Shown here: positions 1 to 64,000 of the stretch, in pieces | Position numbering within the stretch: position 1 is the stretch's first letter | Layout of the letters: each line of letters starts with the position of its first letter | Assembly (NCBI GenBank): GCA_044892505.1 | Contig: CM097882.1 | Location: forward strand, 449,376,001-449,440,000 | Direction of reading: 5' to 3' | Source: Schmidtea nova | Lineage: Eukaryota | DNA: 64,000 nucleotides | Translations under genes and position numbers: made by a program | The notes under the pieces: model-generated | Databases searched by the model: none | Seen by the model: the letters and a program-made list of their open reading frames with translations, nothing else | Told to the model about the DNA's origin: nothing

Positions 1-520
1 GACACACCATGGTAGGGCATGCTCAGTCTTTAAATTTTTGGTAAATTGAATCGAAAGGGAACCTCCCGCATGGAAAACAGTGAGCAACAACTAAAATAAA
101 TTTGAATAATTTCGTTGGAATGAGAAAATCCAACGTAGTCCAAAGTCCGATTTCATTCGGAATCAGCATTTCGCCTACAAAATTCTAATATCGATAAATT
201 CCGATCGCGATGGAATGCGTCGGAAAATCCAAATTAAATTAGTTACTAAAAATAGGCCGATCGTCGTATATGACGCGGTTTCCCAAGTTATTCTCCGATC
301 GCTGTATATAGCGCGGAAATCTTGATTAAATTTGATAATTCCTGAATGCTGTATATAGCACAGGACTAATTATGAACTCTTTATTCCGACCGTGGTAGAT
401 CACGGCGGAGAGAAATAAAATTAATCTTATTTTTTAACTGTTGTGATTATATGCAACATAATTAAATTATCAACGAATTTCCCCCTTAACTCATATTTAT
501 ATCCAATAAATGTAATATAG

Positions 521-1000
521 ATGTCGACAGCTGAACTTACAAATCAATTAACGCAACTACGGAATATGGAGCAAGGGAATCTGCGGAATGAAAATCTCTC
601 GCAGCTCAAGGAACTACCAGCATCGATATTGCGAACCCTCAACTGCCAAATGTATAAGTGGCGACAGGGGTTTGGCCGAAAATGCCCGTTCTCGATATGG
701 ACAGGAGGGCACGACCAAATACTCTATCGAGGAGGACCGAACTGGCCGATTTCTCAAAGGCCGTACTCAAACAAATTTGGCCGACTTGTCGTACTGATCA
801 AGGACACCGATGGACAGACAAGCCGAGTAATTTATTGGGGGCATATCCCTCGTCGAGAGCTGTGCCAATTGGGTCTGCACGAATTCCTGCCGCGAAAACC
901 CTTCGGCAAGGAATGCCAGAAAGGACAACCTGCGTTTTCCTGGGCTCGTCTCCGTCAGAAACCGATTAACAGCGAATTACATAGCCTGTTTCGGAGATAA
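521..1000 (+). CDS. LTR-encoded ORF A, 159 aa, unknown function
   Basis: ATG-initiated ORF with AT-rich flanks, present in both LTRs; no recognisable domain. Confidence 0.5.
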   Translation: MSTAELTNQLTQLRNMEQGNLRNENLSQLKELPASILRTLNCQMYKWRQGFGRKCPFSIWTGGHDQILYRGGPNWPISQRPYSNKFGRLVVLIKDTDGQTSRVIYWGHIPRRELCQLGLHEFLPRKPFGKECQKGQPAFSWARLRQKPINSELHSLFRR

Positions 1001-1184
1001 GAACTGATTGTCAAATCTTTCAAATTGTGATTAAATATTAATATTCAGCAGTGTTTTTGTTATGTTGTTTTGAGTTTTGGTATTGTGTTTTTAATAATTC
1101 ATATTCGTAACCAAATAGCCCTATGATCAGTTTCATTTTTCACATCATTTAATCATAGAGTAAATATCCTAAATACATTATAGA

Positions 1185-1781
1185 ATGAACCCAGATTTGA
1201 TGCAGAAAGAATTGGAAAAGATGTGGCGGATTCGGAGAGCCCAGGACAAGGAATTGGGTCTCCTCAAGGCACAATTGATCAAAGCAGAGGCACAGATTGC
1301 ATATTTGCGCAAAAGCTGGTTTGCTCCGGCCCGAATGAAGGAGCAAATCAGTAAAACCGAGCGCGCCCAACAAACTGCAGCCGATTACCAAATGGAATGG
1401 GAGGCTACAAAGATAGAACTCCGAAAATGCCTCCATTCCGTAACTGCCTCATACATCGAGAAGGAACTCAGAGAGCAAATCCGTCCGATTACGTACCAAG
1501 CTTGGACGGCAGAAAAGAAGACAGTAAACTCCATTGGAACGGATGTCTCCGATTTAATTGAAAGTCGGAATGTGACAGCTCCTCCAGCCCATTCAACCAC
1601 TTCATCGGCGACTGCGCACCAGAAACGCAAGCGCATTGGGCAGAAACGGCGGAGACAGAGAAAATTATTTGCCCAGCAATTACAAATCCAAGTCGATGGT
1701 CTACGTCAGATGACTGAGGAAGCATTATTGACGGAGATTTTTCCTCCGGCGGGAGTTTTTACCGAACTCATTAAAAATTAA
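1185..1781 (+). CDS. LTR-encoded ORF B, 198 aa, coiled-coil with basic NLS-like stretch
   Basis: ATG ORF with helical heptad pattern and QKRKRIGQKRRRQRK; identical translation at 27758-28354. Confidence 0.6.
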   Translation: MNPDLMQKELEKMWRIRRAQDKELGLLKAQLIKAEAQIAYLRKSWFAPARMKEQISKTERAQQTAADYQMEWEATKIELRKCLHSVTASYIEKELREQIRPITYQAWTAEKKTVNSIGTDVSDLIESRNVTAPPAHSTTSSATAHQKRKRIGQKRRRQRKLFAQQLQIQVDGLRQMTEEALLTEIFPPAGVFTELIKN

Positions 1782-2255
1782 ATAAATTGTTGCATTGGCT
1801 TAAGAATCTCATCGTTCCTTTAAATTGATTTAATTAACTTTACCAATGATTAAATAAAGATAGAACAAAAGTATAAATTCAGTTTACAAAATATCGAATC
1901 GAGATAATTAAATAATTAAGCGAGCATTCGTTGAAATACTTCTCGCAGACTGAGTAATGAAAAAAATAAATTTTCTGAAAGATTTACACGGAATACATAA
2001 GTAGATGATTAAAGCATAAGTCCTTCTAACGGCAGCGATGAACCCGTAAACATAAATGGGGAGTAGTACTAGCGATAGTGCTCACCTGCCCATCATTGTT
2101 TAACCACCCTGCGCATCACCAACTTGATTATATAGGGAAATAATCAAGGGCGCTTGAGTGTAGAATTGCAATTTTATGCATGATCATGGATGAGGGATCC
2201 CTAGTCATTGTTAGAGCATTTTTCATCTAACCCCTCCATGAACCCAGCATAAATT

Positions 2256-2273
2256 TGGGGGCTCAGCCGGGAT
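2256..2273 (+). other. Primer-binding site, tRNA-Pro-like
   Basis: TGGGGGCTCAGCCGGGAT, 6 nt after the LTR end; 16/18 match to the tRNA-Pro PBS TGGGGGCTCGTCCGGGAT of gammaretroviruses. Confidence 0.8.
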
Positions 2274-2580
2274 CAACTTCGTTTTATCGGAAAAATGTAA
2301 ATGTAAAATCTGCAGAGAAGTTTAAAACGCTCGTGTCAATTAATTTAATAAAAAACAGAAAGGTTATAATTAAATTTAAATTATTGTATAAAAATTAAAA
2401 TAACAACATGGCAGTGAACAAAAGTGAAGTTAAAAATTAAATGCATGCATAGATAATTTGTCGGGACGACAATTTTCGGAAACACGGGGGGAGTTAAATA
2501 TTAAAAGATACAAAACGAAACATATTACTACCTTAAAAACGATAAAAATAACAGAGTTAAAACGATTATTTATTCAGTAA

Positions 2581-3042
2581 ATGGAGGAAAAACTGAAAGA
2601 AATTGAAGAATTTCTCAACACAGAAAGCGAAACATTAGAAACGATTGGCAAGAAAATAAACCGATTTAGAGAGACTGAATTTCAGGAACCCACAACACAG
2701 ACTGAAGAGACGGATGAGTTAATAAAGATAACAGAAAGAACAGGTAAAATCGACATAAAGACCCGCTACAAATGGTACAGAGCACGATTAGAAAATGCAG
2801 AACTAAACATTAAGTGCAGGCAAATAGAACAACGATTAACCCCAACATACAATCGATGGAGGGCGCAGGGGGTAGAAGCAGCGAAAAAATACCGACAGTG
2901 CTATATATGTGAGGATAGCGAGATACAAATTATGTTTTTACCTTGTGGACATTTTCGCTTTTGTAAAATATGTGCCAGCAAGTGCGACCTATGTCCTATG
3001 TGCAACCTGATGATAGACGATAAAATTATTGTATATTTATAA
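2581..3042 (+). CDS. Coiled-coil plus C-terminal IAP/XIAP-type RING-HC E3 ligase (no BIR domain)
   Basis: CYICEDSEIQIMFLPCGHFRFCKICASKCDLCPMC at the extreme C-terminus, as in IAP-family RINGs; AATAAA follows the stop. Confidence 0.85.
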   Translation: MEEKLKEIEEFLNTESETLETIGKKINRFRETEFQEPTTQTEETDELIKITERTGKIDIKTRYKWYRARLENAELNIKCRQIEQRLTPTYNRWRAQGVEAAKKYRQCYICEDSEIQIMFLPCGHFRFCKICASKCDLCPMCNLMIDDKIIVYL

Positions 3043-3522
3043 TAAATAAAATTTGAATGGAATTTTATTGATTTATTGATAAGGAAATCATGGGTACAAT
3101 TGTCATATATAAATAATTTTTGAGCTACTGCAAAGTAGTCCGATAGGAATCCATTGGGAGGTACCGGTTGATCAACTTATTCAAGGTGTATAGAAAGGGG
3201 CCCATCGCAAATGTTGGAAAGTTTTTGTGATGTGATTGATCACCACATCCTGCATTAATGGACCAACGCGATCTTTTTGTATATTTTGGTTGGGGAGAGA
3301 GATAGGGAAATCTTGATGGAGTAAAGCGCGCATAGAGAAAAATAAATAAAAAGTTGAAGCAGACTGATCAGGAATAGTTATGATAGAATAAAGAGATAAA
3401 CGACAATTTTGAGAGAATAAAAGGTGCATAGTCAGCTCGCATAGAAGTAGTTATAACTCAGCTGAGAAATTTTAATCGCTAGCGAAGTTAAGAATTGTGA
3501 TTAACCGGTTAAATAAAGTTAG

Positions 3523-3727
3523 GAGATTTGTCCCTTGAAACAAAGGGTTATGAGATTTGTCCCTTGAAACAAAGGGTTAGGAGATTTGTCCCTTGAAACA
3601 AAGGGTTATGAGATTTGTCCCTTGAAACAAAGGGTTAGGAGATTTGTCCCTTGAAACAAAGGGTTATGAGATTTGTCCCTTGAAACAAAGGGCTAGGAGA
3701 TTTGTCCCTTGAAAAAAAAAAGGGTTG
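3523..3727 (+). repeat. Tandem array, 7 x 29 bp
   Basis: Unit GAGATTTGTCCCTTGAAACAAAGGGTTA(T/G) starting at 3523, 3552, 3581, 3610, 3639, 3668 and 3697; last base alternates T/G. Confidence 0.95.
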
Positions 3728-3770
3728 AGGCCAATGAGCCATATTGAATGACCTAGCTAGGCGTTATGGA

Positions 3771-4152
3771 GAGATTAAATTAAGGCCAGGAGAGCCATTG
3801 GAGAGATTAAATTGAGGCCAATAGAGCCATTTGAGAGATTAAATTAAGGCCAATAGAGCCATTTGAGAGATTAAATTAAGGCCAGGAGAGCCATTGGAGA
3901 GATTAAATTGAGGCCAATAGAGCCATTTGAGAGATTAAATTAAGGCCAATAGAGCCATTTGAGAGATTAAATTAAGGCCAAGAGAGCCATCTGAGAGATT
4001 AAATTAAGGCCAAGAGAGCCATTTGAGAGATTAAATTGGGGCCAAGAGAGCCATCTGAGAGAATAAATTGAGGCCAGGAGAGCCATTTGAGAGATTAAAT
4101 TGAGGCCAATAGAGCCATGTGAGATATAAAATTGAGGCCAGAAGAGCCATAG
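3771..4152 (+). repeat. Tandem array, about 12 x 32 bp
   Basis: Unit GAGATTAAATT(A/G)AGGCCA(GG/AT/AG)AGAGCCATT(G/T)GA with 32-bp period. Confidence 0.95.
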
Positions 4153-4762
4153 TGAATTATAGAGATATCCGGATAAATAGTAACAGGGGGAATATAGACC
4201 CATAGTATAATCGTCGACGAGATTTAGAGTAGTGCGCACCAGTAGTTAAGAGAATGCGAGTAAAGCTGATTATGCAACCTTAAGTAAAGCATGCAAGGAG
4301 AATAGTAAAAATTTGGGCTGACCGGAGCAACCGGCAGAATGAGTAAAAACGATTGCTAGCAGGGAATAATGAGTAGAGATGATAAAATAATGATAAACGA
4401 GTCAGAAAGACTCAGGGAATTAGAGCGCTCGAGCGACCAATAAATTGGGAAACTGTGGGAAAAGTAACTGATTTGATAAAACATAGATAATTATTACGAC
4501 GTAAATAGATAATTGTGACCAGTCTATAGATAATTTAAATAGACTAAAAATAAAGGGGAATCTGGGAATTGGGAAATAATGAAAACCCAGTAATAAGTAA
4601 TCCCGAAAGAAAGGGAATAAAAGCGCGACGATAACAATAATGTATCGTTGAGGACCTTTGTATTTTAGATATACAAATCAATCAAACCAACCAATCAAAC
4701 AAGAAGAATCAGAACACGATAAGAGATAAGACAGGAAAATTGAGTATACAAAAGTAATCCCG

Positions 4763-7700
4763 TTGAGAACAGGAGTAAAGAGTGTCGTAATAAAGCCAAC
4801 AGAAAAGAAAGTCGGCAGTGAGAGCAATAAAAAAGACAAAACTAGTACTACAACAAAAACAACAAAAAAGCAGAAAGCCGGCAAAGATAACAACAAGAAC
4901 CCACAAGGGAGTAAAGCGAGGAAAATAATAAGAGATAAAGCGATTATCGAAAACGATAAATTGTCAGTAGTAAGCAACAGTTCAAGTAACAAAGAAAACC
5001 AAGCAGAACCCAAAGAGAGCCAAACAAGTGAAATAGAAGTAGACGAAACTAATAACGATAATATAGAAGAATTAGAGAGTGAAGTAGAACAAGAAGTAGA
5101 AATCAACGAGAGCGATAACGATAGTATAATATCAGATCACGAAGTAATAAGAGAAACAGAAAGCGATTCAAGCTCGAGTAAAACGGAAGACGAACATAAC
5201 AACGAACTAGAAACAAGAGGAAACGAAAGTAAAATAACTCAAGACAGCGGAATTGAAATGGGTGAACCAAGAGAAGAAATAAAGGATAAATTTTCAGGAG
5301 AACCGTTTAACGGAGATGCAAGTAAATTAGAAACCTTTTTAAAAGAATTTGGCATATTCGTGGAAGTATGCAAATGGAAAGCTGAAACAACGGTAAGCAG
5401 AATTCAGTTATATTTGAAAGATAGTGCATTGGACCTATATTTGGAAGCGAAAAATGGTACCAATCCACCTACAAGCTGGACAGCGATAAAGGATTTTTTC
5501 CAACAAACATTTGGAATAAATAAAGTGCTAAGCGAGGCATTCATAGAATTTTCAATGAGGAAACAAAAGATGAATGAATCTAATGCGGTATACGCGAGCG
5601 AACTGAAAAAATTAGCAAAATCGGTATTCAAGGATGGAGGTCCAATAAACGAGGAGTTAATGGCAGCTATCTTCATAGGAGGACTAAGAAGACCTGACAT
5701 AAGAGCACAAGTTGGATGCCAAGGATGCAAAACCATAGATCAAGCGTTAGAAACAGCTAACCGATTTGAATTGCATATGATAGGAAGCGAAGGCAGAATT
5801 TATTTAGCCATGGACACAGCGCAAACAGAACCAGAAGTAAATCTCAACAATCATATTCCAAATTCGCAACAATTAAACCGACCACCCCCTCAACGAAGGA
5901 ATGAAGGAAATAAAGTGCAGAACTTTGAAAGCCAAAACAATTACAACCCTCAAAGACAAACAAAACAATGTAAAACATGCGGGAAGTTAGGACACTGGCA
6001 GCAAGAATGCTATCAAAATTTGAATTGCGGAAAATGTGGAGTTAAAGGACACTCGGAAAGCAGATGTTCTACAATAATCTGTTTTAATTGCGGACGACCT
6101 GGTCACTATTCAAGAAATTGCGGACAAAAAAGTAATCAACGAGGAAACTGGCAGAGTAATGGGAACCGACCAAATTACGGAAATCAAGCAAATACCGTAA
6201 ACCGACCAGATTATGGGAACCAACAAGTCAATAATAACAATAATCAGAACAAAACCACCCCCAAAGAAATACACTTAATGCAAGAAGTCCAAAGATTGAC
6301 GGAACTTATAAACAATACGACGAGAGGAAATCCGCAAACCAATCAACAGCAAATTAGCATGATGAGAAAAATAGAAAGCGAAAACGAACGATTGAATCGA
6401 GAAAGTCAAGCACGACACGCTCAGGAATGGGCAAGAATACAAAGAGAGGATGAACAAAAACAGCAAGAAAGAGAACGACAACCTCTAAGAATTAACATGC
6501 TAAGAGCAACAAACCAAACAGACACTCGCGAGAAAGAAACCACACTGGAAATGAATTCGATAGACCCGAATCCAGCCGACAACGAAAGTCGAAAAGAAAT
6601 AGTACAAAAAGATGAAGAAGTAGAAAAAGAAGCAGAAAAGGGAGAGGAAACCGAGATAAACCAGGAAGAGAGAAGAAAAATTTGGAAAAAAGGAATGATG
6701 GTAATCATGCCCAACGACCATATGTTTCGATTCCAATATAACGCAAAAGAAAAGGTGGAAATACTGTTCAATAAAGTAAACCAGATGATTCCAGGAGTGA
6801 CAAAACTGCCCAGAGAAGCGTTCTTACAAATAGGAGATGCACCATCAGTAAAATTAAAATTAACAGATACATGGGAAAACGTGGGAGTAACAGAGACAAA
6901 AAGAAATGTGATGAGAATTAAAGAAATAGAACCAGAAGAAATTCCACCACCAATACGTCACGAAACCCGAATCCGGCGAATATTTGAAGGAAAAATGATA
7001 AGAAGACGTTTAAAAGAGATAGACGAGTTGGGAAAGAAAATGGGAAAAGTCGAAGTAATAGAGGACAAGAGTGAACCAACACCAGAAATTGACAAAAACG
7101 AACAAGAACCAACGGAGAATATACAAGGAGAAACGAACCAAACAGCACATATTAATATGTTAAGAAATACCACCAGAGAGTTTTCCGATGAAGAAGAAGA
7201 TAGTGACATCAGTAGCCTAGCAGGAGACATATTAAATGAATCCGAAGACGAAAATAAAGAGAGAGAAGTAATAAAGACCTCAGAACCTACACAGATAAAA
7301 GTAGATGAAATCCAGAAATTATTAGATAACTCGCTAGAGGTAATATATAACGAAGAGTTCATGGACAAGAAACAATATCGGAAATTCATGAAAGCATTAC
7401 TACAAATGAACTACAAAGAATGGTTACAAGACCGGGAGGTAGACATGCTGAATCGATACGTAGGGAAATTAATAGAGGAACCACTCCTCAATTACACCAT
7501 CTCAATAATAATAAATACGTCTACACCAAGAATCTGGATCAAAACTCCATTTACAGATGATATCTACAGATGGGTAGAGGACAGACTAGGGAGCTCATAT
7601 AAAAACAAATTCATCTATTCGCAGAATAGACTCGTAAAGAAAAGAACGCACTTAGTAGAAACAGGTATATGGCCAGGAGAAATAACTCTGTTATCAATAT

Positions 7701-10700
7701 GTGATGAAAAAGAAGAAGAGAACCTACAAGAAGTTGCAAGGGAAGCAAACGCGTGCTTCGAACGGAGAATAAAACCACGGTTAGAATACGAGAAAGAACG
7801 AGTCTTACGAAAAAATCTAAATTCCCTGATAGAACAAATCATACCACAAGTCAAAAAACATAGAAAAGAGTTAATGAGAAGCGAATACGAGAAATTAAAA
7901 CGATGTATTGAGTGCATACGTGACACAAGTCACACGAGATGGTCACAAATCTCACACGATAAATTAATCGCAAAAATGGGAAAAACAATGTTCAGACAAG
8001 GGAAAATAACAGATCTAAAAATTTCGGTAGAATTACCTAATGAGGACACCAAAGAAATTGAGGTGGTAGCGGATTGCACCATTAAGGAATTAATAAATGT
8101 CATCAACGAGACACTAGTGCAAAGAGAACCAGAAGACGAATGGGAAGACGACATAATCATACAATACAACGAACATGTATTATGGGATCACGATGAGAGA
8201 CGATTATATAAAATCGGTATATGGGATAATCACCAAACAATCCACGTTATCAGAATGGACGATACACCAAGGGAAACTGCTAAAGATGAGAAAAGAGAAC
8301 GGGAACGACGGAAAGAAGTTGTGCGTAAATTACAACAAATAGTAGAAATTTATCGAAATTGGCGAATTGGGCCAGAGTGGGAAAATGTATTAGAAGAACT
8401 CAATCTCAACAGACGAATACGAACACCCGTAGAAAAACAATGGAACGAGAAAGGAAAATGTTGGGAACCAAAAGAAGGGGAATATGAAGAAGAATATAAA
8501 AGAGGAATTGAAGATGGCTGCGAACCAGAGATGGGAAGGGTCTGCATGGTGACAAGGAAAGCTACGCCAATAGACCTAGATGGACCAGAAACCGCGGCTA
8601 TGTGGCTAGAAAGGGAAAAGCAAAAAACGGAAGAATTTGTCGAAATATTAAAAACTAATGCGCACGGTAAGAGAAAAGTAATAAAGGGTCTCGCAGATTT
8701 TTTCGTGGTAAATGGGGAAGATATAACATGCTTGCGTAAAGTAGCAAAAGCAATCGCGGAATATAAAAGAGTTAACGAGTGGTGTCCGGAACAACTAGAC
8801 CACGTAATTAGGAAATGGAGAAATCAAGAATTCTCGCAAGAAATTCCACAGAAAGTACATTTAAGAATAATATATCCAAACAAGGATAAGGAAGAGCTTT
8901 GGGTAGGAATAGCAGAAAAAATTCGAGATATTAAAAAGAAATTGAGATACGAACCACCATTCCATTTACAACACCAAGGACGATCATTAGATAACAGTTT
9001 GGAAATCGGAATAACGCCAGCACAATTAGATCTCATGAATACCTTGACAGTAGAAGCAATAGCAGGTCAACCATTGAAACGTAAAGAAGAAAACCATAAA
9101 CCACACAGAAGTATAAGTACGCCAAGTCCGATGAAACCAGTACTAACGCCAGGAACAAGTTCAAGACGATCTGAGACAACACCCAGAGGAACCAGAGAAA
9201 GGACTCCACCACAACCATACGACGTGGACGAAATTTTAACGGATAGCGACGATATGATAGAAGAGTTAACCGAATTAACAAGGGAAAAGGACGATAACAT
9301 TTTCGAAAGAATACAAGAACTACCTACGACAATACAAGTAACCAACACCGGAGAAGCAGAAGTCGAAGAAGAAATAATAATAGAAGAAGTAAACGATCTA
9401 ACAGAAGACGAAACGAGAGGAGCGAATGTCGAAAATGTACAATTAACACAAGAAATGGAAAGATGGTTAGAAGAAAGAGCTAACGAACCAAGAGATGTCA
9501 CCGAAGAAACCGGACGAGCAACAAGGTTTGTGGAAATAGGTACAGGAATGGATAAACGACCTCGAGGTAGACCCAAGACAGACCCAGCAACAGTAGTTAT
9601 CAGAAATAAGGACGAAAAGAGACAAGATCAATGGGAATTATGTTTAAAGAAATTAAACAAAATCGCAGAGATGAAAGAAAAAGAGACAACACCAATATGT
9701 CAAGGGGAGGAATGGATATCGAAAACAATAATGGAACTATTGGCAATAATTGATCCGGAATTAAGAAAATACTGGCGTATAACGGAGATAAGCGAAAAGG
9801 CGAAGTCACTACACAGCGCAATCGCACCCATCTTACCGGAATTCATAAAAGAGAAGACGAAATCAAATCACTTAGACTGGCAAGGAACCACTATGTTAAT
9901 AAAGAAACTGACAGAAGGAGCGGAAACAGATAACAAATACGTAATAGCTATTGCATACACGATCTACAATCTGTTGACACTGAGTAGAGGTCGACCAAAA
10001 CCCACTGCATTAGAGAGACATATAAAAAATACCGCAAAGATTATAGCTAGAGAAATAGAACCCTACGTCATTAACAAAGGAGGATGGGAAACATTTATAA
10101 AAACTAACCAGAAGAAAACACAAGCCAAGAATATGAAAAAGAAATTCGAAAAAATATTGGAAGAGTTAGGAAAAGAACAAGCAGGAACAGGAAACGCAAA
10201 GTCATCAATGAATCTGAGTTCTATAATAATGATGATGTTGATATGGATGATTAGCACCGATAGCGCAACAGCATTCGAAGTGTTTGATTGCGACCAAATG
10301 AAGTTAGGAGAAAAGTATTCATTGAGAGGTACGGAGCAATGCAAAGATGCAACTCCGGTAGAGTTGCAAAAGATTAAAAAGGAACAATGGTACCACGTGT
10401 ATCAAGAAGCAGAACTCATAAAGACAATGGTGAACGAATGTAAAGTGCAGAAGACGAGATTCGCATTCTACTGCGGGAGAGGACATTATTCAGCAATTGT
10501 CATGCCAGGAACGGAAAGAGAACCAATCGTGTTACAAGGAGAGGATTGCGAAGCACTGTTTAAACATGGAGAAGTAACAACAAGAGATAAAATCAAGATA
10601 AGAGGAAAGCCAGGAATGATGATGCAACAGACGTACTATGTAGCAGGACGGATTACGGGAGGAGAAGGATATTGTCAAGGAGAAACCTACCCGATATTCG

Positions 10701-12052
10701 GAGTACCCGCAACCAACCTAGTAGTAATGGATACGTATATAGTCGAATTAAAAAGCTATGAAGCATTCTTCGAACCAACAACGGGAGAAATGAAAACGTT
10801 ATCCATGTGTAAAATCGACAGGAGCATGTGTCAAACGGGAATGTCAACATTAGTGTACAAACCAAAGGTGAACGAATGTCAATTACAACTGCTACAAGGA
10901 GCACAGTTCGACGAAATCCAAGGAAAAACGTTTCAGGAAGAAGACGATGACGACAAAGCTAGAGCAAAGCATCTCAAGGAAGCTTTGGAGAATAAAAGAC
11001 AATTGAAACCGGATCATAGAGAAAAACGGATAGAGATGAGAGCCACACCAACAGTGTTGATAACCACAAATCAGGATGTGGGAATGAGATTCATAAAAGG
11101 GAAAGCAACCCTTAAGTGTAGTACAACGGTATACGAAACGAATTACCCAGGAATATATGTGTCAAAACAAGAAGTGCCGAATGCGAAACCCAAAATCGAC
11201 ACAATGGATATCAAACTACACCTGTATGTGAATAATAAAATGGATTTCCTATTCCATAGAGGACAAGCCTCATTACAAAAAGTGTACTACGATCTAATAA
11301 ATAATGATTGTATACTAAATCGAGAAATACTAAAGACAAAATTGGCCGTAGCAATTACGAATCCCGATAGCGCGATGCCATTATTACCACTGAGAGAAGG
11401 ACATTTCGGAAGAGTGGTTGGAGAAGCAATGTATGTATACATCTGCGAAAAGACACACGCATCGCTAGCAGCAACAACACAGTTGAAACCTGGAACCTGT
11501 ACAAATGAGTTAGAAATCGATTACAAAGGAAAAGTACGATACGTTCAACCGGTGACGAGAATCATCAATCCACCAGGGTTTGAACCAAATCCATTCAACT
11601 GTAGTAATGCGTACGGACCGCTCTATCAGAAACCAGATGGTAAATGGGTTATGTTCCCAGGAAGATCCGAAGTGATAGCACCAAGAGAATTCGAGCTAAT
11701 GCAGTTGTCAAAGGATAGGCAATTCAGCGACGTAGATGTCTCAAACAACGGAATATATAGTCCAAAGGATTTAGAAGCAGCAAGGCAGAATATATTATTT
11801 CCAGCGAGAAGAGAAGCATTACTGTCAAATATCGTAACGATAACGGGAGGAACGAATTATCGAGAAGGACCGAATTATGAACTGTTGTTGTCACCAGCAC
11901 ACTTCAAGAAAGCCACAGAAAATATGATGAAAGCAATGTGGGGAAGATTTCTGATATTCGGACAAATGATGGCTGGAATACTGGGGGTTATATTAATAAT
12001 ACAAATCGTCAGAGTGATAATAACGCAAATGTTAGCGTGTTTCGATATCTAA
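4763..12052 (+). CDS. gag-env: Gag-accessory-Env polyprotein: capsid, 3 CCHC knuckles, 3 ubiquitin-like domains, Bcl-2-like domain, signal peptide and class III fusion glycoprotein with TM
   Basis: Capsid-like FNGDASKLETFLKEF (first ATG 5258); CX2CX4HX4C x3 (5969-6121); YVINKGGWETF (BH2-like); signal MNLSSIIMMMLIWM..ATA|FEVFDC (10208); Cys-rich ectodomain with CKVQKTRFAFYCG, GEAMYVYIC, CTNEL..QPVTRII; C-terminal hydrophobic segment. Confidence 0.85.
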   Translation: MRTGVKSVVIKPTEKKVGSESNKKDKTSTTTKTTKKQKAGKDNNKNPQGSKARKIIRDKAIIENDKLSVVSNSSSNKENQAEPKESQTSEIEVDETNNDNIEELESEVEQEVEINESDNDSIISDHEVIRETESDSSSSKTEDEHNNELETRGNESKITQDSGIEMGEPREEIKDKFSGEPFNGDASKLETFLKEFGIFVEVCKWKAETTVSRIQLYLKDSALDLYLEAKNGTNPPTSWTAIKDFFQQTFGINKVLSEAFIEFSMRKQKMNESNAVYASELKKLAKSVFKDGGPINEELMAAIFIGGLRRPDIRAQVGCQGCKTIDQALETANRFELHMIGSEGRIYLAMDTAQTEPEVNLNNHIPNSQQLNRPPPQRRNEGNKVQNFESQNNYNPQRQTKQCKTCGKLGHWQQECYQNLNCGKCGVKGHSESRCSTIICFNCGRPGHYSRNCGQKSNQRGNWQSNGNRPNYGNQANTVNRPDYGNQQVNNNNNQNKTTPKEIHLMQEVQRLTELINNTTRGNPQTNQQQISMMRKIESENERLNRESQARHAQEWARIQREDEQKQQERERQPLRINMLRATNQTDTREKETTLEMNSIDPNPADNESRKEIVQKDEEVEKEAEKGEETEINQEERRKIWKKGMMVIMPNDHMFRFQYNAKEKVEILFNKVNQMIPGVTKLPREAFLQIGDAPSVKLKLTDTWENVGVTETKRNVMRIKEIEPEEIPPPIRHETRIRRIFEGKMIRRRLKEIDELGKKMGKVEVIEDKSEPTPEIDKNEQEPTENIQGETNQTAHINMLRNTTREFSDEEEDSDISSLAGDILNESEDENKEREVIKTSEPTQIKVDEIQKLLDNSLEVIYNEEFMDKKQYRKFMKALLQMNYKEWLQDREVDMLNRYVGKLIEEPLLNYTISIIINTSTPRIWIKTPFTDDIYRWVEDRLGSSYKNKFIYSQNRLVKKRTHLVETGIWPGEITLLSICDEKEEENLQEVAREANACFERRIKPRLEYEKERVLRKNLNSLIEQIIPQVKKHRKELMRSEYEKLKRCIECIRDTSHTRWSQISHDKLIAKMGKTMFRQGKITDLKISVELPNEDTKEIEVVADCTIKELINVINETLVQREPEDEWEDDIIIQYNEHVLWDHDERRLYKIGIWDNHQTIHVIRMDDTPRETAKDEKRERERRKEVVRKLQQIVEIYRNWRIGPEWENVLEELNLNRRIRTPVEKQWNEKGKCWEPKEGEYEEEYKRGIEDGCEPEMGRVCMVTRKATPIDLDGPETAAMWLEREKQKTEEFVEILKTNAHGKRKVIKGLADFFVVNGEDITCLRKVAKAIAEYKRVNEWCPEQLDHVIRKWRNQEFSQEIPQKVHLRIIYPNKDKEELWVGIAEKIRDIKKKLRYEPPFHLQHQGRSLDNSLEIGITPAQLDLMNTLTVEAIAGQPLKRKEENHKPHRSISTPSPMKPVLTPGTSSRRSETTPRGTRERTPPQPYDVDEILTDSDDMIEELTELTREKDDNIFERIQELPTTIQVTNTGEAEVEEEIIIEEVNDLTEDETRGANVENVQLTQEMERWLEERANEPRDVTEETGRATRFVEIGTGMDKRPRGRPKTDPATVVIRNKDEKRQDQWELCLKKLNKIAEMKEKETTPICQGEEWISKTIMELLAIIDPELRKYWRITEISEKAKSLHSAIAPILPEFIKEKTKSNHLDWQGTTMLIKKLTEGAETDNKYVIAIAYTIYNLLTLSRGRPKPTALERHIKNTAKIIAREIEPYVINKGGWETFIKTNQKKTQAKNMKKKFEKILEELGKEQAGTGNAKSSMNLSSIIMMMLIWMISTDSATAFEVFDCDQMKLGEKYSLRGTEQCKDATPVELQKIKKEQWYHVYQEAELIKTMVNECKVQKTRFAFYCGRGHYSAIVMPGTEREPIVLQGEDCEALFKHGEVTTRDKIKIRGKPGMMMQQTYYVAGRITGGEGYCQGETYPIFGVPATNLVVMDTYIVELKSYEAFFEPTTGEMKTLSMCKIDRSMCQTGMSTLVYKPKVNECQLQLLQGAQFDEIQGKTFQEEDDDDKARAKHLKEALENKRQLKPDHREKRIEMRATPTVLITTNQDVGMRFIKGKATLKCSTTVYETNYPGIYVSKQEVPNAKPKIDTMDIKLHLYVNNKMDFLFHRGQASLQKVYYDLINNDCILNREILKTKLAVAITNPDSAMPLLPLREGHFGRVVGEAMYVYICEKTHASLAATTQLKPGTCTNELEIDYKGKVRYVQPVTRIINPPGFEPNPFNCSNAYGPLYQKPDGKWVMFPGRSEVIAPREFELMQLSKDRQFSDVDVSNNGIYSPKDLEAARQNILFPARREALLSNIVTITGGTNYREGPNYELLLSPAHFKKATENMMKAMWGRFLIFGQMMAGILGVILIIQIVRVIITQMLACFDI

Positions 12053-13129
12053 AAGAGAGAAAAGAAAGTGAATTGGAAAATGGTAGTAGGATTTTTACCA
12101 TTCCTTGCGAAAACGATGGTGTTACACGGTCACTCAAAAGATATCCACCGAATAAAAAGACTCCTGAAGATATTAGCAAAAATGAAGGGAACAGATGAAG
12201 AAGTAGGACGCAAATTTAAAAAGATAATGAACGACGAACAAGCAAGACAACAGCTCAAGAGAGAAAGAAAAGGTTTATGGGAGAGGATGAAAGGATATAA
12301 AACCCAAAATGATTCGAGTGACGACGATGATGACGATGACGACTATAAGGGAGGACAAGTGTATAAGAACCAAGCACCACAATACATCGAAAAGAATCCA
12401 GCCGACGCATGGAAATGTTACGCGCCTCCACCAACAATGTATCAAGAACCACTACAAGGAGGAAAAAATAGCACGATGCAAATGATGCCAATGACAAATG
12501 TATACCCCATGATACCAGAAGATTATAAAATGAGAAGATGTAGAAGCGTAGATCCACAAGGAGATACACACACGATCGCAGTAATGTCATCAAACACAGG
12601 TCCAGTGTTAACCACGACAATAGAAATTAACGGAAGAGAAATCGAAGCAATGATCGACACGGGAGCAAACATTTCCGCCATCGACATCAAATGGATACCA
12701 CAAGAGCAAAGACGGGAAATAGAAAGAACAAACGTCCATGTAATTGCATGTAGCAAAGAAGTTGTAGAAGTAGCAGGAAGATGGTGGGTAAAAATACGCC
12801 ACTTAAACACGGAAATCGATACCTACGTAGCAGTTATACCAGCATTAAGCGTGCCTTGCATTATCGGAACAGATTTGATGCCAGCATTATTTAAAGAGAT
12901 TGTAATCGATCTCGGAACAATGAGACTAAAAGATCGCACCGGACAAATATGCGCAATAGAAGCCAAAGTGACAAGTTCAAAGCAAATGATCATACCCGCA
13001 AGAAAGGAGAAAATATGTTACGTAAAAATAGATCCGACAATCCAAGGTGATATGATTTTCGAACCAAGTAAGAGATTCGAGAAAAGAAAAGCGTTGCCAA
13101 TGGCAAGAGGATTTTGTCAACATAAATGA
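12053..13129 (+). CDS. pro: Env cytoplasmic tail plus retropepsin aspartic protease; same frame as the upstream ORF, separated by a single TAA
   Basis: AMIDTGANISAI (DTG at 12656) and CIIGTDL motifs; 12068-4763 is a multiple of 3; sequence reads CFDI*KREKKVNW. Confidence 0.85.
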   Translation, partial: KREKKVNWKMVVGFLPFLAKTMVLHGHSKDIHRIKRLLKILAKMKGTDEEVGRKFKKIMNDEQARQQLKRERKGLWERMKGYKTQNDSSDDDDDDDDYKGGQVYKNQAPQYIEKNPADAWKCYAPPPTMYQEPLQGGKNSTMQMMPMTNVYPMIPEDYKMRRCRSVDPQGDTHTIAVMSSNTGPVLTTTIEINGREIEAMIDTGANISAIDIKWIPQEQRREIERTNVHVIACSKEVVEVAGRWWVKIRHLNTEIDTYVAVIPALSVPCIIGTDLMPALFKEIVIDLGTMRLKDRTGQICAIEAKVTSSKQMIIPARKEKICYVKIDPTIQGDMIFEPSKRFEKRKALPMARGFCQHK

Positions 13130-16100
13130 TAATGGAGAAATCCCAATAAATATGGTAAATTTCGACGAGGAGGATAAAATAATCTACGAAAACGAAAGAC
13201 TAGGTAAACTAACCCCAATGATGGATATCGAACTACCAATAGAAGGAGCAGGGAAAGACAAAGAACCAACCTGGAATATTGACAGTGAATTATTAAATGA
13301 GGACCAAAAGAAACAGTTAGAAAAACTGCTGATAGAGTATAAGGATATATTCGCAGCATCCGATTTAGATCTAGGAACATGTGATGTCACACTACATACA
13401 ATACCATTAACAGATGAAACACCAATTGCATTAAGGCCGTACAAATTAGCGGAAGCACAGAAGGCAGTAGCAGAAGCAGAAGTGAAGAAAATGTTGGATG
13501 CAGAAGTAATCGAACCAAGTTGTTCACCCTGGCAATTTCCAGTGGTAATGGTGAAGAAGAAAGACGGAACACAGAGATTCTGTATAGATTACCGAAGATT
13601 GAATACAGTGACAAAACGAGATACTTACCCATTACCAGACATCAACGAGATGCTACTAACATTACAAGGAGCAGCATATTTTACGTCGTTAGATCTGAAA
13701 AGCGGATATTGGCAAATAAAAATGAAGGAAGAAGATAAAGAGAAAACTGCCTTTACCATCGGTAGAGACCTATATCAATTTCGAAAGATGCCATTTGGAT
13801 TAACGAACGCACCAGCATCATTTCAGAGATGCATGAATTTCGTCACCCATGGAATAAAGCAGTGCATGGTCTACATCGACGATTTATTAATTTATTCTAG
13901 TACATTCGAACAACACATACAAGACATTCGAGATGTATTCGTTAGACTTAGACAATGGAAGTTAAAACTCAAGCCATCCAAGTGTGACTGGGCAAAAGAA
14001 AAGGTTACATTTTTAGGACATATAGTGTCAGCAAAAGGAAAAGAACCGGATCCTAGAAACATCGACAAGGTAAAAGAATGTCCAGTACCAAAAACAATAA
14101 CCCAAATACAAGAATTTCTCGGATTATGTGGATATTATAGGAAGTTTATAAAAGATTACGCCGGAATCGCAAAGCCTATACAGGAACTGGTAAAGAAAGA
14201 TGTATCATTCATATGGGGAGATGAACAACAAACAGCCTTTGAAACGTTGAGAGATAAATTGATAACCGCACCCATATTGGTACACCCAGACTTTAAGAAG
14301 CCATTCCTACTTGCAACAGATGCAAGCGGATATGCAGCAGGAGCAGTATTAGGACAATACGATGACGAAGGAAAAGAACGTGTAATCGGATATTATAGCC
14401 GGACATTCAAAAAGCATGAGAAAAATTATTCAGTGACAGAACGGGAAGCATTAGCGATTATACTAGCAATAAAACATTTTAAATATTTATTATGGGGTCA
14501 CATCATCTGCATAACAACAGATCACCAACCGCTTGTATGGTTAGGACAGCACAAGGAAACATCTAGTAGACTAATGCGATGGGCAATGCAGTTACAGGAG
14601 TACTCACCGGACATAAAATTTAAATCAGGACGAGCAAATGCGAATGCAGACTGTATGTCAAGACTGACATTTCCGGAATTAACCGATCCTGATGTACAAC
14701 GAATTTGTGTATTAATAGCAGAAGATTTAGATTTTAGCGAGCTTAAGAAAGATCAACAAGAAGACAAAGAATTAGGACAAATCATAGAGTTCCTAACATC
14801 TCGAAACATGGAGGTATTCAAAGAGAATAAGGAATTAAAGGAACATATAGGAAAATATCAACATCGCTACATAATAAATAAAGGATGGTTGTTAATACAA
14901 GACGGAGAAAAGAGATTGATGTGTTTACCGGAAAACAGAAGGAAAGAGATAATGATCCAGTACCATGATGGGAAATTAGGAGGCCATATGTCCGAGAAGA
15001 AGACAATAAATCGTATGAGACAAAAATATTATTGGCGAACAATGGAAGAAGATATAAAAGAATGGATTAAAAATTGTCTAACTTGTGCAACCAGAAAGGA
15101 TAGTGGGAAGAAATGGAAGAACCCGCTACAACCAATGCCGATACCAGCAGAGCCAATGACAACTATAGCAATGGACGTAATAGGACCATTACCGGAAAGT
15201 CTAAACGGAAATATTTATATATTAGTGATAACAGATTATCTGACAAAATTCCCGGAAGCATTTGCCATGCAAGACCAAAAAGCAAAAACTGTAGCAAAAA
15301 TTTTAGTGGAAGAAATATGTTGCAGATACGGAACCCCAAAACAAATACTCACAGACCAAGGAACTAATTTTATGAGCGAGCTATTGAACGAGGTAACAAA
15401 CTATTTCAGAATAGCAAAATTGAGAACTTCACCATATCACCCGCAAACGAATGGACAAACGGAGCGATTCAATGGTACATTGATTAGAATGTTATCAAAT
15501 TACGTCAGCAGACACCAAACTGATTGGGACGAATACATAAAATTATGTTTAATGGCATACCGAATGTCGATACATGCAGCAACAAAACTAAGCCCATTTC
15601 AACTTATGTATGGAAGAGAATGCAACATGCCCATAGATTTAGAGTATCAGCCACCATTATCGCAATATATGGAAGACGACGACTACGTAACCAAATTCAA
15701 AGAAAGAATGCAGGAAATATGGAAAACGGCAGAACTCAACATTAAATTTTATCAGGAAAGTTATAAGGATTTACACGACCAAAAGAAAAATGTAAAAGCA
15801 AACGATCTAAAACCAGGAGATTGGGTGATAATAGAAACTCCCGAAATAATACCAGGAACTGTTAAGAAACTCCAAAGACCTGGAAGAGGACCTTATGAAA
15901 TTATATACAAAAAGGACAATAATGTCAAAGTTAAGCTAATAAATCGACCGTTAATACGACCCATATATGTAAACACTTGCAGATGTAAGAAAGTACCTAA
16001 AACGATAACTACAACACCAGAGAATCGAATAATAACCAGATCACAAACAGCCAGGATAAATATGCTCAGAGCTAATGCAACTGAAGACGACAAAGCAGAA

Positions 16101-19100
16101 ATAAGGCAAAAAGAAATCAGAAATAAAGAAATTATATTGAAGGCGAGAGAGATAATGGGAAGATGGCATGTTAGAGACGAAGTAGGCATATCAAGGGATA
16201 TTAGACATATAATTAGCCGTTACGCACAAGGATTACCAACCGAACCAATTATTTCTGAATTATTGGAAAAAATCCCTGAAATACTCTTATTGAAAGATGT
16301 AGGAGGACAACCAGCCTTACATAATGCGATAGAGTGTAAAAACATTGAAAGAGCAAAAGAATTTCTAAAAATCGCAAAAGAAACAAACCAAAACTTGGAC
16401 GTAGGGAATCGGGAACAAGAAACTCCATTAATGACAGCCGCAATCCACCAAGCAGATAAAGAAATGATAGACCTATTGATAAAAGCTCATTTCAGTTGGA
16501 CAGAACGAGATAGAGAAGACAAAACAGTGCTAAATCACGTAATATGGAGTTCTCACCAACCAATGCTGAAATACATAATAGCTAACTCCACTTGGGAGAT
16601 AGACGAACTAGTTAAAAGAGACATTATCAAAGAGGCAATCAAAATTGGTAAATGCAACACGATCCGTAAGTTAATCAAATGGAAACGACCAGAAGATGAT
16701 ACATGGGTCTTAGACATAAACGAAGTATACAGCGAAGGACAAAACGCACTGTTAAGATACCTTTTGAAATTTACTTGTGATCAGAAGACATTACTAACCT
16801 TATTAGACAGAGGAAACATAAACATCACAAAGAATGAAGAAGAATACAAATTCGATAAAGAGAAGGAAGCCTTATTCAATAAGATTAGGAAATGGTGTGC
16901 GAAACCACTTGACAAACTAATAACATACAAAGACATAAACAATTTTAACGAGAAATACCAGACAATAGTAAGTGAGTACGAGGAATTAGTAAAAATCTTA
17001 AACCATCCCGAAAAATGCAAACAGGTTTTAGAGAAAAAAGAAAGAGAAAGTAACAAGAAACTCACACCACTCTTCAAAGCAGAAGCACCATACCAAGCTA
17101 GACTAGATGCGATACAAGAAAAAGCAAAAGAATTGTTACCGGAATTCGAGAATAGTAAACATGCACTGGAAATACTCGGTGCATTAGTTGAAAAAGTACA
17201 CGCATACGCAAAAGGAACTTACAACGGAAACGACATAGTAATAATAAAAAAGGAGATGCCAGTAACATTTTTACTACCAAAGGACGGAATAATGCCCATA
17301 CATAGAGCTCTACGAAATGGCAAAGATAGAAAAGTAATGGAAATTGCAAGAGTAATGCAAAATTGCGGAAGCAATATGAATATGATAGACGAGAAAGGAG
17401 ATACACTTATGGTATTTGCAGCAAGGGCCAAAACGAAAACAAAGGTATTAGAGGAACTATACAAAGCAGGTGCAGGACTTACAGGAAAGACAGATAAAGA
17501 TAATTCGATATTGGATGTAGCATTATTAACACACAATTGGGAAATGGTCAATTTCATTAAAACCGTCCCAAATCAGGAAGAAATAGATCACCTAACTGAT
17601 ACGGTCAAGAAACCCAGTGTACTAGCAATGATGAACAACGTCGAACTAACAGAATCAATACTTACGTGGATAAATCCTAATACTAACGAACCAGCATTCA
17701 GGATTAATAAATTTACAGAACATAACCAAAACTGGTGTATAAGAAGTGCCTTAATAACGTATAAATGGCCAGAGATATTGAAGATGTTTATGGAAAGAAA
17801 GGATCTAAGAATCACAACCAGCCCGAAAGAAGAAAAATACACAGGCAAATGGAAAGAATTGATGAAGACATACATCAACAATTGGATCAAGGCCAAAAAG
17901 GAAATCTTGGAATATAAATCCACTAACAAAGTAATACCGGAGCAGGTAGAAACACAAGAATTTGAGGCAAGCAATCTAACGACATTAGCATATGCAAAAT
18001 TAATAGAAGAAATCAATGTCGAGGACGACATTTTCGACGAGCCAGGGGGAGATGACAACACAGATAGTGACGACGATAACAACTCAGAAAATTCAAGCGA
18101 TCACGAACCACCCGATAAAGAGGAAAACGAGAGAAAAGACAAGAAACGAGACAAGGAAGGAAAGAAAGGTGAAGACGAAAAACAAAGAGATGAAGAGAGA
18201 GAACAAGGAACAAACGACCAAGGAGATAAAAATGACACCCAAAGAACAGGTTATAAATCAACCATAAAACCATTCTTCAAACCAGAATTACTATTACTAA
18301 CAATGATTATAACGTTAATTAATCCAAGTCAGGGAATGACATGTGAAGAAAGGGCAATAATACAAATAAAAAACGCAAAAGGAATCGAACGAGTATGTTG
18401 GTCGAAAAAGGACAAAATCACGGAACAAAATAGCCCGATGGATTGCAGAATCTCAAAACACGAGCAAGAGATCATAGAGATCAATGACTTAGATCTAGAT
18501 ACCTGGTACAAAATATGCACCGTTAGAAAACAAAAACATCCAAGATCACACAACACAATCGCATGTGCAAAATACCAAACACCTAAAGCAGCCATGACAA
18601 TACAACAGTCACCCAAAGGAGATTACATCATCGGAAAATGTGGAAGAACAGAGACACAGAGAACAGAAAATAAAAAACCCCAGGCAATAGATAAGCAAAC
18701 AACACCAACCCTACGAATTACAATAGAAAGGCCCGAAACAAGAATTGCCACAAACGAAACCGAAAGAGTGTCTTACCAAATGGAAGTATTATGCTTAGCA
18801 CTCATACTAATAATAATAAAACGATTAGAGGAAGGAATAGAAATTGAAACTATGACAATAACAGAAGTGGAAGATACACAGAACACTAACATAAAATGTT
18901 GGGCGAGGAATAACGAGGAAATCGGCGTAAATGAAATAAGGAAAAGTCGAAAACCCACAACAAACAAAGTAATTAAAGTATCCGAAGTAAGAGCAGACAA
19001 GACGTACAAACTATGCCTATTAGAAAAAGAGACAAACAAGAAAGGTACCACAAAATGTAAAACATTCCAACCTGGAGAAGTAATAAAGTTCAGAAGGAGA

Positions 19101-21722
19101 ACGAGGAAGAGAAATAAACAAATCAAACAGAAAATAAACATAACATTAGAAATAAAAGAGATAGAACCAAACGTGAAAGGAGTATGCTGGAGGAAGTACG
19201 AAAAAGAAACAAATGAAAGAAAGACACCACAATGTCGAACAAGCACAGGAGCAACGACGATACAAATAAAAGGTTTAGAAAGTAAACAAACTTATGAAAT
19301 ATGTCTCGTAAAGAAAAATGATCAGATAACGATAAACGACCTAGAATGCGGAATATACACCACTTCATCCGGAACAAGAACTAAAACGATAACACGAAAA
19401 AATAAAAGAAGACAACGAAACAAAGGGAAACCGAAGTACACCACTACCTTTAAAAACAATAAACAACCGATAAGCCAAGAAGTTACGACAAAACCCGAGA
19501 AAAAGACATCAGCAACTCTAACATTATGGAAAATAGAGAATAAAACATTAGAAATATGTTGGATAATAGTTCAGAAACATATAAGAAGACAATCAAGAGA
19601 GTGCAGAAAAACAAATAAAGAAATCAAGATCGAAAAACTACAATTTAATAGCGAGTACGAAGTATGTACAATAGAAAAAACGGACGCACTAGGAAACCAA
19701 CAAGAAAGATGCGAAACCTACTATACACCAGCGAACGCAACATCAAAAGGAATAACAAGGAAACTCGAATTCAGGGAACTAAGCCAAACGAATGAACAAA
19801 TGGACGTAGAAAAAACAATAACCGACCCTCAAGCAAAATGGACACCCGAAGAAGTTATCAAGGAAGTCAAAAGAAAGCAAGAGGAACGGGAACAATTAAT
19901 GAGAAAACTAAAGGGACAATACGGAATAATGTTCAACCAAAGCGAATCTATACAAACAGACGAGAATAAAGAAATTAAAGAACTAATTGGCTTAGGAATA
20001 TTAACAGCGACCATACCAGTAATAATCGCGTTATCAGCTATATGGATACGCAAGATAAACCCAAAGAAATCGGTAACCCAATGGACAAATAGAGACAGTA
20101 CAAGCCATGGAGTGGAAATGCTAGAAGAAGAAGCACGAGAAGAACCAAAAAAGAAAGAAGCAAAAAGCGGAAAACTAGGAATAAACAACAAAGACAAGGA
20201 AATAAAAGAGATTAAAGGAGAAGAGAAAAAATATGAAAGGCGAACCAGAAGCCTACCGCAGAGTTCAACATGGTTGAGTCTAACAATAATATTGACATTA
20301 ATTAATAGGGAAGAAGCAATAAACCCACAGACAGGGATAAAAGTAATAAATGTCCAGGAAGTCGAGAAAATATGTTGGTATAGAGAAGATGAACCAATTG
20401 GAGAAAATAACCCACTAAAATGCATAATCAGAAAATCCGACCAGGATATCGTACGAATAGAAGAAATGGATGGAGGAACCATGCATCGGATATGCATAAT
20501 AGAAAAGGAAAAGAAGTCGGGACTACCTAAGACAGTCGTATGCCAGAAATATGAAACGCCTAGACTTGAATGGTATAGAGTAAAACCAACAAAGAAAGAA
20601 ATCAAAAACACAATAGATCAACCAGCAACTCAGATAAAAAACACAACGGATAAACCAGGAGAAGGAGAGAAAAGCACCAATAAAACGAGAGAAAGAATAT
20701 CACCCCAACAGGAGTGCGTATGCATAGCATTAATACTAGCAATGTCCAAACGTATCGATAAAGGAATAATAATAGAACAAATGGCCATAACAATAAGGAA
20801 AACAAGTAGCAACAAACTATGCTGGGGAACATACAACGAACCAAGGAAGGAATACCAAGTTCAGACAAGCGACGAATCACGAACAAACAAGGAAATCGAA
20901 ATACAAGAAATACAAATGAATGAAGAAGGAAGTATATGTATCTGGGAGAAAGGAATCCAAGAGGGAATAGAGCATTGCAAGACATTCCAAAAAGGAGAGA
21001 TACTGAAATTCGATGAAGAAGAATTAACAAGGACAGAAAGAACTCTGACATTAACAGGACTCGATCAGACAGTTAAAGGAATATGTTGGACAAAGCATAA
21101 CCCAGAAGGGGAAGAAGACAACCTAACCCACTGTAGAGAAATAAAGAATAAAGAAAAAGTCGAATTAAAGAAAATGGAAGTAAATAGGACATACGCGATA
21201 TGTACCTTCACCAGAAAAGGTTCAGAAAAACCAGAATGCGGATTATATCATATCTCAGAGAAACTACAACAACAGATCGAACCAGGAAACGTGGAAAACC
21301 GAACAAAAGAAAATAACGTCAAAAAACTACTAAATCGCCATTGGTCTACACAAGAAGTAATGAACAAAGTTAAGAGTCAAATACAGAAAGAGAAGAAGCC
21401 AGAGGCTCAAACCCAAAATGAGATAAAAGCGAACCAGAATAAAAGAGAAACAAACAGTGGAAAAACAATAATAGGATTAATGAGTATAGGAATATTAATA
21501 GCATATGGAATACTGACGACAAGCATAATAGTATATTGGAGATACAGAAAGAGAAACAAAGCGACAGCCATACAATGGCCAGATATCAAAATCGTGAAAC
21601 TAGGAATAGAAATACCAGAGGAGATACAGAAAGAATTTCAAAGAAGAACGAAAGGTAAAGAATTCTGGAAACAAATAGAAGATGAAGAACGATACGAAGA
21701 AAAGACGATAATGATGATATAG
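13116..21722 (+). CDS. pol: Pol (RT, RNase H, integrase) fused to ankyrin repeats and two FN3-like/TM cassettes; entered by a +1 shift near 13112-13115
   Basis: YIDD (13872), LATDAS, H-x6-H..CxxC, MDVIG/TDQG/TERFN triad, GPY motif; then ankyrin-like TPLMTAA, PALHNAI, PIHRAL; seven CW...L..xxYxIC...C modules; TMs near 19983-20048 and 21468-21540. Confidence 0.9.
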   Translation, partial: VNINDNGEIPINMVNFDEEDKIIYENERLGKLTPMMDIELPIEGAGKDKEPTWNIDSELLNEDQKKQLEKLLIEYKDIFAASDLDLGTCDVTLHTIPLTDETPIALRPYKLAEAQKAVAEAEVKKMLDAEVIEPSCSPWQFPVVMVKKKDGTQRFCIDYRRLNTVTKRDTYPLPDINEMLLTLQGAAYFTSLDLKSGYWQIKMKEEDKEKTAFTIGRDLYQFRKMPFGLTNAPASFQRCMNFVTHGIKQCMVYIDDLLIYSSTFEQHIQDIRDVFVRLRQWKLKLKPSKCDWAKEKVTFLGHIVSAKGKEPDPRNIDKVKECPVPKTITQIQEFLGLCGYYRKFIKDYAGIAKPIQELVKKDVSFIWGDEQQTAFETLRDKLITAPILVHPDFKKPFLLATDASGYAAGAVLGQYDDEGKERVIGYYSRTFKKHEKNYSVTEREALAIILAIKHFKYLLWGHIICITTDHQPLVWLGQHKETSSRLMRWAMQLQEYSPDIKFKSGRANANADCMSRLTFPELTDPDVQRICVLIAEDLDFSELKKDQQEDKELGQIIEFLTSRNMEVFKENKELKEHIGKYQHRYIINKGWLLIQDGEKRLMCLPENRRKEIMIQYHDGKLGGHMSEKKTINRMRQKYYWRTMEEDIKEWIKNCLTCATRKDSGKKWKNPLQPMPIPAEPMTTIAMDVIGPLPESLNGNIYILVITDYLTKFPEAFAMQDQKAKTVAKILVEEICCRYGTPKQILTDQGTNFMSELLNEVTNYFRIAKLRTSPYHPQTNGQTERFNGTLIRMLSNYVSRHQTDWDEYIKLCLMAYRMSIHAATKLSPFQLMYGRECNMPIDLEYQPPLSQYMEDDDYVTKFKERMQEIWKTAELNIKFYQESYKDLHDQKKNVKANDLKPGDWVIIETPEIIPGTVKKLQRPGRGPYEIIYKKDNNVKVKLINRPLIRPIYVNTCRCKKVPKTITTTPENRIITRSQTARINMLRANATEDDKAEIRQKEIRNKEIILKAREIMGRWHVRDEVGISRDIRHIISRYAQGLPTEPIISELLEKIPEILLLKDVGGQPALHNAIECKNIERAKEFLKIAKETNQNLDVGNREQETPLMTAAIHQADKEMIDLLIKAHFSWTERDREDKTVLNHVIWSSHQPMLKYIIANSTWEIDELVKRDIIKEAIKIGKCNTIRKLIKWKRPEDDTWVLDINEVYSEGQNALLRYLLKFTCDQKTLLTLLDRGNINITKNEEEYKFDKEKEALFNKIRKWCAKPLDKLITYKDINNFNEKYQTIVSEYEELVKILNHPEKCKQVLEKKERESNKKLTPLFKAEAPYQARLDAIQEKAKELLPEFENSKHALEILGALVEKVHAYAKGTYNGNDIVIIKKEMPVTFLLPKDGIMPIHRALRNGKDRKVMEIARVMQNCGSNMNMIDEKGDTLMVFAARAKTKTKVLEELYKAGAGLTGKTDKDNSILDVALLTHNWEMVNFIKTVPNQEEIDHLTDTVKKPSVLAMMNNVELTESILTWINPNTNEPAFRINKFTEHNQNWCIRSALITYKWPEILKMFMERKDLRITTSPKEEKYTGKWKELMKTYINNWIKAKKEILEYKSTNKVIPEQVETQEFEASNLTTLAYAKLIEEINVEDDIFDEPGGDDNTDSDDDNNSENSSDHEPPDKEENERKDKKRDKEGKKGEDEKQRDEEREQGTNDQGDKNDTQRTGYKSTIKPFFKPELLLLTMIITLINPSQGMTCEERAIIQIKNAKGIERVCWSKKDKITEQNSPMDCRISKHEQEIIEINDLDLDTWYKICTVRKQKHPRSHNTIACAKYQTPKAAMTIQQSPKGDYIIGKCGRTETQRTENKKPQAIDKQTTPTLRITIERPETRIATNETERVSYQMEVLCLALILIIIKRLEEGIEIETMTITEVEDTQNTNIKCWARNNEEIGVNEIRKSRKPTTNKVIKVSEVRADKTYKLCLLEKETNKKGTTKCKTFQPGEVIKFRRRTRKRNKQIKQKINITLEIKEIEPNVKGVCWRKYEKETNERKTPQCRTSTGATTIQIKGLESKQTYEICLVKKNDQITINDLECGIYTTSSGTRTKTITRKNKRRQRNKGKPKYTTTFKNNKQPISQEVTTKPEKKTSATLTLWKIENKTLEICWIIVQKHIRRQSRECRKTNKEIKIEKLQFNSEYEVCTIEKTDALGNQQERCETYYTPANATSKGITRKLEFRELSQTNEQMDVEKTITDPQAKWTPEEVIKEVKRKQEEREQLMRKLKGQYGIMFNQSESIQTDENKEIKELIGLGILTATIPVIIALSAIWIRKINPKKSVTQWTNRDSTSHGVEMLEEEAREEPKKKEAKSGKLGINNKDKEIKEIKGEEKKYERRTRSLPQSSTWLSLTIILTLINREEAINPQTGIKVINVQEVEKICWYREDEPIGENNPLKCIIRKSDQDIVRIEEMDGGTMHRICIIEKEKKSGLPKTVVCQKYETPRLEWYRVKPTKKEIKNTIDQPATQIKNTTDKPGEGEKSTNKTRERISPQQECVCIALILAMSKRIDKGIIIEQMAITIRKTSSNKLCWGTYNEPRKEYQVQTSDESRTNKEIEIQEIQMNEEGSICIWEKGIQEGIEHCKTFQKGEILKFDEEELTRTERTLTLTGLDQTVKGICWTKHNPEGEEDNLTHCREIKNKEKVELKKMEVNRTYAICTFTRKGSEKPECGLYHISEKLQQQIEPGNVENRTKENNVKKLLNRHWSTQEVMNKVKSQIQKEKKPEAQTQNEIKANQNKRETNSGKTIIGLMSIGILIAYGILTTSIIVYWRYRKRNKATAIQWPDIKIVKLGIEIPEEIQKEFQRRTKGKEFWKQIEDEERYEEKTIMMI

Positions 21723-21847
21723 GGGCGGATTATGACTGTAAATAATAGTGTAAATAACAAAGCATTACCGTAATAGTATGGGTATCGATATTATAAAAAT
21801 TGTAAAAAGCTAGAAAAAAAAAGTAAATGATGTATATAATTTAGAAA

Positions 21848-22204
21848 ATGACCGAACAGGACGAAACAACTGAAATAACTATGGCTATGAGATGGAAAGC
21901 ACAATGTGATTTATTAGTACGAACAGTCAACTCATTACAGAACCAATTAGCGGAAAGACAAATGTTATTATCAGAAAGTTATAACAACTGTTTCGAGCAA
22001 TTACACAGAATAGAAGAACAACAAAGAGTGATAACCGAGCTCACCAGAGAAAATCAAAATATAAGCAATATCAATCAAAGACAAGCAATAGAAATAAACC
22101 ATTTAACACGAGGAGAAAGAGAAGGATCCGAAGAAGGATGGATGAGTTGGGTAATAAATAGATTAAACAACGAAGCGGAACCAGATTCAACGAATGAGCC
22201 ATAG
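21848..22204 (+). CDS. Accessory coiled-coil protein, 118 aa
   Basis: ATG ORF with heptad pattern and the same A-rich usage as the element; bounded by short AT-rich spacers. Confidence 0.7.
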   Translation: MTEQDETTEITMAMRWKAQCDLLVRTVNSLQNQLAERQMLLSESYNNCFEQLHRIEEQQRVITELTRENQNISNINQRQAIEINHLTRGEREGSEEGWMSWVINRLNNEAEPDSTNEP

Positions 22205-22296
22205 ATAAATAAAGCGGAAAACTGTAAATATGTAAAAATAAAAACAAGAAAAACCAAAAATAAATGACAAGTCGAATGTATATATTATTGTAGAAA

Positions 22297-23673
22297 ATGG
22301 ACAGAGAAGAACGAATAATCGAAATTTTGAGATTAGAAAACAGAAAATGGAGCAAGAGGCTCACATGCGGAAAATGTAACAATTTATTACGAGAACCCAG
22401 ACAAACGATATGTGGATGTAGAATATGTACAAAATGTATACAAGAATTAGATGCAACAGGAATAACAACATGCCCAGAATGTAAGGAAGGAAGAATAGTG
22501 TTGGACGAAACCAGAACGGACAAGGCAACCCAAAGAGAAATTATGAGCACCACAACGGAGTGCGTAAATACACCTTGTACATGGCAAGGACAAATAGGTA
22601 ATCTAGAAAACCATATGGAAAAGTGCGAGGAGAAAAGAACCGAATGCGAGAAGTGCCAACAGACAATAATTTTAAAGAAGAGAGAACAACACAAGGAAGA
22701 ATGTAAAGAAGAAGAAATCGCATGCGAGTATTGTGAAGCCCGAGAAACAAGGAGAAAAATCGAAGAGGAACATTTGAATATAACAGAGGAGAAAGTATGC
22801 AGACAATATGTAAGTAAATGTCCAAACAATTGCGAAATAACAGAAGAAGTAAAGTTACATGAACATTGGAAAGTATGTAACGAAAGACCAAGAGAATGTC
22901 CATATAACAAACAGGGATGCAAAGAAAAGCGGACGCGGCAATCAATGAAACAACACCTAGAAGAAGCAGCACTAACGCATGTGGAAATGACAAACGAAAC
23001 GACAAAAGAAACGGAACAGACAATCCAGAAATTAGAAAAGGAAGTAGAATCACATAAGATAATGATGAGTTTACTACTAGAAACAAGAGAGCAGTTTGAA
23101 CTAACTCGCGAAAGAATGGAAAAGAAAATAATAGCCATAGAAGAATTAGGAAAAGGAATGAAAATACAATATAATCAATTAATACGAGAAATTGACGAAA
23201 GAAGGGACTTACCAATCGCACCTTACCTATGGAAAGTAACAGATTTCAGAGACAAACTAACAGAAGCCAGAAATATGACGAAAACAGCAGTAATAAGCCC
23301 ACCATTTTATTTATGGAAAAACGGGGTTAAAATAAGATTGAAAGTATACCCAAATGGAGACGGAAGAGGACAAGGAACACACGTGTCAATATTCTTCTCA
23401 CTATGTAAAGGAGAATACGATGACCTAATAGAATGGCCCTTGAAAGTAGGAGTCATTATAAGAATCAAAAGTATGGGAAAACCAGTAGAAAAGTTCTTTG
23501 AAACAGACAAACATTCGAGTACGAGCGAAAAACCAACGACAGAATGCGGACTAGCAGCAGGAGAACCAATGTTTATAAGGAAAGAAAACCTATGGGAGCA
23601 ACTATATGCAGACACGCTATACATAGAGATGGAGAGGCATGAGAAAACAGACAGAAAAGGATGGTTGGCGTAA
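22297..23673 (+). CDS. TRAF-like: Full-length TRAF-family protein (RING, TRAF zinc fingers, coiled coil, MATH)
   Basis: CGKCNNLLREPRQTICGCRICTKC..CPEC RING; CVNTPCTWQG..LENHMEKC zinc fingers; YLWKVTDF..SPPFY..IRLKVYPNGDGRGQGTHVSIFF..KGEYDDLIEWP MATH signature. Confidence 0.93.
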   Translation: MDREERIIEILRLENRKWSKRLTCGKCNNLLREPRQTICGCRICTKCIQELDATGITTCPECKEGRIVLDETRTDKATQREIMSTTTECVNTPCTWQGQIGNLENHMEKCEEKRTECEKCQQTIILKKREQHKEECKEEEIACEYCEARETRRKIEEEHLNITEEKVCRQYVSKCPNNCEITEEVKLHEHWKVCNERPRECPYNKQGCKEKRTRQSMKQHLEEAALTHVEMTNETTKETEQTIQKLEKEVESHKIMMSLLLETREQFELTRERMEKKIIAIEELGKGMKIQYNQLIREIDERRDLPIAPYLWKVTDFRDKLTEARNMTKTAVISPPFYLWKNGVKIRLKVYPNGDGRGQGTHVSIFFSLCKGEYDDLIEWPLKVGVIIRIKSMGKPVEKFFETDKHSSTSEKPTTECGLAAGEPMFIRKENLWEQLYADTLYIEMERHEKTDRKGWLA

Positions 23674-23786
23674 TGAAGGAAGTAACCATGTAAATAAAAT
23701 GTATAGAAACAATATGAATTAACAAATAATCAAAAACAATAAAAATAAAAAATGATTAAATATTCTTTTTATCTGTAATTATAGAA

Positions 23787-24848
23787 ATGGGAAATATAGA
23801 AGTAACCTTACAAGAAGTAACAGTACATCAAGACGAAATGATCAGAAATCACATGGAGCGGATCGGGATATGGATTCATGCCTATTATCGAAAACAGGAG
23901 GAAGTGGAAAGACAAACCCAAGCACTAAGAGAAGCCGAGAAAACGAATCAAAGAAGTCGAGAAAAAATAGAAGAAGTCTACAAACTACTAAGACAACAAA
24001 ACGAATACTACAAAGAGATGATGAAAGAGCGACGAGAGGATAGGGATAGACAACAAATAAAAACAGACCATAAGATCCAGTCAATCACAGAACAAGCAAG
24101 ATATTGGAAGAAAGAGGCAAAAGACTCTTATAAGGAAGCAAGGGAGATAATAGAACGAACAGCGTACAGCGATGATTGGAAACTGTTTAAAGAGATCGAT
24201 GAATTAAAAGAGGAATTAGGACAAAAGATCAGTCAAGAAGCGTCAAATAAAGTATGGAGTAAGAAAAGACAACAATTTATCAGAGAACAAGCTAAGAAAA
24301 TAAAAGAATTAACTTATCAAGTACAAAGAATGGGAGAAGATTTAGCCAACCAGGAACAATTAAAAGGTATGCTGACCGGAATGTGGAATCACAAGGAAGA
24401 AAACATGAAAAGAGACATAAATGGATATCAAGGAGTGATCACCCAGAAGAAAATAGAATTAAAAAGAACTAAAGAAAGACTGGAAGAAACGAGGCAGAGT
24501 TATGAAGAGAATATAACAAATTTGACAAAAGAAAACGAAGAACTGAGAAAGAAGTTGGCAGAAAAACCAACACCAATAAAAGAAACAAGTATCACAGCGG
24601 CAGTGACCGAAATGATGGAGAAGGAAGAGAGAGAGAAAAAATTGGCAGAACTGGAAAAACAAATTGAAACCCTAACAGAACAGGCGAACTATCTGGAATA
24701 CTTATTAGATGAAGAGATCCAGATATCCCACACATACCGAGAAGAAGTCGAAATGTGGAGGAGCACGGTAATATGGATGCCACTCCCCATAAATCAGGTG
24801 GAACCTCAAGACGAAGGTTTTTACGAACCCAACGAAACCCTGGTATAA
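23787..24848 (+). CDS. Accessory long coiled-coil protein, 353 aa
   Basis: Intact ATG ORF rich in E/K/Q heptads. Confidence 0.75.
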   Translation: MGNIEVTLQEVTVHQDEMIRNHMERIGIWIHAYYRKQEEVERQTQALREAEKTNQRSREKIEEVYKLLRQQNEYYKEMMKERREDRDRQQIKTDHKIQSITEQARYWKKEAKDSYKEAREIIERTAYSDDWKLFKEIDELKEELGQKISQEASNKVWSKKRQQFIREQAKKIKELTYQVQRMGEDLANQEQLKGMLTGMWNHKEENMKRDINGYQGVITQKKIELKRTKERLEETRQSYEENITNLTKENEELRKKLAEKPTPIKETSITAAVTEMMEKEEREKKLAELEKQIETLTEQANYLEYLLDEEIQISHTYREEVEMWRSTVIWMPLPINQVEPQDEGFYEPNETLV

Positions 24849-24924
24849 ACGTGCGAAAAACCCAGTGTAAATAAATTATGTAAAATAAAAAGTGTCAAGC
24901 TGTATTGACCAATGTATAAAAGAG

Positions 24925-25494
24925 ATGAGAAAGCTCGCAATAGCAACACTCCTATGGTTAACAACCATTACCCTACAGAGAGAAGATTTACAACTAACCG
25001 AAACCCAATTACGAGTGCTACCCGACAAAATCTACCAGAAAGTAGACAGACTAATCGAAGAAGTAATTAAAGAAATCAACGAATTCCGACAGAAATACCC
25101 TCACAATCAAGACCATCAAATCCAACAAATCTTCGATAACCAACAACTGAAACTAGAAGAAACCCGAAAAATCCTGAAAGAAGGTAGAGAACCCATAAAA
25201 AGCCTATCCCAAGCTGAAATAGAACATCAAGAGAAATGGATCATAGCAATCATCATAATCCTAGCAGTCAGCACAACTATCATCGCAATCACAATCCTAA
25301 TTGCCTCATATAGAATAAAAATCCTAAAACAAAAGCAGAAAATCTACAACCAAACCTCCAGACGAGATAACCGAGCTCAAAGACGAATAAGGAGCCATCT
25401 CAACCATATTCAAACCCACTACGAGCTACAAATGATCAACGAGAGGACCCGAACTCAACCCCAAGCGAGCCAGACGATCGAACAAATTGTATAA
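24925..25494 (+). CDS. Small type I membrane-like protein (signal-like N-terminus, one TM)
   Basis: ATG at 24925, MRKLAIATLLWLTTITL; TM WIIAIIIILAVSTTIIAITILIASY followed by a basic tail. Confidence 0.7.
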   Translation: MRKLAIATLLWLTTITLQREDLQLTETQLRVLPDKIYQKVDRLIEEVIKEINEFRQKYPHNQDHQIQQIFDNQQLKLEETRKILKEGREPIKSLSQAEIEHQEKWIIAIIIILAVSTTIIAITILIASYRIKILKQKQKIYNQTSRRDNRAQRRIRSHLNHIQTHYELQMINERTRTQPQASQTIEQIV

Positions 25495-25663
25495 ACATTA
25501 TGATAAACTTGTCGAACTATTGTAACAAATCATTACATTTTGACTATTTAGTGACAAACTTTATGATATGTATAAATTCGATCACCTTATGTGATTTTTT
25601 CTTTGCATGTATAACTTTATAAAACTTTTTATGGATGATGAATATAAGTAGTTATGTATAATT

Positions 25664-25698
25664 AATTGCGGGACGCAATTTTAGGGGTCCCCGGGTGA
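25664..25698 (+). other. GGA-loop hairpin plus G-rich tract (PPT region)
   Basis: AATTGCG-GGA-CGCAATT, then TTAGGGGTCCCCGGGTGA directly before TGTTGGG; the tract is not purine-pure. Confidence 0.55.
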
Positions 25699-26050
25699 TG
25701 TTGGGCCCGCCAAATCACCTAAAAACACAATAAAACGAACAAAAGCATGAAACAATAAAGAAATAATAAAAATAAAAATAGCAAGAAAAACAAATTAAAA
25801 ATAACAATAAAACGACAAATAATAATTGATAAATTTTCAGTAAAAGGAAATTTTGAAAATAAACCGGTAAACAACCGCAAAGGGGGGCCTGAAATAAGAA
25901 AAAAAAAATAGAATTAAATAAAATAATAGTACAAATAATTAATTAATTACTTAGAAAATCAGGACCACCCAGCGAGAAACCGGAAAAGGAAACAAAATAA
26001 TGTTTAGATTAGAATAAAATAATAAAAATACTTTGATGGACGGCCTGATC

Positions 26051-26088
26051 CTGATTGGTCAATCCAACCAGACGGATCAGTATAAATA
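26051..26088 (+). promoter_or_regulatory. Candidate LTR promoter (inverted CCAAT plus TATA)
   Basis: CTGATTGGTC at 26051 and TATAAATA at 26081. Confidence 0.5.
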
Positions 26089-27093
26089 CCGATCCAAAAA
26101 TCACAACAACAGACTTGAGACGTTTTACATTTCACTTACAATCAAGACTAAACTTTGATTTAAGTAACATTTCCTTTAACGAAGCGAGAATTTTTTGAAA
26201 AAACAGAATTCAAGTACGGAACGTAATTTTGATTGTTATTTTTTATGTACCCATGATTTTTATTTGATTAAAATTTTATATGTAAACGTTATTTTATTTT
26301 TTCATTGATTATTGACACTTTAATGCATATAGCTATACTTCCTATGCTGCTCACGCGGCGAGGGAGTCCGAGTCGTCGTCGTGGGGCCTCAGGGTCTCAC
26401 ATGGCGGTTCAACCTTTTTATTATTTAATTTAGAGGTGAAGTTTTATCTAGAAAATTTGATTGAATTTTTAGTCTAATACAGACCATTTGCAAATTATTT
26501 AATTTTGGGTTGCACAACGGACGAAGGTCGAGGGCCAAATATGTAGATTGCGGAGGGCGGATGGATAAGGAGGGACACACCATGGTAGGGCATGCTCAGT
26601 CTTTAAATTTTTGGTAAATTGAATCGAAAGGGAACCTCCCGCATGGAAAACAGTGAGCAACAACTAAAATAAATTTGAATAATTTCGTTGGAATGAGAAA
26701 ATCCAACGTAGTCCAAAGTCCGATTTCATTCGGAATCAGCATTTCGCCTACAAAATTCTAATATCGATAAATTCCGATCGCGATGGAATGCGTCGGAAAA
26801 TCCAAATTAAATTAGTTACTAAAAATAGGCCGATCGTCGTATATGACGCGGTTTCCCAAGTTATTCTCCGATCGCTGTATATAGCGCGGAAATCTTGATT
26901 AAATTTGATAATTCCTGAATGCTGTATATAGCACAGGACTAATTATGAACTCTTTATTCCGACCGTGGTAGATCACGGCGGAGAGAAATAAAATTAATCT
27001 TATTTTTTAACTGTTGTGATTATATGCAACATAATTAAATTATCAACGAATTTCCCCCTTAACTCATATTTATATCCAATAAATGTAATATAG

Positions 27094-27573
27094 ATGTCGA
27101 CAGCTGAACTTACAAATCAATTAACGCAACTACGGAATATGGAGCAAGGGAATCTGCGGAATGAAAATCTCTCGCAGCTCAAGGAACTACCAGCATCGAT
27201 ATTGCGAACCCTCAACTGCCAAATGTATAAGTGGCGACAGGGGTTTGGCCGAAAATGCCCGTTCTCGATATGGACAGGAGGGCACGACCAAATATTCTAT
27301 CGAGGAGGACCGAACTGGCCGATTTCTCAAAGGCCGTACTCAAACAAATTTGGCCGACTTGTCGTACTGATCAAGGACACCGATGGACAGACAAGCCGAG
27401 TAATTTATTGGGGGCATATCCCTCGTCGAGAGCTGTGCCAATTGGGTCTGCACGAATTCCTGCCGCGAAAACCCTTCGGCAAGGAATGCCAGAAAGGACA
27501 ACCTGCGTTTTCCTGGGCTCGTCTCCGTCAGAAACCGATTAACAGCGAATTACATAGCCTGTTTCGGAGATAA
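27094..27573 (+). CDS. LTR ORF A, 3' LTR copy
   Basis: Same as 521-1000 except one L/F change. Confidence 0.5.
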   Translation: MSTAELTNQLTQLRNMEQGNLRNENLSQLKELPASILRTLNCQMYKWRQGFGRKCPFSIWTGGHDQIFYRGGPNWPISQRPYSNKFGRLVVLIKDTDGQTSRVIYWGHIPRRELCQLGLHEFLPRKPFGKECQKGQPAFSWARLRQKPINSELHSLFRR

Positions 27574-27757
27574 GAACTGATTGTCAAATCTTTCAAATTG
27601 TGATTAAATATTAATATTCAGCAGTGTTTTTGTTATGTTGTTTTGAGTTTTGGTATTGTGTTTTTAATAATTCATATTCGTAACCAAATAGCCCTATGAT
27701 CAGTTTCATTTTTCACATCATTTAATCATAGAGTAAATATCCTAAATACATTATAGA

Positions 27758-28354
27758 ATGAACCCAGATTTGATGCAGAAAGAATTGGAAAAGATGTGGC
27801 GGATTCGGAGAGCCCAGGACAAGGAATTGGGTCTCCTCAAGGCACAATTGATCAAAGCAGAGGCACAGATTGCATATTTGCGCAAAAGCTGGTTTGCTCC
27901 GGCCCGAATGAAGGAGCAAATCAGTAAAACCGAGCGCGCCCAACAAACTGCAGCCGATTACCAAATGGAATGGGAGGCTACAAAGATAGAACTCCGAAAA
28001 TGCCTCCATTCCGTAACTGCCTCATACATCGAGAAGGAACTCAGAGAGCAAATCCGTCCGATTACGTACCAAGCTTGGACGGCAGAAAAGAAGACAGTAA
28101 ACTCCATTGGAACGGATGTCTCCGATTTAATTGAAAGTCGGAATGTGACAGCTCCTCCAGCCCATTCAACCACTTCATCGGCGACTGCGCACCAGAAACG
28201 CAAGCGCATTGGGCAGAAACGGCGGAGACAGAGAAAATTATTTGCCCAGCAATTACAAATCCAAGTCGATGGTCTACGTCAGATGACTGAGGAAGCATTA
28301 TTGACGGAGATTTTTCCTCCGGCGGGAGTTTTTACCGAACTCATTAAAAATTAA
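27758..28354 (+). CDS. LTR ORF B, 3' LTR copy
   Basis: Identical translation to 1185-1781. Confidence 0.6.
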   Translation: MNPDLMQKELEKMWRIRRAQDKELGLLKAQLIKAEAQIAYLRKSWFAPARMKEQISKTERAQQTAADYQMEWEATKIELRKCLHSVTASYIEKELREQIRPITYQAWTAEKKTVNSIGTDVSDLIESRNVTAPPAHSTTSSATAHQKRKRIGQKRRRQRKLFAQQLQIQVDGLRQMTEEALLTEIFPPAGVFTELIKN

Positions 28355-28836
28355 ATAAATTGTTGCATTGGCTTAAGAATCTCATCGTTCCTTTAAATTG
28401 ATTTAATTAACTTTACCAATGATTAAATAAAGATAGAACAAAAGTATAAATTCAGTTTACAAAATATCGAATCGAGATAATTAAATAATTAAGCGAGCAT
28501 TCGTTGAAATACTTCTCGCAGACTGAGTAATGAAAAAAATAAATTTTCTGAAAGATTTACACGGAATACATAAGTAGATGATTAAAGCATAAGTCCTTCT
28601 AACGGCAGCGATGAACCCGTAAACATAAATGGGGAGTAGTACTAGCGATAGTGCTCACCTGCCCATCATTGTTTAACCACCCTGCGCATCACCAACTTGA
28701 TTATATAGGGAAATAATCAAGGGCGCTTGAGTGTAGAATTGCAATTTTATGCATGATCATGGATGAGGGATCCCTAGTCATTGTTAGAGCATTTTTCATC
28801 TAACCCCTCCATGAACCCAGCATTATAATATTAATA

Positions 28837-28883
<47 letters not shown>
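28837..28883. repeat. (ATT)n microsatellite at the 3' insertion junction
   Basis: Read directly from the sequence. Confidence 0.95.
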
Positions 28884-28884
<1 letters not shown>

Positions 28885-29239
28885 GTGTTTAAAATTTTAT
28901 AAGTTTAAGTATGTTATATATATTTATTAATTTTGCTTCTTTGTTACGTTGCATAGACATTGCAATGTTTTTGTTAAGTTGCATCTGCATTGAGATGTCC
29001 TTGTTAAATTTGCGGTAGGAAATTTTAGTTTTTGATTGTTAGAATTTTTATAGGTCTTTAAAAATTTTTATTATATCTTATATTATTATCAATTTAAATT
29101 TGCACGCGGGTTTACAACGTGTGTGCAATGCGTACTGATACTTGTCTTAAACACACACAAGGGAAACACAACGCACGTTTCACGCGCGTTGAATGAGTAC
29201 TGTTATTTGTCTTAAACACCTACACACGCCATCTCTCAT

Positions 29240-30205
29240 ACTCATCTGTCAATTACCTTTTGTTTGATATACATATTATATAGTTTTAAAGATTTGAGCC
29301 TTGTACCCTTTATTTGACCTCTAAGGGCATGACATTCGAACTCATCTGTCAATTACCTCTTGTTTGATATACATATTATAAAGTTTGAAAATATTTGAAG
29401 GTTTTGCATTCCTTGAAGACCCACCACAGACCTTCGAAGGTATGACCATCATGCACATCTCACAAATACCTTTCGAATGATATACAACTTTTAAGGTTTA
29501 AATATTTTTGAAGGTTTTGTACCCCTTGAGGGTTGAGCACCCACCATAGACCTTCAAGGGTATGACCATCATACTCACCCTTCAATTACCTTTTGTTTGA
29601 TAGATAACTTGTAAGGATTAAAAAAGGTTGAAGGTTTCAGACCCATTGAAGGTTGAGCACACACCATACACCTTCGAAGGTATGACCATTGTGTGCATAT
29701 CTCAATTACCTTTTGTTTGATATATAACTTGTAAGGTTTAAAATTTTTTGAAGGTTTTGCATCCATTGAAGGTTGAGCACCCACCATAGACCTTCAAGGG
29801 TATGACCATCATACTCACCCTTCAATTACCTTTTGTTTGATAGATAACTTGTAAGGATTAAAAAAGGTTGAAGGTTTCAGACCCATTGAAGGTTGAGCAC
29901 ACACCATACACCTTGGAAGGTATGACCATTGTGTGCATATCTCAATTACCTTTTGTTTGATATATAACTTGTAAGGTTTAAAATTTTTTGAAGGTTTTGC
30001 ATCCATTGAAGGTTGAGCACACACCATACACCTTCAAGGGTATGACCATCATACTAACCTCTCAATTACCTTTCGAATGATATGTATATTATAAGGATGG
30101 AAAAAGGTTGAAGGTTTTTGACCCTTTGAAGGTTCAGGACTCTACATAAACCCTCGAGAGTATGTCCATTGTATAGACCTCACCAAGACCTTTCGAATGA
30201 TACCC
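29240..30205. repeat. About 120-bp tandem repeat with 240-bp higher-order period
   Basis: Recurrent CAATTACCTTTTGTTTGATA..GAAGGTTT..GGTTGAGCAC..CCTTC(G/A)A(A/G)GGTATGACCAT; 29575-29814 nearly identical to 29815-30054. Confidence 0.9.
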
Positions 30206-30260
30206 TTGTTTGAAGGTTTGACCTTATTTAACCTTAAAAATTTAATTTTAAAATTTGAAA

Positions 30261-30417
30261 TGAGTCATCAATGAGTCATAATGATGAGTCATCGGGCGGG
30301 GGGGGTTGTAGGGTGACTCATTGTCTTTGTTATGAGTCATCGATGAGTCATATGTCTTTGTTTAAGTATGACTCATGGTGGACAGTGTCCACTAGACACT
30401 TCTGTCTACTTTCTACT
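30261..30417 (-). mobile_element. Probable relic Polinton/Maverick terminal inverted repeat end
   Basis: Minus strand begins AGTAGAAAGTAGACAG (AGTAG start, like the intact Polinton at 41904), followed by 7 TGA(G/C)TCA palindromes and a G-box; same layout as the intact TIR. Confidence 0.45.
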
Positions 30418-30599
30418 AGCCCAAAACAAGGTAAAACTGTAAAATAGTTTCGGAAAGTTTTGCAGAAAATATAAGCATATCCAGTACCGTTCCTGCGTTG
30501 CTGGCTACTCAGGTGCAGAAACAATATTGCCTCCCATGTTAATTAAATTGTTTAATTAGAATTTGCTGATGTGCGGTTCATCCGATGGGGGATTATTAA

Positions 30600-30730
30600 N
30601 NNNNNNNNNNNNNNNNNNNNNNNNNNNNNNNNNNNNNNNNNNNNNNNNNNNNNNNNNNNNNNNNNNNNNNNNNNNNNNNNNNNNNNNNNNNNNNNNNNNN
30701 NNNNNNNNNNNNNNNNNNNNNNNNNNNNNN
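30600..30730. other. Assembly gap (N run)
   Basis: 131 N. Confidence 1.
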
Positions 30731-31924
30731 TACAAATTTTTAAGTGCACAATTTAAAGTTTTGTCATGGAATTTTAGAAAAATATAAGTAAATTGGAAAA
30801 TACATAAAAAATAGGAGATGTTTTTATGAAAACTTGTTTTCTGCTTAATTCGGCCAAGTTTAATTTTTTTTGCAGTTTAAAATCAATTTTAAAATCAATT
30901 TAAAATCAATTTTTTTAAAAATTTTATTTATTTAAAATATAATAATAGTTGGTCACCGGCTGCCCATTGATTTGGCCACTAACGTGTGGGGCACCTTCTG
31001 CACCCGGCCAGGAACGGGCCTGAGCAGATCCATACTTAAAATCTTTCAAAAGACAACAAAAACATAAAAATTTCATTAACTAAACCCAAAAATAAAGGGA
31101 GATACATGCACAAAATTTTTAAATCCTTAAATTAACTTAAAAAATTTTAAATCAAAACTGATATAAATGAAACTGATAAATAATTTTTGGAAGGAATATG
31201 TGTAGACGAAAGGATGTTTTGATGAAGATAAGTTTTTGAACTCATTCGTGGTCTCGAAGCACTATATAACAAGACTTAACAGATATAGTGTTAATAAGTA
31301 CCCAGTTGTAATGGGAGGTTGACATGTCTTCAACTTTTAAGAAATCTTCAAATCCAAATCCAGCAGCCCTAAATTCAGATTAAACCAATAATAAACCAAT
31401 AAACATTAGCAATTATTTATAATTATTGAACATTAAGAATTTTTGGTGATTATTTATGATCTAGTAACAATGTTAACCTGTTTGCTTATCTTTTATCTTT
31501 TGCTCTGTGTTGTATATAATTTTAATTTCTGTTTTATTATGTACAGGTTTAATTTAATTTAAATAAATGCAAGAGTAACAATTAATTTAATCTAATTATT
31601 ATTTATTACAATTTACAATGTTATGTTCAAAGTACCTACTATAATTGATAATTGATTTACAAATTAATACTTTTACAATTTTATGTCAGATATTTACAAT
31701 ATTCACTAATCGGTTTACAATTTAATATTTTAAAGTATAAATAATTACAATATCCGTTAATCGGTTGAAATATAAATATTTATATTTGGTAATAATAATT
31801 ATTTAATTTATAAAACTTTAGTATATAAGGTACTGTAAGATTTACAAATTTTAAACTTTAGCTGCTGAAATAATATAAGATAAGACAATAAAATAGCTAA
31901 ACATTTTTATTTAAATTCCAATGT

Positions 31925-32222
31925 AATTGTTGATTGATTATTTCTCCTTTAATTTGTTGATTGAATATTTCGCTTTTGAAATTGTTGATTTAATATTTCG
32001 CTTTTGAAATTGTTGATTGATTAATTCGCTTTTGAAATTGTTGATTGAATATTTCGCTTTTAAATTGTTGATTGAATATTTCGCTTTTAAATTGTTGATT
32101 GAATATTTCGCTTTTGAAATTGTTGATTTAATATTTCGCTTTTGAAATTGTTGATTGCTTAATTCGCTTTAGAAATTGTTGAATGATTATTTCGCTTTTG
32201 AATTTGTTGAGTGATTATTTCT
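31925..32222. repeat. About 28-bp minisatellite, about 10-11 copies
   Basis: Unit AATTGTTGATTGAATATTTCGCTTTTGA. Confidence 0.9.
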
Positions 32223-34012
32223 TCTTGCTTGTATTTTTTTAAATTCTGAGAAAAAGAAAGTCTTTTGGTGATTTAAACAATTTAGCTTAATTTTGTATAT
32301 AAATTAATATTTGATTTTAATATATAAATATAATGATATAATATTTAATTAAATTATTGTATATAAAAATATTGTACTAATATATAAATAACGGAGGCAC
32401 TACATAAACAAAATCTAAAATTAGCGTTTACATAGTTTTAGAGGGTAATCCTGAGAAACATAATATCAGAATCAGACAAATCGTTTCACACTTAATTTTT
32501 GCAAGAAGAAATAGCAAGCAAGAAACAACATATACACAACACGTACCTATCAATTGAATTTTATGTCATTGAAATTATCACAAGCATTTTTGATTCTGAT
32601 TGAAATTGTTATAAGTATATTTGAATCTGCATAAATTAGTAAATTTTGTTATTCAATAAAAATTATTCAAAACAAGAGTTTTCTTATTTATCTATATAGC
32701 CAATGCACGTTGATACCTCAAATATTGAAACCTCGACAGATGGCTATGGACGCTAGATAATGATATACCATGTTCAAGAAAAGGACAAATCAAAATAAAA
32801 CACGATATACAAAGGTAAAATGGTTGAATACATATGACCTTCTCTCGGCAGCCATGAACCCGAAAGGAGAACGCAGTGAGGAGTAGTTATGGAAACAAAG
32901 ATCAACTGCTTATTGGTTTTCATATCAATGAGTACATTACCGTCATAACTAACAAAGAGTAACAATTGGTAGACTAGTGGGGTCATCTTAAGGAATCACG
33001 GTAACGATAATAATATAAACATTAAATTTAACCTCATATACTACAATATAAGGTTGAATTAAAATAGATTTTGTTTACAACTTTATGGATTTTTCAAAAC
33101 ATAGATATGTCTTCCATGGAAGATGGATTGTTTCGAAGTTACTGATCAGAAAATAGAGATTTGTGTACAAATGTGTTGCACTTCGAGAAAGAAAATTTGC
33201 AATGAAATACTTTTGCCAGTAATATGACAAATTTTGCTTTAAAATTCAGAGATTTAACTTAAATGCCTTTGCTGTTTATGTGAAGGTTCTTTCATATCAT
33301 AAAAATAGATAAGTGGTTTGTGATCTGTATAAACTTCGAAAGAACCACTTTCAAGCAAATGTTTTATCAATACGTAAATTTCTAGAAGTTCAATATTAAA
33401 AGCTGTTTACCTCCGCCAGGCTGAAGAGATTTCCTTCGTTGAATGTTAATGAAATAGAATTTTATACATTAGAATTGCACATTATTAGAAATAAACAATT
33501 TTGATTTTATGTAAATTTAATGTTTTTAAAAATCGATTTTCAAATTTTTCTACATGAAATTTTATTAACTATTCTTCTCAATTTAAACAAACGCGATTAT
33601 TCACAACACTTTTCACAAAGCACCACATTAGTATTAGATAATTACAAATAAGTTCTGGAATTTTTGCTGAATTTATTTATTTCGTTTATGGTTTGCAGCA
33701 TGTTTTATTTTAATTTATTTTGTTCTTATGCTTAAGTTATAAGTTATCGATGCAATTAAACAAATGTTAATTTTTGTGTTTTATTTCAATACCTAAAACT
33801 TTTATTTACTTGAAATCACCAGCAAAATTTATTTGAATTTTTCAAAATAAAATATTTTAACTTATTAATCTAATTATTATAAATTTTAAATTAACAAAAT
33901 TTTATTTTTAATAATTCATAAAATTCCAACACAATTCAAATTTGTTATAATCGTTCATCATATTTAATAATTGTTTAACAAACTCTTTAAACAGTATTGA
34001 AAATTTTCGAAA

Positions 34013-34205
34013 ATGAAAGTGTTTGTGACTAGAAAATTTCCGCACGACGCTGTTGAATCTATTAAAAAGGCTGGATTTACAGTTGATATGTGGGATTCAG
34101 ATGAGCAAGTAGATTATGAATATATGGTTCAACACTCCAAAGAAGTTGATGGTCTCTTGTGTACTCTGAGTGATAAAATTGATGAACACTTTATCAATTC
34201 GACAA
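34013..34205 (+). CDS. GRHPR: Glyoxylate/hydroxypyruvate reductase, exon 1
   Basis: MKVFVTRKFP..DGLLCTLSDKID; GT donor at 34206; 58-nt intron, phase 1. Confidence 0.9.
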
Positions 34206-34263
34206 GTATTTCATAATTCTATTGTCAAAATTACTTATAATAGCAATTTTTGAATAAATTCAG

Positions 34264-34431
34264 AAAATCTGAAACTAATTGTGACAATGTCGGTTGGATT
34301 CGATCACATTGATGTCACTGCAGCGCATAAGAAAAATATAAAAATTGGATACACGCCTGGCGATTTAGGTGATGCAATTGCCGAATTAGCGATTGGACTA
34401 CTACTAACTGTTTCAAGGAGATTATTAGAAG
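34264..34431 (+). CDS. GRHPR: GRHPR exon 2
   Basis: NLKLIVTMSVGFDHID..GYTPG..AELAIGLLLTVSRRLLE; AG/GT boundaries with phases consistent with exons 1 and 3. Confidence 0.9.
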
Positions 34432-35235
34432 GTTAAATGAATTAAATCGATTATTATTGATTATAATTCTATTATTGGTATTTCTACCTTATGCTATTTT
34501 AATTGATTTTTGGGTAAAATTCGAATTTTAATAAATAAATTGTTTACTTATAATTAAATTTCTATTGGATTCATCAATATTTTGACGATATTTAATTTTT
34601 ACATTAACTAATAATAATTAATTATGTTATTATTTAAAATATTACACTCTATGTTGATTTTGACGTTGTGGAGACTTGAATAAAAGTAAATCAATCAATT
34701 TTTTTGTGAAATTTTTTTTATCATTTAAAAATTATGATGAAATATAATATTTATAGATACCTTAAGTCTTTGAATACACTATTATTAAAATCAGTTTTGT
34801 GAAAAAGATAAAATATCCTTTTCACAAATCCAATTCCCAAAAGACCCAAGTGGGACTTTTTCATATATTTATCATTATTGTTTTACTTGTACAGTTGCCT
34901 CTAAAACTCCAAAGTCAATTATTTATGGTCTAAATGTTCTGGAAACATTTTATCGATCGAAATTCGCACTTTTAACTTTTTTAAACCTTTTTTTTCTGCG
35001 AGCTTTAGTTATTTGAAGAATTAATACAAATTTCCTAAATGTTTTAATAGCATTTTCGACTTTTTCATGGTCGATATTTTTAATTTATATATTTTCATTT
35101 TTGTGGCAATAAATCAAATCTTTTTCTTCTGCATCATGTATTTGAAACATTGTCTTCAAAATGTAAATAAGAAAAATATATCAAAGGCGACAAAAGTTAA
35201 TGATGCTAATGATAGGATATTTGTATGATATATAT

Positions 35236-35738
35236 CAGAGGTTCCCAAACTGTGGGTCGCGACCCAAAAGTGGGTCGCCAAGCTCTGGTAAGTGGGTCGC
35301 CAAGCTCTGGCAAGTGGGTCGCCAAGCTCTGGCAAGTGGGTCGCGAAAGTTTTTAGGAAAACATAACTTTTTTCGTCTTTTATTTCAGTAACCCGCAAAT
35401 TTCATACTTTATTCCGGTATAACTAGCGGAACAACAACATTTGACTATGATTGGGCTATAACTAGCTTCTACTTGTGAGTGTATATGAACAGTAAATAGT
35501 GCACGAACTTAGCAAGGCAGGATTATAAAAAACATCTGCTATTAAATATGAACCAAATATTAAATATTTGAACCAGCATTATTGTCCGTCTCTGACTCTG
35601 AGCTATGACCACTCACACATGAGAAAGATTCGCGTTTTCGTTTCAAAAATTTATCCAGCTTAATTTTATTCAGTGGGTCCCGAGATGTCAAAAATATTTC
35701 CAAGTGGGTCCAGAGCCAAAGAAGTTTGGGAACCTCTG
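35236..35738. mobile_element. Non-autonomous hAT-type MITE, 503 bp
   Basis: Perfect 16-bp TIR CAGAGGTTCCCAAACT; 8-bp TSD ATATATAT; subterminal GTGGGTC repeats. Confidence 0.88.
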
Positions 35739-37323
35739 ATATATATGACAAAAGGGTCCGCTAGAGGTTATCCGATAAAAAATATTTTAATTCAATTTAT
35801 CCAAGAAAGACAACATAGCCTAACATTTAAGTCGCAACAAATCGTTTCAAAAAAACACACACACATTTACATATATATCTCGTAAAATTTTACCATAATA
35901 TTAGCCGAGTATCCTGAGTATACCTTAATTTTAATTATTATTATATGTCAATTGATTTTAACTAAAAATGAGTCCGAGAATATTTTAATAAAGTCGTAAG
36001 ATTCTTTAACCAAAAAAGAATGAGAGCCCTTGCATTAGATAATGGAGAACAACATTGTGAAAATGAATTTGCCAGAAATTTTTCAAAGGCGTTCAAAAAG
36101 CAATTGAATATAATAAAACATAATTGTTATTTAATTAATTAAAGAAAACTTGAATTGGGTAAACAAAAAAGAACAAGCAATACAATGAATTTCGGAGCGC
36201 CATTGTCATGACAACATGATTATAGGCAGTCAAGGTGACAAAGACTAATTAATGGAAAATGCCAAAGATTGATTTTTTATTATTTTTATTTATCAGTAAT
36301 GAAAGTTGAATAAATTATAGAAATAGTATGATAGAACTTAGAAAAGAAGTCATGAATCAAGCGATTATCAAAAATATAAAAGAAGACTAAAACTTTTTTC
36401 CCGAGTTTTGGCTTAGTCAGGGAAAAAGACCACAAAAATATGTAAAGAGGAATTGTTCAATTAATTCCTAATGAATTGGTAATTATTTATAGGTAAACAG
36501 CAAGAATGAAATTATATCAAAATAAAATTTGAATATCTAAAAGGTGAGAAGTCTCGAAAGTTCGCATCAGTATTTATCATGCAATAAAGACGTTTATTTT
36601 TCAGTTGTGATTAACGAGGCTTAGTTTTTATTCATAGTTTCTAATAGGAACGGAATATAAATATATAATGGGAGCATTATTATTTCATAAAAGTAAATAT
36701 TACGAAGAGTCAGAGAGAGATTGACTATATTTATTTAGTAATTAAAACTAAAAAAATTCATTTGGTTCGGTTTTACTATTACATATTCGACAACTTGTAA
36801 CATATTTTGGTACATGACGCTCTGCACACTGATTTTTCCCTTATGAGAACACATAATTATTAGTCAACAAGGATTCAATTATACACATAATGCTACATAT
36901 TTTTTCCAATGTAAAGGCTAATAAATATTTGAAGAAACTGAAAATTATGATGTGCGGTATATAATCCAAATTTTAGGACATTATTCCGTATATTTTGTTA
37001 ACATTATATAAAACTATGATAAATATGCTTTATTGATTTTTTGTTTTAATTATTATTAATTATTATTATTATAATTATTATTATTGTTAAAAAAAGAGAC
37101 ATAGATACACCAAAATATATTGTAACGACAAATATACAACACGAACTTATATAGATCTTCATTGTATAATATCTAAAAAGTGAGCTTATTGGTTTACTCA
37201 TTATTGATAGAGAATAAGTGTAAAACACGCATACCAACATTCAAACACAATAATCAAGCATCATAAATAACCTCTATTCTTGAAACTACAATTTTGAATT
37301 ATTATTACACAATAGATTATTTT

Positions 37324-37563
37324 NNNNNNNNNNNNNNNNNNNNNNNNNNNNNNNNNNNNNNNNNNNNNNNNNNNNNNNNNNNNNNNNNNNNNNNNNNNNN
37401 NNNNNNNNNNNNNNNNNNNNNNNNNNNNNNNNNNNNNNNNNNNNNNNNNNNNNNNNNNNNNNNNNNNNNNNNNNNNNNNNNNNNNNNNNNNNNNNNNNNN
37501 NNNNNNNNNNNNNNNNNNNNNNNNNNNNNNNNNNNNNNNNNNNNNNNNNNNNNNNNNNNNNNN
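37324..37563. other. Assembly gap (N run)
   Basis: 240 N. Confidence 1.
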
Positions 37564-38121
37564 AATAATAATTTTTTTCATTTTAAAATATTGATTGAAT
37601 ATTTACTATGAATAAAATAATTTCCATAATAGGTGTTTATTCTAGTGAGCGATTTACAGAAAAATATTCCATTTTTAATTTACAATCTTATAAGATTCGA
37701 TTAAAATACAAATGAAAAAGTCACGTTTGCACAAAACTCTACCCTATGTTTACTTAATATTTTTTCATGTAAATAAATGATCAAAATAAATTTTAATTTT
37801 TGTATTCCTACGATTCTAGTCTATTATTTAGTTTAGAATTGATTGGAATTTTTGATTGAGTTTACAAAATATATTTAAATTTATTATTTCTTGTAAAGCA
37901 CTTAATCAACAAATTTGTCATTGAAATTTAATACAATTATGTAAAAATATATTTTTATTAAAATTTTTAATTATTTTTACTTGTATTAACTGATTTATAC
38001 CGATTTCCTACCCAAAGAAAGCTTTTACTTTATTGTACTTTTCTCTTTGGAATAGATGATCCCGTAGAACAGGATTAGCAAACTTTTCATTTTGAAGAGA
38101 TGTTTTAGTTTATATAAACAT

Positions 38122-38124
<3 letters not shown>

Positions 38125-38200
<76 letters not shown>
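38125..38200. repeat. (TA)n microsatellite, left flank of the Gypsy element
   Basis: Read directly; the tract continues at 60527-60593. Confidence 0.95.
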
Positions 38201-38203
<3 letters not shown>

Positions 38204-39216
38204 GATGTCCTATATTATGGTCATTTTATTTTGTTGTTACTCGTTTATAAGATTGTAAGCGCCGTCATTACTAGGGACGGTGCCCTTGCGGTCACCAGGA
38301 ACCCCCCCCCCCTATTTATTTTTTTTATATTGTCTAATAACTAAATAATTAAATAATTTGAATTATTAAAATTCAAATGATTAAAAATTCAAATAGCTTA
38401 CTATAGGAAACTATAGTAAGCTATATTAAAAAAAAATTGATTAAAAAAAGTTTAAAAAATTTCAAAAAGAAATAATTAATATCAAAAGAAATATTTTGCT
38501 ATATGAAATAAAAGAAAACTAAGGAAGAATTAAAGGAATTGTAATTAAACTATATCAAAAAGAAAGCCAATCTTATTTATACAGAAGATTTATCAAAGTT
38601 CATATATTCTTCCAATTTACAATCTCCCTCGTCGATTAAACTATATCAAAAAGAAAGCCAATCTTATTTATACAGAAGATTTATCAAAGTTCATATATTC
38701 TTCCAATTTACAATCTCCCTCGTCGATTAAACTATATCAAAAAGAAAGCCAATTTTATTTATACAGAAGATTTATCAAAGTTCATATAGTCTTCCAATTT
38801 ACAATCTCCCTCGTCGATTAAACTATATCAAAAAGAAAGCCAATCTTATTTATACAGAAGATTTATCAAAGTTCATATAGTCTTCCAATTTACAATCTCC
38901 CTTGTCGACGGCTGCTAAATTGTAAAGAAGCTACAGGAAAAAAACTGTACAAGTAACCTTTCGTGGTTTTTTATCATTTTGTTATTAATAAATATTTGTT
39001 ATAAAAAAATAGTGCTGTTAATTTTAGTATAACTTATATACTTTTTATATTTTTATATTATATCATATCTGTAACCGCAATACACAGCACACACCCCGAG
39101 TGTCGACACATTGCTAACGTCTGACTCTCTCGGGTCCTACAACTCTTCTTCCCATTCGTAAACGTTCACATACACAAACAACTAAACTCAATTTGAACTG
39201 CGCATAGACTATAATA
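38200..39216 (+). repeat. 5' LTR with 4 x 91-bp internal repeats
   Basis: TGTGGATGTCC...CTATAATA; matches 59330-60529; units at 38550, 38641, 38732 and 38823. Exact ends are blurred by the TA tract. Confidence 0.9.
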
Positions 39217-39218
39217 AC

Positions 39219-39231
39219 TGGTGTCAGAAGT
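39219..39231 (+). other. Primer-binding site, tRNA-Leu-like
   Basis: TGGTGTCAGAAGT, complementary to a tRNA-Leu 3' end (..ACTTCTGACACCA). Confidence 0.8.
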
Positions 39232-39406
39232 CAACACACACACACACTCGCCGTTTTTTTCAAGCGTTAACGCCTTTAGCATACCTATTATAGAGGTATA
39301 AGGATTAACGTCTCTTTTAGCCGAACACAGTAGGCTATATCCTTCAGTCAAGCTCATTTTTTTCACATAAAAAAACAACATAACAAACAACAACAATACA
39401 AATCAA

Positions 39407-41903
39407 ATGGCATCAAATCGAACAAACTCAAATACCATACAAACACTCATTGACAACGAAAATACACAACCCCAACACCCAAACAACAATTATTATTACA
39501 ACGACGAAAACACCCAAATACAAAGGGAAAGTAGCCACTATTATTTTAACCCAGAAAACACTCACACAATTAATGCAATGATTAACCCAATCCCAAATTT
39601 TTTTATCAACGAAGAAGGTTCAGTGCAAACATGGTTGAAACTAGCCAAATTGACATTAACCTTGAGCGGGATAACCTCATCAAGACTAATATGCTCACAA
39701 ATATTCACAGCACTCCCAAGCAATATACACAAATCAATTGCGGATCAAATAGACACAATTTTCAATTGCAATAACCCATTTGAAAAACTGTGCAGCATAT
39801 TAGCAAATAGGGACGAATCAAACAAAAAAGAAATACAGGAACCTTTCACAAACAACAGGCAAAAGGATAATACCCAAAATAATCTTTCAAGTCCACTAAA
39901 ACAGAATTTTGAGTACGACCAAACAATATTAGCAAACATTGATGTAAATGAACGGAGATCATGCCAAACATTAGCAACTAAAAACAATGAAACCGAAAAT
40001 AAAAGGTGGACAGACATGGTCGATAAAATAAATGCAGGAGATTACCCCAGTATTAATAGTACTCATGACTACAAAAACAAAATACTGAACCATGAACAAG
40101 ATGAGAATGAAGACGAAAAAACAGAATTTAACGAAACAAATAAAATCCTAAATAACTTGATAAGTCAACTTGACAAAATTGCAACTGAAAATAAAAGGTT
40201 CAAATCAGAACTAAAAGAAATTAAAGAAAAAAATCTAAAACAAAACTACTGTCCAAATCAAATATCGTACATGCTCAATAGGCCAAAAACAAACTCAGGA
40301 AACCAACACCAAAACTTTTACAACAATAAAAATAAAGGATCTGGAAATAGACAAAAATTCTGGAAACCAGAAATTAGATTATCAAACCAAGAATGGTGTT
40401 ACTTCCATTGCAAATTTGGAGAAAAAGCATTCAGATGCACAAAACCATGTAGATACAACGAAAAAAACACAGAAAAATTGAAAAGTTTGCCATTAGTTGC
40501 TCCTACATTTGGCGAAACAAATACAGATAAACGGAAAACATTACCAGTAGTAGCACCTACATTCGACAATAAACATACAACTTTTTCAATAAGTTCCAAT
40601 AAAATAGAATTCCTAGTGGACACAGGTTCAGTGATATCGCTACTACCACATATTTTATACAAAAATACAAAAAATCAGAACAAACTACTTACCGCAGCCA
40701 ATGGATCCAACATAAATACGTTTGGTGAACAGGATATAAACCTAACAATAAACAACAAAACTTACAAGTGGACATTCACGATAGCCGAAGTTCAACAAGC
40801 AATAATAGGAGCAGATTTCCTAACAAATTACAACCTTCTAGTAGATTGCAAAAACAAGCAAATAATAGAAAATACTAATGCTGCAACTCCACAACGCAAC
40901 ACGAGCAGTGGACCAAGTCCAAAGATAGACATTGGAGTAGTTACAACAAACATAAAAAACAAAACAAACCCGATTAAAAACATACCGGAAATCGACAAAA
41001 TTCTAGAACGATTCAAAGAATTAACGGAACCCGTCCAATTCAACGACGACTCTGAAAAAACAACCGAACACACCATAATCACAAACGGCAATCCAGTACA
41101 CGCAAAAGTAAGACCACTAGATCCCAAAAAGATAGAAATCACAAAAAACATTTTCAGCGAACTGTTAGAAAATAATATTGTGAAACATTCTAACTCAGAA
41201 TGGTCTTCAGCATTGATGCTGAAACAAAAAGCAAACGGTGAATGGAGAGCCTGTGGCGATTACAGACTACTAAACAAAATAACAGAACCAGACAGCTACC
41301 CATTACCAATTATAAAAGACATAATTAATCGAATAAAGGGCGCAAAATACTTTTCAAAAATAGATCTGCAAAAAGCATACCATCAGATCCCAATAAGGAA
41401 AGAAGACATAAAAAAGACTGCAATAACAACACCGGTTGGAATGTTTGAATACAATCGAATGCCTTTCGGTCTACGAAATGCAGCAGCAACTTTCCAGCGA
41501 TTCATGGATCAAACAATGAAAAGCAACAAAAACACAATCGCCTACCTGGATGATATATTTATAACCAGCCCAGACAAGGAAACGCACTTAAACGACATAA
41601 AAAACGTTTTCGAGACACTAAAAAAGGCAAAACTAAAAATCAACGCACAAAAGTGCGAATTCATGAAACCCGAAATAAACTTCCTTGGACATACGCTAAA
41701 TGAAAAAGGAACACAACCAATCGGAAACAAAATAAGCAACATTAAAAATTACAAACTGCCAATGACCACTAGGGAATTGCGAAGATTCCTGGGAATGGTA
41801 AACTTTTACCACTCTTATATTCCAAACTGTAGCAAATTATTGGCTCCACTAAATGACATAATAAAAACAAAACGAGATGTCAAAATAAATTGGACTCAAC
41901 AGA
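39407..41903 (+). CDS. gag-pol: Gag-PR-RT, 5' part of gag-pol, interrupted by the Polinton
   Basis: FLVDTGS, IIGADFL, YLDD. Removing 41904-57304 restores NWTQQ|TTEGFEKAK in frame, giving a 1412-aa ORF. Confidence 0.93.
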
Positions 41904-43132
41904 AGTAGGGGATAGTGAGGACACGGGGCCAAGCCATTTATCCCTAAACTGTATATATTACGTAATAATTATACAGTTGCCTACCCCCACCCCCCACCCC
42001 CACCCCCCCAAAATTACGTAATATTATATATTATTACGTAACTATTACGTAATCATTACGTAATTATTACGTCATTATTACGTAACTATTATGTAACTAT
42101 TACGTAATTATTGTGTAATGATTACGTCATTATTACGTCATTATTACGTAATTATTTACAAAAAATATAAATTCTTACATAATACGAAATCCCTTACGCA
42201 ATTGATGATGTAATACTGTAATTTAATAATATTTATTTATTTTTTCATAATTTTTACAAAAAATATAAAATAAATTAATTTTTTCAAATTTTTACCCAAA
42301 AATTTCAAAAATGCTCGGATTTAAATAATTTTTATACCAATCTACTGGGAATTCAATGGCGAACAAAAAAGGGTCAAAAAGTAAAAACATGAAAAATTGG
42401 TCTTCTATGGTAAATTTAACATGAAAAAACCTTACTTGGTTAAAAATGGTTAAAATTCAAGATCTTTTACATATAAATAACCAGAATTTAACGCTCAACA
42501 ATAAAAAGTAATATTAACTAGAAAAACAACAAAAAACACAAAGTATTTAAAAATAAAACTTTATTTAAATAAATCTTCAGGCAAATTGTTCATCAGCAGC
42601 ATCTTCACGCACACCCATAACCACATCAATTCCCTTATAATGTCCATAAGCCAGACTAACATTTTTTCCCACCCAAAGTCTTTTGTCGTCAAGATTAGTC
42701 AAGGCAATCTTAGAAGATTTATTAGTAAAGAGTTGATGATTCTTACTAACTATTCTCGACTGATCAACAGAAACTATTGAATTATTATTATAACAATCCA
42801 GATACGACTGATGATTCAGTTTAGTATCCTTCAATGTTATACCCTTAGCCTTAATGCACTCTTCATCACCTAAAAGACTGTAACACTTTGGCCTAAGGAA
42901 TACCCACTCATCATACTTGAATCCTTTATTCTCGTCTTTGAATTTACCAATGACGGAATCTAGGTTCCTACTGTATAATGGGTGATTCGGATCATAATTA
43001 GAAGTGTCAAGTAAGTTATCTCTTATCATGGCCGGTAAAAGAATATCAAGCTTACAATTTCTAATCTCAAGAAAAAATGAATCGGTGTCACCAGCAACGA
43101 TGTTAATTTCGCAGTTGAATTCGTTACGATAT
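41904..43132 (-). repeat. Left TIR, about 1229 bp, including an inverted copy of the polB 3' end
   Basis: Reverse complement of 56001-57298; differs in the number of TTACGT repeats and C-runs and by a few substitutions. Confidence 0.92.
42577..43132 (-). pseudogene. Inverted duplicate of the last about 184 codons of pPolB
   Basis: ORF 42577-43029 translates identically to the C-terminus of 55396-56556; identity continues through the GDTDS motif to 43132. Confidence 0.9.
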
Positions 43133-43192
43133 AAAAAACAATAAAAAACACAATTTTTAAAATTAATCTTTATTTAAATAAATCTTCAGCAA

Positions 43193-43574
43193 TTAATTTG
43201 TATTGTAAAGGTCATCATAGTATGCCTTTCTCATTTCAGCAACCAAGATATGCACAGATTGTTGTCTTTTGAAATCGTGGCAACAAGCACATCCATTGGT
43301 GCATGAAACACGCATTGATTCCTTACAAACAATACAATTTTCAACGCACTTGACTCCAGCTCCTAGCACCATATCATAGTGCATTTCAAGCAACTCCTCG
43401 ATATTGATCCCTGTATATTGGTATATTTTATGTACCAACAACTCGGGGGCGCAATAATCGAGATTATTTTTAATCTTTGGATATAAATCTTGGATCTTCT
43501 TGAGAAGTACTTCGAGCAAATAAACTAAAAGAATAAATAAAAATAAAAATAAAAATACTCTTACTTTTTGACAT
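43193..43574 (-). CDS. Small Cys-rich Polinton protein, 2 exons (43565-43574, 43193-43524)
   Basis: ATG TCA AAA A|GTAAGA..TTTTAG|TT TAT TTG (40-nt intron) supplies a real ATG, in frame, to a TTG-started ORF; CxxCxxC..CxxxCxCC cluster. Confidence 0.6.
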
Positions 43575-43624
43575 TTTCAAATTTTAACAATCAATGAGTA
43601 ACAATTAATTCAAACAAAATTTAT

Positions 43625-44059
43625 TTAATTAATTAATGTATTTATTTCATTAATTATATTTTCCACATAATTTTTAAAATCTAAAGTTTTAATTCCAAGC
43701 ATAACTACTTTTCCGCTGCCAAAGACATTGACACATACTGGATCAAATTTCTGTAGACGTAATGCTGGGAATATTTCTGGTTCGAACCAACAACGACATT
43801 TCTTTTGTAATTCATATAAATTAATAAATTTGCCGACATCGACCGTTACAGTAATTGATTGAATCTCTAAATTTTTAATCTTGAATTTCAAATCCCCCGG
43901 CTTTAACGGTTGTTTGCATCCCATTACCCGACACTTGCCAGATTTGAAGAAGATGATGGGGTACTTGCCGCTTCTGTCAACAACTTGTTTCGGTTTGCCA
44001 CTCGGGAATATCATGCCGGGAACTAAACATTTACCTTTATAATTGATGTTGCTCAACAT
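43625..44059 (-). CDS. TATA-binding protein (TBP)-like, 144 aa
   Basis: IIFFKSGKCRVMGCK resembles TBP repeat 1 (ALIFSSGKMVCTGAK). IQSITVTVDV..FEPEIFPAL..VNVFGSGKVVMLGIK resembles repeat 2 (IQNMVGSCDV..YEPELFPGL..LIFVSGKVVLTGAK). Confidence 0.85.
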   Translation of the reverse strand: MLSNINYKGKCLVPGMIFPSGKPKQVVDRSGKYPIIFFKSGKCRVMGCKQPLKPGDLKFKIKNLEIQSITVTVDVGKFINLYELQKKCRCWFEPEIFPALRLQKFDPVCVNVFGSGKVVMLGIKTLDFKNYVENIINEINTLIN

Positions 44060-44114
44060 TTTTGATTAATTAAACAAATATAAACAATATTAATTAATTA
44101 ATTAATTAATTAAA

Positions 44115-44738
44115 ATGGAATTAAGAAATGATGCCGTATATCAAATAGTAGGACCCAGCGGGAGTGGGAAAACCTTGTTTGTATGTAAATTATTACAATC
44201 AAAAATGTTTAAATCGCAATTCAATAAAATTTATTGGCATCGGGGTGCTGATGAAGAACATGGATTGACTCAAGATCAGTTTTGTAAATTAAAAATGACT
44301 ATTATAAAAGGTTTTGACAAAAATTGGTCATCTAGATTACAACATGGTGATGTTATAATTATCGATGACTTGTATCAGGAAGCCAATAAAGAAAAAGATT
44401 TCAACAATTTATTTACAAAAATTAGTAGACACTTGGGTGTTACAGTTATTTTCATTACTCAAAATTTATTCCATCAAGGTGGTAGTCATAGAACCCGGAA
44501 TTTAAATGTACAATATTTGGTTATATTCAAAAACCCCCGAGATGCAACAATTATTGATTTTCTTGCAAGACAAGCATACCCTAATGATAGAAAATTTTTA
44601 CTTGATTCATTTCAAGATGCAACTAAAATTCCTCATGGATATCTGTTTTTCGACTTTACACAACAATGTCCTGATGATTTACGTATAAGAACTGATCTTT
44701 TCAATGAAAAAGGTATAACAGTTTATAAACAAAATTGA
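44115..44738 (+). CDS. A32/FtsK-like packaging ATPase
   Basis: GPSGSGKT Walker A, VIIIDD Walker B, SRHLGVTVIFITQN. Confidence 0.93.
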   Translation: MELRNDAVYQIVGPSGSGKTLFVCKLLQSKMFKSQFNKIYWHRGADEEHGLTQDQFCKLKMTIIKGFDKNWSSRLQHGDVIIIDDLYQEANKEKDFNNLFTKISRHLGVTVIFITQNLFHQGGSHRTRNLNVQYLVIFKNPRDATIIDFLARQAYPNDRKFLLDSFQDATKIPHGYLFFDFTQQCPDDLRIRTDLFNEKGITVYKQN

Positions 44739-44761
44739 AATCGTAAAATTAATTAATTAAA

Positions 44762-44926
44762 ATGTCATTCAAAAAAGTCGTTGTTCGACCCGTTATTGGA
44801 AAATCCGATAAACAACAAAACTTAAAGGTAAAGAAGATGTCATTAAAGAAGACATCATTAAAGAAGATATCATTGAAAAAGAAGTCAAAAATCAAGAAAT
44901 CAAAGAAGAAATGGATTAAATTATAA
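44762..44926 (+). CDS. 54-aa Lys-rich putative DNA-condensing core protein (absent from the ORF track)
   Basis: MSFKKVVVRPVIGKSDKQQNLKVKKMSLKKTSLKKISLKKKSKIKKSKKKWIKL; preceded by the same AATTAATTAAAATG context as the ATPase. Confidence 0.6.
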   Translation: MSFKKVVVRPVIGKSDKQQNLKVKKMSLKKTSLKKISLKKKSKIKKSKKKWIKL

Positions 44927-44938
44927 ACAAAACAAATT

Positions 44939-45286
44939 GTGAAAAATCTGCTAATAATGAAAATTGAACGCAGTTTACCATATTTTAATGCCTTGATAAA
45001 GGCTCCAATTAATAAACGTATGATAATCTTACAGGCTTTTCCCCCATTTGTTATTGATGATTTGCTTGAGGTTATTGTTAATGTAATTCGTGGTAATGTA
45101 AATATTAGTAAAGCCAAAAGATTACGGCTACAAAAACATAAAAGATCACTTTTATCACTAGTCAACACTAAAAATCGTAATCTTATGCGTAAGATAATTT
45201 ATAAACAAAATGGTGGTTTCCTAGGTACATTAATTCCAATAGTATTATCAGCTATAAGTGCAATTTCATCATTAAATGGGAACTAA
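44939..45286 (+). CDS. Polinton core protein with adenain-type cleavage site
   Basis: C-terminal KQNGG|FLGTLIPIVLSAI resembles adenoviral pX GG|FLPALIPII. Confidence 0.7.
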   Translation: MKNLLIMKIERSLPYFNALIKAPINKRMIILQAFPPFVIDDLLEVIVNVIRGNVNISKAKRLRLQKHKRSLLSLVNTKNRNLMRKIIYKQNGGFLGTLIPIVLSAISAISSLNGN

Positions 45287-45345
45287 AAATTCAATACCCG
45301 ATAAACATAATTTAGACTTGAATATATTAACATCTTGTTGTAACA

Positions 45346-46454
45346 ATGAAGGAAATATTAACCAAAAAGAAGGTATCCAAAAATCAATTAAAAAAGATTT
45401 GGACAAACCCAAAAGATCCCGATGGGTTTGCTGGGGTAAACAAAATTTCAAAAAGAGTAAATAATTCAAAGAAAGATACCCAAAAATGGTTATCTGATCA
45501 ATTAGCATATAGTTTAAATAAACCAATGTTGAAAAGATTTCCTACACGAAGTTACAAAACAATTGGTGTTGATGATTTGTGGCAAATGGATTTAATGGAA
45601 ATGATACCTTTTTCAAAAATAAATAATGGATACAAGTATATTTTGACTTGTATTGATGTGTTTAGTCGCTATGCACGTGCAGTTCCAACAAAAACTAAAT
45701 CTGCAAATGAAATGGCTGAAGCTATAAAAACTTTATTTGCAGATGGGCAACCTCGAAATTTACAAACTGATTTGGGTAAGATTTTAATTTAATTTAATTT
45801 AATTTAAATTTTATTCTAGGTAAAGAATTTTATAATAGTAAAGTTAAAGAAATTATCAAGGGTATTAATCATTACTCTGTATTTTCACAATTCAAGGCAG
45901 CTGTTGTTGAAAGATTCAATCGAACTCTGAGAGATAAATTGAAAAAATACTTTGTTTTTCAAGGAAATAAAACTTGGATAAATGTTTTGCCTAAATTGAT
46001 TTATAGTTATAATTATTCTCCCCATAAAGGAATACAAGGAAAGCGACCCATTGATGTTTATTCTACAAATAATATGGATAGTTGGTTATCTGAACAAAGA
46101 AAATCAATAAAGAAAAAGCCAAAATACAGGGTCGGTGATCATGTTAGAATCAGTAAAATCAATGGATCCCCCTTTATCAAGAATTTTGACAATAATTGGA
46201 GCGATGAAGTTTATCAAATCTCGAAAATCAATACAAATCAGAACCCGGTCATGTACTTTATTACCGATTCTGAAAATAATGAAATCAGTGGAAAATTTTA
46301 TGAACAAGAGTTACAAGTCATTCCAGCCCCATCAGTATTCAGAATTCAAAAGATTTTAAAAACCAGATTGGTTGGCAAATATAAACAATATTATGTTCAA
46401 TGGCATGGGTATGAAAAACCCACTTGGATATCTGAAAACCAATTGATTAAATAA
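45346..46454 (+). CDS. int: Retroviral-like (c-int) integrase, 2 exons (45346-45775, 45820-46454)
   Basis: WQMDL, IDVFSRY, AVVERFNRTL; a 44-nt GTAAG..CTAG intron rejoins QTDLG|KEF in frame; chromo-like C-terminus (YYVQWHGY). Confidence 0.9.
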
Positions 46455-46459
46455 ATATT

Positions 46460-47497
46460 ATGAAAGAAAACCAGTTTTATATGATTTTGCCTAGCAATGC
46501 ATGTCCTCTTATTTATCCTAATAATGAAGCTAGTAATTTTAATGTAGAATTTCAAAATCCGATTTATTTAAATAGTAATGATGATTGGGAAGTTGCTTTG
46601 ATTGATTTTACTTTTGTGTATAATTTGTTCCCGTATTATAGTAATTCTTTTATTCAAATTGAAACTAAAAGAGAAATTCAAGAAATTAGTTATTTGAGAA
46701 TCAATAATCAAAATAAAACATTCCAAGTTATAGTTTCTCAACCTAGTTCAGACACTGATGTATTTATTGAAAAATATGAATATTTGGTGTTTGTTTGCCC
46801 ACATGTTCCATTTAAAATTACATTTCCAGATCTTGAACATGCAAAAAGTTTTGGATTGGAAAATGCAACAATTACAAGTGAAAATGATCATTATCGCTTA
46901 AAATTACCAAAATTCACTAATGATAATAGTGTTGAACAATTTGGAATTTTATTAAATTATGACATTAAAACTGTTAATGATCATTATTTTCAAGAAGAAT
47001 TATTCATAACATCATTACCAGAACTGCAAGGATATTTAATGAAAATTAATCCATCTCCATTTAAAGAAATGAAACTTGTCAATAATGAATTGGTTAAAAT
47101 TATTCTTCAGGATAATATTTCAAAAATTACTTTTGATTCAAATTTAACCAAATCTCTGGGTCTACAGAAACAAACATATAATGATACAGAAATAATCGGT
47201 GTAAAAATCCCCAAAATTTTACAACTTCATCAGCAAATGTTCATTTACAGCAACATTATCGAACCAGTAACTGTTGGAGATGTACGAGTTCCCCTCCTAA
47301 AATCAATTTGGATCAAGAAATATGACCAAGGTGAAGTTGTACAAATTGAAATAAAGAATCCAATGTATTTGCCGATTTCAACATCAACTATAAACAACAT
47401 TGAAATCAATATTCGTGATGACAGTGGAAAATTAATTAAATTTTCAAAAGATACAAAGACTCATTTGACTCTACATTTTCGTAAAATAAATGATTAA
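46460..47497 (+). CDS. Minor capsid (penton) protein 1
   Basis: FYMILPSN..NF..PIYL..WEVAL N-terminus; FIYSNII..VGD..PLL..P.YLP..I.I.IRD..G C-terminus. Confidence 0.8.
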   Translation: MKENQFYMILPSNACPLIYPNNEASNFNVEFQNPIYLNSNDDWEVALIDFTFVYNLFPYYSNSFIQIETKREIQEISYLRINNQNKTFQVIVSQPSSDTDVFIEKYEYLVFVCPHVPFKITFPDLEHAKSFGLENATITSENDHYRLKLPKFTNDNSVEQFGILLNYDIKTVNDHYFQEELFITSLPELQGYLMKINPSPFKEMKLVNNELVKIILQDNISKITFDSNLTKSLGLQKQTYNDTEIIGVKIPKILQLHQQMFIYSNIIEPVTVGDVRVPLLKSIWIKKYDQGEVVQIEIKNPMYLPISTSTINNIEINIRDDSGKLIKFSKDTKTHLTLHFRKIND

Positions 47498-48512
47498 AAA
47501 GGATTTTTATGTAAATTTACCAAGCAATTCTTGCCCATTGACACATCCTAATAATAAAGCTGGAAAATTCAATGTTGAATATCAAAACCCGATTTATTTG
47601 GATGGTAGTTGGGAAGTTGCTCTTATGGATTTTACTTTTGTGTACAATGAATTTCCGTTTTATAATAGTTCAAGTATAAAATTTACTAGAAGTGAATTAC
47701 ATTCTAGTTATGAATATTTCAATTTTAACCAACAAAAGAATGAATATGATATTAGTCACGATTCCAACTATTATTTGATGTATATTGATGGCAATATTTT
47801 AAATGTTAATTGTAAATATTTTCCATTTCAAATAATATTTGATAATGTTGAAGAAGCTAGAAAATTAGGGTTTCAAGAAAAAGCTGTGACATTTAATGAT
47901 GAATTAAACAAAATTGAAATTCCTGCAAATGAAAATAAAAAACTTGATGATACTATACGATTTACTATAACTTATACTTTTCCTGTTGAATATACAGATA
48001 ATTTCAAAGACGATTTAATAATAAATAATCTTACTGAATTATCTGATCAAATTGAAACTTTTTATCCACATCCATTTAAAGTGATTGATATTAAAGAAGG
48101 AAAATTAATTAAATTAATTCTTGAAGATGATATAACTAGTGTAAAATTTAGTTGGAATTTAGCAAATTCGTTAGGATTAGTTGAACAAGAATTCTTTGAC
48201 AAAATTATTGATGGTGTATATTACCCACAAGTTTTAAAACTTCATCAACAAATGTTCATCTATACGAATATTATTCAACCAATTCTTGTTGGTGACATGT
48301 CAGTTCCCTTATTGAAATGTGTTTGGGTTGAAAAACATAAAAAGGGTGATTTGGTTCAAATTGTTGAGAAAAATCCAATGTATTTACCGGTCAGTTCCAC
48401 ATATATAAACAATATAGAAATCAATATTCGTGATGACAGTGGAAAAATAGTTAAATTTGCAAAACAAGACAAGACTTACTTGACATTACATTTCCGTAAA
48501 ATAAATGAATAA
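47490..48512 (+). CDS. Minor capsid (penton) protein 2, tandem paralogue
   Basis: Same terminal motifs as 46460-47497 with a divergent centre. Confidence 0.8.
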   Translation: MIKKDFYVNLPSNSCPLTHPNNKAGKFNVEYQNPIYLDGSWEVALMDFTFVYNEFPFYNSSSIKFTRSELHSSYEYFNFNQQKNEYDISHDSNYYLMYIDGNILNVNCKYFPFQIIFDNVEEARKLGFQEKAVTFNDELNKIEIPANENKKLDDTIRFTITYTFPVEYTDNFKDDLIINNLTELSDQIETFYPHPFKVIDIKEGKLIKLILEDDITSVKFSWNLANSLGLVEQEFFDKIIDGVYYPQVLKLHQQMFIYTNIIQPILVGDMSVPLLKCVWVEKHKKGDLVQIVEKNPMYLPVSSTYINNIEINIRDDSGKIVKFAKQDKTYLTLHFRKINE

Positions 48513-48912
48513 TCCAGATATTATCAGTTTCTATAGCAACAGTCAATCAGGTGGAGAATTACCGTATTTTGTAGGTAAGCAATATGGAACTGGTTGGTTA
48601 AAAACGATAGGTAGATTTGCATTACCAATTCTTAGACGTATTGGAAATTTCGGTATGAAAACTGCCAATGACGTGTTAAATAATAATTCAAAGATTTTAC
48701 CTGCACTAAAGTCCAATGCCATTTCTGAAATTAAAGATTCATTACCCGACGTGATTCATCATTTGCCACAAGTAATTAATAAAGTGACTGATGTGTTTAA
48801 CGAAAATAAAACTGAAAATAAACAAAATGGCGGAATTCTTAAACGTAAAAGAAATATGAAGAAACATATAAACAAAAGAATGAAAGGATATGGAACAATA
48901 TTTGAAAAATGA
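48505..48912 (+). CDS. Polinton PZ-like core protein with amphipathic helix and xGG sites
   Basis: QSGG|ELPYFVGKQYGTG|WLKTIGRFALPILRRI; QNGG near the basic C-terminus. Confidence 0.7.
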   Translation: MNNPDIISFYSNSQSGGELPYFVGKQYGTGWLKTIGRFALPILRRIGNFGMKTANDVLNNNSKILPALKSNAISEIKDSLPDVIHHLPQVINKVTDVFNENKTENKQNGGILKRKRNMKKHINKRMKGYGTIFEK

Positions 48913-50135
48913 TTAGTGAAAAATCTGAATTATGTCTTTTTGACAGACCATCTCCACAAGCAGTGATTGAACATGGTGCATTTGAAGATATTTACCCAAC
49001 AAATTCAATTACAGATGCTGGAACATCATCTATTCAATTTTACATCAACGGATCTCAAACTGAATATTTAGATTTGAACGATACTTTATTATCTCTTCAG
49101 ATCAAAGTTGTAAACAAATCGGGTGAAAATTTAGGATTGGATGCTGATGTTACTCCCAACAATTTCTTTTTCCAAACTCTTTTTAAAGAAGCCGAATTAA
49201 TTTTCAATTCTACTAAAGTTGAAGGAGGAAATGATACATTTACACACAAAGCCATGATTGAAACTATTCTCAACTACAATAATGATACAAAACACACATC
49301 TTTAACTCCAATGGGATACAATGAACATGATCTTACTAGAAAAACATGGATTGCAAAATCAAAACCATTTTCAATTTGTTCTCCATTACATTTCGATTTC
49401 ATGGAACAACCCAAGTACTTATTACCAGGTGTAAGTGTTCAAATTAAATTGACGAGATCAAACCCAGCCAATAGTTTAACATGTACAAAAATTGAACCTA
49501 TAATTGAATTATTAGAGGCAAAATTAATGGTTAGAAGAGTTCGAGTTGAACCATCAGTTTTGGCTGGGCATCAAATTGGACTTGGTACAAGAAATGCAAT
49601 TTATCCAATAAAAAATAAGGAAGTCGTAGAATTTTCATTGCCAATGGGATCTTCGTCATTTTATAAAGAACAAATCTTTGGTGATAGACGATTACCAAAC
49701 TTTATTCTTGTAGCATTTCAAGGTAATAAAAGACACGGTGGTTCCTTTACTGAAACCTATTCTATTTACGATCATTTTAATGTCAAATCATTAACTTTAT
49801 CGAAAGGAAGTGATTATCGTGAAAAATATTCTCAAGATTTTGAAAATGATAATTGCAGTACTAGTTATATGCAATCTATTATCCGTAACCTTGGTTACCT
49901 AAATAAGAGTATGAATTGTGGTATTTCATTAGCAGATTGGAAAACCAAATATCCTTTTTTCACCTTCGTTTTGGCTCCAGATTTTGATCTAAATCAAAGT
50001 CAATTACCACAACAGGGTAATTTAAGACTTGATATTAAATTTGGTACACCATTGACTGAATCAGTTTCTGTAATTGTATATGGAGTTTTTGAAAAGGAAT
50101 TACAAATTACAGCTAATCGAACAATACTGGTTTGA
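48909..50135 (+). CDS. Major capsid protein (double jelly-roll, PY)
   Basis: KSELCLFDRPSPQ..YLDLNDTLL N-terminal signature; size and position next to the protease. Confidence 0.85.
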   Translation: MISEKSELCLFDRPSPQAVIEHGAFEDIYPTNSITDAGTSSIQFYINGSQTEYLDLNDTLLSLQIKVVNKSGENLGLDADVTPNNFFFQTLFKEAELIFNSTKVEGGNDTFTHKAMIETILNYNNDTKHTSLTPMGYNEHDLTRKTWIAKSKPFSICSPLHFDFMEQPKYLLPGVSVQIKLTRSNPANSLTCTKIEPIIELLEAKLMVRRVRVEPSVLAGHQIGLGTRNAIYPIKNKEVVEFSLPMGSSSFYKEQIFGDRRLPNFILVAFQGNKRHGGSFTETYSIYDHFNVKSLTLSKGSDYREKYSQDFENDNCSTSYMQSIIRNLGYLNKSMNCGISLADWKTKYPFFTFVLAPDFDLNQSQLPQQGNLRLDIKFGTPLTESVSVIVYGVFEKELQITANRTILV

Positions 50136-50165
50136 GCAGAGCTCAAACATTACTGGTTTGATTAA

Positions 50166-50586
50166 ATGGTTATAAACTAATTTGACAAAAATTTATCATC
50201 AAATGAAGTAAGATTTTAATTTTATTTAAATTTTTATTTTTATTAGTTCTATTCAGATTGAATATATTGCTAGAAAATTATTGGGATCGGAATTTCTTGG
50301 TGTTTTTCCGTTGGATAAAATTCCATATATTGATGTAAACAAAGCTTTGATTGTCAATACTCAATCATCAAACCTTAATGGTGAACATTGGATTGCAGTT
50401 TATGTAAAACCCGATAAAATACACGTGTTTGATCCAATGGGATTTTATTATCCGCCGCTATTGATTAAAAAACTATCGTCAATGATGATGCCAATTGAAT
50501 ATAACAGAATCCGATACCAGAATCCAATGACAAAAACATGTGGTCAGCACTGTATAGCGTGGTTAATAAAAATGTTTAATAAATAA
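50166..50586 (+). CDS. Adenain-family cysteine protease; 49-nt intron (50208-50256) and in-frame TAA at 50178
   Basis: GEHWIAV, VFDPMG, YQN..TCGQHC catalytic motifs; spliced 5' part reads MVIN*FDKNLSSNE|IEYIARKLLG. Confidence 0.8.
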
Positions 50587-51904
50587 ATATTTGTATTGAA
50601 AATTTGTATTATTTTAAATTCATAATTTTAATTAAATTAGTTTTGTTTAATATTTTACGTTGCGGTAATCTAATTCGTGTGCTTGTGTGTGTATCCATGG
50701 AAATTTTGGTGTGTTGTGTATCATGTAATAATTAAGTATATAAACGAGAAAAAATCATTTTAAAATCACTTTTTACTTGATCCCAACTTTGGTAAGTTAA
50801 TTTTTGTTAAAAATCTTTTGAATTAATTTTTATTATTTTTAGAATTTTGCGATATCGAATTTAAAAAATTATGAATTTTAACGAAGAAAATATGAATTTT
50901 AATGAAAAAAGCAATTATTTTGTAAATATCCTAAAGAAAAATGTCAAATGTAAGTATTGTTACAATTGTATTTAATATATTATCATTCTAAAATTAAATT
51001 CAAATTAATTGAATATTAGTTAATTTGAATTTAAATTTAGAAAGTTATATAATTATTAATTTTTAATGTTAATTTAATATTTAATGATAATATTTTCTGA
51101 TTTTAATATTTATTGATTTTAATATTTATTGATAATAATATTTACTAATGTTTATTAACTTTTATTTTTTAATGATAGTTGTTATATTTTATTATTTTAA
51201 TGTTAATTTAAATTATTTGAATATTTAAATAATAAACTATTTGAATTATTTAAATATCTATTTAATTTGAATTAATAATGATTTTTGGAAATTTTCTGAT
51301 AATATTTACTGATTTTAATTTTTATTGATTTTAATATTTATTGATAATAATTTTTACTAATGTTTATTAACTTTTATTATTTAATGATAGTTGTTATCTT
51401 TTATTATTTTAATGTTAATTTAAATTATTTGAATATTTAAATAATAAACTATTTGAATTATTTAAATATCTATTTAATTTGAATTAATAATGAATTTTGG
51501 AAATTTAAAGATATTTTAATAGATTTTATTTATTTGATTATTTAATTTGAATTTATATGCAAAATCAAGCAAAATGAATTTTGGATAATATAAAAGATAT
51601 GTTAATTAATTATTTAAATAATACATTAGTTTAATTATTTAAATATTTATTTAATTTGAATATTAATTTTATATGCAAAACTAATTATTTAAACAAAATG
51701 AATTTTGGATAATATAAAAGATATGTTAATTAATTTTAATTATTTAAATATTACATTAGTTTAATTATTTAAATATTTATTTAATTTGAATATTAATTTT
51801 ATATGCAAAATTAAATATTTTAACATTTAAATAAAAAACTAATCTATTTTATAATAGTTGTAAGCTAAATATTTGAATAAAAGACAAGATTTGAAAATTA
51901 AAGT

Positions 51905-52439
51905 TTATTCATATAAAATAGATTCTATTATCTTCCAAACTGGTCTGACTGTATTGTTTGTTTCTTTAAAACCTTGTATTATTATCTTGATTTGAAACAT
52001 TGAATTTTCTTCATGATTTTCAAAATTACAATCTTTATTAATATTCATGAAAGTAAAATTTTCATTAAATCGCATTTCTTTATTGATTGCTAGTAAAATT
52101 TCACTTATATTTTGTCTATCGATATCTCCAATCTTTCCAACTTGAATGTTGTATAACGATTGTTTCAATGTAACTGGTTCCTATAAATAAAATAATAATT
52201 GTTTTTTAATAAATTAATTAATTACCTTAAATGAATATGTTATTGGGAATTTTAAATATTCCATCGAATATTGAAGAAATTGCACTGCAGGATTTCTGAT
52301 CAAATTAGCTGCCGAAATAGAATTTTCTTCAAGAATAATTTTCATAACTTCTTGTTTGGTCATCTTTTTCGATCCTAAAATAAAAAAATTAAAAAATATT
52401 CATTTTTAAATAATAAAACTAACTTTTAAGTTGAAACAT
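51905..52439 (-). CDS. Three-exon orphan gene, 146 aa (52424-52439, 52226-52374, 51905-52180)
   Basis: Two GT-AG introns (49 and 45 nt) with matching phases give an open ATG-to-stop frame MFQLKRSKKMTKQEV...IESILYE. Confidence 0.65.
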
Positions 52440-52698
52440 TTTTAAAATGAAATCTATATTTTGTTAGATCATTTATATATGTTTTCTAAATTTTATATTA
52501 TCCAATCAAAATTCGTTTAACATTTTATTTGATTTTCATTGATTATTATTTATGTGTGCAGATACACGCTTTATTGATATTTTTTAATTGATTGTTAATT
52601 TTATATATGCATATTTTTAATATTTTTTATTTTTTATAGGCGGATTATATCCCCAATATTGTCATTCATCTTATCATGATGAAACCTGTCATGATTCG

Positions 52699-55600
52699 AT
52701 GGAGCGATATTATTCTTATACCCATAACCGCATCTCTTACCTTATTTGTCCCATTTGTAAATCGACTTCTGTTTCTTCTTATGTAGACTTTTATAAGCTT
52801 CATTGTGAACATTTGAATCAATTTCAATGTTCTAAAAAATCGATTNNNNNNNNNNNNNNNNNNNNNNNNNNNNNNNNNNNNNNNNNNNNNNNNNNNNNNN
52901 NNNNNNNNNNNNNNNNNNNNNNNNNNNNNNNNNNNNNNNNNNNNNNNNNNNNNNNNNNNNNNNNNNNNNNNNNNNNNNNNNNNNNNNNNNNNNNNNNNNN
53001 NNNNNNNNNNNNNNNNNNNNNNNNNNNNNNNNNNNNNNNNTGTGATCCCACCCCAAATAAATTAATTAAATTAAATGAAATAGTTGTTCTTTCTGACGAC
53101 GACGATATAGTGATTGTTTCTGATGACGATGATATAGCTGTTCCCTCTGAAATAGTTGTTCTTTCTGATGATGAACCCATCATAGATGTTCAATATGGTG
53201 GGTCCCTTCTTCCTAATGTTAAATTTGATTTGAGAAAATCTCACGCCGTTGTAAAAATGGATGTTTCTCACTTGGTTTTGAAAACTTTAATTTTACCTGA
53301 TATTTTAATTAATAAATTAAATAATGTTATTAATGAGATGGGTTCAGTGAAAATACAATTTTGTATTGATGTAGAGTTTGAAAAAGATGGTGAATTTCAA
53401 TCATTTATCATTTCAAACTCTGCGAGACCCATGAGTGATACCTTTTTTGACGAGGGTATTGCTCTTTTAAATGAAAAGATATCGTTAATTAACGATAAAG
53501 GGAGTAATTGGGTTATTAACAAAGTTAATGAAATCCATTTCGTTGTAACAAAATTTGCTCAAATTAGTCGATTGAGTGGCAGAGGTCATATTGAAACCCC
53601 TCAATCTTTACAATTAAAATATTGTACAGTAAACGTAAGAAATTCTGACGACTTGTGTTTCATTTATAGCATTTTAGCTATTTTAAAATATGATGAAGTT
53701 GATGGACATAGATATAGGACTAGTAGTTATAATCTTTCTGATCTTGACTTTGTCCGTTCTGATTTACCGATGAGACTTTGTAATATTCCGAAATTTGAGG
53801 CTAAAAACCCTGGACTTGCTATTAACGTTTTTTCATATGATGAGGATGCTTTACTTGATACATTGGCAAATCCTGAAGTTTTTAAACACCCTTGTGTCGA
53901 TATAATTCATAGGTCGAAAGTTGTTGGTGGTACTCCTATTAACTTGATTTTGTTGGAAAGTGGTGATGCATATCATTATATTGCAGTCACCGATCTAGAT
54001 AGGCTTTTGAATTATCGCAATCACCATTTTTCAGATACTCGAGTACAAAGTATTTGGTGTCATCGATGCTTGAATGGATTTCGAAAACAGGAAGCATTCG
54101 ATTGTCATCAACAGTTGTGTGCTAAAAATCAATTAGGCACAACTCTTTATACTCTGCCTAGAAATAAAAATTTGAAATTTAGTAATTGGGGCAAAACAAT
54201 TACCCCACCTTTTGTTGTTTACGCCGATTTTGAGGCAATCTTACCTACTGATGAAAAGTACTTTCAAAGACATGTCCCAATATCTGCCGGTCTTTTACTT
54301 GTAAATAATTTCACTGGAGAAAAGATTTACAAGAGTTTCTTAGGTCTTGATTGCGTTACTAATTTTCTTACTGAAATTAGTAATATTTCTGAAACTATTG
54401 TTTATCCCTTTTATAGAACTAATTACAAGAAACCTCTTTTTATGACATCGGCTAATCAACAATCTTTTGATTCTGCTACTATTTGTTATCTTTGTAAGAA
54501 AACTTTAGTACAACCAGTTAGAGACCATGATCATTACACTGGTGAATTTTTGGGAGCTGCTTGTAATTCTTGTAATCAATCCCGTCGTTTATACAAGTTT
54601 TTACCCGTTATTTTTCATAATTTAAAGGGTTATGACTTGCACCATATTCTTAAATATGGTTTGGCTAATTTTTCAACTTGGAAAATTTCTTGCATTCCTA
54701 CAACTAGTGAAAAATTCTTGACATTGTCAGCAAGGGTTGGTGATTTAACCATTAAATTCATCGATTCTTGTCAGTTTGTAAATTCTAGTTTAAATGACGC
54801 TGTTAAGACTCTTACTTGTTTGCCTTTGACTAGATCTGAATTCACCGGGACTATTGTTGACTGTAAGGGTATTTTTCCTTATGATTTTGCAACATCTTTA
54901 GAAATTCTTAACAACACTTATGAGTTGCCACCAATCTGGAAAGGTGTTAAACAAGATGAATATGACAAGGCATTGGTGATTTGGAGGGAATCCCAGTGTC
55001 AAACTCTTTGTGACTATATGATGGTCTACCTTAAACTGGATGTTTTTCTTCTTGCTGATTTCTTTCAACAGTTTAGGGCTAAATCTATAGCTCACAATAG
55101 ACTTGAGCCTTTGAATTTCTTGGGGATTCCAGGTATGTCGTGGGCTTCTGCGCTTATTACCTTGGAAGAACCTATTGAGTTGCTCCAGGATATGGAGATT
55201 TATAATTTTTTCGAAGGGGGGATCCGTGGTGGATTGACATTTGTCAACAAGCATCACGTAGTATCCTCCGAAACGACTGAACTTTTATATATTGACATAA
55301 ATAATTTATACGGGTGGGCTCTAAGTCAAAAATTACCTTATGGTGAATTTAGTTGGATCACAGATCAAAATAAATTAAATTAATTAATTAAATTAATGGA
55401 TGCTGATTTGGCTATTTTGACTTATGGCGTGACTTTTGAAGTGGATCTTGAAATCCCTTCAGAAATTCACGATAAATTAAATGATTTTCCGGTTGCAGCA
55501 GAGAAAATGTGTGCTCCCGGTTCAAAAGTTGAGAAATTAATGCTTACGCATTATCCAAAGTTCAACTATGTTGTTCATTGGAGGCTTCTCAAGCTTTTTG

Positions 55601-56556
55601 TTTCTTTGGGTGTTAAAATAACACGAGTTCATCGGGCTGTTCAGTACAAACAGAAACCCATCTTTAAAAAATATATTGATACGAACACTGAACTTAGGGC
55701 AGCTTCTTCTACGGCTTTAGATAAAAACTATTACAAACTCTTGAATAACAGTCTTTATGGGAAAACGGTTGAAAATCTTAAGAAACGACTCAATTTACGA
55801 CTTTGTAATTCAGCATCAAAACTGATTACATATACTTCAAAACCTACCTTTAAAAAAACTTATAGAATTGATGATGACCTAGTTTCTGTCTTGCTTAATA
55901 AGGACTCTGTGTGTTTAGATAGACCCAGCTACATTGGTCAAACTGTACTGGATTTATCTAAACTTAGGATGTACCAGCTGCAGTATGAAGAGTTACAAAA
56001 ATATCGTAACGAATTCAACTGCGAAATTAACATCGTTGCTGGTGACACCGATTCATTTTTTCTTGAGATTAGAAATTGTAAGCTTGATATTCTTTTACCG
56101 GCCATGATAAGAGATAACTTACTTGACACTTCTAATTATGATCCGAATCACCCATTATACAGTAGGAACCTAGATTCCGTCATTGGTAAATTCAAAGACG
56201 AGAATAAAGGATTCAAGTATGATGAGTGGGTATTCCTTAGGCCAAAGTGTTACAGTCTTTTAGGTGATGAAGAGTGCATTAAGGCTAAGGGTATAACATT
56301 GAAGGATACTAAACTGAATCATCAGTCGTATCTGGATTGTTATAATAATAATTCAATAGTTTCTGTTGATCAGTCGAGAATAGTTAGTAAGAATCATCAA
56401 CTCTTTACTAATAAATCTTCTAAGATTGCCTTGACTAATCTTGACGACAAAAGACTTTGGGTGGGAAAAAATGTTAGTCTGGCTTATGGTCATTATAAGG
56501 GAATTGATGTGGTTATGGGTGTGCGTGAAGATGCTGCTGATGAACAATTTGCCTGA
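52699..56556 (+). CDS. polB: Protein-primed family B DNA polymerase; in-frame TAA at 55381-55383; N gap at 52846-53040
   Basis: YADFE, RDHDH..GAAC..CN, FHNLKGYD, KGIFPYD, YIDINNLYG, KLLNNSLYGK, GDTDS, KAKG; both ORF pieces are in the same frame. Confidence 0.95.
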
Positions 56557-57298
56557 AGATTTATTTAAATAAAGTTTTATTTTTAAATACTTTGTGTTTT
56601 TTGTTGTTTTTCTAGTTAATATTACTTTTTATTGTTGAGCGTTAAATTCTGGTTATTTATATGTAAAAGATCTTGAATTTTAACCATTTTTAACCAAGTA
56701 AGGTTTTTTCATGTTAAATTTACCATAGAAGACCAATTTTTCATGTTTTTACTTTTTGACCCTTTTTTGTTCGCCATTGAATTCCCAGTAGATTGGTATA
56801 AAAATTATTTAAATCCGAGCATTTTTGAAATTTTTGGGTAAAAATTTGAAAAAATTAATTTATTTTATATTTTTTGTAAAAATTATGAAAAAATAAATAA
56901 AAATTATTAAATTACAGTATTACATCATCAATTGCGTAAGGGATTTCGTGTTATGTAAGAATTTATATTTTTTGTAAGTAATTACGTAATAATGACGTAA
57001 TAATGACGTAATCATTACACAATAATTACGTAATAGTTACATAATAGTTACGTAATGATTACGTAATGATTACGTAATAGTTACGTAATATGACTTACTA
57101 ATGACGTAATAATGACGTAATAATTACGTAATGATTATGTAATAATTGCGTAATGATTACGTAATGATTACGTAATAATATATAATATTACGTAATTTTG
57201 GGGGTGGGGGGTGGGGGGTAGGCAACTGTATAATTATTACGTAATATATACAGTTTAGGGATAAATGGCTTGGCCCCGTGTCCTCACTATCCCCTACT
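56001..57298 (+). repeat. Right TIR, about 1298 bp
   Basis: Inverted match to 41904-43132. Confidence 0.92.
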
Positions 57299-57304
57299 AA
57301 CAGA

Positions 57305-59046
57305 CAACCGAAGGATTCGAAAAAGCTAAAGAAAGCCTATCACAAGCAACATTACTTGGATATCCAGACCCAAATTCAGAATACCAACTAACAACAGATT
57401 GCTCAGGATTCGCAATGGGCGCAACAATTTATCAGGACAATCAATTTGGAAGACAACCAATAGGATTCTTCTCAAAAAAACTAAAGTCACATCAAATCAG
57501 ATATTCGACTTTTGACAGAGAACTCCTAGCAATACATGATGCAATCAAACATTTTCAACACTTGTTAGAAGGGCAAACTTTTAAAATATATACGGACCAC
57601 AAACCCTTAATAAATGCAATTGCGATGAAGAATCCATCGCCAAGACAAATCCGACAATTGAATTTTATTTCCCAATTCAATTGCACGATAAATTATGTAG
57701 CCGGAAAATCTAACGTCGCAGCAGATGCACTATCTAGGACAGAAAGCGACATAAACTCCTTAGAATTCGGGGAAATAATAGAAATAGAACAAATTAAACC
57801 TAAGCAATCCGAAACAATAAGGAAACTTCCTACAAAACATAGCCTTCAACTTCAGGAATACAACGGAGTATGGTACGACGTATCAAATGAAATTAACAAA
57901 CGAATATTACTCCCAGAAGAATTCCGAAAAGGATGCATTGAAAAGATACATACAATAAATCACCCGGGAAACAAAACTACATACGAACTAATACATAACA
58001 ATTATGTATGGCCCAACATGAGAACCGATATAAAGAATTTCGTAAAAAGTTGTCCAAACTGTCAACTAAACAAAACCTCAAAAAAACTCAAAACTCAAAA
58101 AGTGAATTTTCCAAGCAGCCAAGCTTTTGAAACAATTCACACGGACATTGTAGGACCACTTCCACCAAATAACGACAACAAATATTTACTGACAATTATA
58201 GACAGGAAAACTAATTGGTTCGAGGTAATACCCTTAAAGGAAATCACAGCCAAAAATATTTGCGAAATGATAGAATTAAACTGGATAGCTCGCTACGGCC
58301 AACCAAAAACAATTATAACGGATCAAGGCAGACAATTCGAATCGGAAATGTTCAAGGTTCTTTGCAACAAATACAACATTAAAAGAAACCGAACAACAGC
58401 ATACAATCCACAATCAAATGGAAAGATAGAAAGGTTTCACCGAACGCTGAAAGAAAGCATTAGAACCAAAGCCAACGATCAGAATTGGTTAAAACAACTA
58501 CCCACAATACTAATAGGATTGAGAAATTGTCCTAATTCAACTGACAATGAAAGTCCCGCACACAAGGTATTTGGTAAATCAACAAATTTACCATCACTGA
58601 AAACTGACAGTCAAAGCAGAAAAGAAACCGAAACAAACAAATCAATGGAAAACAAACTAAAGGGAATCTTAAAAAAAAGAGAAAACTCAGAAATGGACGG
58701 AAAAGTAGTTCTAACGACAGACTACGTTTTAATCAAAAAGCCCTTCACCAATGGTTTCGAACCAAAATACGAAGGCCCATTCAAACTGCTCGAAATTAAC
58801 AAAAACGTAGCAACGATAATAAAAGACAACATCAAAACAAGAGTTAATCTAAGACGAATAAAACCGTACCACAACAATCGAAACACCCCAAACAACCCTA
58901 CAAAAGACAAAGCACCGACACAAACAAAAACACAACCAAACCACAAACACATCACATTCAACCACAAAAACACAATAAAACTCTTTGACAAGGATTCAAT
59001 AATCACACCCCTATACATAAAACGATACAGCGAATGCCTCAAATAA
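57305..59046 (+). CDS. pol: RNase H-integrase, 3' part of the interrupted Gypsy gag-pol
   Basis: LTTDCS, YTDHKPL, H..HPG..CxxC, TDIVG/TDQG/IERFH triad, GPF motif. Confidence 0.93.
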
Positions 59047-59315
59047 AATACACTAACATACACAAGCAAAACACAAGCACAACACAGCGAAATGTACAGT
59101 TTTTATTTTTTGTGTAAAGATGTAAAAGTTACAGATTTTTATGTTCTATGTAATTATGTAATTTATGTTGTTAAACAGTAAAACAAAACAAAAACAAAAC
59201 AAAACAAAACAAACCATAAAAAAAAAAAAAAAATTTTTTTTAAGTTACCGGTTGTATAAATATGTAAAATTCAAGTAATTTGTTAATTTTTATGTCCTTG
59301 TTAACCTCCGGTTTT

Positions 59316-59326
59316 AAAGGGGGAAG
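59316..59326 (+). other. Polypurine tract
   Basis: AAAGGGGGAAG just before the 3' LTR. Confidence 0.85.
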
Positions 59327-59329
59327 TTA

Positions 59330-60520
59330 TGTGGATGTCCTATATTATGGTCATTTTATTTTGTTGTTACTCGTTTATAAGATTGTAAGCGCCGTCATTA
59401 CTAGCGACGGTGCCCTTGCGGTCACCAGGAACCCCCCCCCCCCTATTTATTTTTTTTATATTGTCTAATAACTAAATAATTAAATAATTTGAATTATTAA
59501 AATTCAAATGATTAAAAATTCAAATAGCTTACTATAGGAAACTATAGTAAGCTATATTAAAAAAAAATTGATTAAAAAAAGTTTAAAAAATTTCAAAAAG
59601 AAATAATTAATATCAAAAGAAATATTTTGCTATATGAAATAAAAGAAAACTAAGGAAGAATTAAAGGAATTGTAATTAAAATATATCAAAAAGAAAGCCA
59701 ATCTTATTTATACAGAAGATTTATCAAAGTTCATATATTCTTCCAATTTACAATCTCCCTCGTCGATTAAACTATATCAAAAAGAAAGCCAATCTTATTT
59801 ATACAGAAGATTTATCAAAGTTCATATATTCTTCCAATTTACAATCTCCCTCGTCGATTAAACTATATCAAAAAGAAAGCCAATCTTATTTATACAGAAG
59901 ATTTATCAAAGTTCATATATTCTTCCAATTTACAATCTCCCTCGTCGATTAAACTATATCAAAAAGAAAGCCAATTTTATTTATACAGAAGATTTATCAA
60001 AGTTCATATATTCTTCCAATTTACAATCTCCCTCGTCGATTAAACTATATCAAAAAGAAAGCCAATTTTATTTATACAGAAGATTTATCAAAGTTCATAT
60101 AGTCTTCCAATTTACAATCTCCCTCGTCGATTAAACTATATCAAAAAGAAAGCCAATCTTATTTATACAGAAGATTTATCAAAGTTCATATAGTCTTCCA
60201 ATTTACAATCTCCCTTGTCGACGGCTGCTAAATTGTAAAGAAGCTACAGGAAAAAAACTGTACAAGTAACCTTTCGTGGTTTTTTATCATTTTGTTATTA
60301 ATAAATATTTGTTATAAAAAAATAGTGCTGTTAATTTTAGTATAACTTATATACTTTTTATATTTTTATATTATATCATATCTGTAACCGCAATACACAG
60401 CACACACCCCGAGTGTCGACACATTGCTAACGTCTGACTCTCTCGGGTCCTACAACTCTTCTTCCCATTCGTAAACGTTCACATACACAAACAACTAAAC
60501 TCAATTTGAACTGCACATAG

Positions 60521-60529
<9 letters not shown>
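59330..60529 (+). repeat. 3' LTR with 6 x 91-bp internal repeats
   Basis: 183 bp longer than the 5' LTR, explained by two extra units plus one C. Confidence 0.9.
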
Positions 60530-60594
<65 letters not shown>

Positions 60595-61432
60595 CTATTA
60601 TTCCAACCATTATTCCAATTACAATATCCCTTTGCTGTGAAATTAATGCCAGCTTTTGTTTAAAATCTCGATTATTTTTCGTTTACTTTTAACACCACAG
60701 GATAGGGATATAAGATACTTTACACTTATTATTTAAGTAAGCGGAGTCACTATTTAATTTCATGCTTGACACCTCCAGGAACAGCCTAAACAACTACAGA
60801 AATGCTCTTTAGCTAAAAGTGATGTGAATTAAACTGAATTAATCTTACGACCTAATTCCTCTTTAAATATATTCTTTAAAAAGGTTATTATGAATTATTC
60901 TCAGTTTACCTGATAAAATACCTTTTCCTATTTCATTTTCTATAGTTCCTTTGCTTAATTTTATGAATTACATATTTATGATCTAACAATTATTCCGTTA
61001 AAATAGAAAAAAATATAAAATATAAAAAAATCTTTTGATCTTTTATCTTAAGAAATACAAATTTCTTCATATGTTGAACGCTATTTTGTCTTTTAAGAGC
61101 TTAATCTATTTCTAATCTTGCATATATATATATATATATATATATAATCATAATTATCTTTTTGTTTCACCTTTGATCTTGTTTTAATATTAATATCAAT
61201 AATTCCCATAATGGTAAGACTATAGATCAAAATTGCAAAACACACTTGATAAAGTCTGTGCTGAAATATTGTGTACTTGTTTAAAGAAATTTTGATCTAT
61301 AGTCATCCATTATGGGAATTATTGATATTAATATATATATATATTTAAAAAGTTTCAATTATTCACTGTCATTAGTAATTATTGATCAACTAATTGTGAA
61401 AATTAAATATTAAAATCATCTTTCATTTCCAG

Positions 61433-61743
61433 GAGTCAATGCCGTCAACAATGGTTCATGGACAACATGGAAACCATTTTGGTTATGCGGTGTGGAGTTG
61501 AGAAACAGTGTTGTTGGTGTGGTTGGATTTGGGAATATTGGTAGGGGAATAGCCAGAAGGGTCAGTGCGTTTGGTGTGAAATCTGTTATAGCATCTGATA
61601 AACCAGGGGGTCCAACAGAAGTGAAAATAGAACCGAATCTACTCGTTCATATTGTCTCTTTCCAAGAATTGTTAGAGAAATCAGATTTTGTTATTGTGGC
61701 ATGCAATTTAAATGACAAAACGAGACATATGTTCAATGATGCT
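61433..61743 (+). CDS. GRHPR: GRHPR exon 3
   Basis: G|VNAVNNGSWTTWKPFWLCG..VGVVGFGNIG (Rossmann motif)..SDFVIVAC..FNDA; phase matches exon 2 across a 27,001-nt intron; GTGAGT donor. Confidence 0.92.
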
Positions 61744-62669
61744 GTGAGTTCGACTTACATATTTATTTGTCATATTCTTTTAAATATGAAAATCTCTAAT
61801 ATTAAATTCATTTAAATAAATAAAGTTATCCCTTTCCTGGCTGAATTAAGGATTTCAAATAAAGTAATAAAAGAAATGCTTTATTGAATTCGCAAAGGCT
61901 ACCACAACAATGGAGTGAGTAAATAATGAGTACAGTCAACTCTACAATGTATTGATTACAAATAACATCAGCAGCGTCTCTTATTTTCATTTTTGATCTT
62001 TTCTCTTCTATTTCAGAAATTATTATTTATTTTAAAAGTACTCGAATTTTCTACACATGATTTTTAGAAGACGTGATATTTTAAAGAAGCGTCTTATATA
62101 AATCTTATTAGTTTTATTTCCACGGTGAATTTTTGTAATGTATTACCTTGTAAATTATTTGAAATATCAGTCTTTTTCTAAATTAAATTAATTTTAGTTA
62201 CAGAATTAGCTTCTTTTGTAATCAAAATACAAATTGTTATTAAGAATAGAAGTTCATACCTTTACAAATAGTTTCATCGCAATATTGCGAGGAAATACAA
62301 TAATGTTTCGGCATACGTAAATTCGGATATACGTAACCTCTCATTCTCCTCTCAAGACAACTCTCGCGCCCATATGGCACATGACACGCTAGTTTTATTT
62401 GCTGATTTGTCTCGAATAACTAAATATTATAAGCATTTATAATTTGATTTTAGATAATGTAGATTCGATTAAGATCCTGTTGCATATGTACCTGAAATGA
62501 GCTTGTGAATCTATTGGTATCCTTACTTACGTCATGCTTTCCACTAGCACCTCTTACGTAGTTCTAGGTTATTGTACTATTGAATATTGCTTCTTGAATA
62601 TTTTCTACTATAATAGTGAAGAAAATATCTGTCAAAAATGCTGCTGACAATGTTCCTTTTTCATATTTT

Positions 62670-63038
62670 TAGAGGTTTAAATGAATATCGCCCAATGCTT
62701 CAGATGGGCTTCTATTTCCTAAGTATTTGTTGTTTATGAGACTTTGTGAGGAGACTGAATTTTCTTTTTGAATTCTTCAATCATTGTGTTTTTGAGGTCA
62801 GAATATTGAGGATTACTTGATGTTTCGCCTTGCTACTATGGTAAAGATCGCCATGGTCAGGTGTTGGAATAGTGATTTCTCAGATCCGATTTGTAAATAA
62901 TTGAATGAAATTTCCAATCGAATAAGCCATGTTTGAAGATCATCACTAAATTAAGGTATTTTTACTGAGTTCAAATTTATTTGTGATGATTCCAAATTTG
63001 TCTGGTCACCAGGGGAGTTTGAGAGGTTTCTGACACCA
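62670..63038 (-). pseudogene. Degenerate Gypsy (CsRN1/Mag-like) PBS plus gag relic
   Basis: Minus strand TGGTGTCAGAA PBS, then DDLQTWLIRLEISF..LFQHL and LGNRSPSEAL (LGDRKPS-like) with stops and frameshifts. Confidence 0.55.
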
Positions 63039-63984
63039 GTATTGAGTTTGCTTTAAAATTGAGACATTTAAAAAAATAATTGTTAAATGTTTCTTGAATA
63101 TTATTCTTACTATTTTTATTTCTGGGAACCCTCCATTGATTTTAAATTATTTTTTTTAAATTTTAAATTAATTTTGTACTTTAATTATTACTTTTTAAAT
63201 CTTGATGTTTTTATTGATTGGCACTTAGTTTTGCGATTTTTATTTTATTTCGTGCTTGTTTACAGAAACCGAGCACAATCATGTAAATATATTTCTGAAC
63301 TCAAGTTCAACGCCAAAGGATAAGTTCCTCAATGTATATGGTGTTCCACTCGTTACAAGACTTTTTGGTGTTTGATATATATTATTGGAAGTATTTCAAG
63401 ATTTCCAAGATTGGAAATTAATTTTCAAAAGATTTCTGGTTTTCAACTATTATTTGGATACTCCCTCAAAATCGGATACTAATGGCAGCCTTACTCTGAA
63501 TATGTTTTGTTGATTTGTTTTCATTACACTTTATTTTATGACAATTTATTTGATACATGCACCTAAATTTTGCCTCATTTGGAGCTTGACGACATCAATT
63601 AGTATTTACTGTATAAATTATTTAATAATCCATATAATAACTTTTTAAATTTTTATTAACTTTTCATAATTTTTCATTTTCTTTTGACAATAATTACACT
63701 AATTTTAGCAGGGGTCGACGTAGGATGATCTTTTTGATTGCTTTGCTAGATGCCCAATCAAGAATCAAAAGTTTGATCTGCTCCTCTTCATTTCTTAATA
63801 ATTCAAAAACAATTAATAATTTTTTATCTCATTTCCATTACAAAAATGAAACAATCAGAAATATTAAACACATGTTGATTATTATATAAAACCATAAATA
63901 TTGACTCTTAAACAAAATATTGAATAAGAAAAACAGAAAATCATCTTTTACCTTTTTTAATTTTTATTGTTTATAAAATTTCAG

Positions 63985-64000
63985 GCTTTCAATAAAATGA
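63985..64000 (+). CDS. GRHPR: GRHPR exon 4 start (runs off the window)
   Basis: TTTCAG|GCT TTC AAT AAA ATG = AFNKM, phase 0, continuing FNDA. Confidence 0.7.

Follow-up and report, generated by a model that had tools for sequence, protein, structure and literature searches.

The 64,000-nucleotide stretch of Schmidtea nova DNA analysed here (the window) carries an env-like region between the gag and protease regions of a retroelement. The locus raises the question of whether this arrangement is a trait of a family of elements or an accident of a single copy, and how an Env encoded in such a position would be made and used.

Identity of the element and order of its domains

The locus holds a Ty3/gypsy LTR element of 29.7 kb whose 3.1-kb LTRs are nearly identical (99.97% between the 5' and the 3' LTR) and which is flanked by a 4-bp target-site duplication. 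The TG...CA LTRs, the target-site duplication, the primer-binding site and the order PR-RT-RH-IN place it in the Ty3/gypsy group (Metaviridae). The features from the 5' LTR to the integrase, and the 3' LTR, are as follows.

1..2249, + strand: 3' part of the 5' LTR, which starts 874 bp before the window (full length ~3,124 bp, TG...CA)
2256..2273, + strand: primer-binding site, complementary to the 3' end of the host tRNA-Pro(TGG)
2581..3042, + strand: accessory ORF with a C-terminal C3HC4 RING (zf-C3HC4_3, E 3.4e-11)
3489..4246, no strand assigned: 29-bp and 32-bp tandem repeats of the leader
4730..5257, + strand: open codons 5' of the first AUG, weakly constrained (dN/dS 0.53) and possibly coding
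5258..6139, + strand: Gag with capsid and three CCHC zinc knuckles (5,969, 6,026 and 6,080)
6140..9706, + strand: accessory stretch (~3.5 kb) with recurring protease-site-like motifs (dN/dS 0.17)
9707..10141, + strand: Bcl-2-like domain, immediately 5' of the signal peptide
10208..10273, + strand: segment predicted by hydropathy to be an internal signal peptide, with the h-region at 10,223-10,252 and residues -3/-1 small
10274..11941, + strand: predicted class III Env ectodomain of the chuvirus/gB type with 14 Cys
11966..12022, + strand: predicted Env TM helix (hydropathy)
12050..12052, + strand: premature stop, private to the window copy (0/35 sister copies)
12053..12580, + strand: Env tail and linker to the protease, including a second hydrophobic helix that is conserved (12,080-12,109)
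12581..12910, + strand: retropepsin protease, DTG at 12,656 (RVP, E 2.3e-8)
13100..13125, + strand: frame break, private to the window copy (the frame differs in 35/35 sister copies)
13551..15950, + strand: RT (YIDD at 13,872), RNase H and integrase in Ty3/gypsy order
25699..28822, + strand: 3' LTR

The order gag, Bcl-2-like domain, signal peptide, Env, TM, protease, RT, RNase H, integrase confirms, by profile matches and hydropathy, the originally predicted succession of Gag, accessory region, signal peptide, ectodomain, TM, tail, protease and Pol. Gag is recognised by Retrotrans_gag (E 1.9e-4) and zf-CCHC, and the accessory stretch gave no credible Pfam match. By itself, the Bcl-2-like segment of the window had no match in Pfam or phmmer; the corresponding segments of sister families matched PF00452 with E-values of 9.5e-5, 5.7e-4 and 0.088, and a profile including three sister-family segments matched Bcl-xL (E 4.6e-4).

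Reading frame in the window copy and in its sister copies

In the window copy, the ORF (4,730-12,052) closes with a stop right behind the Env TM. The protease lies beyond this stop in unchanged frame (12,053-13,129), and pol shifts to another frame from ~13,110. Both programmed readthrough at the 12,050 stop and programmed frameshifting between Gag and Pol near 13,110 could be ruled out since the stop and the break are private to the window copy.

We compared the window copy with 35 sister copies, taken from the 39 best non-self matches to the Env-protease junction, a choice that favours the order under study; all 35 showed the identical order of those landmarks that were present, with env before the protease. 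Env and protease lie within one ORF in 33 of them, and 13 of the 35 contain a single ORF of 5,641-5,685 codons from gag through its end (~5,490 codons counted from the first AUG). In these intact copies, the frame passes Pol and ~1,900 further codons with no frameshift and reaches the equivalent of position 21,722. Thus, the predicted single reading frame is broken in the window copy and holds for the intact sister copies, and the Env was correctly predicted to be co-translated with Gag, as follows from their single ORF. The extent predicted for the unit, 4,763 to 13,129, was too small: the unit runs on to the equivalent of 21,722, and the codon at 4,763 is a TTG, the first AUG being at 5,258. 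In a hand count of 107 matches anchored on the 3' one of the two FN3 units described below, 27 lay in open frames that were 5,641 codons or longer and were stop-free within the match.

The same arrangement was found beyond the closest copies. In a divergent family group, whose Env and RT are 37% and 54% identical to those of the window element, the order was the same in 7/7 regions, six of which carry it in one ORF of 3,393-3,401 codons, and two ENA proteins, P0001 and P0002, join a Bcl-2-like domain or gag to Env and protease on one chain. All 30 best env-centred loci (self included) were colinear with the window, 29 of them across all of 9,400-13,000, and no Env-only derivative element was among them. 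The gag-env-protease order is a family trait. A placement of env amid gag and protease by local rearrangement or misassembly could be suspected from the damage to the window copy at two sites, but its probability is virtually nil given the repetition of the order in sister copies, divergent regions and ENA proteins, and the intact LTRs and target-site duplication; the copy comparisons already refute it.

A predicted class III Env

The signal peptide and TM calls were made with a hydropathy script, not with SignalP or DeepTMHMM. Small residues at -3/-1 of the signal peptide were present in 34/34 copies, and a signal-like segment occurred in every family examined, including the sister families and P0001/P0002. 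The ectodomain matched PF24664 with E 2.1e-71 and a score of 241 against a cut-off of 27 bits. None of its 14 Cys is missing from more than one of the 35-36 rows, and it contains a single N-glycan sequon.

The structural model of Env had a mean pLDDT of 45.6, residues ~52-163 alone reaching 70-84; this confident region forms a beta-hairpin and is accompanied by a long low-confidence helix at residues 331-362. In Foldseek searches of the PDB, all 35 listed rows were gB (34) or GP64 (1), with a best E-value of 6.7e-6, and in the viral library the best matches were chu-, qin- and xinmo-type glycoproteins (E 2.5e-21). TM-scores were 0.09-0.26 at an rmsd of 24-52 A and the global arrangement of the model is of low confidence, so the fold call rests on the local matches and on Pfam. 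In the VIA wide search with the whole Env model, the TM helix matched generic coiled coils alone and no class III row was listed. Atlas gave a match of 0.90 to a PF24664 cluster of 167 features, which we treat as no more than a lead. Sequence searches of the PDB returned nothing for Env, protease matches from the P0001/P0002 tails being the only ones, and no homologues were found among near-length proteins, phages, metagenome contigs or viral contigs, in searches that under-sample distant relatives. With regard to an F-type Env (gypsy, baculovirus F), two basic motifs exist, but no such row appeared in Pfam or the listed fold matches, where class III matches dominate. Profile homology, together with hairpin, helix and gB/GP64-like fold matches of a low-confidence model, identifies Env as a predicted class III fusion protein of the chuvirus/gB type, as originally predicted.

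Selection on Env and its likely use

By a crude count of shared variants, made without a tree, dN/dS was 0.04 for Env (11 N/129 S), 0.02 for TM plus helix, 0.03 for RT-RH, 0.04 for IN and 0.17 for the linker. Purifying selection on Env was as strong as that on RT during the recent burst, an argument for a use of Env in spreading. By analogy with Drosophila gypsy, its role is most likely the cell-to-cell spread of enveloped particles, and the element may be infectious. Alternatively, Env could be retained for an intracellular job, as an assembly tether or for fusing neighbouring cells, with no spread of free particles. The ectodomain has just one sequon, and env-mediated transmission outside Drosophila is called unknown in PMC13524379. 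A tether, however, would need no whole Cys-rich ectodomain at a dN/dS of 0.04 with 14 near-invariant Cys, and we consider the intracellular role rather unlikely.

Predicted membrane proteins downstream of the integrase

The region between the integrase and the 3' LTR contains the following features.

16290..17560, + strand: ankyrin repeats (Ank_2, E 1.4e-11)
18288..20045, + strand: first of two predicted type I membrane proteins, made up of a signal peptide, four FN3-like repeats that bear Cys, and a TM
20271..21722, + strand: second predicted type I membrane protein, with a signal peptide, three FN3-like repeats, a TM and a tail that runs to the natural stop
22294..23673, + strand: separate ORF for a full-length TRAF-like protein with RING, Zn fingers and MATH (MATH_2, E 5.5e-21)
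23760..25494, + strand: two more accessory ORFs (a coiled coil and a small TM protein)

The two membrane proteins are paralogues of ~30% identity, and they follow the integrase, which is the usual position of env. Their repeats had no Pfam match. The model of repeat 3 (pLDDT 81) gave FN3 as the top rows in VIA at Z 6.6-7.8, below the caution level of Z 8 (best row: Z 7.8, rmsd 2.6, 70/79 aligned), and FN3 first in Foldseek at an E-value of 0.014, which is not significant; Atlas leads for the repeats were all fn3, at 0.84 or less. The repeats are therefore predicted, from these models, to be FN3 beta-sandwiches. In a divergent sister family, the ORF likewise closes with a signal-ectodomain-TM unit; its ectodomain had no detectable likeness to the FN3 repeats of the window, which hence gives no support for a common origin. 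No gH/gL-type partner gene was recognised in the element.

A probable membrane-threaded polyprotein

In flaviviruses and alphaviruses, structural polyproteins carry capsid, internal signal, glycoprotein and enzymes on one membrane-threaded chain that is cut by signal peptidase; these viruses have class II fusogens and do not integrate into DNA, and they serve as a working analogy only. In our main reading, which we hold with a probability of roughly 0.75, the window contains a damaged copy of a Burro-like Ty3/gypsy element that has amplified recently and whose intact copies encode a one-frame chain that is likely threaded through the ER and likely cut by signal peptidase and by the element's own protease. 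The portion from Gag through the Bcl-2-like domain would be synthesised in the cytosol, and the internal signal peptide would then initiate translocation; after its cut, which would release Env, Gag would stay tied to the membrane. The Env ectodomain would fold in the lumen, the Env TM would halt transfer, and protease and Pol would remain cytosolic, attached via the Env tail. The two later signal/TM pairs would expose the FN3 ectodomains.

Crowding at the membrane would gather the proteases and lead to cuts at the recurring I-x-M-type motifs. The motif I[NSH]M[LMV][RN], defined post hoc from these same sequences, occurs five times at domain junctions versus 0.02 times in shuffles; it is scarce in a second family, and its site at 13,146 agrees with the window in just 8/35 copies. 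Judging from the single frame, Gag and Env would be made 1:1, and Gag:Env:Pol would be 1:1:1, all on one membrane. Synthesis of this kind would couple budding to packaging, and neither a frameshift nor a spliced env RNA would be needed.

The fused frame could be real and Env still be produced, additionally or for the most part, from a message that is spliced or has an internal start, and not 1:1 with Gag. An AUG opens the 22-residue signal peptide at 10,208, and the summed contig depth across 10,632-11,959 is ~2x that of the flanks in four runs of unrecorded kind, but contig depth cannot rank genes or show splicing or level. The AUG at 10,208 is not position-conserved in P0001 or in the sister family L134, none of the 15 joints listed of 58 has canonical splice ends before env, and the colinearity of the 30 env-centred loci also speaks against a separate message, which we regard as distinctly unlikely.

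Any extra hydrophobic segment crossing the membrane would change this topology; candidates are two short hydrophobic stretches within the FN3 units and the helix behind the Env TM. If this helix were a second membrane span, protease and Pol would be lumenal and another route of synthesis would be needed. It is constrained and conserved across families, and variable signal/TM layouts are reported for gB-type Env in PMC13524379. However, it is short, contains Pro, has basic flanks (5 and 3 K/R) and stays under the hydropathy thresholds that detect the other spans. RT and integrase, moreover, function in the cytosol and nucleus. A second span is very unlikely, and the cytosolic placement of protease and Pol in the main reading is preferred.

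Relation to known elements and meaning

The premise of the original prediction that errantiviruses place env 3' of pol is incomplete, and the layout it called unusual is real and already published for flatworm elements: planarian Burro elements have an in-frame env with gag before and pol after it (PMC6431247), and gB-type GAG-ENV-POL elements are described in flatworms, nematodes and bryozoans (PMC13524379). For the headline architecture, our analysis is therefore a confirmation and no discovery.

Burro and GYPSM1 share with the window element a length of about 30 kb, a single very large polyprotein (in their case 4,873 and 5,140 aa), a Gag with CCHC knuckles, a BCL2-like domain followed by an in-frame env and the protease, as well as ankyrins, TRAF/MATH, RING and tandem repeats (PMC6431247). 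With 29.7 kb, long LTRs, a single polyprotein in its intact copies, the in-frame env between BCL2-like domain and protease at the family level, and ankyrin, TRAF/MATH and RING accessory domains, the window element is Burro-like. In contrast to Burro as described in PMC6431247, its TRAF is a separate downstream ORF, its ORF is longer (~5,490 aa, counted from the first AUG), and section 7 of that paper does not mention FN3 membrane units behind the integrase. A BIR domain and dUTPase-like and Ubi/SUMO-like segments gave no Pfam match in the segments scanned; PMC6431247 used HHpred. The Burro env was tied there to gypsy Env, with mononegavirus glycoprotein matches noted, whereas the window Env is predicted to be of the class III chuvirus/gB type.

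Smed_errantivirus_1-6 of PMC13524379 likewise have a Ty3/gypsy pol, a gB-type class III env before pol and many intact copies. Judged by eye, Smed_errantivirus_5 has the Env most similar to that of the window, and Smed_errantivirus_1 is a close match for the sister family L131. That paper describes three ORFs, its main text does not contain the words 'polyprotein', 'in-frame', 'frameshift' or 'Burro', and it gives no primer tRNA for the Smed elements, whereas the window element has a tRNA-Pro site. Chuvirus, qinvirus and xinmovirus glycoproteins (PF24664), together with herpes gB, matched the Env model best in structure, at 16-19% identity; the window Env differs from them in being embedded in a retroelement polyprotein. 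The analysis joins the two papers, as a Burro-like element bears a predicted gB/chuvirus-type class III Env.

In the literature searched, we found neither the absence of a Gag/Pol frameshift read as 1:1:1 synthesis nor the signal-peptidase polyprotein idea for such elements. FN3 units in such elements were not found either, and the supplements of Grohme 2018 or Repbase may carry them. The predicted pair of FN3 surface proteins behind the integrase, in the same frame, is likely a new detail. It offers a candidate answer to a question left open in PMC13524379, namely how cell entry works for gB-type elements, which lack gD/gH/gL.

A further reading, which we put forward tentatively and with a limited chance of being right, is that of an endogenous enveloped virus whose entry machinery has two parts, both on one 5,500-residue chain: a gB-like fusogen and an FN3 receptor-binding or triggering partner. 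If so, the faster-evolving FN3 proteins would do the job that gH/gL do for herpes gB, and three signal-peptidase cuts would free the parts; Gag and Pol would already sit on the same membrane. The signal-ectodomain-TM unit that closes the ORF of the sister family suggests that GAG-ENV-POL elements in general may be built in this way. Synthesis of Gag, Env and Pol at 1:1:1 without frameshift or splicing would, if true, be an unusual way of particle assembly for a retroelement.

Structure of the element

Positions 1-28,822 of the window belong to a single LTR retroelement of about 29.7 kb in total, whose 5' LTR extends 874 bp past the upstream edge of the window. The LTR pair is 99.97% identical across an alignment of 3,125 bp, with TG...CA termini and a 4-bp duplication flanking the element, and the 18-nt primer-binding site (2,256-2,273) matches host tRNA-Pro(TGG) genes. 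The LTR itself holds two ORFs, 521-1,000 and 1,173-1,781 (159 and 202 codons), the longer without a Pfam match. The Pfam order is Gag, zinc knuckles, PF24664 (Monjiviricetes fusion glycoprotein), retropepsin, RT, RNase H, integrase and ankyrins; RING and TRAF domains lie in ORFs of their own. The likeness to known flatworm elements makes a planarian host likely.

Reading frame and gene order in the family

The host genome was searched with the junction, and 35 of the 39 non-self copies among the 40 best-scored matches (96-100%; 920 candidates) were taken as sister copies. The original prediction of a gag-env-protease arrangement in one reading frame holds for the family but not for the window copy, whose ORF (4,730-12,052) terminates just past the Env TM, with the protease continuing in the same frame behind the stop and pol shifting to another frame from about 13,110. 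The stop was found in 0/35 sister copies, and at the second break site all 35 differ from the window in frame. Env and protease have a common ORF in 33 copies, gag to integrase in 20 and gag to the final codon in 13 (5,641-5,685 codons; about 5,490 when counted from the first AUG, as checked in six copies). The landmark order was identical in 35/35 for the landmarks present, six copies being without some of them.

Since these copies had been selected by the junction, two further anchors were tried. With the env-centred anchor, 30 loci including the window itself were colinear with it, 29 of them across all of 9,400-13,000, and no env-only derivatives occurred among these 30 best loci. With the last FN3 unit, 27 of 107 matches lay in open frames of at least 5,641 codons with no stop inside the match (hand count). 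It follows that the family does entirely without a Gag/Pol frameshift. Ahead of the first AUG, about 175-198 codons are open in intact copies (window 4,730-5,257), with a dN/dS of 0.53 and a TTG at 4,763 retained in 34/34 copies; a non-AUG N-terminal extension is possible.

Other families were located by a genome search with PF24664. In all seven regions fetched from one divergent family (Env 37% and RT 54% identical to the window element), zinc knuckle, Env, RT, RNase H and integrase follow in that order in one frame, with a single ORF of 3,393-3,401 codons in six regions and a protease found between Env and RT in four. Two related ENA proteins, P0001 and P0002 (Env 38% identical), have gag or a Bcl-2-like domain, Env, TM and then tandem retropepsin domains, two and three, respectively. 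The recurrence of the order in sister copies, the divergent family and the ENA proteins excludes misassembly as the source of the env placement, and the gag-Env-protease-pol order is old. At one divergent locus (L131:7324-8772), a separate ORF behind pol resembles by eye a DEDD 3'-5' exonuclease; it had no Pfam match at E 0.001.

The layout as such is already known, since PMC13524379 describes GAG-ENV-POL elements of gB type from three phyla, Nematoda, Bryozoa and Platyhelminthes, six of them from Schmidtea mediterranea, and cites Sacco 2022; in a by-eye comparison, the Env segments of these six look like the window Env. The original prediction stands in part: what it observed is true of the family and broken in the window copy, its interpretation is partly supported, and its headline had been published.

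Class and conservation of Env

The assignment of Env to class III, chuvirus/gB type, as predicted, is well supported by the Pfam score (PF24664, E 2.1e-71) and by local fold matches of a weak AlphaFold model (seven sequences, mean pLDDT 45.6), in which a beta-hairpin region (residues 52-163) is confident and a long helix (331-362) is of low confidence. Every one of the 35 PDB matches in the Foldseek listing is a class III fusogen: herpes gB in 34 cases and baculovirus GP64 in one (best E 6.7e-6; TM-scores 0.09-0.14). In a viral structure library, the top matches are glycoproteins of chu-, qin- and xinmo-type (E between 2.5e-21 and 7e-16, identity 16-19%). A VIA search with the whole model was uninformative, pairing just the TM helix with generic coiled coils and listing no class III structure.

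Variants in the 35 copies and the window were counted against the commonest codon of each column, a crude, treeless dN/dS resting on variants common to two or more copies. The Env ectodomain (11 N, 129 S) came out at 0.04, as did integrase, with RT-RNase H at 0.03 and both the TM plus following helix and the protease at 0.02. Values were higher for the ankyrins (0.16), the accessory linker (0.17) and the two FN3 units (0.24 and 0.45). A need to keep the frame open for Pol does not account for an amino-acid constraint on Env as strong as that on RT, which argues that Env is in use. In four runs whose kind was not recorded, contig depth summed over the ectodomain (10,632-11,959) was about double that of the adjoining stretches.

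Predicted topology and processing

By hydropathy, a signal-like segment lies at 10,208-10,273; its -3/-1 positions carry small residues in 34/34 copies, and it has counterparts in sister families and P0001/P0002. It is preceded by a Bcl-2-like domain, for which a four-sequence profile matches Bcl-xL (E 4.6e-4, C-terminal motif); sister-family segments match PF00452, the window segment alone does not. Behind the ectodomain follow a single strong TM and a weaker conserved helix with basic residues on either side. In the inferred scheme this helix would line the membrane, its least certain step, leaving protease and Pol cytosolic. Signal-peptidase processing of such a polyprotein was not found in the literature searched. 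Five occurrences of the motif I[NSH]M[LMV][RN] were counted, against 0.02 in shuffled sequences, and motifs related to it lie at the capsid/knuckle, protease/RT, RNase H/integrase and integrase/ankyrin junctions; since the motif was defined post hoc and turns up rarely in the second family, we regard it as a lead to candidate protease sites.

Neighbouring and possible tandem elements

A second gypsy element, at about 38,198-60,529, is interrupted by an inserted Polinton/Maverick-like element (42,013-57,121), so that the gypsy RT lies on one side (to 41,905) and its RNase H-integrase on the other (from 57,301). The inserted element has inverted termini of 1.1 kb, a type B DNA polymerase and an A32-like ATPase. 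Elsewhere in the host genome, window-family copies are spaced by 26.7 kb, about one element minus one LTR, and sister-family copies by a steady 15.86 kb (G000:C3:133.81-133.85 Mb; G000:C1:547.59-547.62 Mb), suggesting tandem elements with common LTRs. From about 459,609,000 of G000:C1, tRNA genes are arrayed in tandem, repeating every 308 bp, and the pattern has 899 matches across the genome; in the region L180, four were called tRNA-Pro(TGG) and one had a different anticodon.

Predicted FN3 units and further cargo

Behind the ankyrins lie two paralogous units (18,288-20,045 and 20,271-21,722; about 30% identical), each predicted to have a signal peptide, repeats and a TM with basic residues on its C-terminal side. 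The seven FN3-like repeats have C, W, C, C in common. For the repeat 3 model (pLDDT 81), FN3 domains are the top matches in Foldseek (E 0.014, not significant) and in a VIA search (Z 7.8, rmsd 2.6, 70/79 aligned). Short hydrophobic segments within the units (18,786-18,818 and 20,715-20,744) resemble the units' own signal peptides and are possibly relics of a signal-plus-repeat duplication. In the divergent family, too, the ORF closes with a signal and a TM, here separated by about 335 residues, but this terminal ectodomain has no detectable likeness to the window repeats. FN3 units in such elements were not found in the literature searched, from which Grohme 2018, its supplements and Repbase were absent. 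In the boldest reading, a gB-like fusogen and an FN3 partner in one chain would form a two-part entry machine, which seems to us less likely than not.

One further cargo ORF of the element is:

22,294-23,673, TRAF-like ORF, full length, with RING, Zn fingers and MATH

Together with the Bcl-2-like and RING domains, this predicted protein points to interference of the element with host death or immune signalling.

Follow-up and report, generated by a model that had tools for sequence, protein, structure and literature searches.

The window analysed here (the whole stretch of 64,000 nucleotides of Schmidtea nova contig CM097882.1, numbered from its first letter) raises the question of what a giant retroelement encodes behind its integrase and ankyrin repeats, and to what end. 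One LTR retroelement of 29.7 kb fills positions 1–28823 and extends a further 875 bp beyond the window at its 5′ end. The two LTRs, of 3,125 bp each, differ at a single position (1 mismatch in 3,125 bp), so that the insertion, which lies in a TAT microsatellite, is recent. Pfam searches identified a fusion glycoprotein of the Monjiviricetes type (gB-like) in the frame at 4730–12052, and placed the RING and TRAF genes outside the polyprotein ORF (Table 1). Small genes at 2581–3042, 21845–22204, 23760–24848, 24889–25494, 521–1000 and 1173–1781 comprise a RING protein, two coiled-coil ORFs, an ORF containing a pair of hydrophobic segments, and another two ORFs within the LTR; several of them begin just past an AG with a T-rich lead-in. 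Units of 29 bp and 32 bp form tandem arrays at 3489–4246, between the RING gene and gag.

The first-pass annotation had described the receptor-like cassettes as the end of Pol. In intact copies 'Pol' is not a separate protein, being the back half of one Gag-Env-Pol polyprotein: among the 150 module B1 copies scored (of 3,408 candidates), 32 sit in an open frame of 5,641–5,736 aa. Of 20 upstream stretches, 14 of which had been selected for their long frames, 14 were unbroken from the Gag knuckle past the Env signal as far as the protease. Between RT and the last codon, selection by DNA likeness alone gave 24 open frames among 38 copies, and selection for long frames gave 20 of 20. Since the frame including the extension is open across copies, the extension is a fixed part of the giant-element family; far from missing in intact relatives, it is present and open both in intact copies and in the sister family described below. 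The window copy itself is broken by a stop at 12050–12052 and by a frame change within the 13056–13129 overlap. Of 20 copies, 17 retain the internal signal peptide of Env in little-altered form, and no acceptor-like AG lies directly before its Met.

Exactly seven Cys-Trp motifs occur in ORF 13056–21722 (at 18396, 18897, 19185, 19557, 20373, 20820 and 21084), all within its last 1,150 aa, where 31 Cys were counted versus 7 in the 650 aa of the ankyrin region. A profile search over six frames of the whole window likewise returned the seven modules first proposed and none beyond. Left out in turn, each module scored 39–55 bits when compared with a profile built from the remaining six and beat 500 of 500 of its own shuffles (shuffle maximum 8–14 bits). 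The modules are 82–87 aa long, with pairwise identities of 15–37% and four invariant columns (C, W, C and C); these alone are invariant in the proposed pattern CW..C..I..L...xYxIC..C, which is an idealisation. In the alignment the second Cys is missing from A2 and B2, and the Tyr from B1 and B2. The proposed duplication into cassettes of four and three modules was borne out (A versus B, 31% identity over 360 aa, E 2e-45) and is old, because the DNA self-match amounts to only 74 nt at 70%.

Two modules were modelled. The model of B3 is a beta-sandwich superposing on FN3 structures; it has six strands, and its matches to single-domain chains start at residue 13–15, which suggests that the first FN3 strand is missing or was left out of the model. 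The model of A2 was of low confidence. An FN3-type fold is predicted for the cassette ectodomains, from the model in the case of B3 and by homology only for the other modules. Fold matches had identities of 4–18%; the top ones were tied and mostly adhesion and matrix proteins, and several were cytokine-receptor FN3 domains. The cut-off of the Pfam FN3 clan was not reached (best E 0.007–0.05), with sub-threshold rows for four FN3 families numbering 8, 5, 5 and 3 of 42, and 1 of 15 in another scan. The suggested likeness to FLRT/LRFN proteins appeared at sub-threshold level only (Fn3_ELFN in 8 of 42 rows, best E 0.054; ELFN2/PPP1R29 chain, E 1.3) and, unlike in FLRT, LRFN and ELFN, the Pfam scan gave no LRR domain ahead of the modules. 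Presumably as in FLRT, the modules carry Leu-x-x-x-x-x-Tyr and then a Cys pair in their last two strands. They share the predicted fold with the FN3 domains of ELFN/FLRT/LRFN, contactin and sDscam, but differ in having no LRR or Ig domains, an extra Cys pair and apparently six strands. Genome searches found no host donor gene for the cassettes, and the public protein sets searched held no homologue of the extension outside the source genome.

No other 19-mers of the ORF are as hydrophobic, on an approximate scale, as the six segments singled out by the first-pass annotation; on that scale the two long segments score like the Env anchor, and the four short ones have 8–11 apolar residues. By alignment, the segments called 'signal-like' are homologous to those called 'internal hydrophobic'. 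Basic residues precede signals A and B and none follow them, helix B has basic residues on both sides with more after it, and the inner segments show no bias. All ten sequons of the predicted ectodomains were intact in 24 of 24 sequences, versus 126 of 168 other Asn/Ser/Thr positions (p about 0.005), but 4 of 7 on the predicted cytosolic side were fully intact too. Two sequons near the anchor are common to the sister family, and all three cassettes (A, B and that of the sister family) have sequons both between module 1 and the inner segment and after the inner segment. If every segment spanned the membrane, three crossings in the sister family versus six in the giant family would put the conserved tail on opposite sides, whereas with the inner segment taken as non-spanning the tail is cytosolic in both. 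A type I pattern (signal, lumenal ectodomain, anchor, basic cytosolic flank) fits hydropathy, charge and sequons, and the proposed release of surface proteins by signal peptidase is likely, being consistent with the charge bias, the sequons and the internal Env signal. Internal translocation is already needed in this polyprotein, since Env, earlier in this frame, depends on an internal signal. Against release, signal A alone has a canonical cleavage site, and an internal signal is not always heeded, although a case in which one was cleaved is also cited (PMC6513831, in the portions covered). Just before signal B, at 20231–20288, third codon positions vary by 0.005 compared with an extension mean of 0.051 (58 copies), which is the second lowest window of third-position variation and ten times below that mean.

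Table 1. Features of the giant element, in positions of the window.
Feature	Positions	Strand	Basis or remark
5′ LTR, 3′ part	1..2250	+	LTR begins 875 bp ahead of window
Gag (CCHC knuckles) and gB-type envelope	4730..12052	+	PF00098; PF24664, E 2e-71; terminates at stop in window copy
Internal signal peptide of Env	10208..10273	+	sequence; ~1,830 aa into frame
Env tail and aspartic protease	12053..13129	+	PF00077
RT-RNase H-integrase-ankyrin-acidic linker-cassettes A and B	13056..21722	+	ORF, 2,888 aa; Pfam
Ankyrin-repeat stretch, top-scoring	16317..16586	+	PF12796, E 1e-11
Signal-like segment A	18288..18335	+	basic residues ahead of 11 apolar ones; -3 and -1 small
Module A1	18336..18596	+	alignment, profile; pN/pS 0.12
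Inner hydrophobic segment A and Lys-Arg	18786..18824	+	10/14 identical to sister; helix in low-confidence model
Module A2 (three Cys)	18837..19091	+	alignment, profile
Module A3	19125..19379	+	alignment, profile
Module A4, without counterpart in cassette B	19497..19745	+	alignment
Stalk A, N-glycosylation sequon common to sister family	19746..19982	+	sequence comparison
Membrane helix A	19983..20048	+	hydropathy; acidic before, basic after
Charged loop, predicted cytosolic	20049..20270	+	charge
Signal-like segment B	20271..20318	+	basic before; -3 residue non-canonical
Module B1	20319..20576	+	alignment, profile
Inner hydrophobic segment B and Lys-Arg	20715..20753	+	sequence comparison
Module B2 (three Cys)	20760..21011	+	alignment, profile
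Module B3	21024..21269	+	modelled: six-strand FN3-type sandwich
Membrane helix B	21468..21536	+	hydropathy, charge
C-terminal tail: acidic-Tyr motif and hydrophobic end, common to sister family	21537..21722	+	alignment
Accessory TRAF gene (RING, zf-TRAF, MATH)	22294..23673	+	Pfam
3′ LTR	25699..28823	+	LTR comparison

A MATH search of the element's own genome led to a dispersed TRAF frame of 476 aa, and 12 of 13 stretches ending at such MATH matches hold the end of a related polyprotein, that of the sister family, which is about 86% identical over RT-integrase and 58% over the whole. Each sister locus has four modules (E 1e-9 to 1e-17), and 4 of the 12 stretches were open across the full 8 kb taken. 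The single cassette of this family (37% identity to cassette A) runs in the order signal, module 1, linker, inner hydrophobic segment with Lys-Arg, modules 2–4, stalk, helix and tail; the inner segment is its piece most conserved between the families. Its ectodomain is nearer to cassette A, its helix and tail nearer to cassette B, and the difference in cassette number may stem either from a duplication in the giant family or from a halving in the sister family. All 12 of the 12 sister loci have the acidic-Tyr motif and the hydrophobic end, as do, allowing for minor changes, 57 of 58 giant-family copies; the cytosolic tail bearing them is 45% identical between families, and 10 of 10 sister tails tested had no internal stop. 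A third, compact envelope-bearing family has frames of 3,393–3,401 aa, and no module was found in 18 of its stretches from eight loci. Stretches L080–L097 (e.g. G000:C1:60079001-60099000) show the compact family frame followed by a separate ORF of ~330–480 aa, open in many copies. Elsewhere, four giant-element copies stand in a row ~33 kb apart (G000:C1:590843293-590946923), which suggests a tandem array or a segmental duplication, and a dense cluster of MATH-domain matches (G000:C2:405-455 Mb) is apparently an expanded host TRAF-like family.

The extension is under purifying selection in two families. For the window and 23 open copies (pairs not independent; intervals are bootstraps over codons), pN/pS came to 0.01–0.02 for the enzymes RT, RNase H and integrase, to 0.13 for the ankyrin region and to 0.27 (0.22–0.33) for the whole extension, its modules taken by themselves giving 0.17 (0.13–0.23). 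Linkers reached 0.5–0.7 and helix B 0.84, all with wide intervals, the changes in helix B being among hydrophobic residues. In the same set 30 of the 31 Cys of the extension were invariant, and the sister-family cassette gave 0.24 (0.19–0.29; 10 copies).

We read the cassettes as two type I membrane glycoproteins that would be cut out by host signal peptidase; the likeliest task of their predicted FN3-type ectodomains would be attachment or adhesion in partnership with the gB-type envelope. To this reading as a whole we give a probability of about 0.5. The architecture and topology are probable; attachment or adhesion as the main job is put forward more tentatively. After the cytosolic enzymes and ankyrins, signal A would re-open translocation, as the Env internal signal would earlier in the frame; helix A would stop it, leaving a loop of ~70 residues in the cytosol; signal B would re-open it and helix B stop it again. 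A 60-residue cytosolic tail would remain, with an acidic-Tyr motif and a hydrophobic C-terminus as possible sorting signals. For the inner hydrophobic segment and the Lys-Arg behind it a lumenal position is likely; there it may enter the membrane part of the way, bring chains together in pairs, or provide a dibasic site at which module 1 is cut off. Because they would be made one-to-one with Gag and Env, the cassettes would sit at budding sites, helping particles or producer cells to dock on neighbours. This one-to-one synthesis, the adhesion-type fold, the basic clusters between modules in cassette A and the dispensability of the cassettes in the compact family together argue for an accessory role in attachment or adhesion. 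More speculatively, one polyprotein of 5,700 residues may supply a multi-glycoprotein entry kit as in large enveloped viruses, i.e. a gB-type fusogen with one or two FN3-type attachment proteins, from a cassette that was duplicated and diverged between families, possibly for different target tissues.

With the same processing, the products could instead be decoy or signalling receptors on the producer cell which, with the TRAF, RING and ankyrin cargo, damp host immunity or cell death or block re-infection. This, the main rival, we regard as possible though rather doubtful: the element does carry TRAF and RING genes and ankyrin repeats, the cargo of Burro has been linked to apoptosis and ubiquitin (PMC6431247, in the portions covered), several fold matches are cytokine-receptor domains, the acidic-Tyr tail is conserved between the families and poxvirus decoy receptors offer a precedent (PMC5998005, likewise in part), but neither a ligand-binding signature nor a host donor was found, the top fold matches are tied and mostly adhesion or matrix proteins, and the other host-modulating genes are mostly separate small ORFs, whereas the cassettes are tied to the structural polyprotein. 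It is unlikely that the four signal-like segments each start their own protein, from spliced subgenomic RNAs or internal starts, to give two secreted single modules and two membrane proteins. All four are homologous and each heads a module, and an in-frame Met precedes inner segment A; this Met is, however, a Pro in the sister family, and in 58 copies none of the eight most frequent variants has an AG immediately upstream of it. Several variants have lost the AG that precedes inner segment B, a conserved Met is lacking ahead of the other three segments, and in both families the units follow one another without an intervening stop. A spliced route to inner-segment products is thus not supported, given the change of Met to Pro in the sister and the lack of a conserved accessory-type acceptor.

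Still less probable are polytopic cassettes, in which the inner segment would be a true membrane span and modules 2–4 would be cytosolic in at least one cassette. The 11 apolar residues followed by an invariant Lys-Arg in all three cassettes, the helix in the low-confidence model and a rough insertion score of segment A between those of the helices and the signals are consistent with such a span, but conserved Cys pairs and sequons lie downstream of it, inner segment B scores poorly for insertion, and the conserved tail would flip between families. Neutral read-through into captured, decaying host sequence is very improbable, for although no homologue was found outside the source genome and the linkers evolve near neutrally (0.4–0.7, with wide intervals), it is largely ruled out by the pN/pS values in the giant and sister families, whose cassettes are only 37% identical, and the invariant Cys and stop-free sister tails also stand against it.

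Envelope-bearing gypsy elements have been described with one glycoprotein, and the glycoprotein reading of the cassettes would add a second and third surface protein. Their retention in two families with many recent copies suggests cell-to-cell movement of giant elements, and a receptor-binding or host-modulating arm apart from fusion. With the cassettes, the question of Burro-like elements being infectious proviruses gains a part that can be tested; the ~5,700-residue polyprotein would also offer a natural example of a chain that goes into and comes out of the ER translocon three times.

Two further elements lie in the window. A Polinton-like insert of ~15 kb (41904–57298; inverted repeats 42013–43132 and 56001–57121, 98%) encodes a protein-primed polymerase (52621–56556), an A32-like ATPase (44106–44738), an integrase/chromo protein (45798–46454) and a TATA-binding-protein-like ORF (43625–44065, minus strand; PF00352, E 2e-13). 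Its adjacent paralogous ORFs at 46451–48512 (348 and 340 aa; 74% DNA identity over 300 bp) had no Pfam match and are possibly capsid-related. The insert splits a second gypsy element (38198–60529), which has direct repeats near 38198–38908 and 59328–60039 with 91-bp tandem units, PR-RT at 39371–41908 and RNase H-integrase at 57301–59046.

Among known systems, the giant Ty3/gypsy elements of planarians, Burro and GYPSM1, share with the giant element a length of ~30 kb, long LTRs, one huge ORF, Gag, an in-frame Env between gag and PR-RT-RH-IN, ankyrin repeats and TRAF/MATH cargo, all of which were found here. By size, gene order and cargo the giant element is Burro-like, set beside Burro1–4 by description and not by sequence. 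The Burro ORFs are of 4,873 and 5,140 aa versus about 5,650–5,700 aa here, and the portions of the account covered mention neither an FN3 module nor a membrane cassette at the C-terminus nor a second glycoprotein (PMC6431247); compared by description only, Burro1–4 may carry such a tail unrecognised. BIR and BCL2-like motifs gave no Pfam match in the 11 ORFs of the giant element scanned. No published description of such C-terminal FN3-type cassettes was found in the sources covered, in which Burro is represented by PMC6431247. The GAG-ENV-POL errantiviruses of Platyhelminthes with an HSV/gB-type Env have the same gene order and a class III-type envelope, but the six Schmidtea entries of that survey are of about 14.5–18 kb versus 29.7 kb here, and its main text contains neither 'fibronectin' nor 'ankyrin' (PMC13524379). 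The planarian secretory cell nidovirus PSCNV likewise has one giant ORF, ankyrin, fibronectin-type modules and membrane helices at the rear, a part for which cleavage by signal peptidase and furin is predicted; it is, however, an RNA virus whose modules are fibronectin type II, 40 aa long and of unrelated fold (PMC6211748, in part) and, likened by description, it is a parallel and not a homologue. The crocodilian ERV CrocERV31 captured nectin3, a beta-sandwich adhesion receptor under purifying selection for which an attachment role is speculated, but as Ig domains, in a separate ORF replacing env and about 76% identical to the host gene (PMC4299795, in part), whereas the cassettes are FN3-type, in frame with Pol, beside an intact env and of unrecognisable donor. 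Atlas virus, according to a partial account, has a single Gag-Pol-Env frame with two glycoproteins. The polyprotein of the giant element likely works like a viral one that sheds several glycoproteins.

Follow-up and report, generated by a model that had tools for sequence, protein, structure and literature searches.

How does a retroelement of about 30 kb express many cargo genes from one LTR promoter? The question arises for a 64,000-nucleotide stretch of Schmidtea nova DNA (the window), in which four short spacers within an array of accessory genes carry repeated TGTAHATA motifs. The spacers belong to a Burro-like gypsy element with a 3' accessory ORF array. The element's length is estimated at about 29.7 kb, from an LTR offset of 26573 and an LTR inferred to span about 3.1 kb, and its 5' end lies outside the window. 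Its features, all on the + strand, are:

1..2250, +, 5' LTR, partial, the window opening inside it; 1 mismatch in 2250 nt against 26574-28823 (offset 26573)
521..1000, +, LTR ORF, 159 aa; TAG abuts the ATG; no Pfam match
1185..1781, +, LTR ORF, 198 aa; TAG 1 nt 5' of the ATG; stop overlapped by AATAAA
2257..2274, +, primer-binding-site-like stretch 6 nt 3' of the LTR, presumably resembling tRNA-Pro
2581..3042, +, 5' accessory RING-finger ORF (Pfam zf-C3HC4_3, E 3e-11); T-rich CAG 3 nt 5' of the ATG; AATAAA at the stop
5258..21722, +, gag, env F, PR, RT, RH, IN, ankyrin and a long C-terminal extension (Pfam)
21848..22204, +, accessory ORF, 118 aa; no Pfam match
22297..23673, +, TRAF-like ORF, 458 aa (zf-TRAF, MATH; Pfam MATH_2 E 5.5e-21)
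23787..24848, +, accessory coiled-coil-like ORF, 353 aa; sub-threshold Filament match only
24925..25494, +, accessory ORF, 189 aa, with two hydrophobic stretches
25699..28823, +, 3' LTR; end from LTR identity, start inferred (TGTTGGG vs CCCAGCA at the end)

Burro and GYPSM1 are giant gypsy-like LTR retrotransposons of dugesiid planarians (Jurka 2007 and Grohme 2018, via Arkhipova and Yushenova, 2019, PMC6431247). The window element resembles them in its estimated size of about 30 kb, in the placement of an env fusion glycoprotein, in frame, after gag and ahead of PR (the gag ORF has a Monjiviricetes_fusion match at E 2e-71, and PR follows), in the order PR-RT-RH-IN, and in its ankyrin and MATH/TRAF cargo (Pfam) and accessory ORFs. 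It differs in the place of TRAF, which is a 3' accessory ORF here but lies inside ORF1 in S. mediterranea and upstream in D. tigrina, according to the Burro section of that review (PMC6431247). The same section does not address accessory ORF expression or spacer motifs. In S. mediterranea, BURRO1 RNA increases upon smedwi-2 RNAi (PMC8532177). A BCL2-like domain before env gave no Pfam match, and Bcl-xL chain matches were weak (E 0.87-0.95 over 32 aa). The frame at 5258..21722 is broken after env in the window copy, at 12050-12079 and 13127-13151; in relatives, env through integrase lie in a single ORF. The nearest relatives of the element are metagenome proteins (47-52% identity), and the proteins closest to the TRAF-like ORF are cellular TRAFs (23-26% identity). 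Searches for Burro-like loci in viral contigs by env, integrase and RT alignment found none, and env searches of prokaryote genomes found nothing; env matches in G003 were weak (E about 1e-6). In the 3' LTR, a TATA-like TATAAATA at 26081 may mark the promoter, and ATTAAA at 27603 with a GU-rich downstream tract (T+G 0.89) is, from its sequence, the likely terminal poly(A) site.

The first-pass annotation described seven TGTAHATA sites, all on the sense strand, with at least one in each spacer. This count holds: TGTAAATA occurs at 21737, 21749, 22223, 23689 and 24866 and TGTATATA at 21831 and 22277, giving 3, 2, 1 and 1 sites in four spacers totalling 406 nt, and the reverse strand of the spacers has none. 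The word "clusters" fits spacers 1 and 2; spacers 3 and 4 have one 8-mer each. The spacers are arranged as follows:

21723..21847, +, spacer 1, 125 nt; TGTAAATA at +14 and +26 after the stop; TGTATATA near the acceptor; TTTAG ends at 21844
22205..22296, +, spacer 2, 92 nt; TGTAAATA at +18; TGTA at +26, then AATAAA; TGTATATA at +72; TTGTAG ends at 22293
23674..23786, +, spacer 3, 113 nt; TGTAAATAAA at +15; TGTA at +26; acceptor TTATAG ends at 23784
24849..24924, +, spacer 4, 76 nt; TGTAAATAAA at +17; TGTA at +30 with AATAAA

The comparison with shuffled sequence that the annotation proposed bears out enrichment: in 5000 rounds of dinucleotide shuffling per spacer, the mean was 0.36 sites and the maximum 4, and seven were never reached. 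The TGTA core is itself enriched (15 vs 5.9 expected, 0/5000 shuffles), and in 7 of the 15 the next four letters are HATA, where the chance per site is 0.058 (P about 1e-5). The motif was chosen post hoc, after the data were seen, but the same motif follows all three stops of an independent relative, L001. Across the whole window TGTAHATA occurs 31 times vs 14 expected; the element's 21,321 coding nt contain none, which is within chance (1.3 expected, P = 0.26). Past the last accessory ORF (25495-25700) there are four TGTA and no 8-mer. Between copies of the element (four contig sets from one study, at most three samples), none of the 40 substitutions shown of 822 falls in a motif, where about 0.3 would be expected by chance. 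One low-depth contig has 36 letters in place of most of spacer 1, so that the stop-proximal pair is gone. RNA structure in the spacers was considered and rejected. The spacers fold weakly (-2.8 to -10.4 kcal/mol) and are 46-58% A and about 8% C.

It is the stop codon, not the downstream ATG, that positions the motif. The first TGTAAATA lies 14, 18, 15 and 17 nt 3' of the upstream stop in spacers 1-4, whereas its distance to the next ATG varies from 59 to 318 nt. Under uniform placement such constancy has P = 7e-4 for the window alone and P = 1e-6 for six spacers including two of L001. Positions 1-8 of the first sites are invariant, and positions 9-10 vary. The same anchoring recurs in relatives, of which a metagenome scan found at least three loci (one, L002, stops inside env and is uninformative). 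L001 is a distant relative (57% RT identity) whose accessory genes, an exonuclease and a coiled-coil-like ORF, have no tblastn match to those of the window. The motif follows its three stops by 16, 17 and 34 nt, the first two offsets being its two inter-ORF spacers, and all four of its + strand sites lie outside ORFs. The motif is also found 3' of the pol stop in compact gypsy elements lacking a downstream ORF (3 of 86); most gypsy elements (83 of 86) are without it. In two of these compact elements with no ORF before the LTR (L007 and L093), the sites are paired, at +15/+23 and +15/+26. Position relative to the stop, together with presence where no ORF follows, indicates that the motif belongs to the 3' end of the upstream ORF. 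The annotation's proposal that it drives expression of the downstream ORFs is thus probably wrong; its proposal of a shared, sense-strand cis-code is supported. The motif is absent from L003, a sister lineage with env in its polyprotein. In L015, which has accessory ORFs, AATAAA at +15 after the pol stop replaces the 8-mer, suggesting that the stop-proximal position can hold a poly(A) signal. The motif label showed no significant clustering on the tree (46/500 shuffles), and we therefore do not claim a single origin.

The downstream ORFs are probably served by a second signal, absent from the earlier annotation, that resembles a splice acceptor. YAG lies 0-3 nt 5' of the ATG at 6 of 7 accessory starts, compared with 65 of 563 other ATGs (P = 1.5e-5), and YAG together with a T-rich tract at 4 of 7 compared with 4 of 563. 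Both starts in L001 have YAG before the ATG. Three of the four spacers carry an acceptor-like YAG, and spacer 4 has GAG alone; the putative spacer acceptors resemble that of a host intron in the window (34206-34263, ending TAAATTCAG). A diverged copy retains ATTGTAG ahead of the ATG at spacer 2. The AG-to-ATG spacing of 0, 1, 2 or 3 nt suggests that any spliced leader sequence would be non-coding. An AUG supplied by the spliced leader (SL), which flatworm leaders allow, was not favoured because this spacing is not frame-fixed and differs (2 vs 3 nt) between TRAF copies. Weak cis donors (6-7 of 9) are present in the LTR and leader, so splicing in cis is also conceivable.

The explanation that we prefer, while giving it somewhat less than an even chance, is that each spacer is a short 3'UTR module with a candidate PUF site, followed by a putative splice acceptor that gives rise to subgenomic mRNAs. 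The 5' part of the spacer would be the start of the upstream ORF's 3'UTR, in which UGUAAAUA comes 14-18 nt behind the stop and another UGUA follows 8-13 nt later. Most likely UGUAAAUA is a site for Pumilio/PUF, placed as close to the stop as the terminating ribosome allows, and would set the stability or translation of the upstream mRNA. It might do so through the usual PUF repression, or by flagging an internal stop as a true one where a very long stretch of RNA still lies 3' of it. The 3' part, a T-rich YAG 0-3 nt before the next AUG, would receive a non-coding leader, either in cis from the LTR or leader region or by SL trans-splicing, to yield one subgenomic mRNA per accessory gene. Among single candidates for the 8-mer, a PUF element ranks first: all seven sites fit, on the RNA strand, the Pumilio response element (PRE) consensus UGUANAUA (PMC5758885). 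To that extent the earlier assignment to Pumilio is supported, apart from the role it gave the sites for downstream ORFs. Like known PREs, the sites match the consensus exactly, on the sense strand, 3' of stops and often paired (PMC5758885); unlike them, these candidate sites keep to 14-18 nt past the stop and recur at successive internal stops in the RNA of a retroelement with several genes.

Several observations count against this reading. The acceptor-like YAG is missing from spacer 4, no 8-mer follows the stop of the last accessory ORF, and one low-depth contig lacks the stop-proximal pair of spacer 1. L003 is without the motif, and L015 has AATAAA at +15. PUF proteins usually repress, which makes a benefit to the element hard to see. 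UGUA plus AAUAAA alone yields the 8-mer at 2 of 4 first sites in the window and 2 of 3 in L001, which counts against PUF.

The last point bears on a rather unlikely alternative, in which the acceptors act as already described, the UGUA repeats are a CFIm-type 3'-end signal acting with AAUAAA or a variant, the spacer is an operon-type region of polyadenylation then trans-splicing, and the PRE match is a by-product. It would explain why UGUA is paired 8-13 nt apart, why UGUA abuts AAUAAA (TGTAAATAAA) in spacers 3 and 4 and two of three L001 sites, and the AATAAA of L015. The second gypsy element in the window has an excess of TGTA alone in its 3'UTR (7 vs 2.8, P = 0.005), and spacers of 76-125 nt are within the flatworm intercistronic range, the S. 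mansoni median from poly(A) site to acceptor being 99 bp (PMC12582326). However, the spacers show no excess of AATAAA (8 vs 5.1, P = 0.11), which occurs in three of four and not in spacer 1, and no spacer has a GU-rich downstream tract (T+G 0.20-0.57 vs 0.89 at the LTR site). The pair in L007 and L093 lies some 300-400 nt before the LTR with no adjacent AATAAA, and nuclear 3'-end processing does not read stop codons. In S. mediterranea, UGUA is reported not to be enriched upstream of poly(A) signals and CFIm59/68 were not found (PMC5068929); for a planarian host, this makes PUF the likelier binder than CFIm. The annotation had paired this option with internal promoters, which fare worse. Forkhead or TATA-like DNA elements, one promoter per accessory gene, have the slimmest chance of the readings weighed here: GTAAATA, which we take to fit the Forkhead consensus, and TATATA-like stretches ahead of two ATGs are compatible with them, but the sites occupy a single strand (TATTTAC is absent from the element's + strand) and one variant (none of five GTAAACA is in a spacer), they track the stop codon and not the next start, and the TATATA stretches are merely about 10-20 nt from the ATG.

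Splicing could also enter from the other side, with T|GTAAATA as a 5' splice donor or U1 site, so that the spacer is a small intron or U1 suppresses an adjacent internal poly(A) signal to give genome-length RNA. GTAAAT matches MAG|GTRAGT at 6-7 of 9 positions (a host donor in the window, 6 of 9), excision would leave stop-to-ATG gaps of 18, 22, 18 and 18 nt, and L001 spacer 1 holds two GTAAGT. We nevertheless regard this as decidedly unlikely: T, the least favoured base before the GT of a donor, precedes it in 8 of 8 first sites (four in the window, three in L001, and L007), the sequence following other UGUA is variable, the 15 joints shown (of 54) include no case of a spacer lost as a GT..AG unit, and spacer 4 has no good acceptor. 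Re-initiation or internal ribosome entry on an unstructured, A-rich spacer, aided by a protein bound near the stop, would dispense with subgenomic mRNAs. The stop-anchored motif and the weakly folding, A-rich spacers agree with it, but it leaves the acceptor-like YAG unexplained, the motif also occurs where no ORF follows (L007, L093), and re-initiation after long ORFs, here across 76-334 nt, is inefficient; we consider it very unlikely. That the motif has no function, being AT-rich chance or the product of one duplicated spacer, is more improbable again. The post hoc choice of motif, its window-wide excess and the 83 gypsy elements without it would be expected on that account; the matched shuffles (0/5000) and the motif and offset shared with L001, L007 and L093, despite large protein distances, would not.

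The element type and the motif are already known; the spacer layout we found undescribed. SL trans-spliced operons of nematodes and flatworms likewise have same-strand ORFs about 100 nt apart with acceptors just before the starts (PMC12582326). The flatworm UUNYAG acceptor motif (PMC12582326) is matched by TTGTAG, TTATAG and TTACAG, and about half of the element's putative acceptors do not match it. The array differs from such operons in sitting in an LTR element that also needs genome-length RNA, and SL use and internal poly(A) sites are here only putative. Spliced subgenomic env/ORF3 mRNAs of LTR retrotransposons also express extra ORFs (PMC5408684), as predicted here; the window element differs in its number of accessory ORFs, up to seven, of which three lie within or beside the LTR, and in that each has a stop-proximal signal of its own. 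The Rous sarcoma virus RNA stability element is similarly position-dependent, just after an internal stop and ahead of a multi-kb 3'UTR (PMC4764554), but it is about 400 nt and binds PTBP1, whereas the window has an 8-mer pair of PUF type. Identity with it was rejected, as pyrimidine-rich PTBP1 sites are not found in spacers of this A-rich, C-poor composition.

A bolder and unlikely extension is that giant env-bearing retroelements manage the genes they have captured like a host operon of SL trans-spliced cistrons, with a PUF site at the ribosome edge that ties the cargo to the stem-cell PUF programme or shields stops from NMD. Separate gypsy lineages do carry the same stop-anchored element. 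We found no report of NMD shielding by PUF proteins, and protection from NMD is hypothetical. The spacers give exact coordinates: mRNA 5' ends are predicted at the acceptors, and a binding protein at the stop-anchored motif. Recurrence of the layout in a distant relative suggests one long RNA cut into separately regulated messages. If true, a PUF site fixed to the stop would be a novel rule for retroelement RNAs whose 3' ends are long, and if Pumilio binds, the element would be connected to a regulator required by planarian stem cells (PMC3552358).

The window opens within the 5' LTR of a giant LTR retroelement, whose 5' end lies outside it. The LTR pair (1-2250 and 26574-28823) carries one mismatch, and the insertion is therefore young; with a probable 3' LTR start near 25699, the element would be about 29.7 kb long. 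Its layout matches that of the planarian Burro/GYPSM1 elements, as far as the available part of the source describes them (PMC6431247).

Features of the element (window positions; domains from Pfam)
Inside the LTR: two ORFs
Upstream of gag: RING ORF
5258-12052: ORF with gag zinc knuckles and a Monjiviricetes-type fusion glycoprotein
12080-13129: ORF with protease
13152-21722: ORF with RT, RNase H, integrase and ankyrin
After pol: four 3' accessory ORFs, of 118 aa, 458 aa (TRAF), 353 aa and 189 aa
21723-21847, 22205-22296, 23674-23786 and 24849-24924, plus strand: spacers 1 to 4

In relatives at 47-52% identity env to integrase is a single ORF, and the window copy is therefore interrupted at two places. 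The C-terminal extension of pol (18300-21722), which Pfam does not recognize, is built of recurring modules with Cys residues and includes several hydrophobic segments; a similar tail in relatives' pol ends in a transmembrane-like segment. Two tandem arrays, of 29-nt and 32-nt units (3489-4250), occupy part of the leader that separates gag from the RING ORF. An open frame of 176 codons (4730-5257), acidic and of low complexity and without an ATG, continues in frame into gag. An LTR ORF (27094-27660; 521-1090) is flanked by a TATA-like box upstream (26081) and a strong predicted poly(A) site downstream (ATTAAA at 27603 with a GU-rich tract); R would therefore be about 1.5 kb and protein-coding, and genomic RNA must read through the copy of that poly(A) site in the 5' LTR.

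The Pumilio/PUF-type element (PRE) TGTAHATA occurs in the spacers at 21737, 21749, 21831, 22223, 22277, 23689 and 24866, as the first-pass annotation had it, and its sense-strand claim is borne out by 0 8-mers on the reverse strand of the spacers. The motif itself stands: dinucleotide shuffles of the 406 nt of spacer gave a mean of 0.36 and reached 7 in 0 of 5000 rounds. The TGTA core is present 15 times (5.9 expected), with 7 of these cores continuing into a full 8-mer (P ~1e-5). AATAAA is not enriched in the spacers (8 vs. 5.1, P = 0.11). The 8-mer is also in excess over the whole window (31 vs. 14 expected), and its absence from the element's coding sequence is without significance.

The window contains a second mobile-element locus, where a Polinton-like element (41904-57298; DNA polymerase B, packaging-ATPase-like ORF, 1.1-kb inverted repeats) is nested in a second gypsy element. 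The Polinton-like element has a TBP-domain ORF on the minus strand (43625-44059, E 3e-13), and the end of its polymerase gene falls within the inverted repeat. TGTA is in excess in the second gypsy element's 3'UTR (59047-59327; 7 vs. 2.8), where it forms pairs at a spacing of 8-10 nt, and no 8-mer is present there.

The motif had been thought to serve the downstream ORFs; we reassign it to the upstream ORF, as it is anchored to the stop, lies at a variable distance from the ATG and needs no downstream ORF. In the window, the first TGTAAATA starts 14, 18, 15, and 17 nt past the four upstream stops, and a second TGTA follows 8-13 nt beyond it. A metagenome scan yielded at least three loci. L001, a distant relative (RT 57%, env 49% identity), encodes an RNase T-type exonuclease and a protein of 141 aa in its two accessory ORFs, which show no match to those of the window; TGTAAATA lies at +16, +17, and +34 from its three stops, and none of the 4 plus-strand sites of L001 is within an ORF. 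Under uniform placement, first sites would fall in a 4-nt range with P = 7e-4 (window) or 1e-6 (six inter-ORF spacers), the L001 +34 site, which has no bounding ORF and falls outside the narrow range, being omitted. Across the inter-ORF spacers of the window and L001, the next ATG is 59 to 318 nt from the first site. The motif is absent from the sister lineage, L003, and the sequence of the third locus, L002, stops too early to inform on it. A short direct repeat and two donor-like GTAAGT sites also occur in the first spacer of L001 (10283-10616).

Many divergent copies are present in four contig sets of unrecorded kind, which together span all 30 bins. One abundant variant agrees through 21772, a stretch that includes the two stop-proximal sites in spacer 1, and diverges beyond; one low-depth contig is without the stop-proximal pair. 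The 40 substitutions available, of 822, are too few for a conservation test.

Gypsy-type elements of five genomes served as controls: 100 regions (80 being the best of 123 matches in G001, and 20 from G002-G005) and five earlier loci, 105 in all. Excluding 10 with no stop in the fragment, 2 with a short tail, 3 with <100 nt downstream, 2 duplicates, and L001 and L003 left 86, although in some of these the stop may reflect an internal break and not the true end. In 3 of the 86 controls, and in none of 200 shuffle rounds, at least two 8-mers start no more than 50 nt after the stop: L007 (+15, +23), L093 (+15, +26), and L109 (+30, +39). L007 was known beforehand and used as a query, giving a blind count of 2/85. 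L007 and L093 have no ORF ahead of the polypurine tract and LTR, and the downstream frame of L109 has only 63 codons. The motif is thus rare in gypsy elements, recurrent near +15, and independent of a downstream ORF. In a FastTree of 77 pol rows, the window element and L001 fall within an env-in-polyprotein group (SH-like 98) and L007 pairs with L093 elsewhere; clustering of the motif label on this tree is not significant (46/500). G001, G002, and G003, filed as bacterial, each have >100 eukaryote-type gypsy integrase matches, and therefore appear heavily contaminated with host DNA.

The spacers also carry an acceptor-like signal. A YAG lies 0-3 nt upstream of the ATG in 6/7 accessory ORFs, as compared with 65/563 other ATGs of the element (P = 1.5e-5), and a YAG whose 12 preceding nt include 5 or more T in 4/7 vs. 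4/563; the 189-aa ORF start has GAG only. Both accessory ORFs of L001 and one of two in L015, another gypsy-type element, have such a YAG, and a diverged TRAF copy retains ATTGTAG 2 nt ahead of its ATG. Of the two 3' accessory ORFs of L015 (5461-9457), one is RING-Tudor; the element also has an AG-AAA-ATG start. YAG-ATG spacing spans all frames, and the leader should therefore be non-coding. Since the LTR and leader offer only weak donors (6-7 of 9), cis- and trans-splicing are indistinguishable. A host glyoxylate/hydroxypyruvate reductase-like gene is represented by two exons (34013-34433) with a 58-nt AT-rich intron (34206-34263), whose acceptor is likewise weak and AT-rich. Together with the type of element, this intron suggests a planarian host. 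Flatworms use spliced leader trans-splicing with UUNYAG acceptors (PMC12582326, part available), and spliced messages are the typical route by which LTR elements express additional ORFs, according to the accessible portion of PMC5408684.

The fixed position relative to the stop suggests that the motif acts in the cytoplasm and in connection with translation. In the microRNA literature, regulatory sites are reported to function only beyond ~15 nt from the stop. The invariant unit is the 8-mer, identical to the PRE as given in the available text of PMC5758885, and we tentatively favor a spacer composed of a predicted PUF site and a splice acceptor. The main rival, a 3'-end signal, is unlikely: UGUA followed by AAUAAA yields the 8-mer, and an AATAAA stands at +15 past the pol stop of L015, but the GU-rich tract that accompanies the LTR poly(A) site is missing from the spacers, and planarian poly(A) sites have no upstream UGUA, with CFIm59/68 not found, in the part of PMC5068929 available.

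A splice donor or U1 site is improbable; the gaps remaining after intron removal would be 18, 22, 18, and 18 nt, but T invariably precedes GT. Weaker still are ribosome re-initiation, quite improbable, chance, more so, and internal promoters, the least probable. If the favored PUF site were to shield an internal stop from NMD, the Rous sarcoma virus stability element would be the analogy (PMC4764554, in part), although the window motif is of a different kind in sequence.

The spacer layout was not described in the literature found on Burro accessory or subgenomic expression, Pumilio and retrotransposons, SL trans-splicing of LTR elements, or planarian UGUA, including the available parts of PMC8532177 and PMC13238120; Grohme 2018, Jurka 2007, and most subscription papers and supplements, which might describe Burro transcripts, were outside this scope. 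The element type and motif are already known, and the mechanism is an unproven proposal. In planarians, Dj-pumilio RNAi harms neoblasts, by the accessible text of PMC3552358. Judged from sequence, the two-part spacer code is real and conserved in a distant relative, within a known kind of element.

Follow-up and report, generated by a model that had tools for sequence, protein, structure and literature searches.

Short host-like introns in the integrase and protease genes of a Polinton from Schmidtea nova point to a Polinton clade with spliced genes

The core genes of Polintons (Mavericks) are generally described as intronless. Those of vertebrate elements lack introns, and 'intact' elements have been defined as having intronless open reading frames (ORFs) (Barreat and Katzourakis 2021, PMC8097293); in the elements of Caenorhabditis, introns have been found in cargo genes only (Widen et al., bioRxiv 10.1101/2022.07.12.499685). 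Surveys have used the absence of introns to justify the application of prokaryote-style gene callers (PMC10120064, PMC9356565). The statement in an earlier note on the present DNA that Polinton genes are usually unspliced agrees with all of these sources. On introns in Polinton core genes, the literature covered here (the original Polinton/Maverick descriptions and Repbase were outside its scope) contained only statements of their absence and the introners of dinoflagellates.

Dinoflagellate Maverick-Polinton-like elements contain introners (Gozashti and Corbett-Detig 2025, PMC11957031) and thus resemble the element presented here in having intron-type sequences within full-length Polinton-like elements. 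In dinoflagellates the inserted sequences represent copied introner transposons of the host and are mostly thought to have been acquired after integration (PMC11957031), whereas the introns described below are mutually unrelated and one of them appears to have been inherited with the element across a deep divergence. The Ginger1 transposons carry a Gypsy-type integrase gene with 1-4 GT-AG introns, some of which are at conserved positions (Bao et al. 2010, PMC2836005). Ginger1 and the present Polinton are both DNA mobile elements in which a Gypsy-type integrase is interrupted by GT-AG introns, but Ginger1 is a single-gene cut-and-paste transposon without a comparable polymerase, capsid or protease module. 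Adenoviruses possess a polymerase and a protease related to those of Polintons, are transcribed in the nucleus and use host splicing. They do not use an rve integrase for integration; for the most part they splice alternatively, over long distances and within large transcription units, and not by removing 40-nt host-like introns.

The window analyzed here, a stretch of 64,000 nucleotides of S. nova DNA, contains a full-length Polinton copy (Table 1) with the hallmarks of the family: long inverted repeats, a 6-bp target duplication, a polymerase, an rve D-D-E integrase, a packaging ATPase, a protease, and a capsid protein. It shares the inverted ends, the 6-bp duplication, a protein-primed polymerase, and the rve integrase with animal Polintons/Mavericks and adintoviruses (PMC8502044), as it does the packaging ATPase, the adenovirus-like protease, the double jelly-roll capsid, and a pX-like protein. 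In contrast to the intronless core of described animal Polintons, short GT-AG introns, one of them clade-conserved, are present in its integrase and protease genes. The trait 'intronless core genes', a descriptive one from the literature that serves as the 'intact' criterion in PMC8097293 and lies outside the definition of the family, thus does not hold for these two genes.

The terminal inverted repeats of about 1.2-1.3 kb are 99% identical (1215/1222 aligned bases), and AACAGA flanks the element on both sides, the right copy being located at 57299-57304. The Polinton interrupts a Gypsy retroelement, the LTRs of which agree at 1013/1016 bases; judged by these two values, the copy is very young. 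The nested elements are located in an intron of a host gene for a 2-hydroxyacid dehydrogenase. In planarians, knockdown of PIWI leads to de-repression of Polintons (PMC8532177).

Table 1 Features of the Polinton and its surroundings (window positions)
Feature	Position	Strand	Details
Whole Polinton/Maverick	41904..57298	.	15,395 bp; ends AGTAG...CTACT
Left target-site duplication, 6 bp	41898..41903	+	Within pol gene of Gypsy LTR retroelement
Left terminal inverted repeat	41904..43132	+	Contains copy of polymerase gene 3' end
Right terminal inverted repeat	56001..57298	-	
Host intron, 58 nt	34206..34263	+	Dehydrogenase gene; nested elements in next intron
Gene A, small Cys-rich protein	43193..43574	-	10-nt first exon
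Gene A intron candidate, 40 nt, phase 1	43525..43564	-	GTAAG...TAG; past codon 3
TBP-like gene, uninterrupted	43625..44059	-	PF00352 E=1.9e-13
Packaging ATPase, uninterrupted	44115..44738	+	Pox_A32 (PF04665) E=2.1e-6
Adenovirus pX-like core protein	44957..45286	+	PF05829 E=1.6e-5
rve integrase with chromodomain, two exons	45346..46454 (45346-45775, 45820-46454)	+	PF00665
Integrase intron, 44 nt, phase 1	45776..45819	+	Two codons past second catalytic Asp
Two paralogous genes, uninterrupted	46460..48512 (46460-47497, 47490-48512)	+	
Small conserved gene preceding capsid gene, uninterrupted	48505..48912	+	
Double jelly-roll major capsid protein, uninterrupted	48909..50135	+	Structure model and Foldseek
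Adenovirus-like cysteine protease, two exons	50203..50586 (50203-50207, 50247-50586)	+	PF00770 E=1.6e-5
Protease intron (corrected), 39 nt, phase 2	50208..50246	+	Start codon and two bases precede
Leader intron candidate, 51 nt	50792..50842	+	Precedes 34-codon ORF 50871-50975
Gene Z, three predicted exons	51905..52439 (52424-52439, 52226-52374, 51905-52180)	-	
Gene Z intron 2, 45 nt, phase 0	52181..52225	-	In-frame stop inside
Gene Z intron 1 candidate, 49 nt, phase 1	52375..52423	-	Past codon 5
Extra (seventh) intron candidate, 46 nt	52594..52639	+	Polymerase 5' end
Polymerase	52640..56556	+	PF03175 in both pieces; in-frame stop 55381-55383

The model of the major capsid protein (pLDDT 76.8) was matched by Foldseek to the capsids of iridovirus, PBCV-1, mavirus, and Sputnik (E about 1e-14), while a search of the PDB with the capsid sequence profile gave no matches. 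By their position, the two paralogous genes presumably specify minor capsid proteins, which in Polintons are of the single jelly-roll type. Read with an X at the stop, which falls in an A+T-rich stretch, the polymerase shares 47-50% identity with its counterparts in the related loci L022 and L009 along about 1,110 residues. With its broken polymerase, this copy may be non-autonomous.

All six introns proposed in the earlier note have GT and AG borders at the positions and on the strands given there; only the protease acceptor was misplaced, by 10 nt. The six intervals are 40-51 nt long, consist for 88-93% of A+T, and have low-complexity interiors. Their sizes are, as had also been observed, close to that of the 58-nt host intron, which is real and flanked by open exons of the dehydrogenase gene. 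The features of U2-type introns are present, namely GTRAG-like donors, pyrimidine-rich YAG acceptors and a host-like length; the intron of the L010/L031 relative has AAG as its acceptor. Four GTAAG-type candidates were counted in region 43133-52845, where local dinucleotide shuffles averaged 0.01-0.03 and 0/200 of them reached four, at both window sizes used for shuffling; with a looser donor the count was nine against 1.1-1.25 (0/200), the thresholds having been chosen after the introns were known and the looser count including alternative donors of one intron. Removal of the introns preserves both frame and homology in the integrase and the protease. The claim that each coding intron restores the frame or a motif stands for the integrase intron and the corrected protease intron; for the second intron of gene Z it has weak support. 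In appearance the introns are spliceosomal, their size is that of host introns, and they are presumably spliced in vivo. Of five sequencing runs listed as sharing words with the window, none was an RNA run, which has no bearing on expression; four runs from a single study contained 70-81% of the sampled words and may be the source of the window itself, and a soil run with a share of 0.19 was left out.

Residues at the catalytic positions of the integrase are found across both exons, and the intron has a GTAAG donor and a T-rich TAG acceptor. The spliced exons are colinear with 119/119 homologs, with no indel within 8 columns of the junction; the motif there is invariant, and the split codon specifies Gly in every one of these. 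As the site is uninterrupted in 32/32 related loci covering it, the intron being seen in this one copy, it would represent a lineage-restricted gain, and as such it is well supported by the alignments. The parent element presumably carried it before the present copy was inserted. ORF-only calling does split the integrase, as had been predicted.

The protease acceptor first proposed (50256, giving a 49-nt intron) was rejected because in its frame a stop codon precedes the junction and no Met follows it. In the 39-nt reading, the ATG at 50203 is followed by 19 residues up to a GVF motif, a spacing that is the commonest among the Met-starting homologs (25/149). Site and phase of the intron are identical in 7/7 ingroup loci, representing five distinct elements, these closer relatives having a protein identity of 48-57%. 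The ingroup introns are 37-47 nt long and all have GTAAG donors, and their interiors have diverged. The protease gene of L038, the sole outgroup checked in DNA, is uninterrupted at that level. In a protease tree of 69 rows, one group of 26 (support 82/92, which is not strong, with row labels assigned by eye) contains all 6 DNA-verified intron rows, 6/6 read-through rows with an intron-like N-terminus, and 8/9 truncated rows; outside this group, 42/43 rows have a normal Met start. Judged from protein sequences alone, an uninterrupted Met start occurs in 6/26 in-group records (P0122, P0137, P0138, P0141, P0142, and P0260). P0122 is nested next to a read-through record (97/86), and either its intron was lost or the record may have been derived from spliced RNA. 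Public protein records show that ORF-only calling truncates or misreads the protease in relatives. In a tree of 11 elements based on capsid, integrase, and ATPase, the intron-bearing ones group together (98/98), apart from L038. The protease intron thus appears to be clade-wide and old and the integrase intron recent, so that the introns would differ in age.

In relatives, additional introns that preserve the frame occur elsewhere. Three phase-1 introns (45, 53, and 49 nt) follow one another at the polymerase N-terminus of L022, and the two exons that they enclose (117 and 84 nt) are open; L004 has introns past codons 3 and 9. Several other GT-AG candidates in related loci were rejected, as they lie within intact reading frames or intergenic tracts, and one in L013 (7832-7866) overlaps an uninterrupted start. 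Viral contigs scanned with integrase, protease, and capsid alignments yielded no relatives.

The intron of gene A would join the long frame to the closest preceding Met; no homolog of this gene turned up in Pfam, in PHROGs (best E 0.1), in the Atlas (best score 0.78), or among the 37 loci. A TATA-like box at 50737 precedes the leader candidate by 55 nt. The family of gene Z is present in L009 and L022 (BLASTP E=1.7e-12 and 1.7e-10). Neither of these has an intron at the site of intron 2, and the part upstream of the junction shows weak homology. Joining the exons barely improves E for L009 (from 2.1e-12 to 1.7e-12); for L022 it changes from 3.3e-9 to 1.7e-10. Exon 2 contains a Met of its own a few codons in, and a protein search with exon 3 gave no longer homolog. 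The L009 homolog gave a weak Atlas lead to a poxvirus I3-like protein (score 0.85, family on 12% of members). At the 5' end of the polymerase gene, weak similarity to L009 starts right past the acceptor of the seventh candidate, upstream of the first polymerase Met. The small-gene and leader introns are regarded as candidates, with weak homology support or none. Early positions recur in the set: codon 1 plus two bases in the protease, codon 3 in gene A, codon 5 in gene Z, the leader, and L004.

The best explanation, to which we assign a probability of roughly 85%, is a clade of animal Polintons that is transcribed in the nucleus and makes use of host splicing, with an ancestral protease intron and later separate gains. 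Transcripts would be processed by the major spliceosome of the host. The protease gene of the clade ancestor would have gained an intron of about 40 nt directly past its start codon, which was retained while the proteins diverged to about 50% identity; gains in sublineages would have followed, in integrase and gene Z here and in the polymerase N-terminus and small genes of relatives, in what is presumably the order of events. The capsid and ATPase genes would have remained uninterrupted. With introns in both genes, making the integrase and the capsid-maturation protease would require splicing. As the protease intron is common to the clade and relatives have further introns, the spliced structure is probably an inherited clade trait with ongoing intron gain and not a sign of copy decay. 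The long nuclear residence suggested earlier would apply to the lineage; it does not apply to this very young copy. Introns in a Polinton integrase and protease, the latter shared with distant relatives, contrast with the usual description and annotation of these elements.

It is rather improbable that, next to a genuine and ancient protease intron, the integrase interval and some of those in small genes are private to this copy or inefficiently spliced, leaving its integrase inactive. The absence of the integrase interval from all 32 related loci and the three small-gene intervals without homology support would fit this, but random insertion rarely gives a GTAAG donor, a T-rich TAG acceptor, a host-like length and exact colinearity at once, and relatives likewise carry private, frame-preserving introns. 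An origin as copies of an introner, for which the dinoflagellate elements provide a precedent (PMC11957031), is very improbable: the integrase and protease introns agree in their first 15 nt and their interiors are similar (z=2.6, 8/500 shuffles), but this pair is the best of 28 and is equaled by an unrelated one (7/500), so that none of the pairwise comparisons of the introns in this window stands out when their number is allowed for. The differing ages of the two introns also argue against it, and repeat hallmarks of introners were not seen in the introns of the window. Least probable of all is that a decaying copy with broken genes accrued A+T-rich insertions or slippage tracts after integration, as the low-complexity interiors, the polymerase stop in an A+T-rich stretch, and the 96% of vertebrate Maverick loci that are degraded (PMC8097293) might suggest. 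The protease interval occupies an identical nucleotide position in five other distinct elements, the GT-AG borders lie exactly at frame-preserving points, four candidates far exceed the number expected, and a copy of so young an age can hardly have decayed much.

A more far-reaching possibility, which we consider unlikely although it deserves mention, is that the whole clade adopted a host-style gene structure as an adaptation while still being mobile and still gaining introns. Early introns would then give the transcripts the appearance of host mRNA and aid export or escape from silencing or, alternatively, would time the production of the protease. If true, spliced DNA viruses would include a branch that has for the most part escaped annotation, and it would offer a system in which intron gain could be observed.

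In conclusion, if a clade of Polintons is spliced by its hosts, as we favor, its members would in ORF-based surveys be scored as degraded, or lose the start of the protease and half of the integrase. The private introns at differing sites among related elements may offer a small system for dating recent intron gain and studying its mechanism. The conserved, apparently spliceosomal intron in a capsid-maturation gene would constitute sequence evidence that virion genes of these elements are expressed in the nucleus with the machinery of the host.

Every defining feature tested marks the element under study as a Polinton; unlike described Polintons, it has core genes that are predicted to be spliced (probability about 0.85). 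Its inverted ends of ~1.2-1.3 kb are identical at 1215 of 1222 aligned bases, and a target duplication, AACAGA, flanks it at both ends. It carries the standard set of genes (TBP-like protein, packaging ATPase, pX-like protein, rve integrase, adenovirus-like protease, and family B polymerase) and a double jelly-roll major capsid protein. The minor-capsid position is taken by tandem paralogs, two here and one or two in related loci, which are presumably minor capsid proteins. The polymerase span includes an assembly gap and an in-frame stop (55381-55383), the latter in an A+T-rich stretch without GT-AG borders; internal stops number none in the related locus L022 and one in L009. The inverted repeat contains the final ~185 codons of the polymerase, so that the left end also carries this 3' part of the gene once more (42577-43132).

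Features of the Polinton and its predicted introns (window coordinates)
Feature	Position	Strand	Length	Remark
Polinton	41904-57298		15,395 bp	contains all introns under study
Gene A intron (candidate)	43525-43564	-		small Cys-rich gene, 43193-43574
Integrase intron	45776-45819	+		exons colinear with homologs
Paralog pair	46460-48512
Protease intron	50208-50246		39 nt	after ATG 50203 plus two bases
Leader intron (candidate)	50792-50842	+		before 34-codon ORF (50871-50975)
Gene Z	51905-52439	-		homologs in L009 and L022
Gene Z intron 2 (predicted)	52181-52225	-	45 nt	contains in-frame stop
Gene Z intron 1 (predicted)	52375-52423	-
Seventh intron candidate	52594-52639			just before polymerase

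The Polinton has split a Gypsy LTR element within its pol gene; the LTRs of the Gypsy element are identical at 1013 of 1016 positions and differ mainly in their number of 91-nt repeats. The Gypsy element sits in a (TA)n tract that lies in an intron of the host's gene for a 2-hydroxyacid dehydrogenase (nest at 38200-60528); the first intron of this gene is indeed the 58-nt host intron with which the earlier note had compared sizes. The Polinton copy is young. Besides gag, a protease, RT, and an integrase, the giant LTR retroelement at positions 1-~29000 (LTR starts 26,573 apart) has ankyrin repeats and a TRAF/MATH gene; a fusion glycoprotein is encoded between gag and pol. This make-up fits planarian Burro elements as described in passages of PMC6431247 and makes a triclad flatworm the probable host. 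A TRAF/MATH-like gene, read by eye, is also present in the related Polinton L007 (~1900-2730, +), and both L007 and L004 have a RING-like gene.

GT...AG ends were found at all six intervals that the earlier note had called introns, with an A+T content of 88-93 %. Using thresholds chosen after the fact, four GTAAG-type candidates were counted in 43133-52845 versus 0.01-0.03 in local dinucleotide shuffles, and nine looser-donor candidates versus 1.1-1.25; none of 200 shuffles reached either count. Neither the retroelement coding regions (24,400 nt) nor the polymerase (3,516 nt) contained any candidate, but these regions are richer in G+C and so make a weak control. Resemblance among the introns of the window was not beyond chance (28 pairs).

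Joining the integrase exons, with X at the split codon, gives QTDL-X-KEFY and restores a conserved motif, as had been claimed: the joined exons are colinear with 119/119 homologs, all with Gly at the split-codon column and no indel up to 8 columns away. Read unspliced, the frame stops five codons further on. Judged from these sequences, the interval looks like a real intron and would have been gained in the lineage of the window itself. Of the 37 related metagenome loci, 32 extend across the junction on either side. The intron start resembles that of the next exon (45776-45835), and AGGT occurs at the site in some intronless relatives; tandem duplication is a possible origin.

With the acceptor proposed for the protease, 50256, the frame ahead of the junction has a stop and lacks a start codon; an acceptor 10 nt earlier replaces it. 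The corrected protein reaches the GVF motif after 19 residues, a spacing more frequent among homologs than any other (25/149; 17-21 residues in 89/149). Conservation of intron position, a check that the earlier note had proposed, was not seen for the integrase, which is uninterrupted in 32/32 loci, but was seen for the protease: all seven loci that reach the latter (L009, L010, L013, L016, L017, L022, and L031), which represent five distinct elements at 48-57 % identity, carry an intron of exactly this position and phase. These introns are 37-47 nt long with a GTAAG donor and diverged interiors. A second GT-AG interval lies at the protease C-terminus in L016 (5651-5698, +) and L017 (5621-5669, +), with short tails in both readings.

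The protease of the more distant L038 (capsid 44 %) is uninterrupted at the site, and a capsid, integrase, and ATPase tree of 11 elements, which may differ from the protease's own history, sets the intron-bearing group apart from it at 98/98. L038, L039, and L040 are filed under bacterial metagenome-assembled genomes, probably through binning contamination. The protease tree comprised 69 rows: the window, five loci, and 63 hits chosen from the 163 in the database search, either as top-scoring or as selected Met-starting outsiders (P0127 and P0129, near-duplicates of loci, were omitted). A group of 26 at 82/92 includes all six DNA-verified intron rows, six records with N-termini reading through a pyrimidine-rich tract, and eight of nine truncated records; outside it, 42/43 rows start normally. 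Six of the 26 have an uninterrupted Met start, which counts against uniform conservation; they may have lost the intron, be basal and intronless, or derive from spliced RNA.

Gene A, gene Z (intron 1), and the leader have candidate introns with good signals; another GTAAGT donor lies at 50951 within the 34-codon ORF that follows the leader intron. Homology across gene Z intron 2 is modest; the L009 homolog lacks introns, and that of L022 has one of 43 nt, ~19 codons upstream of this site. For the gene Z family (L009 1256-1822, -), the Atlas gives weak look-alikes among proteins of giant viruses; in one cluster, 12 % of members carry poxvirus I3 (single-stranded DNA binding). Relatives carry introns at other sites: three successive phase-1 introns in the L022 polymerase N-terminus (12562-12909, -; open internal exons of 117 and 84 nt) and two of 40 nt close to small-gene starts in L004.

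That Polinton genes are usually described as unspliced agrees with the literature covered. Intact vertebrate Polintons lack introns (PMC8097293, citing Kapitonov and Jurka 2006 as agreeing), core genes of Caenorhabditis elements are described as intronless, with introns reported only in cargo (Widen preprint, bioRxiv 10.1101/2022.07.12.499685), and their absence is assumed in PMC10120064 and PMC9356565. Passages elsewhere report introners in dinoflagellate elements (PMC11957031), group I introns in Polinton-like viruses (PMC12220804), and introns in Ginger1 transposases (PMC2836005); those of PMC10748475, PMC8502044, PMC11296320, PMC10175614, and PMC5803895 contain nothing on spliced Polinton genes. 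In the search listings and passages covered, which came largely from open-access papers, no account was found of core Polinton genes with conserved spliceosomal introns, such as those predicted here.

The simplest account would be a clade of nuclear Polintons, transcribed by the host and reliant on its major spliceosome. The signals, frames, shared intron position, and intronless outgroup are seen in the DNA itself, and we infer splicing in vivo. The protease gene would have a single old, fixed intron and later gains would have spread over sublineages, the capsid and ATPase genes staying without introns. The long nuclear residence that the earlier note had proposed suits the lineage but not this copy; its interpretation holds in part, strengthened by intron conservation. 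Introns can aid expression or escape from silencing. Although neutral gain is equally possible, the location of many introns within the first few codons would suit such a role, with any benefit to these elements being presumed.
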